DNA from: Pseudovirgaria hyperparasitica
Taxonomy: Eukaryota
Length of the DNA: 64,000 nucleotides
Reading direction: 5' to 3' (one strand)
NCBI GenBank assembly: GCA_010093815.1
Contig: ML996582.1
The notes under the pieces were generated by a model. The model was not told where the DNA came from. It saw nothing but the letters and a program-made list of their open reading frames with translations, and searched no databases. How positions within the stretch are numbered: the stretch's first letter is position 1; each line of letters begins with the position of its first letter. Below, one piece after another: positions 1 through 64,000 of this stretch. A program made the translations under genes and the position numbers.

Positions 1-446
1 GTGGGACAAAGACCATAAGGCTGTATCCGCCAGGCGATGTTGATCTTCTTGGTTTTGGACCGGGGTCATCAAGTTCAAATATCGATGTATTTGGTACTGA
101 AATAATTCCTCATACATGTCCTGTCGATGCAAAGTTACAACCTGGCGACATCTTATACATACCTCCAATGTGGATGCATGGAGCCATGCCAACAGCAGGA
201 AACAGTGTCGCAGTGAATTGTTTCTTCAGAAACCTGGAGACGGGCTATGCGATGGGCAAAGACGTGTACGGCAATCGAGACCTACAATCGTACGAACAAG
301 GACGAAGAGATGTCGAAAAGTTGGTACGATCGTTCGATGGGATACCCAGGGACATTCGACGATTCTATCTTCAGCGGTTGGCGGCTGAGTTGCGATCTCA
401 TGCTGGGGGCGAAGAGTGTGTCGAGGCCGAGGAGGATCAGCATTGA
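1..446 (+). CDS. 3' end of JmjC/cupin-domain protein, probably tRNA wybutosine-synthesizing protein 4 (TYW4/PPM2-like); 5' truncated by window edge
   Basis: Frame is open from position 3 (GTKTIRLYPPGDV...LQPGDILYIPPMWMH...SVAVNCFFRNL...GKDVYGNRDLQSYE) to TGA at 446. L-x-PGD-x-LYIP-x-x-W-x-H is a JmjC signature; the DVYGNRDL tail resembles fungal TYW4. Confidence 0.7.
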   Translation, partial: GTKTIRLYPPGDVDLLGFGPGSSSSNIDVFGTEIIPHTCPVDAKLQPGDILYIPPMWMHGAMPTAGNSVAVNCFFRNLETGYAMGKDVYGNRDLQSYEQGRRDVEKLVRSFDGIPRDIRRFYLQRLAAELRSHAGGEECVEAEEDQH

Positions 447-2132
447 CAGCTAGAAACTCAGAAACTATCTTTCTGATCACACGATGGTACTGCGTTCCAC
501 GGTCGTGCTGCGGATTGTCAGAATCGGCAACACGTCACACCAGTAATGACACCTGTACCCCTCCTCTTCCCCAGCTGCAGCAGTAAGCATCGGAGGTTAC
601 TCCGAGATCTTGAACAGGCAAAGTCCGCGTGGTCATCTCACTCTGGAGTTTAAACACAGCCCCGATGAAGGAACTATAACCTCATATGTCACAACATTGT
701 GGAGGAGACGACAGAGCATAGTGGAGATGATGGGCCAGAGGGTAACCGTACTTAATAATAACGAAAATCAGCGCCACAGCTGTGAAGTGTTCGCGCTAGC
801 GCTGATAGTGGGGAGAGCAAGCAGACGTGGCGGCCGAGAATCCCAGCCCACTCCCTCCCTGGTCCTGGCTGTGGGACTGCGGGGTAGCACTGACAATCAG
901 TCGATCGTCGTGAATAGGTGGGCCTCACAGTGACAGCAACAGCAACAGCAAATGCACAACATAATAGCACTGAGGGTGTGAGACACGCGATAATACTGCT
1001 GCTAACGATGATGATCTTCTCAGAGTCAATCGATCCGATCACGACACCAACAAGTGGCTGCAGGAACGCGCGACATCGAATACCGCTGAAGTCAGAAATC
1101 ATGCTAGATGCGGCTGCTGAGAAATTCGATCGCTGATAAGGAACATGTGTTTGTTGGCTCGCTGGCTCTGTTGGCTGGCTGACTGGCTGGCTGGCTCACT
1201 GGCTAGAGCCCAGATAAGAGCGACAGGCGAACAAACAAATGACGGGATTGGCACGCTACACCCTCCACTCGCCCCCCTCGCACGAACACCATACCGCTAT
1301 CTGTTAATCATGTTAACCCTGGTAGCCCAGCCCAGGCCGCCCCGGGCGCTAAGACGCCTGCAACTTGTGCAACTTGCCAGCCGAATGCTGTGCTGGCTGC
1401 TGTGCTGTCGGCTGCCTGCTTCACCTGTTGCACGTTACTTCAGTCGGCATTGCCTTCTCTGTCGTTGTGTGCAGAGATCACATACACTCGTGTAATGGAC
1501 GTCGCTATGTCCTTAAGAGATCCTGCCTTAGGATAACGTGTTTTCAGAGTCTTCTGGTTGCAGCTGGCAGAAATCTAGTGGAGTGCACGGTCGGACAAGA
1601 ATCCATGCAGCTATAATTAGTTAAACCTGTTTAGATCTAGCGCTCTCCGCATGCCCCGCCGTGTGGTATCTATGTATACGATTCACTCCATCCACCACTT
1701 TTCGCCCGTGTCACTCGTTGATTCCTCCTTTTCTGCTGCTTTGTCTTGTAAGAGTACAACTCATCGCAATTGAAATCTCGACCTCTCACCACCTCCCTGT
1801 CACCACGACTCTATCTCCACACCGTGCCAGCATAGCACGACTTGTGTCAAAATATTGACCATCGTCCACTACCCATGCGCCTTTCTATTGTTGCTCTCAG
1901 GATATATCCAGCTACCAACGCCAGTCTTTGCGTTTAAGATTCAACACAAATGCCTTAAGACATCCCTGCCTGGGTTGCTTTGTAGGTACCTTCGTTGGCT
2001 TCAACAGCTCCGACAGTTCACCTTACATTCCACGAAAACAGACCCTCCAAGCGAAAAATTGTGCCTACTCCTGTACCAGATAGACTCGAGCCTTGAGTAA
2101 ACCTCGCACACGAATCTCAACAGCCTAAAATC

Positions 2133-4391
2133 ATGGCTGCTATTGTAGCTCGAAGTCCAGCGCTACCCTCACGCACCGCAACGCCTCCGCCGCATCTCAC
2201 GCTCAATACCTCTACGAGAGGAACTCCCGCGCCTGTACCCAACAAACACTTACCGTTCTGCTCGCCGGGGCCCACTCCTAGGAGAGGTCTGGAGACTCCC
2301 CCAGCCTCTCCGCCAACCAAGAATGCCATCATTGAATCTTCTTCAGTACTGTATCCTCCCGATAACTTCACTCACATCTTCAAGGAGCCTCCCATATACT
2401 CAATCGATGCAAAGAAAGTGGTCGAAGCTGTGGAACAGTTCTCATCACAGCCATTACCAGATACCAAACAAGTGTTTCCATGGTTGCATGGTCTACATGC
2501 CGAAAACCAGATGCAACTGGCCTTCTTTGTCCAAAGGAAAAAGGCACTGAGGAGGACACCAAAATGCATCCGTGGAATAACCATTGTGAAGGCCGGTGGT
2601 GACCTGAATCATTCAAAGTTGAAGGGCGCAATCGCCCCGGAAGAGCTGCTAGTCTCGCATAACTTGTACGATAGCCAAGCGTCATTCATCGAATGCGACC
2701 CCAAGGACGGCTTTTCGGTGAGAAACTTCCAAATACAGATAGCTAAGATGGCCGCGGTTTCGGATATCATTGTTTACGGCGATTCCATCACTCCGTCTCG
2801 GCAGGTCATAAATCTCGCAAAGCAGATCTCATTGGCGCAGATAGCCTGGCGGGAGCGACATGTTGCTGCGGGAGCTGAACCTCAAGTGTTCAATACGTTC
2901 GCAGTGACTGGTAAGTGTGACTATGGGTGTCTAATATCATAGTATCTGACCTTATTCCACAGACAGCTACGACATCTTTGAGGCGAATTATGGCTCAGTC
3001 GTTGCAATAGATTCGAAGGGCAAGACGACGGGACAGACAATCGACTTTTGTAAGCTACACGGAACTCTCTGTACATTTCCAAACTAACGGATGAAGTCCA
3101 CCGTGAACGTTTTGAGATGTGTGTAATGTCAAAAGCATCCGAGATCAGCAAAGGAGTGTACCTTGGACCAACACCGGACCAAATGCTAGAGTGCTCCCCT
3201 GGTGAATCTGACTATGATGTTCTCATTGAGGCAAGCGATCTGGCCCATGTTTCGGAAACTAGTACACTCAACGCTGCGCTAAAGTCGTCACAAGATCAAG
3301 GCCAATGGCCTCTTCATCTTGACTTTCTTTCGTCCGGAAGCATTCTTCCCCCAACTTGGTCGCACATGGAGGTTGATGGGCTAATGGAGATGTGCAAGTG
3401 GATATATGAATTTGTTCATGAGCAAGACGAGTTTATAAACGACTCGAAAGATGAAGATGGCGATAATATTATGATGTCGCGACTCAATCTCAAGCGCAAG
3501 GTCTTGATTCACTGCGCAGATGGGTACACCGAATCGTCACTGTTGGGTCTAGCATATTTCATGTATGCCGAGGGCCTCACAGTCCATGAGGCGTGGATCA
3601 AGCTCCACGTTGAGAAAGGCCGGAACTTCTTTGCGTATCCGACAGATGTTGCGTTGCTGAAAGCCATTCAGCCTCGAATTCTCTCAGAATCTCCACGATG
3701 GAAGGGCGAAATCACATCCATCCAAGACCCCAAGTGGCTAGCACGTATCGACGGTAGTCTACCTAGTCGTATCCTACCATACATGTACCTGGGTAATCTC
3801 GGACACGCCAACAATCCAGACATGCTGAAAGAGCTCGGCATCAAACGCATTCTTAGTGTGGGAGAACCCATTAACTGGGCGAGAGAGGAAAATTCATGGC
3901 CCACGGAGAACCTGTTGTACATCGACAGAGTACAAGATAATGGTGTTGATCCGTTGACGGAAGAATTCGACAAGTGTTTGCGATTCATTGGTGCGTCGGT
4001 CGGCAGACCGTTCTGGATGTACGAACTGACGAATAATAGAACGCGGGAAGCAAGACGGGAGTGCGACACTTGTACACTGTCGCGTTGGTGTATCCAGGTC
4101 TGCGACCATATGTATCGCGGAGGTCATGAGTGAGCTGGGCCTTTCATTTCCTCGTGCATAGTACGTACCCTTTCCAAGAATTAGCAAACGCATACTCATC
4201 ACGACAGCTGTTTCGTCCGTGCACGACGCTTGAATGTTATCATTCAACCGCATTTGCGATTCACCTACGAGTTGCTCAAGTGGGAAGAGTACCAGCGCTT
4301 GAAGTGCGGTGCGCCCCTGAAGCGCGAGCTCGAATGGGCGACTGTCTGTCGCGAAATTGCCCTTATGAACAAGCCGTATTCGAGGCAGTAG
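2133..4391 (+). CDS. PPS1: Dual-specificity protein phosphatase, PPS1-like (5 exons)
   Basis: ORFs 2133-2942 and 3117-4133 joined by GT-AG introns (~2911-2962, ~3050-3096, ~3991-4039, ~4161-4207). Motifs VFPWLHGLH, HCADGYTE, LPSRILPYMYLGNL and catalytic HCRVGVSRSA; ends NKPYSRQ-TAG at 4391. Confidence 0.85.
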
Positions 4392-5236
4392 TAATTATTA
4401 GTATCGGTTTCCAAGCATATAAAGCATGTGGACATCCTTTCCGGCTAGAGGATCCCTCCTTGCTTGATGATATTTACGATTGAGTATGATTGGAACGCTT
4501 TCAATGACCGGCTGTGTGCGGTCAAATGGTGTGGTTCGGCGTTCAGGCGATCATCAGAAATCACATTTGATGGACAGTGTTCGAAGTTTGGACACTGATT
4601 GGGAAATATTCGAGTTTATGAGTTTGTTATGATCTAACGTGCGGGACTCAAACGGGGCTTTGCATTCAACGAGGTCCTGTCGCTCTGCTGTCAACATTTT
4701 TCTTCGGTTCAAATTGTACTTTCGGGGCTGCGTTACTACACATATATGCCTGGAGCACTATCTGAAGGAGAGAAATTGCAGGTGCTATTTGAAGTGGGTA
4801 TTCGAAAGCGTCGGCTCTTGTATTTGTATCAGCTTTATGGGCTTGTCTCCACCGGAAGGGGTGCCTTATTGGCAAGAACTATACATGCTATACATTCCTG
4901 CATCATTCACACAACACTAAGCATCATTGAACATGGAAACACTGAATGTTTTTATCATTATGCAGAGCACGTGATCTCGACCAATCAAAGCCACGTGCTC
5001 GCGCGTTGCCCGGGCATGCCTAGTGCATCTCATTTCATCATCGCGCACGGTTCACCCTGACTGACAAGCTCAGAGGTTCCACAGTGCATAGAACCCCTTC
5101 TACAACCGATCCTTAACGTCTCTAGATATCACACACGACATAATTACTCAAATGACAATCAGCTCCACATCGGCCTAATTTACACAATTAACTTATCGAC
5201 AATACAAGTATACACCCCTCTAAGACGACTCCCATA

Positions 5237-5994
5237 ATGCCTCCCAAACGCCCCAGCAAACGCACCACCACCACCAGCAGCACAGCCCAATCCACCCTCG
5301 CATTCCACGGTGCTCAAGGCGCACGCATCACAAAATCCGGCGCCGCCCAAACAGCTACAAAATCGAAATACTTCAAGGCCAGTGCGCCTGCGAAGCGCTC
5401 CATCTCGCCGACGCCCGCAGACGAGCCTGCGAGCGCACAGATCGACGTTGCAACACCGGCCAAAGCAGAGGAGGTTCCCAAACAGAAGACAAACGAAGAA
5501 GAAAACGTAAATGTAGAATACGAAGAAGAACACGAGGCGTTTGTTGCGCCGGCAGTGAAGGCAGAGACGGAGACCGCACACAGAGACGAGAACGAGACCG
5601 AGGCATTGAAGATTAGCGATGCGCGGATCCGGAAGTATTGGGCGGCGAAGGAGCGCGAGAGGATTGCGAAGAGGGTGCATCAAGGTGGTTTGAGCACGGA
5701 GGAGAAGGTGTTGAGAGAGTTTGATATTGCGGCGAAGTTTGGGGTGAGCTTTTTTCTTGATTGGCCCCTCTCTTCCTTGAATCTATCATATGGAATAGAT
5801 GGGAGATAGGTGAGGACTCCTTACTGACAAGTTCATAGCCTTGTGTTGGTATAGCACGCATAAAGCGCTGGAAAAGAGCGAAGAAGCTTGGCTTGGAGCC
5901 GCCGGTTGAGGTTTTGGCTGTATTGCTGAAGGAGGAGGGAACGAGAGAAAGGGCGTATGTGGATGAGTTGATGGGCACACGGTTTGTGCAGTAG
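5237..5994 (+). CDS. DNA polymerase delta subunit 4 (Cdm1/POLD4 family), 2 exons
   Basis: Exon 1 ends ...EKVLREFDIAAKFG, intron ~5744-5838, exon 2 PCVGIARIKRWKRAKKLGLEPPVEVLAVL...TAG at 5994. Matches the LRxFD...GPCxGxxRxxRWxRAxxLGLxPP family motif. Confidence 0.85.
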
Positions 5995-6250
5995 CCTGTG
6001 GCAGAGACGTGAGGAAAGAGCAATATCAAGTCAAAGGAACCGGTTGGAGTCAGGGTGTTTTATTGGGTTGTGCAATTATGGCGTCAGATCCTTTGCTCTC
6101 GAAGCATAGCCATAGGGCACTCGGCGGGTTGGCGAATTCCTATTCGATGAAATGCGTATGTGCATACTTTTCCTGCACACCTGACCTATAACATATTCGA
6201 CTCGCTTGCCATTCATCAATGGTAATTATTTGTCTTCTCCGAAATATTCT

Positions 6251-7074
6251 TTAGTCCAACGACTTACATAACGCGATTAAGCTAAAATTCTCATTGCCAC
6301 TCTCTTTCTCCCTTTCAATGAACGCCCTTGGTCCCAATTGCAACGCCTTCTCGCTCAATACATCACCGGTTCCGATATCGCCCCTGTCAAGAGGTCCTTT
6401 CCGCCGCCCATCCATCTCCCATAGGTGCCCGTCCGCCGCCTTCACGAAACACACAAAGTGCAGATCAATAGTGTCGTCCGCAGACGGCGCAGCAGTATCC
6501 CCTGTCGACGCAGCACTAGCATGTGCAGCCTCTAGCTCCTTACTCTCATACAACAACTGTGCACGCTCTAACGGCCCCCTCGGCACAGCCTCAGCCAGCA
6601 ACTTCGCCAAATTGGACTCCGGCACAATATTCTCTCGCGCCTCTCCATTAGACACCGCGTGCAACAGTCCGATCAATCCACATGCGTTCCCGATGGTTTG
6701 CTTATACCACACCACGGGCTCCGCATCGCCACTACCGGAGTAGTCTTGTGCGGACGAGTCCTCGGACATGCGATGCGCTTCGTATGCTTGCGTGACTGGG
6801 AAGACGAGCAGGAGGGCGTGCGCCGGGCGTGGGATAAATTCGAGGAGGGACGGCTCGTCGATGGACCATACTTCGTGGAAGGCGAGGTTGCGGGAGAGGC
6901 CGAGAGTGGTCATCAGGTTGGTCATCACTTCCGGGTTGTTTTCTGTGGGGGCCTGGAGTCAGCGTGTTGCCATGGAGGGTTTTGCGGGGGGGCGGGGGGT
7001 GCTTGGGTGAATGTACCTAGAGGGACGAAGCGTTTGTTTGTCCGTGGGACGTCGGGGTCGTCTATTGTGGACAT
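6251..7074 (-). CDS. YUH1: Ubiquitin carboxyl-terminal hydrolase (UCH-L3/YUH1 family, peptidase C12), 2 exons
   Basis: MSTIDDPDVPRTNKRFVPL / intron ~6944-7016 / ENNPEVM...; catalytic KQTIGNACG, LHFVCFV and WEMDGRRKGP. Confidence 0.88.
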
Positions 7075-7430
7075 GCTGGTAGATTTGAAGCGTGGATTTT
7101 GGGACGTTGAATTCGTAGAGGATGAATTTCAAGAAGACTCAGAGCTGTTCGTAAGTTTAATGCAGGGCTGAAAAATGCGCCTTCAAGTGGACAGTGTGAC
7201 GTAATGTTTGGTTCCGCGTTAAATTGAGAACGACCCCGCGGTTGGGGGCAAATGGCCAAGTGGTCAGTTAAGAACGAATAATAACAAACTTCCTAAAGTA
7301 GCCTTTCTTGCTTGTGTGTGCTTGAGTGAGAGATATCGGAGATCATTAGATACATCATCTTGTTTCGACAGCTCTTCCATCCGGCAACTATCCTCCGGGC
7401 AAGACTGTCAAGAGCAAGGAAAAAGCAAGA

Positions 7431-8536
7431 ATGAAAGAATCAGCCCCTGCGAAAGCAGAAGCCCTTATTCCACAATTCGTCTTCGAGCGTCTCCTCAATC
7501 AAGGTGCAATAGATACAGTCATACCCTTGTCCAGAGACTGACCTGGGTCTAGATCAGGGAGGCCGTCGTATATCTCTTCTCGGCAAGATCAACTCAGAAC
7601 CAGCTCTACTCATTGTCGAACGCGCTGCATTTTCTGTGGAAGATGCTCACCTCCGAAACCTCTCGTCTAGTCTGAGCCGGATTCAAAATCTCGGCGCTAA
7701 TGATATTTATAACTGGTTTATGGCTAGCAGCGCGTCCGCTTCACCAGATACATCATCGCAGCAGCCCCAAGATCTCAAGATCAACCTGATCTACCCCTGT
7801 ACTCCAAAACACGTGCAGAAGTACTCGTCTCAGGAGGTGCGTGTTGTAACCGAAACACCAGAGATCTATACAAAGTATGTACGACCGTACGCACAGCGCA
7901 TGCGTGAGGAGGGTCGTTTGAACTGGGTGTTCAACATCATCGACGGCATGGCCGAACAGGAGGATGTGATGTATCGCGAAAGCGGCACCGAAGAAGGGTT
8001 TCTACTCGCTCCAGATCTGTATGTTTTCATCGCCTCCCAAAAACCGACCAATAGACAGAGAGAATTATCCTAATACAGACAGTAATTGGGATCGTAAGAC
8101 TCTAACATCCCTCCACCTCCTCTGCCTCATCGAGCGCCGCGATATCTGGTCGATCCGCGATCTGCGCAAATCGCACGTCCCCTGGCTTAAACACATGCGT
8201 GACAAGCTGCTTGCATCGACAACGAAGCTGTATCCGGCCATTGATGCAGATCAAATCAAGTTGTATTTCCATTATCAGCCGACATACTATCATTTGCATG
8301 TTCATATCGTCCATGCAGCCTTTGATGCTGGTGCTACTCAGTCAGTGGGGAAGGCATTAGGGCTTGAGCATGTCATCTCACAATTGGAAACGTTGGATTC
8401 AGGGGTCAATGCCGATGGAAATGAGGCGAGTCTGGCAGATGTCGACTTGACGTATACGCTGGGGGAGAGGAGTGAGTTGTGGGAGAAGGTGTTTATGCCA
8501 TTGAAGAGCGGCGGGTTACCAGATATTGGAACATAG
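7431..8536 (+). CDS. DCS1: Scavenger mRNA decapping enzyme (DcpS/DCS1, HIT family), 3 exons
   Basis: ATG 7431, introns ~7504-7552 and ~8019-8082. Motifs LGANDIY, LKINLIYPCT, RLNWVFNII, HYQPTYYHLHVH (HIT triad). Confidence 0.88.
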
Positions 8537-8747
8537 GGCATGTAATCCGGATTGCTGCTTTGTTCGAGACAAGGCGGATTGATGCAGAGACTCAAGCTTC
8601 GTGATATGTTGGATGCTTTGAGTTTGGGTGATGTGGATTAGGGTCATAGACAATAGAGGATAAGTGAAAACGTGAACTATAACACTTAAGCATATTACAT
8701 ATCGATAGGAGTCTTTGAATTTGATAACAAAACACGCCGGTGTTCAT

Positions 8748-10838
8748 TTAGACCAGTACGACCACTGACAACGAACCGGTTGTTTTCCGAACAGTCAAAT
8801 CTTCAATCAATTGGTCGTTTCTAAAGACCGTCCAGCCAAGCCTCTGGTACTCTTTTTCACCTGCACTGTGCCGAACGACAAGTCCCATCGCAGTTGAGCC
8901 AGCACCACATCTATTAGAGCGACAGTCCTCACTTCCTTCGGCTTTCTTGTAGGCAAGGAGAAGTAGACCAAGATCAACCCCAGCAAGTTTCTCCGGCACG
9001 GCTTCATCATGTACATCAGCAATGAAGGACCACCGTGACTCTTCATAGCCCGAGATGGACACAATATTGACATAGGACGGTAACTCCTTCTCCCATTCCG
9101 ATTTTCGTTCTGGTCGTTCTAAGCGTAGTAGTGGAGCCCAAAGTTTGATGCGAGCGTCAGTAACAGCACCATATGGATCGTTGTTGACGTTCTCAACTTG
9201 TACTTCTTCCACAACAGCCAAGTCAATGTATTTTCCGAGTGCTGTGATTGACACATAGCCGTCTAGGGCAGCCCAGCTCCACGAAGGCGCACGATAGACC
9301 GGTGAGCGTTTACATTTGCCCCCTACAGACTGCCAGCACAAATCTTCGATGAAATTATCGCGCCATAGCCCTGCGAGATAGTTCTGCCCATTGCTGTGCC
9401 CAAGATTGCGGTATGGCTCGTGAGAGCGTGCTATACCGGCCAATGCTGGTAGTTTGTCCAGGGGATCCGATAGCTTGAGCTTGCCATATGTAGAGATGAT
9501 GGAACACCAGCTCCAGGGACCTCGCCAACTCTTGAACAATCTTGCGGTCTCCACTGGCACTTCCTCTGTGTCATCTATGTCACCAATATAGTTGAGAGGG
9601 ATCGGATGCACGTAGCCATCTTCGGTCGCGAACGTTTTCTTGTCTTCGAAGTAGATTTGTGAGGAGCCAAAGTGGATGGTTCGCGGGGACAGATATCGCT
9701 CTTGGAGAGTCCATGCCCGATCCGAAAGTGGCTCTCCTCGCATATTCAGGTAATGTTGACCTGAGGCGGCCAGTTCGTGCGATACAGGAAATACGAATAC
9801 GTCAGAGTCCGCATCATCGTGATACTTGATAGTCGCGTAGTGCCTGACAGATCTGGGTCCTAAGAACCCTTCAGAATCACGCTCACTAGACGTAGCGGCT
9901 ATGGTCAAGTATGCACGACTGTAGAGATCCGACATGGTAAGAGAGTCACGATTGAAGCCAGTGTCATCTTTCGAAACGCAAAGGCTATCAATCCAGAGAT
10001 AGCGGATTCCAAGACCGCGCACAACAGTTACTGCATCTTGGTAAGACTGAGCTAGTTCAGTAAGACTGATACCAGCTCGTAACTTGTCCTGTGACACCGC
10101 TGAGTCCCAGATCTCTGATTCTGAGTCCCAACGATGACTTAGAATAGCATATCGAGCCCTCTCACCGGAGGTTTCGTGAAGTCTTACGGTCATGACGTCA
10201 GATGAAGAATCACTACAGTCTATTACACGCACTGGTAGCTGGCTTGTGGTCGCGACTTGGTTATCGAAGGTAGATAGCCAGTCCTGGATGTGGAGCAGTG
10301 TACGAGTCGTGGTGGGATCATTGTGGACGACACGACCTCGAAACTGGAATTTGAGTGGGCTATCTGCATAGAGTGTCAGACTGTATTGCATAAGTGAACA
10401 TGATCACATACCATAATCAACACAGTACCCTCCCGCAGCTACCTGCCAGACCTCGTCTCTCTTAGACGCCTTGCACAGGACGATGAACCCGGCAGCGCCT
10501 TCCTTCCGTCGACATATCCACAACTGTCCTTCTGGCTCCCCAATTGGATCGAGATACTTCTTTTGTTCCCCCGTGCTCAACTGGTGTAAGGTATCGAGCG
10601 TACGTGTCACTTCTGAATCGATCAAACGGCAGATATCGCAAGTCTCAGCGGCCTGACTCAGAAGCCCAAGCGACTTGTGGTGTTCTAATCCCAGTTCTAG
10701 ATGCTCGAGATTGGCCTTCGGTAAGTTCTTGTACACGGTAAGGTGGTACGATTCAACTGGAAGATGTTGCCATAGCCATGTAGGAAAGACCGGAAGGTCG
10801 AAAAAGGAAGTCCTACAGCAGACATCACATAGAGGCAT
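8748..10838 (-). CDS. HET-domain (heterokaryon incompatibility) protein, 2 exons
   Basis: ORFs 10404-10898 (MPLCDVC...) and 8748-10391 linked by an intron ~10364-10411. HET motifs YAILSHRW, YLWIDSLCV, RAWTLQERYLSPR, DKLPALAG, YLAGLW, APSWSWA. The start could be 10898. Confidence 0.85.
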
Positions 10839-11328
10839 CGCATTCAAAGTTTCGAACACTCTTGTCAAGTAGTGTGGATGGCACAGAATTTTGGACATCC
10901 CTGTGTTCGCAAGGTCGATATGTCGTCTTCCTCGTAATTACGTAGTGAGGCTTAGCAGTTTCCCATCATTTGACTGCTGATCAACTTGTTGGATCAGGAT
11001 CAGTCAGAGCTAGCAATGTGCCCCGCAGATTTTCACTGCGCACCTGACATCTGTGACGACTTAATCGGGCTATCTCTCACTACATGCGGATGTGAAGCGT
11101 CAAGATATAGCTTCAGACGTGTCTGATGGAAGGCGAAGTACTTCTGCGAGACACTCCAAAGGAATACTGCCCAATCTGGGATACGGAGCATCGAGCTAAT
11201 TATGTGGTTGAACTCCGGATTATATTTTTTATTTATTTATCACATTGCATAATCATCCATCGAGCGACACACCTTGATAAAGAACTAGCCGTGGTCATTT
11301 CATACATGTTTCGAACGTCTGTTCAAAC

Positions 11329-13019
11329 CTACAACTGCGTCTTGTCCCTTAATCCTTTCCAAAACTGGCAGCGCTCCAGCTGCTTCTGACTCACCACCTC
11401 CATTCGCGTTTCATTTGTTCTTAATCTCATCTCCCGCCCTTGCGCATATTTACTCCACTCCGGCGAATGTTTGGCCCGATATGTGTTTGGTGACATTCCA
11501 GTCTTGGCAAAGCTTGTCCAATACCCCTGCAATGTCGAAACCATTTTCGCGTTGATGCCTTCGTACGCATCTGCGCCTTCAAGAGCGACGTAGTTGGTCG
11601 CATATTGAGGTCCCCAGACACCTTGAAGCTCCCATGTGTACGGTACAATGAATCCGGCTGCAACTTCGACAGGATCGCGGATCTCGTCGAGAAAGGTGTA
11701 TACCGGGATATCGGTCTGCTGTAGGGCATTTGAATATTCATATGCCTGACATTCAAACGCTACGTCTCCATAAATGGCAGCTGCGCGGTAGAAGAGCGGA
11801 GCTTCCTTCGTTTTCACTCCAGGTGGTGTAAATCCATAAGGGATGTCTTCATACTGGCAGTTGATCGCAGCGAGATCCTCATCCGTCAGTCGAGGGTATT
11901 GAGCTCGGAGGAACACATTGATATCACTTGTTGTATTGGCCTGAGGAGCGAAAATTGTTCCTTCGGTACCACTTGTCCCTGTAAGGAGTGGAACCTTTGC
12001 GATCTTACCAGCTTTCAAGAGCGCTGAAGGCTGACCTTGGAGCAAGTTCCCATCGACGACTGGCATGTAGGGGAAAAGCGGAGCTTGAGTCTGACTTGGA
12101 AATGGCCTGTAGATATTAGCTGCTTGCAGCTTCTCACTTGGTACAGATCGCAGACAGGTCAAAGAATCGCAACCTGTCGCATTGAGCAACTGCTCATATT
12201 GAAACTCGAGGTCCGACACTTCGTACACAGAAGGCATATAGGGTGCCGCTGAGATACCAGCTCGGAATAGCCCGCGATTGTCGCCACCATGAGCGAGCAT
12301 ATTGAGGAACACGCTGGATATCGATGTACCGAAAATCGTCACCTTAGCCGGATCTCCACCAAAGCTTGCAATGTGTTCAGTAACCCACTCAAGAGCTTTC
12401 TGCTGATCGAGTAGCCCAACATTGAGGTCCCCGTCGGCGCGAACATCTTCACTGGCCAGGAAGCCGTATGGTCCTACGCGATAATTCAATGTCACCACAA
12501 GAACACCATCGTTGCTCGCTTTGATCAAGCCTGTGCCATTGTAGTTAGGGTTAAAAAGTTCTATCTTCATCAGCAGGACATAATTGACAGTCTCTTTCAA
12601 TGACTATACGTACGTACAAATGCGCCTCCGGAGAGCCAAACCATAACCGGCAATTTGGAGTTTCTGGTCGCAGACGCTGGAGCATACACATCGACGAAAA
12701 GGCAGTCTTCGCTCGACGGCACGGGTGGTCCGCCGCTCGCAATTGAGTAGCAGATATCACCGTGTTGCGTCGCATCCTGCACCCCGGCTTCTGCTACGGG
12801 TTCATGTGGTGCTCGAAATCGTAGATCGCCCAGTGGTGGTGCGGCATAACGCATGCCTAGGAATTGGGTTACGCCGATGGGCAGATGCTCGCCCCGATAC
12901 GTTGCATAGCCCAAGTCGACCTCTGGAGACAATCGATGTGTCCCAACGGCATGGCAAATAGCCGCGAAGACTGCGAAGACCAGCCAAGTAAATGAAATCT
13001 GCGATGGTCTGAAGTACAT
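11329..13019 (-). CDS. Secreted type-B carboxylesterase/lipase family protein, 2 exons
   Basis: Hydrophobic signal peptide; FLGMRYAAPPLGDLRFRAP, SEDCLFVDVYAP, WLSGGAF, intron ~12555-12614, NYRVGPYGFL, NVGLLDQ, FGGDPAKVTIFG. Confidence 0.85.
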
Positions 13020-14850
13020 TGTTCTCCCCGAGACTGGTTTTCCGAATGTGCATCAAGGCACCGTGCAATACTTGTACCTGACATACGTCACGGTAAATTC
13101 CGCGATCCTAAGATGGCTAATAGCCATGGCGATCTAGCGGCTGACCAAGCAATGGGTCCAAAATACTGAAGATCCGAAACTTCTGGGAAGCCGATCGTCA
13201 GGTTCAGCCTCAAAATATAGTTGGGGTGGGCCCTTGTTGTTAAAGCCGTTACTGTTGATTGTTAAGACTTTCTTGCAGTGGATTGGGCTTACATGCACTC
13301 ATGCCATGTGACAATCAGCCAGCTGGCTTGATAATCCGAAGCCGCGACTCTCGATATTTGCCTTGGAAATTAGTCTTGTTGGGGGCTATCAACTAGCGAC
13401 GAAAGTTTCTGACTACCGAAGTCTGATGCACAGATACTGACGTATTTGATAGCAACACCCACCCAAACGACTGACTCGAGCCACTGTCATTGCTTATGTC
13501 CATATGACGAGACAAGACACAAGTAAGCATACAGAGCAATCTCTACCTAATCAAGAAATTTTCACTGTATCGCAAAGACTGTACAACTTGGAATTTGGGG
13601 ATTGAGTCTGGGCCAGAGAGTAAGAATGACTTGAACAAAGCCTCGTAAGAACTGGCGACTGAAACTGTTGAGTTACCGTGGATAGGTCATATGCACAGGT
13701 CGTATGTGATAAGTTTGAATCAATGTGTTGGTGTGAGATTGAGATATCCGAACAGCAAGGCAGTTTGCATGGAGGTCACATTGTACCGAAACCTGTGAAA
13801 GACACCTGGTTTTGTCCGTTTCGTTGGCAAAGGTCTAAGCGTAGCAGTAAAGTCGAATGTTCATGTTGTCCCGCTCCAAGTCTATGCTGGGTCGCAACTG
13901 AGGTAGAAAGTCCCATAGCAGGTGTCTCGAAATGGTTGCAGGTGGGACTGGGTAGGAAAAGATAGTGGCAGCTCACGTGATGACGCGTTTTTGTTGAGTC
14001 TATCACGGGCCGAACTTTCTCATGGCTGAACCTCCTTGCCTCCTCCACGAACGAGACTTGTTCCATTATGACTCAGTTGTTCTTTTTCTGAAGCGTGACA
14101 ACCCTTTGCTGCACAGAAGCTTGGCCGTAAGATCACATGGCTTGTCTACGTGAACATGATGAAACAGGAGCAGTTCCTGGAACAAAGGATAACCCCCATC
14201 AGACGAACCCTCCCAACGGTGCAGTGTGCAGCGATACGTTAGCAGAAATAATACCAGACAAGCGTACTCGGCCAGCGCAATCTTGCGATGATTCAATAAA
14301 TGTAGGCCAACCTGCGACAAACTTGACGCCGTCAAGAATCTTGGCCCGGCGTTTCACGCCCCAAGGCTGTAATGGGCAGCATGCCCGCCAACTCCCCTCT
14401 CGCCCAACACGCTGGTCAGCAAATGTTACCTCGATTTGGTCTCAGCCGAATCTGCGACATCTTATCAATGTCTCGTTGGACTAATCTGCCTATTAACTCA
14501 AGCACATGAAGAGATAACCTGGACATTGACTGCTCAACTCTTCATACCGAAATGTGATACTTCGTAATTTCGACAACAGTAACGTAACTGTGTACATACA
14601 TCTACAAAAGTGTCCGGAGGCGCCTGTTAACCCTCCAAGTATGTGGGAGGCCGCCCAAGTGTCATGATCAAGCCCCTTACCCCATGTCGATGCGTCGGGA
14701 GAACACGATGTGACGCTATACGTCGGAGCGTTAACGTTTCTGTCAAAGGCAACCATATCTCGGGTTGAAGAAATGTATTACTGTGCTCTTTCTCTATAAT
14801 ATATAGCAATGTTGCAAGACCTACAGTCTACTCCTGCCAAATAAATAATT

Positions 14851-16848
14851 ATGCAAAGCACAGTTGACAGCACAGTAGGTTATGATGACCTATTTCCAGA
14901 AGTGACTGACGGGTAGCAGAGTAATGTCGCCTCGCTCTACTGTCAAGTGAGGAAGGCCATGGACGAGGTGCTCATGTTAACCGTCCGACAGATGCGTGAT
15001 GAGTTAGCTCAAGGTATGGGAGTAGTTGTTACCCAAGAGTTGGACAGCGTTGACGGTGAATTGATGCATAAGGTAAGCGATGAGTGATAATGTCCTTCTG
15101 GCTGTTTATCTATATGCTAACATGTGAAGGATACAACGGATCACATACAATTAAAGCTTGTCTTGGACAAAATCGCTATGCGTCTGCAAGATTTCGATTC
15201 TTTACTGTCAGCTCATACTGCGTATCGCCATGAGCTTGAGAAGAATCTCGCTCGTTCACGGTGGAACGATGTTCGAAGGAAGATTCTGGACCGATCATTC
15301 TTCATGCTGACTGAACCGGCTGGGCGAATCAATATGACGCGTCAAGCATCGACTACGAGCAATGACAGCGGCGTCTACGGTGAAGCTGACATCAGCACAC
15401 GAAGTAGCATGAATGCATCTCTTAGGAGTGCAAGAGATGATCTCAAGAATATATTGACCGACTCCAGTCCAGATCCGGAGAACCTTACGCTAAATACACC
15501 AAAAGAAACCCTGCTGCCGACGATATATTCAGCGGCAGCGTCTGGCATGAATGTTAGTCGCTATGCCATCGATCTCGACATCAACACAGTCGTGCCTGCA
15601 AACATGGGAGTCGCGCAAATGGCCAGTGTCAAAAGTATCTTGGATGAGGAAGATGCTCCGATAGAAAGATCCATGCCCAAGAGCAGAGCATGTACGCCTA
15701 CAAGTATGTATAGTGCCTGGGGTGAGAGCCACAATCCGTTCCTTGACGGTGGCTTCAGTATGGAGGTCCCTCTATTTGCTACCCTAGATGCCGTGGAAGA
15801 GGATACTCCAGAGCTATCCCGGTCGACTGCGAACACTCCTACCGAAGAACTGCTTCCACCCATGCCGACTCTGCCACTGAAAATGGTACCAGAACCGCTA
15901 GTAATGCTACGCAGAATATCGTCTATGAACCATCTTGACACGGAGGGAGGTGCTGCATCGAAGCCAATGATCTCTCCCAGCTCTTGTTCGTCATCAGATC
16001 TGGAAGTCGAACGAAGAAGTGTGCAACGTACGCCGACCCAGGCATCGTTACAAGGCGCAACTCCGATCCGACGCTCGCCAACACATAAGACCGGAATATC
16101 CACCGTCATTGCAGCCCCAAAATCGTCTTTCGTGCCCAGCATCGTCCCAGAAAGCCACCATCATCGCTCGCCTGCGTCCAGTTTCGGTCCAAATTCCGCG
16201 AAATCTATAGACTCTAGAAGTTCTTTCACCACGATAAGGCAATCCACAGCTGGTGGTCCGCCTCCAAATGATTTAATGAAGAGACTAAGGCGACTCAGCA
16301 AAGCTCTCCCTGAGACTCCCACGGCGCCAAGAAGCAATCCTGCCAAAACACATTTAAAGCCTTTGCTGCGAAGACCAACACTGCCAGCTACACCCAGCCC
16401 ACACAGATCGCGACCAAGCTCCCGGCAAGGCTCTTCAGATGAGCCATCTCTGCCAGCTCCGCCTACATCAAACCCGGCGCCAGTATCTTTCAATGACACG
16501 CCGATACTAGAACCAAAGCAGCTGAGCGTCGAGCATGGGACCGGGAGACACAACATTGTTATTTTGGAGCCGCCTCCCTGGGCTATGGACGAAGATTTTG
16601 ATATTCCGATTGTCATGTCTGTCACGTCGCTGCCTCCCTCGTCGCCTCTGCCTCCGTCATCACCTCTACCCCCAATCCCGACCGAGCCGCCAGGCACGAT
16701 GTTCGCAAGAGTGCCTGAGCAAGATGCTGGTAGAAGCCCGGGCAGGCGAGGGACAACAAAGAGGTTCGCGGGGCCTGGGATAAAGGCTATGGAAGCAGAG
16801 GCGTTGATGTTAAGGGAGAAGATGCTCATGACCCAGCGAGCTCTGTGA
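14851..16848 (+). CDS. Hypothetical Ser/Pro-rich protein; 5' exon structure uncertain
   Basis: 574-codon open frame 15124-16848. Upstream ATG at 14851 and GT...AG intron-like segments (e.g. gtaagc ~15073 to ...gctaacatgtgaag ~15129). No recognisable domain. Confidence 0.55.
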
Positions 16849-17725
16849 AGAAGTCTTGTAATTTTGGTTGTCAATGACTTTTGCTAGCCGTGTTACTATG
16901 ATTTATGGCGTTCTAGGTATGAAGTCCATGTTCATGTAGTCATCCGAGAACAGATGAAAGCGCCTGTTTGTTTATGGTTTTGTCTTTAGTGATGTTGCCA
17001 CGTCAATGGAATATAAGCAGCACACGCGCGTCTATAATAGGGCAAGATGGCGAGACTATTTGTAGCCATTGATTCCATGTTACAAAACTGAATAATCAAA
17101 AGGACATGACAGGGATTTCTGGCTAGCTCGTGCACAACGTCAAGAGAAATGAGAAATGGTGATAAGCGTAAATTGATGCAATTAGCGAAAAGAGGTTCAA
17201 CATTCATTAGAACCATTAGAAGTGCACAAACCTAAGATGAATGATTTATGGTTTCGTTATAACAAAGTATGTGTAGCAACGTTGGTAAGGAACAAAGATC
17301 TCATCGGCGAGCCCTGTCGGGTCTTCCTGATCAGCTCCAGCTACGGTGCCCGGTGAATTTGTAGTCTCGAGCCTCTAGCAGAGGAAGCCCCAGTAGAACC
17401 ACGACCAAAAAGCCGCAGCAGTCAAAGCTTCCCACAATAAAAGAGGTCCTTGAATGAGTTGAAGAAGAAGAATTTTGTTGCGGCAGTGGAGATTTCTTAT
17501 ACTACGGCGCGCCGGCGGAAAGAATTGCCGGGAGCCGACGCGCCAGAGCTTGGAGCTTTGTGAATTCTGGATCCACGTCAGTGTGGTAGCTACCTACGAA
17601 AACTACGCGCGCTGGATACCTTACGCATATATAGTGTTGTACTTTGGCTGCTCCTCAAATTTTTCGGTTCTTCACTTGCCCTTTGTCCCTATACTCGAAC
17701 AAATCCTCTCTACTAGAACCGCGAC

Positions 17726-18077
17726 ATGTCTCAAATGCTCAAATATGTCGACAGTAAGTGCCGTGATTACTTTGATACCCGCAAGCTCAACTAACACGCT
17801 TCTAGAAAAGGTCTGCCTGATCATCACGGATGGCCGCAACCTTGTCGGGACCCTCACCAGCTGCGATTGGCAGGGCAACATCATTCTGTCCGATACCGTC
17901 GAGCGCAAGATCACTCCTGCGGAATGGGGACAGGACAGCGAGGAGATCGCTATGGGCGTGCTGCTCGTTCGAGGCGATACTATAGTTCTGTGCGGCCTGA
18001 TCGACGAGGAGAGAGACGAGAGCATCGACTGGACCAAGGTTCATGGCGATATCATTGGCACCACGAAGAGAACCTGA
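17726..18077 (+). CDS. LSM8: Sm-like protein LSM8 (U6 snRNP), 2 exons
   Basis: ATG 17726 MSQMLKYVD, intron gtaagt ~17754-17805, then KVCLIITDGRNLVGTLTSCD...NIILSDTVER...LLVRGDTIVLCGLIDEERDESIDWTKV (Sm1/Sm2 plus LSM8-type tail). Confidence 0.8.
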
Positions 18078-18526
18078 AAAGAAAGGCGCTGTGGTATCGG
18101 ACATTTGAAAATATCTATGGGCATGAACTAGCTGACAAAAGCTCGCGAAGTTATCTACCTTGGCCACCATAATGATATGATATAAGCCGCATTGAGCGCG
18201 CTATGTTGGCACCGGAAGGAAAGGTTGGGGAATATGGCCGGGTGTATGTTGCTATAAGCAAAGAGTACGTATTGTCACACAGAGCTCTCGTTGCAACCAA
18301 TAACACTTCTCCACTTCTCACAGATGCGCATGAACACGATCTTGCTCTACATGAAGCTCTGTCACCCCGTCGTCAACCATATGAACGAGTCAAAGCTCGA
18401 CGGAGCCAGGTCTGAATATAACTCTTTGGAATTGAGGATCCGTTTCATCCTGAGCAACAACTCAACGTCCTTCGTCCCAAACAAGCTCATTAGGCGATTA
18501 TAACCCCATGAATTCGCTTGAACGTC

Positions 18527-19267
18527 CTACATCCCATGTCGTCCTCCGCCGGGCCCACCCAGCGAACTATCCATGCCTTCTTTCGTACCCACAATCGCCT
18601 TATGATCCGACGGATTGGCCGCTGCCTCGTACAAGAAACTCACGGGTTCCTTATTCAACTTTGTGAAGTCGCCCTTGAACGCCACATAGCTCATCCTCGT
18701 GACATCCTCGTCGCCATCCCCAAAGTTGTCCTCGAAGAACAGCGCCAGACTCCTTGTAGTATTAAATAGTGCACGTTTGACTGGAATCTCCTGTATTTCT
18801 GAAGTCTGCGATAGTTCGAATACCTGTGTGGGCTGTAGCTCAGCTGCCGTGGTAAAGTCGATGTCATCGCGATTGAGAAATACTTTTAGTGTCTTCGGTG
18901 CGCAGGATGTGGTAGATGTGCGGAGGAGGATTGAGTGCAGTCGGACTTGGCCTGTGAAGCTACAGCCACGCTGTTAGGACTGTTCTCACATTGTATATTA
19001 TTTAGAAACTTACGGGACAGTCATGAGCAGCTGCTCGTCCGCATCACTTTCCAGCTCGGGCTGGGGATCTAAGCGTTGTGCCCATGTCTTCTGCGCAATG
19101 GCGGCTCCTGAGCGGGGTTCAGCTTCGTTGAATGTCGTCAAGGCACTGAAGTCGATCTGTTCATAAAGGACTTTCTGGAGGGCAGGAGTCACGTCGTCGG
19201 TGTGGTCATGAGCTCCTTCGGGGTGGTCGTGGCCGTGACCGTGGTGCTCGTCGTGGCAGTGAGACAT
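18527..19267 (-). CDS. PITH-domain protein (PITHD1-like), 2 exons
   Basis: His-rich N-terminus MSHCHDEHHGHGHDH, LESDADEQLLMTVP / intron ~18960-19012 / FTGQVRLHSILLR...APKTLKVFLNRDDIDF...YEAAANPSDH; TAG at 18527. Confidence 0.85.
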
Positions 19268-19551
19268 TCTGAAATGTGATGGAGCACTCTCGACTGACCT
19301 GGACTGCGATGGAGTAGGAGCTCAGCCGAAGGCGCCGCTGGTAAGAGACATTACATGGTGTTGGTGCGAGTCGAGCAAACTTCCAGCAAAATCCATGACA
19401 AAGAAAGATGAGGGGGACATTACACGAGGGTTTCTCAAGCGTCCAGTTGTATTTTAGTGTTCTAAACGTTTAAAACAAAGACTTACTGAGTAATCATGTA
19501 GTTAATAGTTTAGCCGAAGTAATATCCGGTACGCTTCTATCCGCCTCTTAT

Positions 19552-19554
<3 letters not shown>

Positions 19555-19600
<46 letters not shown>

Positions 19601-19625
19601 TCTTCCTCCTCCCCCCTCTCTCTCT
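19555..19625 (+). repeat. (CT)n microsatellite / pyrimidine tract
   Basis: Directly visible tctctc run inside the MITE. Confidence 0.95.
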
Positions 19626-20020
19626 TACACGTGTTTTTAACTAATTTTGACCTTATAGACTTTAAAATAACACTAATTACACGTGTTTTTGATTGATTTT
19701 AATTGACTTTAACTGACTTTAACCTCGCAGGCTTTAAAACAACACTAATTACACGTGTTTTTGATTGATTTTGACTGATTTTGACCTCGCAGGCTTNNNN
19801 NNNNNNNNNNNNNNNNNNNNNNNNNNNNNNNNNNNNNNNNNNNNNNNNNNNNNNNNNNNNNNNNNNNNNNNNNNNNNNNNNNNNNNNNNNNNNNNNNNNN
19901 NNNNNNNNNNNNNNNNNNNNNNGACTAATTTTGACTGATTTTGACCTCGCAGGCTTTAAAACAACACTGATTACACGTGTTTTTGACTATTTTCGACCTC
20001 ACGGGCTACGGATATACACG
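19626..20020 (+). repeat. Imperfect tandem array (ttacacgtgtttt...gacctcgcaggctttaaaacaacact unit) spanning the N gap
   Basis: Unit starts at ~19626, ~19677, ~19749 and ~19971; 126 N bases at 19797-19922 sit in the array, suggesting a collapsed repeat. Confidence 0.85.
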
Positions 20021-20354
20021 TGCTTTAAGTTTATTCTATATTACTTAGTAAGACGGCTTAGATATAAAGTATAATAGCTGACTCGTATAGTACATATAAT
20101 ACAGCTGGACGCTTGAGAAACCCTCACATTCCACCCCGCGCCCCACTTTAAGATCAGCATTAGGTATGTTGTAGTGACTTCCTCATAGTCTAGGAAGACG
20201 TTCAAGAACTATGCAAATTGTATCGCATTTGCTCATAAAGATGCTTGTACTAATCCAGGTCGTATATAATATGCGCGCTATCAAACACAGAGTCCCCAAC
20301 GCCGTCGCTAAGCATTGTACGTGTGTTCTATTTACTTACGGTCAGTTAGAATTT

Positions 20355-21092
20355 TCAAGCAAGCATTGGCTGTGATGTTTGTTCTGCTGCACGCTCCAGC
20401 CTCCTCCTCTTCGCCTTCTCTTCTTTGGTCTCCTGTTCGACTGCCTCGACTTTTTGTAGCTCTTGTGATGGTACATTAGGGAGTTTCATTCCAGACATCT
20501 CAATCTCCAAGGCCTCGAGCTCGTCTTCAACATCGTCTTCATCCTGATTAGACATCTTTCCTGCCAGCAGTTCACTGACCTCCTGCGCAACAGTGTTAGA
20601 ACCATGTTAACGCAGTCCGCGAGCAGAGCACAAACCTGTGTGTATGCTTGAGCATCTGCTGTTTCGCCTAATAGTCGCTCCACTGCATCCACACCACCCA
20701 TCTCTTTATGTATTTCTTTGAGCACTGCGGTACCCTGCTTAAGCCCAAACAATACGTCTTTTTGGACCTGCGCAAATTCGACGTCATTCGTGAGGGCCTC
20801 AAGTTGTGCAAGTTGCGCGTCCGTCTTCTCTAGTAGTGTCTCCTGGTACTTTTTTCGTCGCAAAGCTACGAGGGCTTTCTTCTTGTCACCTTTCTGCAGA
20901 CACTGCTTCGCTATATCGGTCTCTCGTGTGGTTATCACGGTAATGCGCTTCTGGTACTGGTGCAACTTGTCTCGTTGATTCTTCATGTCCAAGATCGCTC
21001 TGTCTGGCCTTAGAGTTGTGTTGACGTCGTGACATCATGAAGACGTACCGATCTTGGGCAGAAATCTTGTGGGAACTGTTCGAGTTCCCCAT
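20355..21092 (-). CDS. VPS20: ESCRT-III subunit Vps20/CHMP6 (Snf7 family), 3 exons
   Basis: N-myristoylation-type start MGNSNSSHKISAQDR, AILDMKNQRDKLHQYQKRI, ALRRKKYQETLL, VEFAQVQKDVLFGLKQG; two introns (~21004-21048, ~20584-20634). Confidence 0.88.
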
Positions 21093-21267
21093 TGTCCGGA
21101 CCTACTGTGTTCCATGAGCGCGAGCTTGAGGGCACGCCAACTCCTGGTCTTGTGCCTGATGATCGGGAGTGGCACTAGCGCACATCGTTATCGATAAGGT
21201 CTTGGCGTAATAAAAAAGTTTCAGACGGGAGCGTCCACAAACACGTATAACAACGCGAACTTCAGTA

Positions 21268-23546
21268 ATGGCGAGAGGCGGCGGAAAATCGCGGCCTAGC
21301 CTACAGAAGGGTCTCGATAATGAAGTGTACCACGTTGTCGACAAGTTTCTTGAGGACCAACCTCAAAGCATTGCCTCATTAAGATGCGGTCAAATCTACG
21401 ACCGGATACAGAAGTCAAACTCAAGCTTGAAGCGTCGCCCGAAGCCGGCACTTGAAAGCAGCATCGAGCGGGTTCTAGCTGTCATGATTGAAGAGTTCAG
21501 CGAGGAAGATGATGATATGGAGCCGCTGGAAGGGGAATTCGGTGATTCTAATCCTCAACCTAAGCCGAGTAAAACTGTCAATGATTTAATTACTGGAACT
21601 TGGAAGAACGCCTCGCCAGCCAAGAGTACGCCAGCAACCTCCATAAATGGAGAGAAGAAGTCGAAACGTGGAGACGGGGATCGAAAAGCCCATGACGAGC
21701 CACCGAAGAAAAGGCTCAAGAGCTCTCACACGGAGAAAGGTGCAAATATCGACATTAGTCCTCCCACGCACGTAAGTCTTGATGACATTGGCGGTGTTGA
21801 AGATATCAAGCGCGAATTGAAGCAGCATCTCGTTTTACCGTTGTTATGTCCGGAGGAGTACGCCGCTCGCAACCTACCGATCCCCAGAGGCATACTGCTG
21901 CATGGTCCTCCGGGTTGTGGAAAGACTGTGATCTCTAGGGCATTTGCCGCAAAGCTTGGCGTCCCGTTTATCGAGATATTGGGTCCGTCCGTTGTTTCCG
22001 GAATGTCAGGAGAGTCTGAGCGACAAGTCCGTGAGCATTTCGAGAAAGCCAAGGAAGTTGCACCATGTCTCATATTCATCGACGAAATCGATGTTATCGC
22101 GCCCAAAAGAGACACTGCCCAGAGTCAAATGGAAAAGCGTATTGTGGCACAGCTGCTGATCTCCATGGACTCGTTAGCGATGGAAGGCAATGACGGAAAG
22201 CCCGTGATTGTGCTAGCAGCAACGAATCGTCCTGATGCTATAGACCCAGCATTACGGAGAGGTGGTCGATTCGACTCGGAAATAAACATGGGTGTGCCGA
22301 ATGAAATCACACGAGGACAAATTCTCCGTGCTCTCACTAGAAATACCAACATCGCAGACGACGTCTCATATGAGATATTGGCGAAAAAGACCTCTGGCTT
22401 CGTAGGCGCTGACCTCCGGGACCTTGTCGGTAAAGCTGGCACATGGTCCATGGATCGTTATCGTGAAGCTCTGGAAGCACAGGCTGCAGCTACCGAAACT
22501 GACATGGATGTTGATCTTGATACGAAGAAGGCGGTCTCTGAGGTGGATCGAAGTATAACACGACTCATTCGTCGCTGTCGTGACAAAGACGCTACTCGGC
22601 CGGCGGGATTTGAGGACACTTCGATCACAATGGAAGCCTTCGATGCTGTCTTCCCAGGCATACAGCCGTCTTCCAAACGTGAAGGCTTCACCACTAGGCC
22701 CGATGCCAATTGGGATGACGTCGGGTCACTAGATGATGTACGTGAGGAGCTCAATATGGCGATAGTTGAACCGATCTTGAACGCGCAACGATACAAGAAC
22801 GTCGGTATCTCCGCTCCTACTGGAGTGCTCCTATGGGGACCCCCGGGCTGCGGAAAGACGCTTCTTGCTAAAGCGGTCGCGAATGCATCAGAAGCAGCCT
22901 TCATTAGTGTCAAGGGACCCGAGTTGCTTAACAAGGTAAGTCGCATCTCCCTTATTTTTGAATCTCTGTCAGCTAATGTATCTAGTTTGTTGGTGAGTCA
23001 GAAAGGGCAGTCAGGCAGGTTTTCATGCGCGCACGATCGTCCAGACCATGTGTGGTCTTTTTCGATGAGCTGGATGCTCTTGTTCCTCGTCGCAATGACG
23101 CACTGTCTGAAGCGTCTGCCAGGGTGGTCAACACCCTCCTGACGGAGCTGGATGGGTTGTCTGAGCGAGAAGGTATCTATGTGATTGGAGCTACCAATCG
23201 ACCTGACATTATTGACGATGCCATGCTTCGTCCCGGTCGTCTCGAAACCCTGCTATTCGTAGGTCTACCCAAGAAGCAGGATCGTGTTGCAATCCTGAGC
23301 GCCCTTATCAAGAAGACACCCATAGACCCGCTTCTAGCACATTTTGCAAGCGACGATCGCTGTAACAATTTCAGCGGTGCCGATCTATCAAGCTTGCTAC
23401 GAAAGGCCGGACAGTCGACTCTCAAGCGGGGCGCAGATAGAGTCGAGCTTCAAGACTTTGAAAGAGCAGTTGGAAACGTCCGGGCCAGCGTTGGTGATCC
23501 AATTCATTATGAGCGACTAAAGAAGAAGTTTGCCACACAGATATAA
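21268..23546 (+). CDS. RIX7: Type II AAA+ ATPase Rix7/NVL (60S biogenesis), 2 exons
   Basis: Two Walker A motifs (GPPGCGKT twice), Walker B FIDEID and [25 protein letters not shown]; intron 22936-22985. Confidence 0.9.
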
Positions 23547-23679
23547 TTCGTAAGAACAAGCTTTCCCATTGCTGTTATGTACCATATTCTATTCCCAACC
23601 GTGCTGAGTGCTTTCCTGAGCGTTTCCTACTTGAATGCTCTCCTCAGTACCTTCCTGTGAGTTCTTCTGAATTGTATCT

Positions 23680-24113
23680 TCAGCAGTCGGCCAGCTCCAC
23701 CTCTGCAACTGCTCCGATCTGTCCGACGACGCCGAGCACTTTCTCGCATGCGCCCTGCACTGACAGCTCTTCACCTGCACCGTCCAGCTCTCGCCAATCT
23801 TCTTTTGTTGCCCCAGCATCTCCTCGAATGATACCGACGTGTTTGTCCGCATGCACTGCGCTTGTAGTAGGGCCCCTTGTTTATGATCAGCAGTTTGCCG
23901 CGTAGAAACTACATGTTACCCCAAGCCACACTCACAAATCTTCATTTTGACGTCCGTGCAGATCGGCTTCAGCTTCCCTGATCGACTGGTAGTGGTGGCG
24001 TACTGCATGTTGTGCTTTAGATGGTACTCCGTCCAGGCAGTCGGGCACGTCCACCATTTGCAGCGGTAGTCGGAGCCGCATTCATACGAGGCGATGGTTC
24101 GGACGCGGCACAT
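23680..24113 (-). CDS. Possible small Cys-rich hypothetical protein (2 exons)
   Basis: MCRVRTIASYECG...CKWWTCP followed by an intron-like gtaac...ctgat...aag (~23875-23919). No recognisable family; the end coordinate is approximate. Confidence 0.25.
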
Positions 24114-26169
24114 TCTTATTTCTTAGGTATCCCTGGATCTGGTCTTAGGGGGGACGGTACTTCAGCAACGGAATCTCGGTTTTCGGTGGTGGTTGCGTAT
24201 GGCCAGACATGAATGCCGCGTAGCGGTCGTGAAGGATCTGTTATACAGAGTTTTCGATGATCGGGACGATTGAATGATCTGGAGACAGGGCTTGAATCCG
24301 TTGCGGGCATCAAGACCTTTTATGTACGTGTGGGTGTGCTCGTTTGGCTAAGCGCCCGTGAGGTTCCGCGATATGCTGGGGAACGAGTATCTCGATGCTT
24401 GGCGCGTGTCACGCTAGGGACGCCGTGCCAGATATGTACGTGCTGGAGAACTGCCACGTCAGTATGTGGGTGCATCGTTCAGTGTTCGTGGATGGGATTT
24501 TGTGGATTTAACAAGAAAGTGGTGATGGATTCGGTCGGCTGGTGTCTAGATTACTTGAACGGAGCTGATGCCCGAGCGAGGCTGGGCAGTATGAATGGCC
24601 AGCAAGATGTTCTTCCGTCGATGCGGTGTGCCATAGTCATGACAATGTTGCAAGTCGTATTGCGAACGAATATGACTGGCGTGCACAGATGACGTGGTCA
24701 CGCGACCTACTACTTCACTTATTCTATCGTCAGTGTCCGGTCCCAGGCGTCCCGGTGAGCTTGAAGTCCTCAAATTCCGTCATTTTTCGTTAGGCTTGCC
24801 GTCGCTGCATCCTTCAATCTTCGTCGAACGACATTCCATGCCTTGGGGACCACCGCATCCGCCCTGCTCTCCATATGAACAAACAATCACAATTCTCTTG
24901 GGTAGTTTCCGATCAAAGTAGTAAATTTTCCTCTACTTTTCTTGCAATCTAAGCTCAACTGGACTCCATCACTCCCTTTAATCCTGCATACGCTCTTCTC
25001 TGTGTGTCTCCACCACGACCTCTTCGAAAGGTGCAAGGTGCAAGTGTAATGTCAGTGCCTGACGTATCCGCAACAGTCTTTTAAACTACAAAGACAGAAG
25101 TAATGGTGTTCAAACTAGCGTTGTCATGACTAGATGAAGCTTGTATAGATTTGTTATCATTGGATGAAGGGTAGTTCACGCATCCTTCTAGCGTATCATA
25201 TTGTTGAGCTTCACAATGATGTTTTCAACAGCTCCTTCCATTGTTTACTCACACCGGGTGACTTTGTGTCTACGGAGGAATGGTACCCATCATGTGATTC
25301 CGTGATACAGATTTTAGCAGCAACTTGCAGTTAGGCTTCTTGCCGGACATTAGCAGCACACAAGGTAGCTTAAAATTGCTAACAAGAACGAGTGTCTTCG
25401 ACGCTGAGGATACTTGCAGCGTATTTCTAGTATCTCAAAGAGATCATGCGGCTAGCATCAAGATTAACAGCGGGCCTATTATCAAGAGCTCCGAATTCCA
25501 TTTTACCTCATCCAACATCAATAGGTTCTGCATATATAGCCTATAAGGACAACCTTCAACGAACATCTGACCCTCTACTTTATATCATCTTGCTTCTCCA
25601 GTCCGCATACCAAACCCTACTTAGAGCACAGCCAGAACCTATGTCCCCTACAATATGCACTCTCTACATGCTTCTTCTCTTGTTGATACGGACAGTTTTC
25701 ATATCGCTGTTTTTTCAGAGGACGTCCCCATTTGAGCCCCTTGCAATCCCCACAGACGTTATAAAATTTGATAGAGAATCCGCAGGGGCAGTGCGTCACA
25801 ACTTTAGCACAACCGTTGGTTTTGCGGTGTGAGATGAGCTTTATAGATGGTTTTTCGATTGAACAAGTACTTGACGTGCCAGTCATGGTTTGGAAGATAA
25901 TATCTGGATTGATGGTAGGTGGTAAAAATAGTAGTTAGTCAGGAATTGAATGTGGTCCACGTAAAAGAGTGGTGTGTTGCAAGACTACCTGGGTCAAGTA
26001 GTCTTTATTTTCTGATCCCTTACTTATTGCGAGACACCAGTGTGTTCATTGTGTCGATACACATTGTGCAGGTTCCTAGTACAATGAAAATCAGTAGGCC
26101 TAGGTGTCCTGACTACAAGATCATTCCTCGACGCAGAAAGTGTAGACGTAAGCATATACAATGTAAGAG

Positions 26170-26600
26170 TTAGACTTGGGGATAGCAGTCTAACAGGTTA
26201 TAGAAGGGCCAGAACAAGTATATTATTTAGGTATCTACTCTCGTTTTTAGGTTACCCGTCCCTTCCTATAGAGCAGGAGATAGATTAGCCTAGATTTGAA
26301 AAGATTGTACTTTTTAGTCTTATAATACATGAGACTTATTAGACTAGAGTTGTCTCTCTATATTTATTATAGTACACGTTCTAACTTAACGTTTTTCCTA
26401 TCTATACTTATATTGATGTAATTATAATCAGAAATTTCTATATATCTATATAACTAGAGTCTTCTATAATAATAATAGCTAGATATAATTAAACGAAATA
26501 TCTTATATAATTTCTTTTTTTAATCTTCTTATTCTGTGTAATCTAAAGTCATGTATCATGCTATTATATTTATATGTATTATTCTATTATTATCTTTCTG
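26170..26600. repeat. AT-rich, TpA-rich degenerate relic (RIP-like) at left border of the cluster
   Basis: Sharp drop in GC, with abundant TA/TAG/CTA and few CpA/TpG, immediately downstream of the first P450. No ORF. Confidence 0.55.
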
Positions 26601-26620
26601 TGTAGCTTGTCTCTAAAGTG

Positions 26621-28183
26621 TTACGCAAACGCCTTCTTTACTAGTAACCGACAATCTCTATCGGGATACTTCGGAGTAGTAAATAACGTACTCTTTGTCT
26701 CCATGATTTTCGGCCGGCCTAATTCATCTAAGTTCTTTGGCCCATACACTGTGTCTTCTGGTAGCTTTACATCATAGTCTTTAAGAAGGTTAGATAAGAT
26801 TACCATCATCTCCGACCATGCTAGGCTTTTCCCAATACAGTTGCGATGACCGTAAGAGAATGCAAAAACGTTTCTTTTAAGATCTTCGTTCGCTAAAAAG
26901 CGTGTTGGGTCATATATATGCGGGTCCTTCCAAGTCTCGGCATGGTTATGTGCGCCGATCAGGTTGATAGCTACCTCAATGCCTGGTGGAAGATAGAAAC
27001 CCTGGAGCATGACCCCACTCGTGTGAGATACCCGGGGCATGAATCCCGAGGTGATGGGTGAGTATCTCAAGGTTTCATATACGCATGCCTCGAGAAATGG
27101 CAGTTGGGTACGACACTCCGCGAATGTGACCATGTGGTCACGTTTAAACAGGCTTCGTACTTCATCCACGGCACGTGCGTGGTACGCTGGGTATAAAGTC
27201 AGTAGATGAATCACCCAGGAAGTAACGAAAGAGGTCGACTCGCTTCCAGCAAGCTGTAATGCGATGCTTTCGGTGCGCACTTCATGGCGCTGCATTTTGA
27301 TTTTAGAATCTGGGTCTTCTGCGTCTAGAAATGCCTGGAGAAGGTCTATAGGTCTCTCCTTCGCGCCGTTCAGAAGCTTTCTACGTCGAATGTCGATAGA
27401 CTCGTTGGAATGTCGGATGAAAGCATGAAACTGGGATCTAGACCGACGAAGAAGGCGAGAGAAAGGCCAATGGCCGAGAAGTGGGAGGTTCTTCGTCATG
27501 CCAAGGTAAAAGCCTGTTGCCTCGATCCAGCGAATTATGGTATCATCGTCATTTGAAAGAGCGCTAAAGTCGCGCCCAAAGGCGAGGGCACCAATCGTAT
27601 CGAATGTTGCGTATTGTGTATCATTTCGGTAATTCACAATGATGGGGTTGCCTTCGTTTTGATCGATTAACATGTCCCATTTATCTCGGATGGCTTGGAT
27701 ACTATGCCGGACAATGAGCGGCTCCATCTGATTAAGAAAGCCATGAGTAAGATACGGGCCAAGCTGGCGACGGCGAAGGCTTGCATAGATGGGATCGCGA
27801 GCTGTGAAGATGCTTGGGTGACCGAGAATGTCGAGCATTCTGTAAACATCCGTCTTCCGGAAGTCTTGAGATGTCAAGATCTTCTTGATATCTTGCGGGT
27901 GACTGATGCTGACTCCATCTGGTCGATGGACGTAAATGTCTCCATATGTTTCGTAGTCATTCTGAACAGACTGAGATCCATTGCTGAAAATACGTTTGAC
28001 TATAGAATGCTTCGCACTAAGGCGGGACAGGAAAGATCCTGGGATATTGCGCAATGGAGAGAAGAAACATTGATAGATAACTCTATAGGCGATGGCTACA
28101 GCGACGATATATGCGACGATGCAGGGAGGTTCGATTGCTTCTGGGAGGGAGAACAAGCCTTTTCGATCTACCATGGCGCTCAT
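26621..28183 (-). CDS. Cytochrome P450 #1 (fusidane/helB-type, CYP5081-like), intronless
   Basis: N-terminal TM anchor, LAGSEST I-helix, ETLR, YDPTRF, heme motif [10 protein letters not shown]. First ATG at 28183 (the ORF track starts at TTG 28204). Confidence 0.92.
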
Positions 28184-28769
28184 TCTGTGATTTCCAGTTT
28201 GCAAAAGTGAAATCCTTCAATGGCTGGGTAAGAACTTTTTTATCTCGCCAAATCAATAGTAGCTTAGATATCCCAAGTAGAGTAGGAGCAACCTTGTGTT
28301 CTTTATCATGTCGTTGCAAGTAAGGGATGCTTGTAACTTTAGGTACTTGCTAGGAGTAGAGAAACTCGGTGGCGTGAGTGACGAACGATTCGCGGTAAAA
28401 GTGTACCTTCATGCTCGTTGGAAACGTTCAGAGGTCCCGCCAATGTCACGGTCGATTAAAAAGGTGTGCTCATCCCTGGACACATTGTCTTCCGACTTCT
28501 GTGAGACAAAATGACGCATGACCTTGCATTAGTATTAAGCGCCATGATGGAAAGCTAGTAAGAGCACCATTAAGTATCACTATACTCGGGTAAATTTTGC
28601 GACGATACGGAAACGCTAAGAATCTTTCCCCGTCACTTCCCCCCGAGCTTGGATCTTCTAGCGCACAGTTGAAGTATATTACAGTGAGAGATAAAGGGTA
28701 TGACAATCGAGCTAAGCGACCCAGATGAGACACAGCATCTAAGATAGACGCAGTCTTTGTTGACGGGAG

Positions 28770-30227
28770 CTACCACACGAGCTCACCAACATTTTCCCAG
28801 AACGGATCTACCAACATTCCTTTCATAGCGGTAGGATTACTGCTCAGCAAAACGTTCACTCCGTCTGTTGATGGCATAGGCGGTAGGAATGCGACTATAC
28901 TGAGACTGCTAGCAAAAAGTGGCGTCAGGCTCACACATGCTGGAGATCTGTAGCTAAAATCAGCATCGTAAAGCTTGAAATTGACCTAACTTGTACACAC
29001 AAGGAATGTCCTCATGCGACTAGCGGTCAATGCTAAGGGTCGTAGGTAGCTTGTTGGATGCGCAGATATAAGCTCAACGAACTCGGATACTAGCTGAGGG
29101 CTGACGCTGGACACTGTAGACTGCACCTGGGCTGCTGCATCTGCTAAGGTAGCTGCATTCGTAGGTCTTCTGAGATCATTGACTTGATCTCTAATCAGTA
29201 GCCCAGTAAGACAATTTTCTGTATAATTCTCTTTGACATTCAGCCGGGATCTCAGGTCAAAAGGGACTCGTACTGATGCATGTTCCTCGACTTGAGGTGG
29301 GCCCCTAAGTCAAGTTCAGAATCTAGATTGTTGATTTGTTTTGAGCTGGTTCTGTATTGACAGCTTTCTGATAAGAGCAACTAGGATATCATTGTCACTG
29401 ATATGAGATGTGCCGAAAATAAGGTGAGGCTGAAGCATTTGATGTAACTCGTTGAGCTTTCTCTGCGAAACATGGAACAGGTGTGCTTCGCCTTTGGCGA
29501 GCCCAGTGGTTTTACTCAGCATAGCACCCAGTGTCGTATGGGATAGCAACGTTGACCAGTCGATGATTACATTAGGAGTGGAATATATGGCATGGCTCGT
29601 GGGATCGATCAATACTTGGCCGGATGTAGTTAGATACGAGCGGACTATGCTTCGATCGAAGGAGTATGTTCTGCGAATGGGTGGTACGGCACTGTGGACC
29701 ATTCCGTACATTGTGTCGGCCCAGGAATTGACGAATACGAAGAAATTCGCATCATCGAAGGCATAATGGAGAACACTGATGAACAGGACCAGGCCACTGT
29801 TCTCCTTGAGTCGAATGACATGAACATTGAGCATGTGGATCTCACTGTCACTAGCAGTAGTGGCAATGGGTCCGACTGTGACCACGCTCGGGGGCCAGCT
29901 GCTTTACGCAAAGCCTGCGGTCTTGAGATCTGCAAAGTGAATCGTGAATTAAACAAACTCCAGGAACTCCGGATGGTTGATGTTATCAGGATCTAGTTCG
30001 ATGAGTATGTTTCCAGTCACCTTATGACGCAAGTGGCCGAGTAGAATTGAAAAGGTCTCGAGGGTATTAGCCAGGGCTTTCTTCAGTTGCTCAGTCGGCA
30101 TGAAGTCTGTCACACTTGAAGTGTTCTCAAAGACGTATGCGCAGGGGATAGTTGAGAACGAGCCTTGCATGTCCAGCGCCGATAGGGGTCATGCTTGTGG
30201 CTTGATAGAGCTGATGTATTTCTTCAT
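28770..30227 (-). pseudogene. BAHD/transferase-family O-acyltransferase pseudogene (helD-like)
   Basis: One continuous frame of 486 codons from ATG 30227 to TAG 28770, with six internal stops (30189, 29949, 29904, 29316, 29310, 28986). LSALD, HYAFD (HxxxD), VPFDLRSRL and YDADFSYR (degenerate DFGxG) align by eye to the intact gene at 40665-42089. Confidence 0.88.
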
Positions 30228-30876
30228 GTTGACGTTTACTAGTGTAGTCGAAAGTGTTGAATCGGGAATGCATTTGCGTCAGATATTACGGCGCGTTTTG
30301 GGCTTTGAGTCGACGGCTCTCCCGTTATCACCCGATTAGTAGCAGATCCCGAGGACAGCCATGTTGTCCACAACGTAGGTCTCAGGCCAGAAATGTCTCA
30401 GCTCCTCATGCCGACAGAGTATGCCCAAGATCCCAGCAGAGCTAAGGACGACCCCGGATGGGGACAGCACTCTATATCAAGGAGTTAGTTCGTAGCGTCG
30501 TGAACAACATCATCGATAAGAGTAGTGCGAGGTTGATATTGCAGAAGGACGAAATTTGACGCTGAGGAAACAAGTGGAGTCATGCGCTAAGATGACAAAG
30601 GGTAAGAGGTCTGTGCGTTCAATCAGACCCCCCCTCCTACCCTATTTTTCATTAACACCCCCTCCTCTATCTTGGGACGTATCTTACAGTGATCATACGC
30701 CTTATGTAACTACAACACGCTGTGTTTCAAATGAGCTCTTTCTGCAGTCTTGAATGTAAACTCGGACGCAGTCATGAAGCTAACCGACATATACATCAGC
30801 ATTGGATGACACTCCGAAAACAGCACTGGCGACAGTGTCACCCACCTCGAGAGACTCCTAGTCAACATCAAAGTCC

Positions 30877-33126
30877 TCACACAATCTCCACATCACCATA
30901 TCGTTTCACATACCGTCCTAGGGCCAAGAGAGTGAAATGAAACTTGTACAATGGATATCGCATGCCTCCTGGCGGGACAAAGACTCCTTCTAGAGTGCCT
31001 GGTAGCCAATCACCCATTGGCTGTTGAGCGTCCATCAAAAATTTGATGCCTTTAGCTACAGCCTCTTGGTCGGCGCATCCTGCCGCCAGCAATGCTATTG
31101 TAGAATAAGCTGTACACGTGACCTGGCTCCCCAACGGCTCCTGGACGTATCTCTTAACCTTTGTGCTCTCGATAGACTCTCCCCAGCCGCCATCGTCATT
31201 TTGATGCTCCAGTAAGAATCTGCAGGCTTGTCTCGTTGCAGCACAATTCTCTTCGGATCTTCCAACGCAAGCAAGACCTTGCAGGGCGAACATAGTCGCG
31301 TATGTGAAACACACTCCCCAGCTAGCATACCACCCGCCTTCTGGATATTGTGCCCGTAGCAAGAAAGCGACACCGCGATCTATACACTGTTGTATGTCAT
31401 GCGGCCGATATGATGGATAAGTCCGACTGAAAGCGGTCAGAGTCATGATGATCGAACTGGTACACTCTGGATATAACGTCTCGGTCATAACGTTGTCGTA
31501 TATCTCGGTGACGTTGAAAAGCTCCATAAAGCTTGGAGCCCGAATGGGTTCATACGATGAGAATCCACCACCACGGTTTTCCATGGCCATAATGAGGTCT
31601 ACCGCCTCTTTTAAGCGGCTATCGGAAATGCGTCTGCGTACCACGCCTGATTCCTGGAGTTGCATAACCACCTTCACAGCTTCAGCGGTCGTATCAGATA
31701 CTGCGTATCCTTGCTCGCGAGTGCTGAAACTCCAGGCTCCTTTTGTTGGTTGCCGATAAACATGGTCTATTGCCATTGGATCCTCGCGTATCTGAGAATT
31801 GTCTATGAACTCGAGAGCCTTCTCAAGAACAGCTTTGTTTTCGGGCTCCTTTGAAAGGTCACATTCGAGAACTGCCTGTACAGTCAAGACAGTGTCCCAA
31901 AGAGAAGTCCCGTTGGTTCCAGACGCTGACAGTCCTTCGCGGCACATCCACATGGGGTCTATGACGCGCGTCTGCATTCCTCTTACCCAATGGCTGCGAG
32001 GCCCATGAGCATGCCATAAAGATAACAGATTGGATGCGAAGCTAACCGGTGCAATGCTGAGATAGCTGGTGTTGTGGACTTCGGCTTCTATCTGAAAAAG
32101 CACCTCTTTTAGCGCTCTCCGCCGTATGAACGGGATCTTGTAGTGTTCAATCAGGCCTAAGATTCCAATTGCTGCTGAATGGAGTCGCGTCAAGGGCGCT
32201 AGACGATCATGAGAGCTTACATGCGTCCTCTGAGCGACCCAGTCCACGTTTTCATATGGTATCTCATGAATCTCCTGTCTTAGCTGTAGCACGAGCTCAT
32301 TTTGTGGCATCACCCAGCGATGGCCATACATATATGCCAAACTGACATACATGTTGCGAGTATGAACCCACCAATTACCCGGATTTAAGGGCAAAGCCTG
32401 AGGGACTAAGAGGACTTCTGCGACCAGTGGTATCATGCCATCCCATTCATACAGTCCGAGGACACACAACCACCACTTTCCAAAGGCAGGGATTGCTAAT
32501 GCACCTCCCATAGTCTTTAGACAACTTCGAGCCTTTTCCAAGACAGGGTGAATTGCTGGTAGTCCCAAGATTCGCAGCATGATATAGCTCATAGTTGTTC
32601 CGAATACTGTCGAAGGACTTTGGATGAACAATCCCCATCCGCCATCGGCATTGACCATATTCAACAAGTACCGACACATCTCAGCCTTCATAAAGTCTTC
32701 CAATGGCAAGCCAATGATATACATGGTGATCACAATTCCACTGGTAACGAAGAGCGGCCCGTCATCATTGCATCCCCAATGGCCATCCGAAGTCTGGAGC
32801 CGTTTCAGAAACTCCCAGCCGTGCGCCAGAGCTTGCTTCGGTCGCTTCGATGTTTTCATTTTTGGCATTTCGATGGGGAGACCAAGCCAGTACCGTTCTA
32901 GGAAGCTCTGTGGCTGGGTCTCACATTCCTCTTTTGAGCTCAAGTAGTGCCACACATGCCTACCATGCTCTACCTTGAGTCTCCATTGATCAAGGTTTGT
33001 TGCGTAGGGTCGTGCCGCAGCGGTATTCTCAAATACAGTACTGCTACAGACCTTCTGTGCGACGCTTGTTTGAACGGGGGTTTTGATCCCAGTCACAAAC
33101 GTCGAATCATCATGAGCTGTCTTCAT
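30877..33126 (-). CDS. Oxidosqualene cyclase, protostadienol-synthase type (helA/fusA-like), intronless, 749 aa
   Basis: QW repeats (QTSDGHW, NADGGWG, QYPEGGW, QNDDGGWGE, QQPMGDW), WGVCFTY, catalytic SDTTAE, and C-terminal GVFVPPGGMRY. Confidence 0.93.
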   Translation of the reverse strand: MKTAHDDSTFVTGIKTPVQTSVAQKVCSSTVFENTAAARPYATNLDQWRLKVEHGRHVWHYLSSKEECETQPQSFLERYWLGLPIEMPKMKTSKRPKQALAHGWEFLKRLQTSDGHWGCNDDGPLFVTSGIVITMYIIGLPLEDFMKAEMCRYLLNMVNADGGWGLFIQSPSTVFGTTMSYIMLRILGLPAIHPVLEKARSCLKTMGGALAIPAFGKWWLCVLGLYEWDGMIPLVAEVLLVPQALPLNPGNWWVHTRNMYVSLAYMYGHRWVMPQNELVLQLRQEIHEIPYENVDWVAQRTHVSSHDRLAPLTRLHSAAIGILGLIEHYKIPFIRRRALKEVLFQIEAEVHNTSYLSIAPVSFASNLLSLWHAHGPRSHWVRGMQTRVIDPMWMCREGLSASGTNGTSLWDTVLTVQAVLECDLSKEPENKAVLEKALEFIDNSQIREDPMAIDHVYRQPTKGAWSFSTREQGYAVSDTTAEAVKVVMQLQESGVVRRRISDSRLKEAVDLIMAMENRGGGFSSYEPIRAPSFMELFNVTEIYDNVMTETLYPECTSSIIMTLTAFSRTYPSYRPHDIQQCIDRGVAFLLRAQYPEGGWYASWGVCFTYATMFALQGLACVGRSEENCAATRQACRFLLEHQNDDGGWGESIESTKVKRYVQEPLGSQVTCTAYSTIALLAAGCADQEAVAKGIKFLMDAQQPMGDWLPGTLEGVFVPPGGMRYPLYKFHFTLLALGRYVKRYGDVEIV

Positions 33127-33674
33127 CTTTGATCCTTGGAATAGATGTCGAATATTAGTCTCGTATATCGACCAAGCTTGAGACTTCGAGTGTTTCTAGC
33201 GACGATTGGATGAAAGCACGAGGGGCTTCGGGTCGTCTAAATCATGAGTTACTCACGGGTCTGATATTTGAGGTTAAAATTTCTAGTATCATACAAATCG
33301 GCTCATTTGATGGTTTCGTTAATTACATATGAAACGTACCTGATCTTCCACAACGCTTTTAGATCAGAATGTTAGCTTGGAATCAAGCCCGAACTCGACC
33401 GGACCCACAGCGACATGAATACCCTACGTCCGTCAAGGCCAAAGCGTTCCAGTCACTAACGTCTCGTACTACATGGATGGGGGCTAGTTGCGCTTATAGC
33501 CTTATCACAACGTCGATTGCTCGGCTGTATGCAAAATGAGGTTGCATGACGCTAATGCAGCACACGGCACAACAGAAAGAGGACCTGAAAGTTACTAATT
33601 CTGCATTTCAACGACTAGGATACGAATGTAATACATGCCAATTCACTACCATGTTGATGTCTTCTTGCCGCTAC

Positions 33675-35333
33675 TCACTCATCGTTGACACGATCCTTCC
33701 GCTTTTGCAATATCATCCGACAGTCTCTCTCCGGCTTCGCAGGCATTGTCGCTACCCCCAGCTTCGTCGGCATGATTCTCGGTCGTCCTGTCCTAGGATC
33801 TTTGTTATGCGGGCCGAAGACACTGTCCTTCGGCAACTTGATATCGTAATCGCGGAAAAGATTCGCTATTGTGACCATCATTACGACCCACGCGAGGTTC
33901 CGCCCAATGCAGAATCTCGTACCATAAGCGAAAGAAAGCATGTTGCGCTTCGTCTCGAAGTTGTTCAAAAACCGGGTTGGGTCGAATTTGTCTGGATCCT
34001 GCCACGTAGTGGCGTGTACGTGAGCTGCGCATTTGTTGGTTGCTATCTCGGTCCCAGGCGGGATATAGAATCCCTTGATGGTGATACCCTTGGTATCTGA
34101 AACTCTTGGAAACGAAGTGCTTGTGGTCGGAATACAGCGGAGGGTCTCATAAATGACACACTCCAGATACGGTAACAGTTCCCTGCATTGCTGGTATGTG
34201 ATGACGGTCTTCATGTCGGGAAAGCCAGCGCGGACTTCGTCACGGACGCGGTCGAAATGCTCGGGGTAAAGCAACAGAAAGTGTATGATCCACGAAATGA
34301 CAGAAGAAGTTGACTCACTGCCACCAACAAGCATTGCAATACTTTCAGCCTGAACTTCTTCTGGTGACATATGTGTCTTGCCTGGAACGTCGAGATCTCT
34401 TGCATCCAGCAAGGCCTGAAGCAAATCAGCAGGTATGTCGCCTCCATTATGAATCTCTTCTTGGCGAATCGCCACGGACTCCTTGCTGAACTGTACGAGG
34501 TCGTCGTACGAGCCCTTCAGCTTCCATACTAGAGCTGAAAATGGCTTTCGTTTGATGAATGGAAAGTAATGAGAAAGTAGCATGTAAGTAAGAGTGTTGT
34601 TCACCCATTTGGTGTAGACTAGGTTGTCCTCCTGTAAGGCGTGAAAGTCTCTCCCGAAGGCCAGAGCTCCGGTAATGTCGAACATGGCCAGTTGTGTATC
34701 AGAACGATAGTTGATAATAGTATCCTCGCCGCGGACTTCGTTGTTTGTAATCAGGGTGTCCCATCTGGTTCGTAACGCTTTGCTCCCATATTTCAATATC
34801 AGATGTTCCATGCCCGCTAGATAGCTAACCGTGAAAAAGGGATGCAACTGGCTTCTTCTCTGATTAGCCTGTGCGGGATCTGTGAACGTGCTGACATTGG
34901 GAATCCCCTCATATTCGAACACCCGATACATGTCCGTCTTCCGGAACTCCGTGTTTGACAGGACTACCCGCGCGTCCTTTGGATCGCAGATAGAGACAGT
35001 ATTCGGTTTTGACAGATACACATCACCGTGCTGTTTGTAATCCGATATTGATGCTGCTTCAGCCCGACCGGTGAGCAAGTGTATCATTATACGGCTGCTT
35101 GTCACTCGAGCGAGAAATGGAGCTGGGATATGTCGAAGTGGGGAGCGAAAAAATGCATAATAGAGCGTCCAGACAGTTTGAACTGCGAATAGGATCAAGG
35201 TGATGCGTGTGTATCCCAGGCTGACGACATATGACTTTATTTCCAGGAGAACTTCGACTAGAAGATATTGCCGTATCCTACCATCTGAGGGGACCAAGTT
35301 TTCAGAAGCAAGTATATGGTCCATTGTAGACAT
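33675..35333 (-). CDS. Cytochrome P450 #2 (fusidane/helB-type), intronless
   Basis: VGGSEST, ETLR, FDPTRF, FAYGTRFCIG; paralogous to the other three P450s. Confidence 0.92.
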   Translation of the reverse strand: MSTMDHILASENLVPSDGRIRQYLLVEVLLEIKSYVVSLGYTRITLILFAVQTVWTLYYAFFRSPLRHIPAPFLARVTSSRIMIHLLTGRAEAASISDYKQHGDVYLSKPNTVSICDPKDARVVLSNTEFRKTDMYRVFEYEGIPNVSTFTDPAQANQRRSQLHPFFTVSYLAGMEHLILKYGSKALRTRWDTLITNNEVRGEDTIINYRSDTQLAMFDITGALAFGRDFHALQEDNLVYTKWVNNTLTYMLLSHYFPFIKRKPFSALVWKLKGSYDDLVQFSKESVAIRQEEIHNGGDIPADLLQALLDARDLDVPGKTHMSPEEVQAESIAMLVGGSESTSSVISWIIHFLLLYPEHFDRVRDEVRAGFPDMKTVITYQQCRELLPYLECVIYETLRCIPTTSTSFPRVSDTKGITIKGFYIPPGTEIATNKCAAHVHATTWQDPDKFDPTRFLNNFETKRNMLSFAYGTRFCIGRNLAWVVMMVTIANLFRDYDIKLPKDSVFGPHNKDPRTGRPRIMPTKLGVATMPAKPERDCRMILQKRKDRVNDE

Positions 35334-36042
35334 GATCTTCTAAGGTGTCAGTATGAAGAGTAAGCTCGAACTGAACAGTGGAGTTTGTAAAGCAAATACA
35401 GTATGAAAGGAAGAATTTCTAGGTATACGACCATGGGGAACTCGGTAAGCAAACTGCAAGTCGCGATATGGCTCCTGAGATCAAATGCAACTATACCAAT
35501 GGTAGTTTGGACTCTTGGACAAACAAATTATGGTCAGACGACTCCGATTCCTCTCCAGGGCCGCTTCCATGTTGTCACCCAAGCTTTAAAGTATGGATTA
35601 GTGCTGGCCCGTGTGCGAGAAAACTAAACAACGCATAGACTAATTCCAGTTTAGGGGGTAGAATGCCGACCTGTGTTTCGAGGTCCAGATAATATCCATA
35701 CATAGACTTCACACTTGATGCGATGTCATATGCTGACACTTTTAGGCGCGCAATTGGCCGAACACTGCATTAGGCCTTCAAGGTTGCCTCATATTCGGAC
35801 ATGGGTTACAGCTCAACGTGTAAAACACCAATCGATGCAAATCAACATGTACCTAACTGATGCGGTATAGCGGATGGATAATAGTGTTGGTCGCTAGCCC
35901 ATAACAGCGGTAAAGGTTGTATCGCTTCGTATTTCTTTTGTGGGAGCTGACCTTAGCATGCTAAAAGTGAACTTTTGCTTGACATCCGGCGTCGAAATCA
36001 TTTACTCTTACATCAGAAGCCACAGCTCGATCGTATCACGTT

Positions 36043-36861
36043 ATGCCAGAGTCAATATCTCCAGCATTTACCAGGCGAATAGCCATAGTCACTGGGGCAG
36101 CCCGTGGAGTCGGCTTCGCAATCAGCAAAGCTCTCGCATTGAAAGGCTACCTAGTCGTCATCAGCGATATCGATAGCATTGAAGGTACTCACGCGACAAA
36201 GAGCCTCAATGAAACAATGGGCGCCGGTACTGCTGTATTCATTCATTGTGACCTGGCTCGACTTTCTTCCATCGATAAGCTCCTTGAGTCGACTGTCCAG
36301 CAACTTGGGAGCTACAGTCTGCTTGTCAATAACGCTGGCTATCTACGAGCGCCTTTCCTCGCACTGTCGGCAGAGCATATGGAGCAGAGCATATCGGTGA
36401 ATTTAACTGCACCACTATACGCGTTGCAGCGTGCCGTTATGTACTGGAACGCGCATCCTCATATCGAGGCTCCTGCCGTCGTTACAGTGACATCGTCCTC
36501 ATCATTCAAGACCTATGCGTCCATTCTCCCATACGGCGCTGCAAAAGCTGGCGCTGCACAGTTTACATTTGCCAGTAGGGACTTTGGGCCAAGGATCAGA
36601 GTCACAGCTGTGGCCCCGACGGCCATCGCGACCGGATTTGAGCTGGGAAATATGAGGATTGCTACGGAGCAAGAAGGTCCTGGGTACACACCGGAAGATG
36701 CGATGAGAGCCATGGGATTGGAACGATTGAGTCCAGAGGACGTGGCCAATGAAGTCGTGAGATGTGCAGAGGATAAGGATATTTGGGGAATTGTTGTGCA
36801 TCTAGATAAGGCGAAAGGTGCGAAGATTTTCGGGGGGTATGAGGATTTCATGGGCGTGTGA
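36043..36861 (+). CDS. Short-chain dehydrogenase/reductase (helC-like 3-hydroxysteroid dehydrogenase/C4-decarboxylase candidate)
   Basis: TGAARGVG Rossmann motif, LVNNAG, catalytic Ser and YGAAK. The helC-like role is inferred from cluster context. Confidence 0.9.
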   Translation: MPESISPAFTRRIAIVTGAARGVGFAISKALALKGYLVVISDIDSIEGTHATKSLNETMGAGTAVFIHCDLARLSSIDKLLESTVQQLGSYSLLVNNAGYLRAPFLALSAEHMEQSISVNLTAPLYALQRAVMYWNAHPHIEAPAVVTVTSSSSFKTYASILPYGAAKAGAAQFTFASRDFGPRIRVTAVAPTAIATGFELGNMRIATEQEGPGYTPEDAMRAMGLERLSPEDVANEVVRCAEDKDIWGIVVHLDKAKGAKIFGGYEDFMGV

Positions 36862-36914
36862 ATATGTTATTGTAGAGCACTGATAGAATTACGAGACGTC
36901 TTAAGTATCTTTTT

Positions 36915-38492
36915 TCATATACACTGGCGCTTTCTTATAAGTATACGGCAGTCTCTCTCCGGATACTTAGGAGCAAAAACAATATGACACTTTGACGGCA
37001 TTAACGCAGGCTCCCCATTATCTCTCCTCCCGTGCGGGCGAAAAGCTTCACTACCGTTCCCAATTCCTTCCATATCAAATTCGTTTAGTAGGTTAGCAAG
37101 GATTGGCAATATTTCCATCCATGCAAGATTCCTCCCCAAGCAGTTCCTTACTCCATATGAAAATGCAAAGACATATCTCTTCTTATCTGTGTCTTCTAGA
37201 AATCGTTCTGGTCGAAACTTGTTGGGTTCAGCCCAAACATCAGTTCGATTGTTTAAAGCAATCAGATTAAAGGCAATATGCGTTCCCGCCGGAACGAGGT
37301 ACCCTTGCAATACGACGTCTGTAGACGCAAACTGAGGCATAAACCCTGATGTTATCGGAGTGTAGCGAAACATCTCATATATGAAGGCCTCGAGAAATTC
37401 AAGAACTCGACATTCAGTGTAACTGATTAAATGGCCCTTGGCGAATCGCGAGCGTACTTCTGTCTCAGCACGCGCTCGATAGTGAGGGTATAGTGTGAAC
37501 AGATGTAGTGCCCATGTCAGTGCCGCAGCGGTAGTCTCGCTTCCGGCGAGCTGCATGCCGAGGCTCTCAGCTTGGACTTCTTTGGCGGTCATAACGATTT
37601 TCGACTCCGGGTCTTGCGCTTTGATGAATGCCTGCAGCATGTCTTCTGGGACCTGTAATGCTTCGGCTTGATGCTTCTCAGGCGAGACTTGTTTATCGAG
37701 GAGTTGCTTCCGCCGTTTGACACTCTCTGCGGAGTATGCAAGAAAGTCCGCGTAGGCTGTCAGCGACGGACGAAGAAGGATAGAAAGGGGAAATTTAAGT
37801 AGCAGTGGAAAATTCATCCGTAGACCGACATATACTGCAGTTGATGAAATCCACCCAATGATGCGTGAGTCAGCAGACTCTAGGCTATCATCTCCTGTAG
37901 ATCTTCCAAACGCCAGTGTAGCCATGATCGAGAAAGTCGCGAGTTGAGTATCGTTACGGTAGTTCACAACCGCGGTATCCCTTCCATCTAGGAGACTGTG
38001 CCACTTCGATCCAATGGCTTTGGCGCCTTTTTGAAGAATAATTGACTCCATCCGGAGTAGGTAGCTACTAGTGAAATATGGGGCAAGTTGACGACGACGA
38101 CGACTTGCCATTGCTGGGTCACTGAAAGTAACGATGTTTGCTAGAGCCGGGTCGTGGACACCGTGATACATATCGATTTTGCGGAAAATAGACGAGCCTA
38201 GTACTGTGCGCACATCTTGCGGGTTGCATATTGTGATCGTATTAGGCTTGGAAATATATATATCTCCATAGGTGTTAAAGTCGTGAAGAGCGGCATCGAT
38301 CACTCGGGATGGAAGTCGCTGATATATTGCTCGAAGCGGTGTGAGTCGTGCTAGGAGTGGGCCTGGGATGTTCCGCAGACTTGAGAACAGCGTCACGTAT
38401 AAAACGTAGTAGCTAGACAACATGCAGACCCCAAGACCGAACGCCACCAAGGAGTCGGTCTGGTAGATTTTCAGAAATACAGTCTGGAGCAT
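36915..38492 (-). CDS. Cytochrome P450 #3 (fusidane/helB-type), intronless
   Basis: LAGSETT, EMFR, FRPERF, FSYGVRNCLG. Confidence 0.92.
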   Translation of the reverse strand: MLQTVFLKIYQTDSLVAFGLGVCMLSSYYVLYVTLFSSLRNIPGPLLARLTPLRAIYQRLPSRVIDAALHDFNTYGDIYISKPNTITICNPQDVRTVLGSSIFRKIDMYHGVHDPALANIVTFSDPAMASRRRRQLAPYFTSSYLLRMESIILQKGAKAIGSKWHSLLDGRDTAVVNYRNDTQLATFSIMATLAFGRSTGDDSLESADSRIIGWISSTAVYVGLRMNFPLLLKFPLSILLRPSLTAYADFLAYSAESVKRRKQLLDKQVSPEKHQAEALQVPEDMLQAFIKAQDPESKIVMTAKEVQAESLGMQLAGSETTAAALTWALHLFTLYPHYRARAETEVRSRFAKGHLISYTECRVLEFLEAFIYEMFRYTPITSGFMPQFASTDVVLQGYLVPAGTHIAFNLIALNNRTDVWAEPNKFRPERFLEDTDKKRYVFAFSYGVRNCLGRNLAWMEILPILANLLNEFDMEGIGNGSEAFRPHGRRDNGEPALMPSKCHIVFAPKYPERDCRILIRKRQCI

Positions 38493-39083
38493 GTCTCAGG
38501 GGTCGGCCGCTGATTCGTGATAATGTGGACGAGTGCAAAGTATTCGGAAAGAATGTCACTCCATCGAATGGAAGGACCATCAGGTCACCGATGTACTGAT
38601 ATGCAATGACATTTGATTAGATAAGATAGAAATTATACGAGGTCCGACCCGCGGATCGTCATGCCAGAACAGTGCGATGGGATGATAACGCGACCTCGGA
38701 AGACTGCTACGGATAAGTGCTCAAGTGGGGCCATCCATCCCGCATCCGCTGAATCCGCCCTAACCTAGGGAGGGGATGGGCCGCAATGCCAAGCGGCATT
38801 AGTGTACAATCTATGGATACACGCACCTCCATGGGTGTTGGTCGCGCGCTAACAAAGACGCAACACGGGGTATTAGGCAAACAATGGTATCCGTTCGACC
38901 GTGTTGGCGAAGGACCACGGCTGACTCAAAGATATGACTCAGATCAAGTGGTCGCAGACAATTCCCAACATTAGGCGTGAACAAAATTATGTCTATCCAT
39001 TAGCTGACTCCGGCTTGATCCCACCATCGACACATCATTGCATCACCTGTGGTGTCCATTATTAGCTATTCTTCAGGATTACT

Positions 39084-40607
39084 ATGTGGCAATACACTCT
39101 ATCCGGTTTTGTTATCTTCTTCATATTCACAATCTACCGGTTGATTTACGCTTTGTACTTTTCCCCTCTACGCACCATCCCCGGCCCTCTAATCGCCCGA
39201 GTCACCTCAAAGCGCGGCAAGATTGATCAGTTTTCTGGCAACGTATCCGTACGAGCTATACTCGATGAGCAGAAATATGGGGAGGTGTACGTTTACAAAC
39301 CCAATGCTGTCTGCATCAACCATCCGGAAGACATCAAATCTGTGCTCGGTTCTCAAGATTTTTTGAAGACCGGCTTCTTCGACATCTTTAACGACGGTTG
39401 TGTTCGAAATGTTGTCTCGATGCGTGATCCTATCCTCTCGAGTCAGCGGAGACGACAGATTGGACCTTATTTCAACTTCTGGCAGCTGGCGAAGATGGAA
39501 GATCTCATTCTACGACACGGGTACAAAGCGCTAAAGACCAAATGGGACGGCCTGATGGAGATGAATGCGTCTGGACAGACTGAAGTCAACTATCGTATTG
39601 ACACCCAGCTTGTTACTTTCGATATCATGTCTGCCGTTGCATTCGGACGAGATTTCGGATCCATTCGAAAAGGCAGCTCCTCTGTTCTGAAGTGGGCCGG
39701 TGTCATTATGTCTCTACTCGACTCTTCCTTTGTTCTGGCATTGCTCTCTTTATTGCCATTCTCACTCGTTATGAGGCCTTGGAAAACAATGTACCACGAA
39801 CTCGCAGTCTACAGTGATGAGTGTATACAAGACCGCAAATCACTGCTTGTTATCAAGGATAACAAGAAGCCCATGGATATGCTTCAAGCTTTTATTGACG
39901 CCGAAGATCCTGAGTCCCGAGCAAAGATGACACCACTTGAGGTTCAAGCCGAAAGTATCATGATGATGCTCGCAGGCTCGGAGACAACAAGCAGCGCAAT
40001 AATGTGGACGTTCCATCTGCTACTGCTTCACCCTTTTATATTAGCCACTGCAGTGCGCGAGATCCGCACCACATTTCCTAGTGCTCGACCATACACCATT
40101 ACCTTCAAAGATGTGCAGATAAAGCTTCCATACACCGAGGCTTGTATCTATGAGGCATTGCGTCACTCACCTACTACTGCTGGGCTGACGCCTCGGATAT
40201 CGTATACACGATCCATAACATTGCATAGTGGGCATATCATACCACCAAATACTGAGATATATGTGAATTTACGGTCGCCTAACATGCATGAGACTTTATG
40301 GTCGGAACCTCAAAGGTTTAATCCAGATCGATTTCTCGAAACAGACTCAAAGAAGAGTTTATTTACGTTCTCGTACGGACCACGGAATTGTATCGGGAAG
40401 AACTTGGCATGGGTCGAGATGCTGACGATCATTGCGAATGTATTGAAAGATTATGACATCTTCCTGCCGGATGGTAATATGTTTGGACCACACAATGTAG
40501 ACGAAAATGGATTTCCGAGGCTTCTACCGGCCAAATGCTTCATTGCGAGTTTCCCGTCTAACCCAGAGAGAGATTGCAAGATGATTGTACGAAAACATTG
40601 CGAGTGA
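39084..40607 (+). CDS. Cytochrome P450 #4 (fusidane/helB-type), intronless
   Basis: LAGSETT, EALR, FNPDRF, FSYGPRNCIG. Confidence 0.92.
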   Translation: MWQYTLSGFVIFFIFTIYRLIYALYFSPLRTIPGPLIARVTSKRGKIDQFSGNVSVRAILDEQKYGEVYVYKPNAVCINHPEDIKSVLGSQDFLKTGFFDIFNDGCVRNVVSMRDPILSSQRRRQIGPYFNFWQLAKMEDLILRHGYKALKTKWDGLMEMNASGQTEVNYRIDTQLVTFDIMSAVAFGRDFGSIRKGSSSVLKWAGVIMSLLDSSFVLALLSLLPFSLVMRPWKTMYHELAVYSDECIQDRKSLLVIKDNKKPMDMLQAFIDAEDPESRAKMTPLEVQAESIMMMLAGSETTSSAIMWTFHLLLLHPFILATAVREIRTTFPSARPYTITFKDVQIKLPYTEACIYEALRHSPTTAGLTPRISYTRSITLHSGHIIPPNTEIYVNLRSPNMHETLWSEPQRFNPDRFLETDSKKSLFTFSYGPRNCIGKNLAWVEMLTIIANVLKDYDIFLPDGNMFGPHNVDENGFPRLLPAKCFIASFPSNPERDCKMIVRKHCE

Positions 40608-40664
40608 GGACGGTCTCGAAGAAATAGTGCTGTTATTGGTCGAAGGAACGTAGTAGTCTATATC

Positions 40665-42089
40665 TCAATACACTAATTCGATACATTCACTGAAGTCACT
40701 ATTCCCTAAAAGCTGCTGCATTACCCACGGACGTAAAGTCAAAAACACATCAATATCGCCGTTTGCTTCTGGTCGGCTCGGCATGATAACGGCGACTGTG
40801 TTGCTATACGCCATTGGTGCTATAAATTCTGGCCTACCATTCCCGAAGTCTGTATCGTAATAGCCAAGGCGTGTTTGGTTGCTGAAAGCTTGACAAACCA
40901 TTGATGCGTACAAAACGTTTGCCCGGTGACCAAGAAGCGTGATTACACGCAATGCTCGTTTCAAAAAGGTCTCTATGCTCGCCTGTGACACCTCTGTCAC
41001 AGTATTCCGAGAGATGAGTGCCACCTCTGCGATAGGTTGTACCGCTTTAGCGGAGATCGGGAGGCGGAGAAGAGACGTTGGCGCAGTGACGTATAATCCA
41101 ATCGCACAACTCCCAGAGTATCTCTCTGGGACCTTTAGGCGGTGTCGAAAGTCGCAAGGCACGATTGCTGACAAGGACTCGGGCGGTGAAGACTTAACAC
41201 TAGGGGGGTAAGAGCTCTGGAAGAAAGCCATTGTGAACAGGGAGACAATCACGTCATTGGAAGACACCTTCGTGCCGAGCGATAAAGTAGCGGCTTCATG
41301 CTGTACACCCTCAATGAAGGATCGTTTGACTCGGAAGAGATGGCTCTCTAACACGGCAGCCGAGTCCTGTTTCTTCGAAAATAGAACGAAAACTTCGAGT
41401 AAGCAGCGAAGCAAGAGTGACAGCCCTGCTACCATGTATGTCATAAGGTTCCATGGTTCTCTGGCAGGCGGTTGTAGGTCGGCTCGAAGCCTCTCGTACA
41501 TGAAGCGTCGACTTAGCAACGGTAGGTGGTAGCGTCGCGGGTCATGCGATGGAAGCCGTTTTGAACACTCATTTGCCCAGTCCTGATAAAACTGGTCACA
41601 GCCTTTTGCGTCAAATACGCAATGTGCAATGCGAATTCTAATGACAACGCCACTGTTTTCCGCCAGGCGTACAATGAGGACTTCTAAAAGCTTCGAGTAC
41701 GATGCGATGGTGGTTCCTGATGAGTTGACACGAGGATCCTGGACATTGATGCCATTGGGCCAGGAATCACGATGGAATGAGGCTTCGCGGATCTCACAGA
41801 ACTTGGTGGAGCTACCAGTTTCCTCAAATGATGGCAAGTTCAGGTCAGATGGGTCAACAATGATGCTTATTGATGTCCCACTGCGCATGGCTCGCCCAAC
41901 AAGAATTGGAAATCTCCAAAGTGAGGCGTAGAGAGAAGCCTCCAGCCGCAGTCTAGGCATGAAGTCTATGTTTGATGCATCATTATTTGCATAGAAAAAG
42001 ACATTGGAAATGTAGAGGTGACTTGGAATGATATCCAGAGGTGAAAGCTCATACTTTGCTGGCTCGAGGTAGTTCAAAGTGGAATCCAT
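40665..42089 (-). CDS. BAHD/transferase-family O-acetyltransferase (helD-like), intact, intronless
   Basis: LSPLD, HCVFD (HxxxD), DTDFGNG (DFGxG). First ATG at 42089 (MDSTLNY). Confidence 0.88.
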   Translation of the reverse strand: MDSTLNYLEPAKYELSPLDIIPSHLYISNVFFYANNDASNIDFMPRLRLEASLYASLWRFPILVGRAMRSGTSISIIVDPSDLNLPSFEETGSSTKFCEIREASFHRDSWPNGINVQDPRVNSSGTTIASYSKLLEVLIVRLAENSGVVIRIRIAHCVFDAKGCDQFYQDWANECSKRLPSHDPRRYHLPLLSRRFMYERLRADLQPPAREPWNLMTYMVAGLSLLLRCLLEVFVLFSKKQDSAAVLESHLFRVKRSFIEGVQHEAATLSLGTKVSSNDVIVSLFTMAFFQSSYPPSVKSSPPESLSAIVPCDFRHRLKVPERYSGSCAIGLYVTAPTSLLRLPISAKAVQPIAEVALISRNTVTEVSQASIETFLKRALRVITLLGHRANVLYASMVCQAFSNQTRLGYYDTDFGNGRPEFIAPMAYSNTVAVIMPSRPEANGDIDVFLTLRPWVMQQLLGNSDFSECIELVY

Positions 42090-42699
42090 CCTTGCTTTCG
42101 AGTTAAAGAAGCCCAAGCCGTGTGTTTTCCGTACTCAAACTTCCAGTGTCTGGATATAGAAGTACGCAGAGGGATTCATCGGCACCGAACTTAACTTCTG
42201 AGTTATGATCATTATTAGTCAATGAAACGGGCTTTGGTAATGAAAAACACTATATACCATCTAGTCTGTGTGTGACAGACAGCCTGCTTCATGAAAAGGA
42301 CCGACCTTATAGAACAAGTGGTGTCAGCAGCGAGGCTCGCGCGGACTCTACTAGAGACGCGTGTGAATACCAGCGCTAATGCAAGGGTCTCGTATGGATT
42401 CGATATAGCCCAGGTGTCTAGCCCTTAGGGCCTCAGGCGGTTCCCCTGCAGTGTAAAGGTCACAGCGTATCACACTCCTGGGTGCGATCGCGTTTACTAT
42501 ACAGCATCGGTCTGCAGCCAGGAGCAAAGCCGTCATTCGGCTGATACGGCTGGAGTATGTTATACAACAAGCATGCGTCTAATATGCAGTCACATCAATT
42601 CTTAACAAGGAGCGAGATCCCGAATTCGAAGGACATACCACTTTCACCCAGCAAGGCAGTCGGACCGATGTCTATTCTCCACCAGACGAAAGACTACGC

Positions 42700-44378
42700 A
42701 CACCGACGTTGATAAAGAGGTCGACGTTCTTATCATCGGGAGTGGGGCAACAGGCCTTACGGCAGCGTTACGATGTAATAATGAGCGTGGACTAGATACA
42801 ATGGTCGCATAAAAAATGTCCAAGATTGGAGGGACAACTACATACCCTGGTGGTGAGCTTTGGGTCCCAAACAACCATCCTCGCCAAGCTGCCAGAGTCG
42901 TTAATTCTTACGAAAATGCGTTTCAGTATCTGGAAGCCATCATCGATGATGTTGGACCTACATCCTCTTGTACAAGGAAGGAGGCATTCTTAAAGGCAGG
43001 ACCTACTATGGTTGGAAGCCATCGGGTTCAAATGAAACCTTTCACTTGGCAGTTCAGACTCTTATCCAGACAAGCCAGGAGCCCTTGTCATTGAGCGAGC
43101 TATTGAGCCAAAGATATTCGACGAGAAGAAACTGGGTGTCTGGAGGAAACGCCCGAATAGGCCCCCTGGAAGAGCAAGACCGCCTCTCTATACAAGTGAA
43201 GGCAGCAAGGCACTTCTCTCCGTGGCAACATGGGGTGGTAATTTCCAACTACTTCGCATAATAGCAAGATGGATCGGGCGAAAGTTGCTCGGTCAGAACC
43301 AGTCACTATGGGCTTGAGTCTAATCGCACAGCTGCTAGTCATTAGTATCCGGCGTGTCATTAGTCTAAGAACAGGAATGGCGTTGGTTAGACTTCTCAGG
43401 AATTCTAACACCAACACCTCAGACGGTGCAGTGCTAGAGCAGTCTGGTAGAGAGCTGATTATACGCACAAGGAAGAGTGTAATACTTGCTGTAGGTGGCT
43501 TTGCGTACAACAAAGACATGCGTGCCACATACCAGCCGTTTTTCCAAGCGTCGAATGAACGTCCGTCCCTAAGAGCGATACAGGTGACGCTATAAGAGCG
43601 GGAATGAACATTGGCGGGGCACTCGCACTTATGGATGAAGCTTGGTGGGACCAACAATGATCGATCCAGCCAGCGGCCTACGGGTTTTTCATCTTGTTTG
43701 GAAGAGCCAGGCCGCATTTAATCATCGTCGACTCGAGCGTCGAGCGTTTCATGAACGAAGCACAAAGCTATATTTACGCTGGTCACGAGTGATACAGACG
43801 GCATAGAGAATGTGGCAACAAGGTGAAAGCTATCCCTGTTTGGATAATCGTCGACTCGCAATTCATAAGAGAAGTACCCCTTAGGACGATTGATGGCAGG
43901 TTCGTCCTTAAAGAGGGCTATCGACACGGGTTTTCTTTTTGAAGGGAGGACTATCTTAGAACTAGCACAAATTGTTGGTGTGAACGTCCCAGGACTCAAT
44001 GCGACCATTCTACGGTTCAACCAGATGGCGCGACATGGGAAAGACCTAGACCATAATCGAGGCGGTAATGCTTATGACCGACAGTTTGGAGATCCGCTCT
44101 GCAAGCCAATTCCCAACCTGGGCACGATCGAGAGTGCACCATTTTTTGCGCTCAAGATCTTTCCTGGTGATCTAGGCACGAAAGGCGGTCTGTTAACGAA
44201 CGGACATGGCCAAGTTCTTAACGAAAATGGCGACAAGATCTAAGGACTTTACGCTGCGGGCAATTCCTCTTCTTCTGTCATTGGTAGGACTTATGCGGGC
44301 GTAGCCTCAACTCTCGCACTGGCTATGACATTTGCTTTCCTGGCAGCCGAGCACATGTCTGGCGCTAATCAGGCTTAA
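42700..44378 (+). pseudogene. 3-ketosteroid-delta1-dehydrogenase (FAD-dependent, helE/KstD-like) pseudogene
   Basis: DVLIIGSGATGLTAA, stop in place of E in (E)K at ~42810, IGGTTTYPGGELWVPNN, RKSVILAVGGF, LMDEAWW/PT (frameshift ~43650), IIVDSS-ERFMNEAQSY, PGDLGTKGGLLT, stop at 44241 before GLYAAGN, natural stop at 44378. The start is uncertain. Confidence 0.88.
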
Positions 44379-44462
44379 GATGTAGAAAGCAGAAGTATGC
44401 TGTAGTTCTAGCCATGGAGAGTCTAACGCGACTATTGCCCATGTTGTAAGGCCGTGTAGGTT

Positions 44463-45137
44463 TGCATGCTCTTTTATATAGTAGATATATATGAGATTGA
44501 TAAATGTTAATTTTTCTAGTTCATTATCTATGAGTTTACTATCTATAAGAAGTATTTATAAAGTCTCTTTAAGGAGATAGAGAAGGATTTCGAGATACTA
44601 TGGAAGTTTCTATAAGATGATTTATATAAAAAAATACGTTAGGACTTAGAGATACAAACGTTCTCTCTCTACTCTCTCTTTTCTTGAAAATTCAATTTTT
44701 TTATCATAGACTGTAGTAATCAGTTCAGAGCTCAAGAAGTACATCATGATATATAGATTCAATATGAGGTAGAGATATTTCATAAACCTCTATAACGGGT
44801 GAGCAATCGTGTGTGAAAACAGAAAGACGCCAAGAGAGTTAGGTTCCACCTACAGGCTGTTCTATCTTCTATATTGTTGAAAATCCTTCTCTATCTTCTT
44901 AAAGAAACTTTATAAATACTACTAACGGATAATAAACTTATAGATAATCAACTTAGAGATAATCAACTCATAGATAATAAGCTCATAGATAATCGACTCG
45001 TAGATAATCAACTCAAAGACAATCAACTCATAGATAATCAACTTATAAATAATGAAATCATAGAAGGATTAATAATAATCTATTCCATATATATCTACTT
45101 CTATATATCCTTATATGTAAGTATAGAGAGCTGCAGA
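44463..45137. mobile_element. AT-rich foldback/MITE-like relic with long inverted arms and 15-bp tandem repeats, at right border of the cluster
   Basis: 44519-44606 is an imperfect reverse complement of 44866-44952; outer segments ~44463-44518 and ~45055-45137 also pair. Tandem atagataatcaactc units at ~44940-45050. Confidence 0.7.
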
Positions 45138-46282
45138 TAGAAATTTGGGGAGGGATTTACAGCGTCGGTAGTATATAGCGGCTAAAGACGAAGGCGCACG
45201 TAAGTCGGTTTTACATACGAAGTGCTAACTTAAATAAGTAACGATACCATGCAAGAGAGATAAGTACAAAATGAACATGGCGTTCCATAACAACACACCC
45301 AAATTCGTACTGGTAACAAAGGAGATGACATCTAGTAAGACAATTTGTGGACCACATACTAGCAGGACACATTGGACACGACCAAATAGGCACTTGTAAG
45401 CTGTGCCATACCCCTCTAGCTATTTACAGGTTTTGCCTTGAACTAACTAACTTGACTCAGCTAGCCTCTGCTAACTGATCTATGATGACTGAAGCGCCGG
45501 AGCCTTCGGCTATGCAACATGCAAATCACAGTTTCACATCGCATTGTGGTCACTGCAGTACCATACAGCTTCTGAGTGCTACATCATCCCTGTGAAATGG
45601 ATCTCTACTAACTTCATACCGAATCACTGCTCGATGAAATGATATAAAGTCACGGATCCAACTCGCCTGCACGGTGGTGGGTCCATTGACATCCGCCCGT
45701 ACTTAGCGAAGGCAGCTTCCGTCTGCCCAAGCAGCAAGCTTTGGGCATAAGTAGTGCGCGTTCGACAGATATCATGCCAGGTGAGCACTTAAGTAAACCA
45801 CTCATGATAAGAAGACACTAAAATATCTCTACCATAGGGAACTTCTGCCATATCATGGGGGTAAGACCTATACAAGCATTTCAACGCGGAGCCGCCCGCC
45901 GGAACGGGCCGGGGGGGGGGGGGGGGCAGTTGGTAATCTTCCGGGTCCCTTGCCACTTACTATTAGCCTTACAAGTAGATACCTGGTTCGTGCGTCAATT
46001 AGACCATAGGCTAGCGTCTTTTCGCATCTAACTTTTCCTTGAATGGGAAGTGCATACTGCGCATAGATACTGGCTGGATAGATACGTTTCCTTTACACCA
46101 GAGTCTTGTACATCCTTTAAATACGTACGTGATCAGAATGCTATTGTATCTAGAACACCTTCCACAGCCGATCATCTTTAAAGAACTATTGTGCCTTAGA
46201 CAGTCAGACTTCGGGCTACTCTTGTTGAGCTGTACAAGTACGTGGTTAATATTGGACCTCTACGTGAATAGCATCCAACAGC

Positions 46283-47803
46283 ATGAGCCTTTTAGAGACT
46301 CATCAGAAGTACTTCAGAGCTTCGAAAGAACACGACGAAGCAGTCAAAAACATAGCCGATTGCATCCGCCAGTTTTACGAACAAGAAACTCCATTTCGTA
46401 TCTATCATGGGGTAACAAACAGTACGCGCAACTCAACACGGCGAGCGGACCAAGTCATTGATATTAGCTGCCTCAATAATGTCCTCGAAGTCTGCCCGGA
46501 GACCCGAGAGGTACTCGTCGAGCCCAACGTCTCTATGGATTATCTTTTAAGAGAAACTCTGAAGCATGGTCTGCTCCCCGCAGTTGTCCCCGAATTCCCT
46601 GGGATCACTGTCGGTGGAGCATTCTCGGGAACTGCTGGGGAGAGCAGCTCGTTCCGACACGGCCTTTTCCAGGATACAGTGGAATGGATCGAGATTATTC
46701 TTGGCAATGGCAGCAAGCTGTATGCAGGACGCAACTTCAATTCGGATCTCTACCGCGGGGCCCGTTCGTCGTTCGGAACGCTAGGTGTTCTGACACAGCT
46801 CTGTGTGAAATTGATACCAGCCAAAACGCATGTGCTGCTCGAGTATCACAAAGTCAAAAGCTTCAAAGACGCGACTAATGTGATTGACTTCCATGAGGAC
46901 CAACCAGACACTGATTACCTAGACGGTATTATGTTTGCGGACAATGCTGGCGTTATATGTGTTGGGAAACTCGAAGACATGCCACTAAACAATTGTCGAT
47001 GGCCCGAGAGACGTTTTACGGGCCCCTGGGATCCATGGTTCTACATGAACGCGAAGACCGTTATCGAGTCTAGAAGTAAAGAAGAACGCAAAGAGTACAT
47101 TCCCATTAAGGATTATCTCTTCCGTTACGATCGAGCCGCCTTCTGGATGAGTAAATACACATTCAACTACTTCTTCGTGCCCAACATCAGTTTCACCCGC
47201 TGGCTGTTCAACACGTACACCAAGACGCAAACCATGTATCACGCTCTCCACGCCAGTGGTTTGTCTAATAAATACATCATCCAGGACATCATGATACCTT
47301 ACTCTGCTGCCAACGAGTTTTTTAGCTATTTGGGTACGAATTTCGAACACTATCCCGTATGGCTATGTCCATTAGGCCACCGTAATGGGGAGAAAGCCAG
47401 AAGCGATAGCGTGACCCAGGAATGTATTTCCAATGCCTCTGATACAGCGCAAAAATCGAGCTTCAGCCCTTCTGAGGTTTGCAATGACAAGATGCTTAAC
47501 TTCGGCGTCTGGGGCCCTGCCCAAAGTGGCAATTTTGCAGACTTTGTCGCTTGGAACCGGGCCTTGGAGGCCAAAGTAGAAGAGCTCCAAGGCCGAAAGT
47601 GGCTGTATGGGCATACGTTCTATACCGAGAAGGAGTTCTGGAGTATTTATGATCGCAAGCAACTTGACATGCTGCGAGCGAAGTATCACGCCTCCTACTT
47701 ACCAACTCTTTACGACAAGGTCAAGGGGCATGGCACCGTTACATCGACGTGGTTCTCGCAGCTATGGAATATTCGACCATTGCCAGGGCTATACGGCTGG
47801 TGA
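46283..47803 (+). CDS. FAD-linked oxidoreductase, delta(24)-sterol reductase (DHCR24/DWF1)-like, intronless
   Basis: FRIYHGVTNSTR, LVEPNVSMD, VVPEFPGITVGGAFSGTAGESSSFRHG, SFGTLG, DYLFRYDR, IIQD, GRKWLYGH. Confidence 0.85.
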   Translation: MSLLETHQKYFRASKEHDEAVKNIADCIRQFYEQETPFRIYHGVTNSTRNSTRRADQVIDISCLNNVLEVCPETREVLVEPNVSMDYLLRETLKHGLLPAVVPEFPGITVGGAFSGTAGESSSFRHGLFQDTVEWIEIILGNGSKLYAGRNFNSDLYRGARSSFGTLGVLTQLCVKLIPAKTHVLLEYHKVKSFKDATNVIDFHEDQPDTDYLDGIMFADNAGVICVGKLEDMPLNNCRWPERRFTGPWDPWFYMNAKTVIESRSKEERKEYIPIKDYLFRYDRAAFWMSKYTFNYFFVPNISFTRWLFNTYTKTQTMYHALHASGLSNKYIIQDIMIPYSAANEFFSYLGTNFEHYPVWLCPLGHRNGEKARSDSVTQECISNASDTAQKSSFSPSEVCNDKMLNFGVWGPAQSGNFADFVAWNRALEAKVEELQGRKWLYGHTFYTEKEFWSIYDRKQLDMLRAKYHASYLPTLYDKVKGHGTVTSTWFSQLWNIRPLPGLYGW

Positions 47804-50508
47804 CAATGCATTGGAGCTGGAGATTATCTGCTACCTGGTAGTCAACGTAGAATTAATGTCCCAGCGTAAGATATGGTGCACATCTAAAGTAGACGTCCTC
47901 TCTTAACGGTTTCACGGGCTATAAGAATGAAATTGATCGTGTCGAAGCGTAGTTCATCCTTATCTTATTATTATGTGAATGCTCTCCAAGGATGTGTTTG
48001 CTTACGTTCACGCTACCTTTAATAAAAACACTCCGATTACTAACGCCCAATCAGTTCTTAGAAGATCTGTCTAGAAGTTAAGAATAACATTCTGTCTGGC
48101 TACATTGTTTGTCTTATTTTTCTTGTCTTGGAATATATGCATATAATGCGTCTTCACCATGTGGGATTTGGTCTTGACCTTACTTCAATGAGCTTGATAC
48201 TTCGTCTCGCGATATCAAAGGAAAATGACGTCCATTGACCTAGCTGTCAGCATTCTCTCCTTTATCAATACTATAGATTACGGGTGGTAGCTTCGTGCCG
48301 TTCAAATGCAATAATGATGCCAGACCCTACCAAACCATTAAGCCTCTCCGACTAAGAGCATGCTTATATCCGCTACACCTGTCATTTTCCAGTCCATGCT
48401 TTATTCCTAAGTGTCTAGAAAACATATACTCTCCGTTAATGACATAGCTGGTACATAAGTTGACCTTTTTGACCTTTTAAATGATTCCGTCGGCTCTTGT
48501 TATAACAGCTCGCTATATTTTGAAAGTGGCTGGGCCAGTATTGCGTGTCTTTCCTGGCGATAGTACTACTTATATGAGGCGTACCATGCATATGCCTAAC
48601 ATCATCTATCATACCGCCCTACTTGATATTGCACCCCTCCCTTATAATGATATATTCGCTGTTGCCATTACTAAGACCAGCTCCGGAATCCTGCGCGGTA
48701 GGACGCGGTCAAGCAGCTGATAATATCCACCAAGAAGCGTGGCTACGACTATGTAAGGTGGCTGCCAGACATCTCAAGCGATACGCGCTTTCGCACTTCG
48801 GCATGCTAGTACCGCGTGTCCTAGGATCAGATTCCGTTCAATATTCTAGTCACTATGGATTCACAGACTAGCCATAAGGAGTCGTGCAGATGCTTTGAAC
48901 GGCACCCCATGTATCTTGAACGCGGCCAAAACATGCTCCTCCAGAAGATATTTTATCTCTTGTACTCGAGTTCTACTGCACGATATCTACATCTTAAAAC
49001 TCTGCAAAATTCCTTCAAGAACAGATATCGTGTACGGTTGCTATGCTCCGCATCTCACCACTTTGATGAAGTGCGGAGGGATGAATTTGGCATGATTGTC
49101 CTCTGCAGTAACGGCTTGCACTATGTATACGGATATGCGCAACTTGGAAGTTGTAGCATCAATAGAGCTGTGAGCGCTGGGCCTATATCTATACAGACTC
49201 ACTGTCATCGAGGCTGCGATGGAAGACAGTTGTAAGATGGTTATGAATATAAATATCCCGCGGCAGCATCGCGTGACCTTGATAACGAATTTATATATAG
49301 GAAGAACCTCTAAAAGAAGAACCATCATAGGGCATAGTCGACCCGAATAGATAGTACTATGTAGTCACTAACAAAAAGGATGGCCATAGGCACAGGACAT
49401 GACGCTTGCCTTGCGCCATTCGCCTTAAACTAATATGTTCAGTCATAGAGATAGATCATTGACGAGACAACAGTACTTACAGATAAAATTGGACCTGGGG
49501 TTGTTTTTCAACCATAGTCTTGGGAAACGTGGAGGGGCGAGGTGGCTGCCCAAGAAAGATCATTGCTCTATGAACAAGTTTTCAAGGTTTCTATACACCA
49601 TCTGGTCACACTAGGTAAATCAAGTATAGAATCGAGAGAGCTCGAGATGACGAATACGCGTCATGCGCTTTGCTGGTCGAGAGTGCCGCCAGTGCCTTCG
49701 AAATTACCATCAAAGGCAACAACACCGCGACATATCGAGGAACTTCACAACAACTTATACCCCTGAGAACGTGTAACTATCATTCAGCCACCGATAAAAC
49801 CACTAATCTAGTTGGTTTTAGACGCAGACGAACTCCGTTAGTCTCTCGTTGCCGGCTCTGACACACAATGAACCAAGGTATGGGCAATCACAACCATTAT
49901 CCTGTATTACTCTAACAACACTAAAGCCAGTAGAGAGAATCAATGCTGTGTTCAGCGCCTGCTGTGTTTGCGAGGCTGTTGCTGAAGCTAATACATGATT
50001 CGTCGCTGGAAATCGGCCAGAGTCCGCACTCGAGTTCTTACCAAGCAGATGCTATAGGGTCCGCATACTCCGCGCCTGGATCCTAGTCTCACAAGACATA
50101 GACTTCTCCAGTACCATATCAGAGGCCCAAAGCTCTAGAATACATATGAGTCTTTGTAACAAAGGTATAGCCATGGCGTGCGAACCCTGCTGGACAGAGT
50201 AGTTGAAATTCTAATGGGGGAGTCTAGCCTAAATCACTCCTTTGATGGGCCTGGCTTCCTAGCCTTCGGTCTTCATGTCTATCTTTATTGTATAGCTGAA
50301 GAATAGACATATCTTGGTTTTCTACACTTCCTCTTGATCGGAGTCACGACAATGTTCTGAGTAGTGTTAGTGCTATCATCCTGTGAATGAATAAAAGAGC
50401 ATGACAACGTTCTAATGATCTTCAGACGGGGAGATGATCTTGTGAACGTCGACCTCTCATAAAATCATGGAAGCAGATGATGCATTGATTGACTATGCCA
50501 ATTGTCCC

Positions 50509-51444
50509 TCACACGTGTTTGAATTTCGAATACAGCCACAAGACCGTGGCTACGCTACCTGTTGCCAGAAGCATGTTCAAGCCGACAAGGATATTTCTTG
50601 CACGGCCAAAGCTCTTCATTACGTTTTGGAACTCCTTCGTATCATTGACCCGTGGAAATGGAATCTTCTCCCCTTTTTCATTCAACGGCAACGGCTTGCC
50701 TAGAAACTTGCATAGCGGCTCCCAACCCTCTTTCACATTCATCTCCAGAAAGCGCTCCGGGGTGTCCTTCACAATATCATATACAGCCTCCTTATGCTCT
50801 CGATATGATGCCGCGCCGCGCTCCGGATTGAAGTCAAGAAACTTGCGCATATCGCCATGCAGGGCAATCTTCTCATTCAGCGTCTGAGTTGGTAGATCTG
50901 GTAAGAAAAACTGGTAAATTCGCGCCCATAGCGATGTGCCTGGTAGCATCATTCTTGTCAACGGTACTAATGTGTTCTGCACACTCGCGTACCATTGTTC
51001 CGGACTATCGCGCGTTGTGAGGATGATCTTGGCGTCGGGATATGCGGCGGCAAGTTCAGGCATGAAGAATATGGTGGGCGTATCTGTCGTCGCCATGCAA
51101 TGACCTAGCAATTGGTCCCAGTCGGCACGTGTGTAGGGTTTACCTGTAGCCTCGTATTTGGCAGCTAGCGCTTCACACCACATGGCGGCTTCGGAGGTGT
51201 TTTGATCGCGCATGATGTTCCGCACTGGAAGATGTCAGTTCGGATCATTGATAGAGTGAGTAGTGGTAAATAGCATACTATGATATGTGTCTTTGTAACC
51301 CAAGATCTCCAAGGCTTCGCGCAGGCTCGAGGTGCCCGTTCTGCTTGCGCCGAAGCCAAGCACCTGCAATGGCACTTGACGAGTGCATTCTCGTCTGTTC
51401 TCTCCTCTTGATGGTGCAATTGCTTTGAGAATGATACTCGCCAT
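50509..51444 (-). CDS. P-loop sulfotransferase-like protein (Sulfotransfer_4 / 'NAD-dependent epimerase'-annotated family), 2 exons
   Basis: VLGFGASRTGTSSLREALEILGYKDTYH / intron ~51226-51277 / AYPDAKIILTTRD...WYAS, EGWEPLCKFLG, PFPRVND; C-terminal hydrophobic anchor. Confidence 0.8.
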
Positions 51445-52096
51445 GTCGGATGTTGATAAGCAGTGTATGAGAAGGTGAGAAGGTGAGAAAGTACAGTTCT
51501 GAGGACGGCGACATCTTGACCGAACGGATGGGGCTGGGAGCTCAGCGCATTTAATTCGGGCCGATCAATGGAAGTAGTCGCACGGCCAACATACGGGGTT
51601 GCAGATCACCATTACGGCGAGACTCGAGTGATGGCGCCGGGCTTATTGTTGTTATCAGTGGAAAAGGGCGAGTTGTTGGGTTAGAATGAAAGCCACGATT
51701 TTCAGCCGAGGTCGTGATGACGCAGATGGAGACCGAGGGCTGTAGCAAAAGCGCGCCGACATGAGCAATGTGTACCTAGTAGCTGAAGAATTATGGTAAT
51801 GGAAATTATACAGTAGAGTTGAGATGGTTGTTAGTCAATAAGTTGTCTCTTTAATTAAACCTGGTATGAATCATGCGAGGTCATGCTGCAGGCAGACACT
51901 AGGCCACTTTGAGATCCATTGACCGTACACTTTAGGTGATTACCATTCCGGCCGTCAGGTTTGCCAAAGAAAGCAGTGGCCAGTGAGTCCGGTCTGTAGT
52001 GTATAGATCTATATGGATAGGTATTAACAAACAACACATCCGGGGTAAGCTCTAGGGTGACAGACGAGCGATCAGCGGCCTCATGCAATCGAGCAG

Positions 52097-52564
52097 TCCT
52101 CCGTAAATCTTAGCACGTGTCGCGTGCGTAACACACCCCCCTTTATAAGAGATAACATTTTCTTTACTAAACTATAGAATTAGGACTCTAGAAAGCTTTC
52201 TAATCATATTTAAGTATAGTTCTATATAGACTATTATATAATATATATAAACGATAAGAGAAAAAGAGTAGATAAATAATTTTTGAAAAAAATCTTTAAA
52301 TAATAGATATCTTAGATAGAGAAAAGAGAACGAGACTAAAATAGATGTTTATTTAACTTATTTATTTATTCTTTTTTTTCTATATTTCTTATATAGTAGA
52401 GAGTAAGATACTATATAGAAGTATATTTAGATATTATTAAAAAGCTTCCTAGAGTTCTAATTCTAGAGTTATTAAAGATGATATAAGATCTTTAGAAAAT
52501 TAAAAATGTTTATTTTACGCGCAACTCTTAGCGCTAAGAGTTGCGCTGAAAAAGTCACGGACGA
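52097..52564. mobile_element. AT-rich inverted-repeat (MITE/foldback-like) relic
   Basis: 52161-52236 is an imperfect reverse complement of ~52405-52479. The ends tcctccgt.../...acggacga also pair, and there is a perfect 28-bp palindrome at 52519-52546. Confidence 0.7.
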
Positions 52565-52677
52565 ATTACCGTGCCAAGCGTCAACCTTTTCCTCATTGGA
52601 TTCCATTGTTTTGCTGCCTATACTATAGTACCTACATGTGCTCTGGGGCTATATACTAGTGTACATCACTAATTATG

Positions 52678-52718
52678 CTTATCATTATTATTATTATCAT
52701 CATCATTATCATCATCAT
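52678..52718 (+). repeat. (TTA/TCA)n trinucleotide microsatellite
   Basis: ttatcattattattattatcatcatcattatcatcatcatt. Confidence 0.8.
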
Positions 52719-54009
52719 TTATGGACGCTGCTTTCTTGTTCAACCGTAAGCTTAGGTGGTGGTGCCAGTGATGCCACTTCGGACACAGCTCCGCTCGGCG
52801 TTGTCTTACATATTTCTATTTCATGTACTTACTTGCGTGTCGAGTGGCAAAATACCAACTCATGACTTTGATAATATAACCAACAAACTTGGTGTTACAC
52901 AGGTGAAGTCGAAGCCAACGAGAGTGCAGAGTAAGCCAGTGAAGGGTAAGCCAACGAAAATGAAGGGTAAGCCGCCTCGCCTTTCTTCGCATAAAGCCCG
53001 TTCGTCTACCCTTCAACATTCTTTCCTCAATCCACAATCTTCCAAGCAATCCAAGTCTGCTTCCCATCAACTGAATCTTCGAACCAAGCCTTTAACTCCG
53101 TTCCTTCGAACTAGCGCACCCTAAAACGTCCCTCGCTTTGTCCAGGTCTCCGCGTCTACTGCACAGCTTCGTCTCGCGCCCAAACCCCCACAAAATATTC
53201 ACTCTACGAGCCCTAGGTTTCGCCTGATCAAGGAACAATCTTTATTCTGTTCGCGACACCTAACATGACGGCATCCGTCCCTTCCGCTGCCGTCCTGATG
53301 AACAATGCTCCTGGTTACCCTCCACCAAACACTGATCCACTCCCAAGCGATTTTCCGCCTATGTTTTAGCAGATACTTGAGTCCACTTCTTGATCATCCG
53401 CAACAGCCGAATTCCGACTCTGCCAGAGACAGGACAGCTCCATCCATACACGCATTGTGCCTTCCACTACAGAGTGGCTTTAGGCGACCTCCACAGATAC
53501 TCTAAGATAAATTCTCCGTCTAGGCCCTGAATTATAACGCGCTCTCAATCTCCTGCTCAATCATCCGCTGCACTATGGCTTGGCTATCACTTCGAAGGTT
53601 GGGTAGATTCTTTGGCTTTCTGGAAAGTGCTGAATTGAAAAATTGGAAAGCGGCGTCCTGAGACGAGTCGGTATCAGAACCACGACTTTAACGACTGTTA
53701 TCAATAATCTGGCGTTAAAATAGCGTTTCGTTGACTCAACGCGAGGACAACACTTTTTACCTTACCGTCCTTTATAGGCAAGGTTCTTGTCCTCACCTCA
53801 AAAGTTTCTGAAGTCCAACGGGAATGGTTCGTCACTTCATTTACAAAAGTTCTTCTGGCCTTTACCAAAACTTCTTTGTCTAGATAATTTCCCACTCTCT
53901 TCGTGCGTCTCACATAAGCAGGTGCACACGCGTGACTCATCGCGCACAAGATCCAGCCTGTCTGAACACGACTGGTCTCCATTACAAGTGTCTACAGCAC
54001 AATTTGAAT

Positions 54010-54625
54010 ATACCATTCTTAGTCTGTTCCGCAACCCAGTCTGACATCCCAGCAGCCGCATTCACACTCGCTTCCGCTTTCTCCACCGGCGAACTTGAGC
54101 AATGGCTGCGCTATTCTTCGTTAGCACCCCCACGGTACATACCGCGCGAAGCTAGACTGAAGATTAACCAGCCACGCAAAGTCCTACTTATTGCCAGCGA
54201 TGACGATGTGTAACCACCGCAGATTGCAGGTTGCGCGATGTAGACGCGCAAAGGCCATAATACGCATGCGGCTACGCATGGAACCGTGGTACGAATATAC
54301 CATTCTTAATCACAGTGTTGACTGGACTCGAATCAATCACTTCGATCTCATCACATAAGACTTCCCTTCCCTACCCTCAACTCTCTTACCGATTATTGGG
54401 ACTTGTCCAATCTTGCTGTGGCCCCAGAACTTCAACGGCGTGGAACAGGTAAACTGTTGATGGAGTGGGGTATGCAGAGAGCGACTGAGGAAGGAGTGGT
54501 GTATGTGCTGGAAAATAGTCCGCAAAGAAAGCGCTAGTATGGGAAAACCAGGCTGGAAAGTGTGTCAGAGAGCATTATGTACTGGCATAGAGGGATGTGG
54601 CATGATTTTTAGATCCGAAGCTAGA
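54010..54625 (+). pseudogene. GNAT N-acetyltransferase pseudogene
   Basis: PFLVCSATQSDIPAAAFTLASAF..., IAGCAM*TR (W to TAG), and YWDLSNLAVAPELQRRGTGKLLMEWGMQRATEEG (GNAT motif A, QxxGxG), with stops at 54211, ~54241 and 54535. The putative start codon reads ATA. Confidence 0.7.
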
Positions 54626-54996
54626 AGATTGACGACATCTATATAATAAATAATTATAGTGTAAGAGTAAAGAGTAACCTTAAGCTAAAGTTTCGCATAC
54701 GTGATGTGTTAGATAGAGCGTGCGAAGATCAACACTCGGTACTGCCTGAGCGTTTCACATTGCATTCGACCTGATATACTTACTCTAAGAAAATAATTGG
54801 CATGTCGTTCAAGCAAACATCACCATAACGAGTGAGCACCTAGCACATAGTAGCCAGAGAATCTTGCACTTTGCTCCTCTCCATTATCCATGAGACCTCA
54901 TAAATACAGGAATGAATGGTGTGGAGAACTTTGTTATGTAGTCTAAATTTAAGAGAGGAGTCAAGCATCACAAATCATGTCGAAATACTGGCAAGA

Positions 54997-57314
54997 TTAC
55001 GTATCAGCAGAGAACACTCCATCTGGCCCGGCATATCCGGTATCATTTCCCCTTCCTGCGTCTCCTGCCAGGTTAGTAGTGGCTTCGGCCCACACCTTTA
55101 CTTCTGGCGAGTACACCGGTTGGCCATCATCGTCGGGCAGGGTCACTTCGTTAGACGTGATCGCAACTATAAGACCATCGACACGGGATCGGTCGATTAC
55201 AGTGCCGTCCTATCATGTATCAGTCCAGTTCTTCTTCGCACCTTCGTATGGACAAAACTCACTAGAGTAGCTCTCCAATGCATATTCCTCTTGAGATAGT
55301 CGACTACGGTTGTCGGTCCTAAATCTGGGATGAGCTGTGCAAGGTATCGTTCTGCCAGGGCAACTGTAAGTGGGATCTGGCCCGTGACGTGAACATTATC
55401 ATCTTGATCTTGCTGGCATTTCTCACAGCCTGTCGTCTCAGTCTGTCCGAAGGGCGAGAACATGCCAACGTGGTTCGGCGATAACGGCCACAGGATGACA
55501 TTGTCTTCCTGTACGGGTCCCAAGAAGATATGAACCTGGTATCTTCCACGTAAAGAGTGCTTCAAGGCCTTTATGTTAACTAGCCATTCCAGGTACTTGT
55601 TGTCAGGCGCCAAGTCTCGCAAGAAAGGCATCTCGGGTTTGAGCGATTGCGCAAGCAACTCTTGTGTTGGAGGAAGAGATGGTACGACTGTGAATGCTGT
55701 TGCAGTGTTCACAGTCTCTTGACTGGCCATGGCTTTGTGCATCATAGCTGGTGCAAGGAGGTCCTGGCCCGCCGTCTCAACTCTGCGCTTGCTGAGTTGA
55801 ATATTTCTGGACAAAGGTTGATAATAAGCATCGACCTTCGCAGTCAGCTTTGCTTTCGCCTCTTTGGACACCGGGTACGAGAGACCCAAGGTTTCTGGGT
55901 ATGCATAGCCAAAGCGTTCCGTCCTCTTCACCATAGTGGAGTCGAACCAGCCCGTTGGAGAATCTTCAAACTTGAAGGGGTACAATTTTGTGGAAGCGTC
56001 TTCAGTGGAACCTCGTGGGAGCATTGCAGTTCCGTCTCCGCCTTTTCTCTTCGTAACCCAAGCATCAGGAGAACCGTCATCATGCAAGCCTTGCCAGATG
56101 GCGAAGAGTCGATCAATGTTGCAGTGATGGAGCCAGAATATTGGATCGAATGCAGCTGTGGCAGGACTTCCCATGTGACCGCCTCCACCGACGGCATTGT
56201 GAACAGTGTTGTGAATACCTTCTAAGCTTCCCCATGTCTCAATGCCATTGAGCGGAGCTCTGTCAGGGTTGCCGCCATCCTCCGAGTTGAACCACCTATT
56301 ATTGCTCATGGTATCATACCGGCCATATGACTTCAGTATATACGCTACCCGCTCAGAAAGATTTTTCGCAGCGTTGATGGACCTTCGGATATTTGTTTTG
56401 TCTGCAGTCTGAGGGTTCCTGATCAGGTCCCACAGCTCGTTCTGCTGCGGATATCTCTCAGTTATCTCCGTCTCCTAGAGGGATTCAGTATGAGATTCGG
56501 TTCTGTTGGAACAGACACGACATACCGATATGTCATTGGGCCTGTTTCGTGGAAACTTGTAATTAAAAAGCGGGTTAACGGCATTTTCCTTCAAATCAGA
56601 AGCTGTGGAATTTGGATTAGGAACAATTGGTGTATACTCTTCCTGGTTCGCCAATGAAGGAAATAGGTCTGTTCTGTCGGGTCGAGCCCAATCCCAGTAT
56701 GGAAGACGCAGGTTCTTGGCAATCAAAAGGTATTCGCCCTTCTCTGGATTTGTGTCAGGGATTCCAATAGCAACGTCTTGGACGTGCCTGTGAAGAGCCG
56801 ACTGTGGGAACAGCATAAGCAACAGAAACTGCTGAAGCCACGCACGTGAGAGAACTCACCTCGAAGAGGGCGAGATAAGGACGGTGCCATGTCAAGAAGA
56901 TGATCGAGGTATGGGTGCAAAAGCCTCTTAGTGCACCCTTGGATACGTCCAACTCTTCCTTTGTTGCTGTTCTGGGCCATGGAGTCCGGTAAGGCACGCC
57001 ATGAATTCCTATGGCCATTAAGCTCTAAAAAATCTAACCACTTCTACATTGACTGACCGGCCAACTGAAAGTAGGACAGTGGATCGTCCTTGTCAACTCT
57101 CTTGAGTTTCTCAAGACCCTCGAGGAAGAGGTACAGCTCCTTATCAGACAGGTCTCGTAACTCCTTGCGGACTGGAGCCGGACCTATACACCTATCAGCG
57201 ACAGAACTCAACTATAATCCGAGGTATACTATAGACGGCGAGTAAGGATAATAGAAACATACTTCCTGGCTCGAGTCGGACGCCATTGGCAAGGAGATTC
57301 GCCCATTTGGTCAT
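54997..57314 (-). CDS. Tyrosinase (type-3 copper), ~6 exons, with C-terminal shielding domain
   Basis: CuA: GIHGVPY, FCTHTSIIFLTWHRPYL; LRLPYWDWA; CuB: LEGIHNTVHNAVG...HMG...AAFDPIFWLHHCNIDRL; C-terminal CEKC. ATG 57314; stop ...FSADT-TAA at 54997. Confidence 0.88.
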
Positions 57315-58155
57315 CTTGAGTCCTCTCGAAGGTTTGTTCCGGGCAATATGAAAGTAGATGGATGGTCAACGGAGAGACAAGGGACTATATACCAGACCGC
57401 TTGTTGGAAAAGTCGATATCAGGGCTGAGAATTGTACCCGATCTAGACTGCCTCACAGGGTGCGCTGTGGCTTGCTGTATGTTGACAGAAATCCCCATGC
57501 CGGTATAAGGTTGGTGGATAGATGCCTGGCGAGAATAAAAAGCCTCTAGTTGGATCCTGAGAACAGATAATTAATGCTGTGGAATGTTGATACGAACCAA
57601 CAGGGCGACCAGGTTGCTGTCGAATTATCACACCCAGTCACATTCGTTTGGTGTCAGAGCTGAGCATAAGCATCGATGCATGTCGACTAAGCTGTCAGCC
57701 ACATGTGTTGTCGAATAGGAACGGGCTAAGAGTCTCGACCATTCCAAAAGGCCGTAGTCGTTGTACTTATGCAGGCATAGTAATAGTAAGTGCTTATAAT
57801 GCTCTGCTACAAATGCAGTGAAAGTGTAGTATCGAAGATAATCGTGAATTGATCAACGACGGATGCGCGACGCGACCTTTATCATGCACTCGAGAGTCAC
57901 GTGATATACCAGATCAAGAAAACGATGTTCTCCGGTAATAATAAGCACGCTGAATGGGCGCAGGTTTTTCAAAACCTGATAATAATCTGAATCTGGTTAT
58001 TTGCTTTCATAATGGCCTTCTCCGACCGACCAACTTGGACTACCGGGATACTCCAGCGCGAATTGATTGCAGATGTGGTGCTGTTTGTCTCAGATTGGCA
58101 TACACTCGAACTGAGTATCGACGCCATATAAGAAGGGCTGCCGCTGAGTTGTACA

Positions 58156-59052
58156 CTATGATCGAACACATACCATGAAAAGTCGCGGAAATCGTAGCAA
58201 GACCGAGCCATCCTTATTGAGTGGATACGCCGCCTTGATGCTTTCGAGATAATTTTGCAGGAACGTTTTCTGCATGTCTTTCTCTAGTGGCTGTAGGTAG
58301 GGCCTCAGCCCACTCTGTTTGAACCAAGAAACTATAGCCTCGTGCCCATCAAGGCGATGCTGGTAATAAGTGTGCCAGATATCAATGTTCCGACAAAGAG
58401 GCTGCATGCGATCATATAGAGTGTTGGGTCGCGGAAAGATTGAACGACCCGGACTTTTCTGGGATAGAAGTCCTGCCCAAGGTCCTGCGGACGCCGTTTC
58501 GGCCATGAGGACATGACTAGGTTCGGTCACGTTGTCCGGAACCTGCATCGCGAACACACCACCACTTGGCTGGCTCTTCACCCACTTCTCAATGATAGGA
58601 AGAATCAGCTCGGCGGGCAGCCACTGCAAAGTAGCATTCGTGAAGAGTAGATCTGCTGCCTCATTTCCCTGCGGCGGTTCCCATATCGCCAGGTCGGCGA
58701 GTTCAAAATCTGCAGCTGGTAAGACTTCCCGAGCTTTGCGTAGCATGTCTGGTGACGAATCAATTCCGCGGATGCGAGTACTTCTCGACGAAGGGTATCG
58801 AGAAGCAAGAACTGCAGTCGAGTTGGCGGGTCCACAGCCAAGATCAATAATGTTCTTAGGATTCTGCAGTGGAATTGCAGCTACAAGGTCCCTTGACGGA
58901 CGCGTTCTTTCGTCAGCGAAGCGTAAATACTGGGATGCATCCCAGTCAGCAGTCTGTCCTACTGAAATTGCTCGTGAGCCCTTCGCGGATGATGCCCTGA
59001 ACGAGCTGCCCACGTGGCCATGGACCTTGCATGGAATTCTGAACGCGTTCAT
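58156..59052 (-). CDS. Trans-aconitate 2-methyltransferase (Tam-like SAM methyltransferase), intronless
   Basis: WDASQYLRFADERTRPSRDL, IDLGCGPANST, GIDSSPDML, NATLQWLP, AMQVPDN, GLRPYL, LLRFPRLF. The N-terminal extension is Arg/Ser-rich. Confidence 0.85.
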   Translation of the reverse strand: MNAFRIPCKVHGHVGSSFRASSAKGSRAISVGQTADWDASQYLRFADERTRPSRDLVAAIPLQNPKNIIDLGCGPANSTAVLASRYPSSRSTRIRGIDSSPDMLRKAREVLPAADFELADLAIWEPPQGNEAADLLFTNATLQWLPAELILPIIEKWVKSQPSGGVFAMQVPDNVTEPSHVLMAETASAGPWAGLLSQKSPGRSIFPRPNTLYDRMQPLCRNIDIWHTYYQHRLDGHEAIVSWFKQSGLRPYLQPLEKDMQKTFLQNYLESIKAAYPLNKDGSVLLRFPRLFMVCVRS

Positions 59053-59137
59053 TGCGAGTTGGGATGCAATTGCAGTAGTAGTGACCGGAAGGACGGCAAG
59101 TCAAAGGGAAGAATTAGGAATCTGTAGAGGTAGGTAC

Positions 59138-59572
59138 GAGAATGTCCCAAGTGTCTAGTGTATTTTAATGTACCATACTAAAATTGCTGTTGGATCCCTA
59201 TTATGTCATCCCCATGAATCAGATGTTATTCAGCACTAGGCTTATATATAGAGGGAATAGCTAGGTAGATAGATACGTTGGTTGATCAACTTTACCTACG
59301 TTAAATCTACTGAAGTTTCTACATTATTATCTTAGAAGAAGAGAAAGATAAGAAAAAGAGGTAAATAAAAGACAGACGAGTAGGAAAACGGCGAAGATTA
59401 CTTTGGCTAAACTGGTTCTATATAATCATCTAGGCAACCCCATAGGCTACGAATATACACGTGCCTTAAGCTTATTCTATATTGCTTAGTAAGATGGATT
59501 AGGCTGCATGGTAGAATGAACTATTGATGCGATACATTACATATAATACATGGCACAGCTTGAGTAGCCCTT
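59138..59572. mobile_element. Second, more degenerate member of the Mutator-like MITE family seen at 19426-20125
   Basis: 59445-59572 resembles 20003-20125 (ggctacgaatatacacgtgccttaagcttattctatattgcttagtaag...). Left end gagaatgtcccaagtgtctagtgtattttaatg resembles 19426-19460. Flanks ggtaggtac and ggtacgtaa match 7/9. Confidence 0.65.
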
Positions 59573-61151
59573 GGTACGTAATTAATTGCCCGCTCTTTAA
59601 CACTTGCACCTAGTAATAACCTGATACGCGAACGTGAGTGGAGAAGAACCTAATGCAGTCGAAACCTGGGGCTGATTATTAAGGAACCACTGCCAGTGGA
59701 CTTCTTCTGCACTCTTAGCTCTCTACTAAAGCCATTCACCTTGACTGAAATACTATATCTAAATACAAAGGACTACCATCGTTGATGGTGCAACATGAGC
59801 GGTGCTCGCTTCCTGTACACTTTCACTTCTAATTTCACGGCAGCGCATTAGCCCGCACTGGCAACCTCGCAAGCCACCACCTAATGTCGATGTGAGCAAG
59901 GGCTCCAAGACCTTTGCCACGAATGCCGACATATATCTACATATTTGCACCATATATCAACTGAACAGAAGCAATCGAATGTCGTTAATGATGTCCAAGT
60001 GCGCAAGAAGGCGCAGACGTTATCGATTACGGCCCGCTACTGTCCATGTAGGTACATAATACGATTATTCAAGTTTGATTAAACGCTTTCCAGTCTCGCC
60101 CTCCTATTATTATCATGCTACCTACACATGTTGCATTCCAACCCGGGCAAGTCTCGCCCAAGACAGCCGCTTCAAAGCTCGCTCATCCGCCTCATGTGCC
60201 AACACTAGCTTTACGCCGCAGGTCGAAGTGGGTCTCGCGCACGTCTCGCGACTGGCACGCCGGATGGATCATGCAGGGAGTCAACGTCTGACGTAATGAA
60301 GACGCTGACGCTCCACGCAACAGATGCTCTTTGCGAAACTCCATAGCGTTGGTGCTCACTTTGCCAGGTCCCTATTCTCCTATTGTTAGAAGACTGTTGA
60401 ACATATTGCTGTGCCTTCCTTATCCGCCGACACTCCGCACGGGAGTACTTGAAGGCTTCAAAACACCTACACCCAACGCTACCGACCCAAGTTTGCATTC
60501 TCCACTTACGCAAAATTTTCCTCGCATCACGGATCACGTTGTGGAACATCTCGCCGTCTCCATTTTTCCTGCCGTTGATATCACGAGCACTTGAGCCATG
60601 GAACTAAGATGGACCCCTTGAAATTTTCGTTGAACCTTGAGGCCGTAACGGTCACGCAAAGCCCACAATTGTTATCGTCTTCGGTGGGTCGATGAACTAT
60701 TTCACTCGCATGGTAGGGATTGAACCACACCCTCCGATATTCCTGTACCTGGCTCCCAGTGGATCGCGTGGGTATCAACACGATCTCAAAACCGAGTAAA
60801 ACCCGACTTTGCAAAAGATGGAATTGATACACGGCATGCAGTTACTTCTTTATCGTTGACGGTAGCGGAGTAAGTACCCCAACGCACTTTCTGTCTCCAG
60901 CGGAGCCCCGTGGTTGTTGCAGGTGATAACCTGCTCGAGCTTCTCTTTAAGTTGAACATGGGCTAATGATCCACTTCGAGCAGTGGACGCAACTATAAAA
61001 TTGCTTCTCCTCACTTCTGACTTCCAAGTTCTATTCCTGTTTCTTTTCTGTACTGTCGTTTCTAATTCCTGCCCCAACCATAATAAACATAGTCACTTCT
61101 GACATCAGAGCCTCAATCTGCCTCGAACCTTGCGTTCTCAACTTTCTCGGT

Positions 61152-62929
61152 ATGAGGTTCCTACATAGAAGACCAAGTAGCGTACCGACGAGCGGCAAGT
61201 CGACCCCAAAGACGACTAATGCAACGAACACTCCGTACAATAGATCGACCGAAGAACTCCCAGCTACAGACTCGAGTACCTCTGAGAAGCAAAGCATCGA
61301 CGAGGGTTCTGTATCATGGTTTGCAGTATTCATGGGCTTGGTGGCTTCACTAGGTGGCTTCATGTTTGGCTACGAGAGTGGTCAAATCTCAGGTACATTG
61401 CGGGTTATGCCTTTTTGGGACCGGAAGGCTAACGATCTTCAGGCTTTCTCCAAGAGTCTGACTTCAGACAACGCTTTGCAGAACACGGAAGAGATTTCAG
61501 CAATGCCCGCTCTGGTACTATCGTTGCTCTACTCTGCATTGGGACGCTTCTAGGATGTTTGATATCTGCTCCGCTCGCTGATCGTATTGGACGTCGTTAT
61601 ACAATATCCAGTGCTGCTTTGTTTTACATCATTGGGGTCATTATCGAGATCACGTCGTCTACGAAGTGGTATCAGTTCGCCATTGGACGTCTCGTGGCTG
61701 GTCTAGGTATCGGTGCACTGAGTGTCACCGTGCCCATGTATCAATCCGAAAGTGTGCCAAAGAAGATTCGAGGGACTATCGTTACCTCATACCAGCTCCT
61801 CATCACCATTGGTATTTGGACAGCGTACATGGTCAACTACGGAACGTCAAAGGACTACGTCAACTCCGCTCAATGGCGCATTCCCAATGGTCTCTCAGCT
61901 TTGTGGGCCCTCATCCTCGGTGGTCTCATCCTTCTTTTTCCGGAGTCTCCTCGATATGCATACCGTATGGGTCATGAGGAACAAGCGCGCAAGACCATGG
62001 GCCGTCTCGCAAATGTTGATCCGCACGGCCCACACATCAACCGCGAAATTGCTGAGATCGAGGAAAAACTTGCTGCAGAACGCGCTGGTGGTGACCATGG
62101 AATGATGGAAGTGTTCACTGGCCCTCGAATGATGTATCGCACTCTTTTGGGTATGATCTTACAGGCTGGACAACAACTCACTGGGGGCAACTACTTCTTT
62201 TATTACGTCATCACGATTTTCACTGCGACAGGACTGTCAAATCCCTACGTCACCTCAATCATTATCGGCTCCGTTAACGTCGGAGCTACCATTCTGGCTA
62301 TCATCTTCGGTGACCGTATTGGTCGTCGAAAGGCTCTTATGGGCGGAGCTGCCTGGATGTTCGTATGCTTCGTAATATACGCTTTCGTTGGTCATTTTAT
62401 GCTTAAAGAGGGTCATGGCAATACCAGCACTGCCGGTTCTCTACTCATCGTCTTTACATGTCTCTTCATCGCTGCTTTTGCAACAACTTGGGGTCCACTC
62501 GTGTGGAGCGTGGTTGGTGAATTGTACCCCGCTCGCTATCGCGCATGGGGTATTGCTCTTGCAACATCAGCAAACTGGGGCATGAACTTCCTCATCTCGT
62601 TCTTCAGTCCCTTCATTACTGGCAAGATTGATTACTATTACGGACTTGTTTTCGGTGTTTGCTGTCTTGCACTGTTCTTCATTGTTTACTTTTTCATGAT
62701 CGAGTCTCTCGGCCGGTCCCTCGAGGAGATCGATACCATGTACGTGTTGCATGTCGATCCACGGAAAAGCGCTTCATGGACTGGAGACGATCTTGGCCGT
62801 GATGGACCGATTGCCGGAACTGATCAGATGTTTTTGACAAGTGGCGGACGGAACATCAAGAAGGTTACTGAAGGTGGTGACGCAGTGAGGGCTCAGAGTG
62901 TTCATCTTGAGGGTTCGTCGAGCACTTAG
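61152..62929 (+). CDS. MFS sugar porter (hexose transporter), 2 exons
   Basis: GGFMFGYESGQISG / intron 61393-61442 / ADRIGRR, GRLVAGLGIG, PMYQSES, PESPR, QQLTGGNYFFYY, WGPLVW, ESLGRSLEEID. Confidence 0.9.
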
Positions 62930-63397
62930 CCGCAGAATATTGGATGATTGCCCCGAAAACACGTTTTAGCATGGTATCATATCGGATAGGACGTGATATC
63001 CCCGTCACTGTGTTTCAGCACATGTGCGGGGATCATACCGCTGCATAAGCAGCTCGGGGGTTTCTCAATAATCACTTTCGAATACTCATGTATATTTGAA
63101 CCCAAATGCTCGCCATCTATTGATTCTTGCAAGTCATGATAGGCATCAGTATCCTCTTTCTACGTTTGAGCGGACGAAAAGGCCGTTGTAGCCGGTAACC
63201 AGGGTCTAGAAATGTAGGGGTTTCAAAACGCCATATCTGTTGTACCATGGCTTACCCCTCTTCTTCTAGGTAACACAGGTTACTGTTTCAATGTTTGTCC
63301 TCCCGCATTCACAGTTTGAGCTCGTTATTCATCGCCACCGCAAAAATCCTACAGAGTCACAGGTTCCTTCTAGATTAAAAGCAATAAAACTTTCGCC

Positions 63398-64000
63398 ATG
63401 ACTGAAAGTAGCCCACACGTCGTTACTTCAGCCATAACGTCCTATGGCGGTATTTCCATGCTCACCCAAATCGAGCAAGGTCTTACAAAGAATCCTCATT
63501 CTCTAGCTGTCATATCACAACATCAACTTTCAGGGCATCTGTCTGATATTACCAGTCCTTGTACGGACGAACCAGTGAACAACGGCTGCTTGGCCTGGAC
63601 ATACACTCAGCTCTTCGAAGCAGCCCTAAGACTGGCACTCGGCTTACGCATTCGGAGCATCCCAACTAACTCGGCTATTGTTACATTTATCCCTAACAGA
63701 GTTGAGTGGGCTCTCTTCCTTTGGGCGTCGACCATACATAAGCTGAACTTTGGATCTTTGGATCATACTGCACTCCAATCTGGCCGCCAACAAGAGCTCA
63801 GGGGCTACCTGACAGTACTTCGGCCTACAGTCGCTGTTGTTGTCAGACCTGAAGATTATGGGCAGATATATCGTGCTTGTGATGCTTGCGGGGTGGAGCA
63901 GCCATTGGTGGTCGTCCTTGCGCCCACACAACCAGTATCAGATGAGGCGTCTCGCCCATGGGTATGTATTAGTGAACTAGCAGCGTTTATATCTCCGTCA
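63398..64000 (+). CDS. 5' part of an adenylate-forming (AMP-binding) enzyme / NRPS-like protein; runs off window edge
   Basis: ATG 63398 opens 201 codons with no stop: ...CLAWTYTQLFEAALRLALGL...IVTFIPNRVEWALFLWAS (A1-like W-T-Y-x-Q-L and PN-x-x-E motifs). Absent from the ORF track because there is no stop in the window. Confidence 0.65.
   Translation, partial: MTESSPHVVTSAITSYGGISMLTQIEQGLTKNPHSLAVISQHQLSGHLSDITSPCTDEPVNNGCLAWTYTQLFEAALRLALGLRIRSIPTNSAIVTFIPNRVEWALFLWASTIHKLNFGSLDHTALQSGRQQELRGYLTVLRPTVAVVVRPEDYGQIYRACDACGVEQPLVVVLAPTQPVSDEASRPWVCISELAAFISPS

Follow-up and report, generated by a model that had tools for sequence, protein, structure and literature searches.

Fusidanes inhibit EF-G, and compound 17, on which much of what follows turns, belongs to this anti-Gram-positive class. 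A cluster for one of them, helvolic acid, was reportedly described from Aspergillus fumigatus by Mitsuguchi in 2009 and comprises helA, helB1-4, helC, helD1-2 and helE. The diversity of the class has so far been widened mostly by engineering. In the account of Lv 2017 (PMC5696383), fusidanes belong to a small number of antibiotic classes that show no cross-resistance to drugs in common use, the A. fumigatus genes follow the order A, B1, B2, C, B3, D1, B4, D2, E, and an A. oryzae strain, AO17, carrying A. fumigatus helA, B1, C, B2, D2, B4 and B3 yielded compound 17 together with its 3-hydroxy form 18. The fus cluster of Acremonium/Waltergamsia fusidioides shares six early genes with the locus examined here (the equivalents of helA, B1, B2, B4, C and D2) and, as far as the description in Cao 2018 (PMC6437595) extends, includes fusB1 (an unrelated P450, the 11-alpha-hydroxylase) and fusC1 (a 3-ketoreductase of the extended SDR type) but not helB3, helD1 or helE. 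Patchily distributed hel-type clusters also occur outside the Eurotiales, in Metarhizium, where they are reported as complete and as making helvolic acid and 1,2-dihydrohelvolic acid (parts of PMC5088523 and PMC9602595).

The locus described here lies at 26621-44378 of the window, the whole 64-kb stretch of DNA that was analysed. A preliminary description had listed an oxidosqualene cyclase, four P450s, an SDR, two acyltransferases and a KstD within this interval, and Pfam, frame reading and PDB matches recovered all nine at those positions: a protostadienol-synthase-type cyclase, four P450s, an SDR, one intact acyltransferase and two decayed genes. It had also called seven genes intact and two dead, which is what we found, since one acyltransferase carries six stops and the KstD four stops with frame changes, while each of the seven others is a single uninterrupted, intronless ORF with its catalytic motifs intact. 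The nine gene families and the span of about 18 kb are those of the A. fumigatus hel cluster, with a one-to-one clade match for helA, helB1-4, helD1 and helD2, although helD1 and helE are pseudogenes here, the order is rearranged (B4, psi-D1, A, B3, C, B2, B1, D2, psi-E) and the proteins share no more than 44-66% identity with their Aspergillus counterparts (compare Lv 2017, PMC5696383, as far as it describes the cluster). The locus proteins also share clades with those of the Metarhizium clusters, which are reported to be complete, unlike this one. Orthology is established for seven of the nine genes (helA, helB1-4, helD1 and helD2). We consider, with a probability of about 0.72, that a filamentous fungus carries here a helvolic-acid-type fusidane biosynthetic gene cluster whose helD1 and helE orthologues have decayed, that purifying selection keeps the seven remaining genes open and that the pathway ends at compound 17.

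The cyclase (30877..33126, minus strand, 749 aa, intact) carries the N and C domains of SQHop_cyclase on 30877-33195(-). It is 63-66% identical to proteins named helA or protostadienol synthase, against 39-44% for lanosterol synthases, and in a FastTree phylogeny of 116 rows it falls with A. fumigatus HelA in a 43-row clade (support 99) from which lanosterol synthases stand apart. It is thus assigned by sequence to the HelA/protostadienol-synthase clade and not to lanosterol synthases, in agreement with the preliminary description. Pfam placed p450 domains on 26621-28216(-), 33675-35339(-), 36915-38495(-) and 39066-40607(+), with E values of 1e-60 to 1e-63. In an 88-row tree each of the four proteins falls in a separate clade, helB1, helB2, helB3 or helB4, each with support 100 and each containing a named member. 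The helB4 orthologue (26621..28183, minus strand, 520 aa, Pfam p450 E 1.9e-60) is intact and shares 62-74% identity with its helB4-named and unnamed relatives. The intact helB3 orthologue (33675..35333, minus strand, 552 aa), whose public gene model is identical to the ORF reading, forms a clade of just three rows with A. lucknowensis helB3 and P0136. The helB2 orthologue (36915..38492, minus strand, 525 aa) has an intact ORF and is unusually divergent. The intact helB1 orthologue (39084..40607, plus strand, 507 aa) groups with, among others, a Metarhizium robertsii protein named CYP5081A, the P450 family that had been proposed for this locus.

The short-chain dehydrogenase (36043..36861, plus strand, 272 aa, intact) has an adh_short domain on 35983-36861(+) (E 1.5e-34), and TGxxxGxG, NNAG and YxxxK motifs can be read directly from its translation; it is called helC-like by family, motifs and cluster position. 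The intact acyltransferase (40665..42089, minus strand, 474 aa; Transferase PF02458 on 40665-42134(-), E 3.2e-16) is 45-49% identical to helD2-named proteins and lies inside a 26-row helD2 clade (support 100), and we refer to it as the helD2 orthologue, a predicted C-16 O-acetyltransferase. The features that set a fusidic-acid-type cluster apart, fusB1 and fusC1, were not found: the four P450s all belong to helB clades and there is a single SDR. The helB3 orthologue and the relics of helD1 and helE argue for descent from the helvolic type and not from the fusidic type.

The first of the two relics, psi-helD1 (28770..30227, minus strand), can be followed in one frame through six premature stops (30189-30191, 29949-29951, 29904-29906, 29316-29318, 29310-29312 and 28986-28988), which read TGA, TAA, TAA, TGA, TGA and TAG, at positions occupied in relatives by I, C/S, W, F/L, W/S and Q. 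In that single frame it is colinear with its intact paralogue and with full-length relatives (a Nemania protein over aa 1-489, E 1e-117), and what was a DFGWG-type motif now reads DFSYR. A profile search for acyltransferases, with 27 hits among 8000 candidates scored, reached the helD2 clade only; the relatives of psi-helD1 were found by an exhaustive search (176 hits with E up to 0.001), the closest being P0270 (43%) and P0271 (44%). The candidate for A. fumigatus HelD1 has only the generic Atlas name 'Transferase family' and was identified by gene order. P0271 lies four locus tags after helB1, and P0416 and P0417, members of its 90% cluster, lie three accessions after helB2 (three A. fumigatus strains in all); because this is the helD1 slot in Table 1 of Lv 2017, P0271 was taken as HelD1. 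With this protein and the transferase of the Nemania cluster psi-helD1 forms a clade with support 100, and by sequence the dead acyltransferase is the orthologue of helD1, the C-6 O-acetyltransferase. Contigs X3 and X4, from a second sample and study, span 28668-30532 without a difference or a gap, and assembly error as the source of the stops was ruled out by their identity. RIP was likewise rejected as their origin, as the GC content and both RIP indices of the pseudogenes resemble those of the intact genes.

The second relic, psi-helE (42668..44378, plus strand), is a 3-ketosteroid delta1-dehydrogenase (KstD) pseudogene preserved as pieces in three frames. It has four in-frame stops (42810-42812, 43658-43660, 43790-43792 and 44241-44243) and at least four frame changes (near 42695, 43020-43054, 43140-43300, 43539-43564 and 43870-43885), at three of which an intron is impossible, the pieces overlapping or being separated by 26-34 nt. 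Its best solved relatives are the KstDs 7p18, 4c3x and 8jbz, colinear over residues 8-559, and the pieces match residues 8-99, 241-285, 295-398 and 394-559 of 7p18. The frame-0 piece at 43036-43314 has no significant KstD match in the PDB, and its coding status is read solely from a YPDxPG-like stretch. Pfam, run on 11 short fragments, returned two hits only, Transferase at 18.1 bits (below the 22.7-bit cut-off) and FAD_binding_2 (E 8.7e-10); FAD_binding_2 lies on 43869-44243 of the KstD relic. By cluster position and KstD family the dead dehydrogenase is the putative relic of helE. Its lesions are covered only by two runs that are possibly the assembly's own source. The X3 and X4 contigs leave helD2 (41216-42483) and this relic almost uncovered, which says nothing on expression. 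A possible antisense junction is noted at 34433-34499.

The seven open genes are exactly the set of AO17, the one being the outcome of natural decay and the other a laboratory construct of A. fumigatus genes (Lv 2017, PMC5696383, for the construct). We infer enzyme activities and expression, the activities by analogy: the order of steps is modelled on A. fumigatus enzymes, and the proteins used for this are 44-74% identical. The helA-type cyclase would convert oxidosqualene to protostadienol, whose C-4 beta-methyl group would be oxidised by the helB1 orthologue. C-16 would be hydroxylated by the helB2 orthologue and then acetylated by that of helD2, the helB4 orthologue would turn the C-21 methyl group into a carboxylate, and the helC-like SDR would then carry out 3-dehydrogenation and decarboxylation. 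The pathway would end with hydroxylation at C-6 and oxidation at C-7 by the helB3 orthologue. The end product is thus probably 16beta-acetoxy-6beta-hydroxy-29-norprotosta-17(20)Z,24-diene-3,7-dion-21-oic acid, that is 1,2-dihydrohelvolinic acid, compound 17 of Lv 2017 (C31H44O7). The preliminary description had foreseen a 6-deacetyl, 1,2-dihydro product provided that the dead transferase was the helD1 orthologue; the clade with A. fumigatus HelD1 bears out the proviso, and in A. oryzae the same seven genes did yield such a product, as reported in Lv 2017 (PMC5696383). This predicted product is a known compound, for which Lv 2017 gives a CAS number, and clusters of the hel type are widespread, though patchy in their distribution. 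The locus would illustrate, in the fusidane class of antibiotics, a route to an altered end product through gene death and a natural counterpart of the engineered seven-gene strain. Among the listings and article passages that it covered, our literature search found no report of a natural hel cluster in which helD1 and helE are both dead; the survey of fusidane horizontal transfer by Li et al. 2020 (Genome Biol Evol) may list partial or decayed clusters.

According to the values in Lv 2017 (PMC5696383), the MIC against S. aureus is 1 ug/mL for compound 17 and 2 for helvolic acid. The fungus therefore probably makes a simpler relative of helvolic acid that is at least equally potent, if the analogy with AO17 holds. 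In the same source, loss of HelE alone leads to 1,2-dihydrohelvolic acid, the 6-O-acetylated 1,2-dihydro form, with an MIC of 16, and the additional loss of HelD1 leads to compound 17. A bolder and rather doubtful proposal is that both losses were selected or compensatory, streamlining the pathway towards a more potent and less decorated antibiotic, with the seven-gene pathway maintained since. As the MIC would have stood at 16 after the loss of HelE and at 1 once HelD1 had gone as well, the second loss would then have been favoured by the first. If streamlining did occur, antibiotic biosynthesis would have in this locus a natural example of 'less is more'. Bolder still is the suggestion that the enzyme of a neighbouring gene, recruited to the pathway, saturates the double bond of the side chain, in which case the product would be an undescribed 24,25-dihydro fusidane. 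This gene (46283..47803, plus strand) encodes a delta(24)-sterol-reductase-like FAD protein of 506 aa with Pfam FAD_binding_4, whose nearest Atlas clusters (three listed, all 30 hits sharing a single Pfam set) carry the name 'Delta(24)-sterol reductase' with a score of 0.98 and whose PDB matches are confined to the FAD domain.

Two genes are certainly dead, and the whole cluster could be a dying relic, its pathway already lost (whether by impairment of helB2, by loss of regulation or otherwise) and the seven other frames merely not hit yet. The helB2 orthologue lends this some colour: it is altered at 8 of 139 clade-invariant sites, R387Q and P477I among them, the highest figure among 28 proteins, and its end branch is the longest, 0.77 compared with a median of 0.19. 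The enzyme is possibly impaired, and the pathway would then stop at C-16; its heme Cys, EXXR and I-helix motifs are all retained. The corresponding counts are 5 of 170 for helB1, 6 of 169 for helA, 2 of 61 for helD2 and, against a relic, 0 of 158 for helB4. The open frames themselves also argue against a relic. The 3,599 intact codons are free of lesions, where the density in the two pseudogenes would predict about 35-45 (P below 1e-15); at the nonsense density of psi-helD1 alone 44.8 would be expected (P = 3.5e-20), and we conclude that selection has kept the seven-gene remainder. Each gene taken singly had a chance of only 0.00009 to 0.034 of staying open, and all seven together can have been neutral for no more than about 10% of the decay time (P = 0.01). 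Function may have been lost very recently, inside that last tenth or so of the decay time; a cluster-wide relic as such we judge unlikely.

Less likely again is that helvolic acid or another fully tailored fusidane is still made, the lost steps being supplied by intact helD1- and helE-type genes elsewhere in the genome or by unrelated enzymes. Both families are rich in paralogues, as the 176 hits already mentioned illustrate, and HelB1 and HelE homologues are described as absent or non-clustered in some fungi that contain the cyclase (Sun et al. 2022, in the part that deals with these homologues). Against this, the 64-kb window holds no further copy, none of 27 tblastn HSPs lying outside the known genes, and in-cluster copies that were needed would not have decayed unless they had been replaced.

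That the acyltransferase is functional, its stops being spliced out as in the public 410-aa model P0269, where three in-frame pieces of about 60, 57 and 51 nt are treated as introns, is very improbable, since the pieces left out align colinearly with coding sequence in six relatives, full-length or partial, and contain the region of the DFGWG-type motif, P0269 must begin at an internal Met past the first stop, the transcript-like X3 and X4 contigs cross all three pieces unspliced and the remaining cluster genes are intronless. The model represents an annotation hazard, as mining software would score helD1 as intact where invented introns hide the stops.

Four proteins of the window are singletons in clusters at 90% identity; five of the nine sequences compared have no entry with the boundaries used here, and no close relative emerged. 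A metagenome scan was made with an alignment of the oxidosqualene cyclase and generic patterns; 592 of the 599 matched stretches are relatives, the best of them 37% identical. Most of the loci listed are 23-30% identical, which is presumably the level expected of bacterial squalene-hopene cyclases.

The window (GC about 48%, with a single 126-N gap at 19797-19922) is fungal DNA. Open reading frames were taken from stop to stop and then searched with Pfam across 26621-44378. This gave four cytochromes P450 (26621-28216, 33675-35339 and 36915-38495 on the minus strand and 39066-40607 on the plus strand; all with E values of 1e-60 to 1e-63), a squalene/oxidosqualene cyclase (30877-33195, minus), a short-chain dehydrogenase (SDR; 35983-36861, plus) and a PF02458 transferase (40665-42134, minus). 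Each of these seven genes is one unbroken reading frame, and two broken genes lie between them. Public models coincide with the frames from the chosen Met for the cyclase (749 aa), three P450s (520, 507 and 552 aa), the SDR (272 aa) and the transferase (474 aa), and that of the fourth P450 (521 aa) is contained in its 525-aa frame. When every cluster protein was searched by tblastn against the 64-kb window, the 27 HSPs obtained all fell at the known loci; the inventory and coordinates of the preliminary description are therefore correct.

The cyclase search returned 196 proteins at E ≤1e-50 among 8000 candidates scored. Among the best 120 of these 196, the closest relatives apart from the protein itself carry the names protostadienol synthase or helA; identities are 66% with a JGI protein, 65% with A. 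lucknowensis helA and 63% with the A. fumigatus protein, versus 39-44% for lanosterol synthases. In a FastTree phylogeny of 116 listed rows, the cyclase falls in a 43-row clade with A. fumigatus HelA (support 99) and away from the lanosterol synthases, as the preliminary description had supposed. The P450s are 42-45% identical to one another. A profile search returned 140 proteins at E ≤1e-60 among 7761 candidates and, in the resulting tree of 88 rows, they fall into four separate clades, each with support 100: 26624-28183 (minus) with helB4-named proteins, 33678-35333 (minus) with A. lucknowensis helB3 in a clade of only three rows, 36918-38492 (minus) with A. fumigatus and A. lucknowensis helB2, and 39084-40604 (plus) with Arthroderma helB1 and a Metarhizium protein named CYP5081A. 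There is thus one P450 per helB clade, again as anticipated. The intact transferase shows 45-49% identity to helD2-named proteins and to a JGI "C16-acyltransferase" and lies within a 26-row helD2 clade (support 100) in a tree of 57 transferases.

The dead acyltransferase ACYLTRANSFERASE (psi-helD1; 28773-30227, minus) gives a single one-frame HSP to residues 1-474 of the intact transferase (27% identity, E 1e-31). Read through, its frame contains six premature stops (TGA, TAA, TAA, TGA, TGA and TAG) at positions where relatives carry I, C/S, W, F/L, W/S and Q, while a seventh stop falls where the relatives end. The DFG(F/D)G motif has become DFSYR and no RIP signature was found in psi-helD1. 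An exhaustive search with the read-through retrieved 176 proteins at E ≤0.001, with two clear best relatives: a Nemania serpens transferase (43%), which shares a 506-kb contig with Nemania helB4-, helB1- and helD2-clade proteins, and an unnamed 393-aa A. fumigatus protein (44%). In A. fumigatus CNMCM8714 the latter has locus tag _000578 and helB1 _000574; members of its 90% cluster lie three accessions past helB2 in two other A. fumigatus strains. Both offsets agree with the gene order helA, B1, B2, C, B3, D1 in Table 1 of Lv 2017 (PMC5696383), which identifies the 393-aa protein as HelD1 by position. One clade with support 100, apart from helD2, unites the read-through with HelD1 and the Nemania protein (IQ-TREE; 59 rows considered, of which the 57 of at least 380 aa were used). 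The dead gene is therefore the helD1 orthologue, a possibility which the preliminary description had raised conditionally.

Assembly error as the source of the psi-helD1 stops is excluded by contigs from another sample and study (X3 record 13 and X4 record 20), which bridge 28668-30532 with no gaps and no differing letters. The public model of this gene (28770-30227, minus), P0269 with 410 aa, starts at an internal Met located past the first stop and disposes of the remaining five by means of three "introns" (about 60, 57 and 51 nt), all in frame. The removed pieces are colinear with coding sequence of the relatives; the model is an annotation artefact, with which cluster-mining tools would count a dead helD1 orthologue as intact.

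The second relic, psi-helE, shows repeated reading-frame changes from about 42668 to 44378 (plus). Its pieces match solved 3-ketosteroid delta1-dehydrogenases (KstD) in order, covering residues 8-99 (E 1e-11), 241-285 (E 0.0095), 295-398 (E 3e-15) and 394-559 (E 1e-35) of 7p18, and the piece matching residues 241-285 reaches E 1e-4 against 4at0; the frame-0 piece had no match support in PDB. Fumarate reductases score far below these dehydrogenases. Four in-frame stops lie within aligned sequence, one of them at a conserved Glu past the GxGxxG fold. Introns have too little room at three of the frame changes, which leave 34 nt (43020-43054), 26 nt (43539-43564) or overlap (43870-43885). We infer a further frame change near 42695, past the sole upstream ATG, and another between 43140 and 43300, where an intron is possible in principle. 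Coverage of these lesions comes only from runs which are possibly the source of the assembly itself. Assignment as a putative helE orthologue rests on KstD family, cluster position and the absence of another KstD.

Fusidic-acid-type clusters, as described in Cao 2018 (PMC6437595), include fusB1 and fusC1, whereas the window has instead a helB3 orthologue and the relics of two late genes. The cluster is therefore a real helvolic-acid-type cluster, as first described, and not of the fusidic-acid type.

The helD1 and putative helE orthologues are dead and have decayed differently: psi-helD1 shows no frameshift across its 1.46 kb but carries six nonsense codons among 482 codons; psi-helE, counted over about 560 codons, has four nonsense codons and no fewer than three secure frameshifts, with four or more frame changes across its 1.7 kb. 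At the psi-helD1 density, 44.8 nonsense codons would be expected in the 3,599 intact codons and none is observed (P = 3.5e-20). For a single gene, the probability of staying open by chance at this density is 0.00009 to 0.034; for all seven together, a neutral phase longer than roughly a tenth of the decay period is rejected at P = 0.01. The case for selection having maintained the shortened seven-gene pathway rests chiefly on this lesion deficit. Catalytic motifs were found (heme Cys, EXXR, HxxxD, YxxxK and a DTTAE-type Asp motif), and changes at sites invariant in other clade members number 0/158 for helB4, 2/61 for helD2, 5/170 for helB1 and 6/169 for helA. The functional reading is weakest at the divergent helB2 orthologue (36918-38492, minus), the most deviant of the 28 proteins in its clade, with 8/139 clade-invariant sites changed, including P477I and, inside the conserved P-R stretch, R387Q. 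It also has the longest end branch (0.77 versus a median of 0.19); its heme-binding motif and reading frame are intact.

In Lv 2017 (PMC5696383), the pathway was reconstructed in A. oryzae one gene after another. The strain with helA, B1, C, B2, D2, B4 and B3, a set exactly equal to the seven intact genes here, produced compound 17 (1,2-dihydrohelvolinic acid) and its 3-hydroxy form. Compound 17, a known CAS entry, is 16beta-acetoxy-6beta-hydroxy-29-norprotosta-17(20)Z,24-diene-3,7-dion-21-oic acid; the steps that follow are acetylation of the 6-OH by HelD1 and formation of the 1,2 double bond by HelE (PMC5696383). Because the gene sets are identical, we infer that the 6-deacetyl, 1,2-dihydro product predicted in the preliminary description would be the expected one, namely compound 17, which would be made here by enzymes 44-74% identical to those tested. 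Its activity would be at least that of helvolic acid: the reported MICs against S. aureus are 1 ug/mL for compound 17, 2 for helvolic acid, 0.5 for helvolinic acid and 16 for 1,2-dihydrohelvolic acid (PMC5696383). The kind of cluster is well known and the natural variant new, with a known, potent intermediate as its predicted end point.

Clusters of the hel type are described as patchy in distribution, which is attributed to horizontal transfer (PMC5088523 and PMC9602595). Here the best homologues of the cluster proteins show 44-74% identity and four window proteins have no relatives at 90% identity within a collection of 15 billion proteins; no close relative of the host with this cluster has therefore been sequenced. 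Close relatives in each hel family searched (cyclase, P450s and both transferase types) occur in Kickxellales (Coemansia, Martensiomyces, Linderina and Kickxella), and Calcarisporiella thermophila has relatives of the cyclase, of the helB1/helB4-clade P450s and of the helD2-type transferase (together P0037-P0052, P0196-P0240, P0272-P0279, P0017, P0128-P0129 and P0243). These fit published ideas of an ancient origin or inter-phylum transfers.

One flank is of housekeeping type, with genes for a RIX7-like AAA ATPase, a Snf7-family protein, DcpS, UCH and a HET-domain protein; the HET gene, like the short GT..AG introns, suggests that the host is a filamentous ascomycete. On the opposite flank, 1.9 kb past the dead dehydrogenase, lies a 506-aa FAD_binding_4 protein (46283-47803, plus); the three nearest clusters listed for it in the Atlas all bear the name "Delta(24)-sterol reductase" (score 0.98). 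Recruitment of this gene to the cluster, if it has occurred, would be interesting, since fusidanes retain the 24,25 double bond. The spacer (44376-46282) is AT-rich (GC 0.40) with borderline RIP-like indices (TA/AT 1.09), a 36-nt piece (44556-44591) repeated on another contig of runs X1 and X2, and a joint in the putative source runs that goes back 70 (44931-45000); a repeat or a short duplication in tandem probably accounts for these features. Downstream, further genes resembling secondary metabolism lie within 50509-64000: a sulfotransferase (50509-51234, minus), a tyrosinase (55197-56474, minus), a methyltransferase (58156-59100, minus), an MFS sugar transporter (61433-62929, plus) and the first part of an AMP-binding enzyme (63374-64000, plus).

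None of the runs is recorded as RNA. The X3 and X4 contigs, used only for the positions which they bridge, form gene-sized blocks with intergenic DNA between them uncovered. One X3 contig skips 67 nt at 34433-34499, bounded by GTATGT..AG on the plus strand and antisense to the helB3 orthologue; the skip looks RNA-like, although contigs cannot prove RNA, and may reflect a spliced antisense transcript. The same contig is also 2 nt short at 35256, in codon 26 of the helB3 orthologue, which may be an assembly error or a polymorphism.

Follow-up and report, generated by a model that had tools for sequence, protein, structure and literature searches.

The 64,000-nt stretch of Pseudovirgaria hyperparasitica DNA analyzed here (assembly GCA_010093815.1, contig ML996582.1; below, the window) carries an oxidosqualene cyclase gene. 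We asked whether its product is the lanosterol synthase (ERG7) of the organism or, as a preliminary description made from the DNA letters had proposed, a protostadienol synthase of secondary metabolism, and what the surrounding genes would make of its product.

The cyclase gene and its relatives

The cyclase and the features of it discussed below are as follows.

30877..33126, minus strand: helA-like oxidosqualene cyclase (predicted protostadienol synthase), a single open frame of 749 amino acids (aa) with zero internal stops
30958-30981, minus strand: F716-VPPGGMR723 motif (aa 716-723), with the V717 codon at 30976-30978
31681-31698, minus strand: SDTTAE (aa 477-482) with the catalytic D478, equivalent to human D455
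32473..32484, minus strand: aromatic swap F215 and W218, F215 being equivalent to human W192
32350..32352, minus strand: M259, equivalent to human V236

The 749-aa protein has what is expected of an oxidosqualene cyclase: both squalene-cyclase domains (PF13249 and PF13243), five QW-type repeats and the catalytic aspartate. It scores above the cut-off of TIGR01787 and under that of TIGR03463 (851). Both motifs lie exactly where the preliminary description had put them, and a six-frame translation of the window contains each a single time. In an alignment to human lanosterol synthase (1W6K), FVPPGGMR falls on F696-S703 (F716 on F696) and SDTTAE on D455-C456; because these are the expected places, the motifs are not chance matches. 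An AlphaFold model from a 40-row alignment has a mean pLDDT of 90.1, with low values in the motif loop (pLDDT 58).

Of 8000 candidates scored in a search for homologues, 298 proteins were retained, and 120 of these, query included, were listed (119 matches). Among the matches listed, the top cyclases are HelA-type (63-66% identity), whereas ERG7-type proteins reach 38-44%. Identity to Aspergillus fumigatus HelA is 63%; we take as HelA an A. fumigatus protein labelled "hypothetical" (P0004), because its F701-APPGGMR708 agrees with the Phe701 of HelA named in PMC3901436. A 31-row cyclase tree (29 of the 119 matches, the query and the ERG7 of this genome) places the query within the HelA clade with support of 100/99, distant from ERG7, and a 65-row FastTree gives the same nesting. 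The AU test rejects a constraint tree that joins the query with the four ERG7 rows (p-AU 2.6e-8). The genome has one other cyclase (G000:C15:712323-714438, at least two exons), which is 40% identical to the window enzyme, carries DCTSE and FNKS, and groups with ERG7; its closest match among those listed is a Microthyrium protein (67%). The window cyclase has neither the clade membership nor the NKS-type loop of an ERG7.

From these comparisons the window cyclase almost certainly belongs to the HelA clade and, by extension from HelA, protostadienol is very probably its main product. The proposal of a protostadienol synthase is thus borne out by homology, by the trees, by the separate ERG7 that the preliminary description had anticipated elsewhere in the genome, and by the hel-type cluster described below; clustering with ERG7, which would have spoken against it, was not seen.

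The HelA pattern of a Phe701-type residue followed by an xxPGGMR loop is present as F716-VPPGGMR, with Val as the first loop residue. Residue 717 is Ala in 24/24 listed PGGMR-type relatives, so the A-to-V change singled out earlier is a true departure, though Thr (16 members) or Val (1 member) is normal in a listed sister subclade; the next site varies freely among the listed relatives (Ser, Pro, Cys, Ala, Asn). The companion claim, that DTTAE marks a special active site, held only as to its presence. Among the matches listed, HelA and altogether 22 of the 24 PGGMR-type relatives have its Thr, as do 12 of the 17 sister subclade members and also 2 of the 14 ascomycete ERG7-type proteins; DTTAE is the usual form in the clade, and we rejected it as a distinguishing sign. 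As for the loop itself, the swap made by Kimura et al. in 2010 reportedly gave lanosterol and parkeol at about 1:1, not lanosterol alone. Cordyceps CfaOSC2, which carries ACPGGMR, is described in PMC8227516 as giving protostadienol and its 13(17) isomer at 95:5. A literature search found no paper with two of the terms APPGGMR, NKSCAIS and protostadienol.

The sister subclade comprises 17 of the 119 listed matches, all fungal and inside the HelA clade, and carries YTPPCGYR at the loop (P0009, P0011, P0012, P0014, P0025, P0028-P0030, P0032-P0034, P0036, P0039, P0045, P0049, P0053 and P0054). Its genera include Emydomyces, Lepidopterella, Hortaea, Chaetomium, Coniochaeta and Astrocystis, and its members show the changes His232-to-Pro, Asn382-to-Asp and Phe696-to-Tyr (human numbering). 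To judge from these residues, the YTPPCGYR enzymes likely make another product; in a literature search, PPCGYR occurred in none of the papers listed. The query is sister to this subclade with support of 96/97 in the 31-row tree and 99 in the FastTree.

A hel-type gene cluster with two pseudogenes

Nine genes at 26.6-44.4 kb of the window are the nine hel types described for helvolic acid biosynthesis by Lv et al. 2017 (PMC5696383): a cyclase, four P450s (B1-B4), a short-chain dehydrogenase/reductase (SDR), two acyltransferases and a delta-1-dehydrogenase of 3-ketosteroids (KSTD). The eight that accompany the cyclase are listed here.

26621..28183, minus strand: HelB4-like P450 (C-21 oxidation), 520 aa, intact, assigned by the P450 tree
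28770..30227, minus strand: HelD1-like acyltransferase pseudogene with six in-frame stops and zero frameshifts, its HxxxDG reading HYAFDD
33675..35333, minus strand: HelB3-like P450 (C-6/C-7 dual oxidation), 552 aa, intact, in the HelB3 clade with 100% SH-aLRT
36043..36861, plus strand: classical SDR, 272 aa, intact (TGxxxGxG, NNAG, YxxxK), HelC/FusC2-like by type and position
36915..38492, minus strand: HelB2-like P450 (C-16 hydroxylation), intact, on a long branch of the P450 tree
39084..40607, plus strand: HelB1-like P450 (C-4 methyl oxidation), 507 aa, intact, assigned by the P450 tree
40665..42089, minus strand: HelD2-like 16-O-acetyltransferase, 474 aa, intact, matching named HelD2 proteins
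42666..44378, plus strand: HelE-like KSTD pseudogene with several stops and with frame changes, two detected by tblastn and a further two on visual inspection

Seven frames are open with catalytic motifs intact. In a 97-row P450 tree (93 of the 119 listed matches and the four window proteins), the window P450s fall one each in the HelB1, HelB2, HelB3 and HelB4 clades, and their heme and K-helix motifs are intact. The six core fusidane genes (A, B1, B2, B4, D2 and C) are all found, C putatively as the classical SDR within the cluster; FusC2, the HelC homologue, is described as a classical SDR and FusC1 as not one (PMC6437595). For finer placement of the SDR, the atlas and NCBIfam gave nothing beyond "classical SDR." The gene order is B4, D1 (dead), A, B3, C, B2, B1, D2, E (dead) in the window, as against A, B1, B2, C, B3, D1, B4, D2, E in the published hel cluster. 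The fus cluster for fusidic acid, as presented in PMC6437595, has the six core genes in common with the window; no FusB1-type gene and no extended-SDR FusC1-type gene was seen in the window, which instead has genes of HelB3, HelD1 and HelE type.

GC and GC3 of the cluster are those of neighboring genes, so composition gives no sign of recent transfer. Horizontal spread of the fusidane pathway has been published (Li et al. 2020), and Patellaria atrata, a Dothideomycete, already has such fusidane-type genes among the matches listed. Among those matches, Kickxellomycotina (Coemansia, Martensiomyces) supply the outside relatives nearest to the cyclase, the P450s and the transferases. Calcarisporiella thermophila has adjacent locus tags (4065-4071) for cluster homologues and forms the first branch in several clades. 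A metagenome scan for sister clusters, in which 80 loci were retained out of 521 relatives, gave a best segment of at most 38% identity and none of HelA type. The GC3 of the ERG7 exon is 0.89, against 0.47-0.66 for the window genes, a gap that points to strongly different GC compartments in this genome.

At the right border of the cluster lies an AT-rich (30% GC) degenerate repeat at 44450-45150, of which 44556-44591 matches another contig. Two kilobases past the cluster lies an FAD-binding oxidoreductase (PF01565; 46283-47803, plus strand), for which NCBIfam gave no family above cut-off; it presumably resembles delta-24-sterol reductases and could act on a C24 double bond. The sulfotransferase-like (50509-51234), tyrosinase (55197-56474), methyltransferase (58156-59100), sugar transporter (61433-62929) and AAA ATPase (21214-23546) genes of the window showed no link to the cluster.

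A complete hel cluster needs helD1 and helE intact; here both are broken, and helB3 is intact. The dead transferase groups at 100 with A. fumigatus and Nemania transferases, outside the HelD2 clade, and by elimination it would be HelD1-like; a search of the genome turned up no second copy. The helE remnant matches KSTD models. Elsewhere in the genome, a KSTD-like open frame of 634 aa at G000:C6:590201-590566 is a helE paralogue (54% identity over 121 aa).

Several ways of restoring the helD1 frame or explaining its decay were rejected. The six stops comprise three different stop codons, and only one of them aligns with a conserved Trp, the others with Ser or Gln; these facts, and the unchanged letters of the contigs, speak against A-to-I editing and against a changed genetic code. 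In the 410-aa model that is publicly available (P0271), four stretches holding all six stops are passed over, and databases therefore show the pseudogene as a gene. We rejected these stretches as introns: intact relatives have sequence there, part of it conserved, and no contig shows the joints. RIP was rejected as the cause of decay, the indices of the dead genes being like those of live genes. A literature search of titles and abstract starts found none on a cluster without helD1 and helE.

Contigs of four sequencing runs (X1-X4) bear on these breaks. DNA contigs of runs X1 and X2, which may be the source of the assembly, match the window at every letter, the helE breaks included. Contigs from a second sample (X3 and X4) span the helD1 pseudogene end to end with no differences and keep all six stops. 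X3 contigs also cover helB4, the dead transferase, helA together with helB3, the SDR, helB2 and helB1; they end near gene ends and include one GT..AG skip, features of a single study that faintly suggest transcript assemblies. Cover of helD2 and helE by X3 and X4 is little or none, which is evidence neither way. The skip is as follows.

34433..34499, plus strand: 67-nt GT..AG skip in one X3 contig, antisense to helB3, a probable antisense intron

Two bases are also missing from that contig at 35256, within helB3; given this deletion and the antisense-type splice, the contig is no proof of sense helB3 expression. Plus-strand transcription from the promoter region of helA (33126-33675) would account for the skip.

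Divergence of the cyclase and its pocket

To compare the cyclase with HelA (AfuOSC3) of A. fumigatus, we used 51 positions, picked by reference to pocket and motif residues of human OSC and transferred with the 1W6K alignment. The query equals HelA at 46 of the 51, the exceptions being F215, M259, S524, V717 and L726. Its closest known counterpart is HelA, with FusA and CfaOSC2; in common with HelA it has the clade, DTTAE, the pre-motif Phe and PPGGMR. It differs from HelA by W-to-F 215, F-to-W 218, V-to-M 259, A-to-S 524, A-to-V 717 and N-to-L 726, by a longer branch and by its position next to the YTPPCGYR subclade.

Position 215, Phe in the query, is Trp in 118/118 other listed cyclases with a residue there, and position 218, Trp in the query, is Phe in 102/119. 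W215F and F218W thus form a reciprocal swap, which required four base changes and looks compensatory. At position 259 the query has Met, a residue found in none of 118 others listed (Val 100, Ile 18). The equivalents of 215 and 259 in human OSC, W192 and V236, are ligand contacts in the dockings of PMC8911567. The change at 215 is larger than the A-to-V change, and neither it nor V-to-M 259 had been part of the preliminary description. A literature search for SHC W169 mutants found nothing.

The divergence extends beyond the pocket. Of 334 columns with 90% or more conservation across the PGGMR group, 42 differ in the query, against 0-17 for members left out singly; the comparison is biased, since the set contains no close relative of the query. 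It is the most divergent PGGMR-type enzyme among those whose sequences were compared. Where 29 columns separate the PGGMR group from the sister subclade, it follows the former at 20 and the latter at 4.

We also applied a crude constraint test, which counts changes at columns invariant in the other rows per end branch, using only rows whose end branch was 0.12 or more. Of 267 columns that are invariant in 21 other HelA-type rows, 23 are changed in the cyclase, and its rate of 0.195 exceeds that of 12/12 comparison rows (maximum 0.176; sister subclade left out). The rows that equal or exceed the window value number 6/12 for B1, 3/16 for B2, 3/4 for B3, 10/13 for B4, 11/17 for D2 and 3/11 for the ERG7 of this genome, whose branch is also long (0.35-0.44); the HelD1-like pseudogene exceeds 15/15 rows. 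With ordinary rates in the tailoring genes and the top rate in the cyclase, it is the cyclase, not the tailoring set, that is the outlier, and this lowers our confidence in its function.

Predicted pathway, alternatives and significance

If the mechanism of HelA carries over, Asp478 would protonate the epoxide of 2,3-oxidosqualene and the chain would fold chair-boat-chair to the C-20 protosteryl cation, stabilized by Phe716. The F-x-PPGGMR loop would then favor loss of H-17 over rearrangement and yield mainly protosta-17(20)Z,24-dien-3beta-ol. HelB1-, HelB2-, HelD2-, HelB4- and HelC-like enzymes would convert this to the fusidane core, compound 14, and HelB3 would add the 6-hydroxy-7-oxo groups to give compound 17. 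Since HelD1 and HelE are dead, the pathway would halt there, with no 6-O-acetyl group and no C1-C2 double bond. A precedent is the A. oryzae strain AO17, which carries helA, B1, C, B2, D2, B4 and B3 and made compound 17 and also compound 18, its 3-hydroxy form (Lv et al. 2017, PMC5696383). The MICs against Staphylococcus aureus in that report are 1 ug/mL for 17, 16 for its 6-O-acetate (compound 20) and 2 for helvolic acid; the MIC of 18 is 32. AO17 has the same intact gene types as the window; it was engineered from A. fumigatus genes, whereas the window shows natural loss and divergent enzymes. What the fungus makes is therefore probably an intermediate already known, not helvolic acid. On balance we lean toward a HelA-type protostadienol synthase that works within a shortened pathway, and give a slightly better than even chance to an active cluster that ends at compound 17 or its 3-hydroxy form. 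Counted against a working synthase are the lost Trp215, the sister relationship to an uncharacterized subclade rather than to tested HelA enzymes, and the death of two of the nine genes.

Another reading is decay of the whole cluster, with the cyclase changes reflecting relaxed selection on a weak or dead enzyme. Two of nine genes are pseudogenes, the cyclase has 23 of 267 invariant columns changed at the top rate per branch in its set, and one helB3 contig combines an antisense-type splice with a 2-nt deletion. We nevertheless consider general decay unlikely: the other seven frames are fully open with their motifs intact, while the dead genes have accumulated six stops in one case and stops with frameshifts in the other; constraint on HelB1-B4 and HelD2 is ordinary; the ERG7 branch of this genome is long as well; and W215F is paired with F218W in what looks like compensation. 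The changes might instead mean that the pocket is repacked (F215, W218, M259, S524, V717) for a different product or ratio, for instance a larger share of the 13(17)-ene or some other protostane, a reading that we find rather doubtful. Of similarly low probability is a further step, in which such a cyclase is a living intermediate between HelA and the YTPPCGYR subclade and its seven-gene cluster leads to an undescribed fusidane-like antibiotic. In favor of repacking, W192 and V236 are the docking contacts mentioned above, Val/Thr 717 and Leu 726 are found also in the sister subclade, the grouping with which has support of 96/97 and 99, and in other cyclases a single change at the neighboring Phe position reshapes the product, according to PMC10246894. 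Yet F716, H255, D121, N405 and PPGGMR are all HelA-type, and the query is sister-like at only 4 of 29 diagnostic columns, while long branches may be what joins it to that subclade. Moreover, the downstream enzymes, which take protostadienol-derived substrates in strict order as described in PMC5696383, are still constrained.

It is very improbable that helvolic acid or a delta-1 compound is still made, with other genes or RNA editing replacing the dead ones. The open KSTD paralogue at G000:C6 could stand in for HelE, and X3 and X4 contigs do span the dead transferase end to end; but these contigs keep all six stops, of which one in six lies at a conserved Trp, the genome yielded no other HelD1-like gene, and in AO17 the A. 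oryzae host enzymes supplied neither step (PMC5696383). The possibility that the cyclase is itself the lanosterol synthase is negligible. It shares with ERG7, human OSC included, the fold, the QW repeats and the catalytic Asp, but the AU test, the true ERG7 elsewhere in the genome and the cluster context all stand against it, as do the replacement of human Y98 by Asp and of the NKS loop by VPPGGMR, about 40% identity and a separate clade with another C-terminal loop.

The kind of enzyme and the pathway are already known, and the novelty is modest: it lies in the pocket changes and in the fact that helD1 and helE were lost naturally. As antibacterials, fusidanes are of use, and protostadienol synthases tested so far are few. 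As a natural mutant at otherwise fixed pocket sites, the cyclase offers a cheap test of what holds the protosteryl cation back from rearrangement. In the cluster, the final two tailoring steps appear to have been lost in nature. HelD1 6-O-acetylation lowers activity against S. aureus, as the MICs of 17 and 20 indicate, so joint loss of helE and helD1 may keep potency, and one might speculate that selection favored it.
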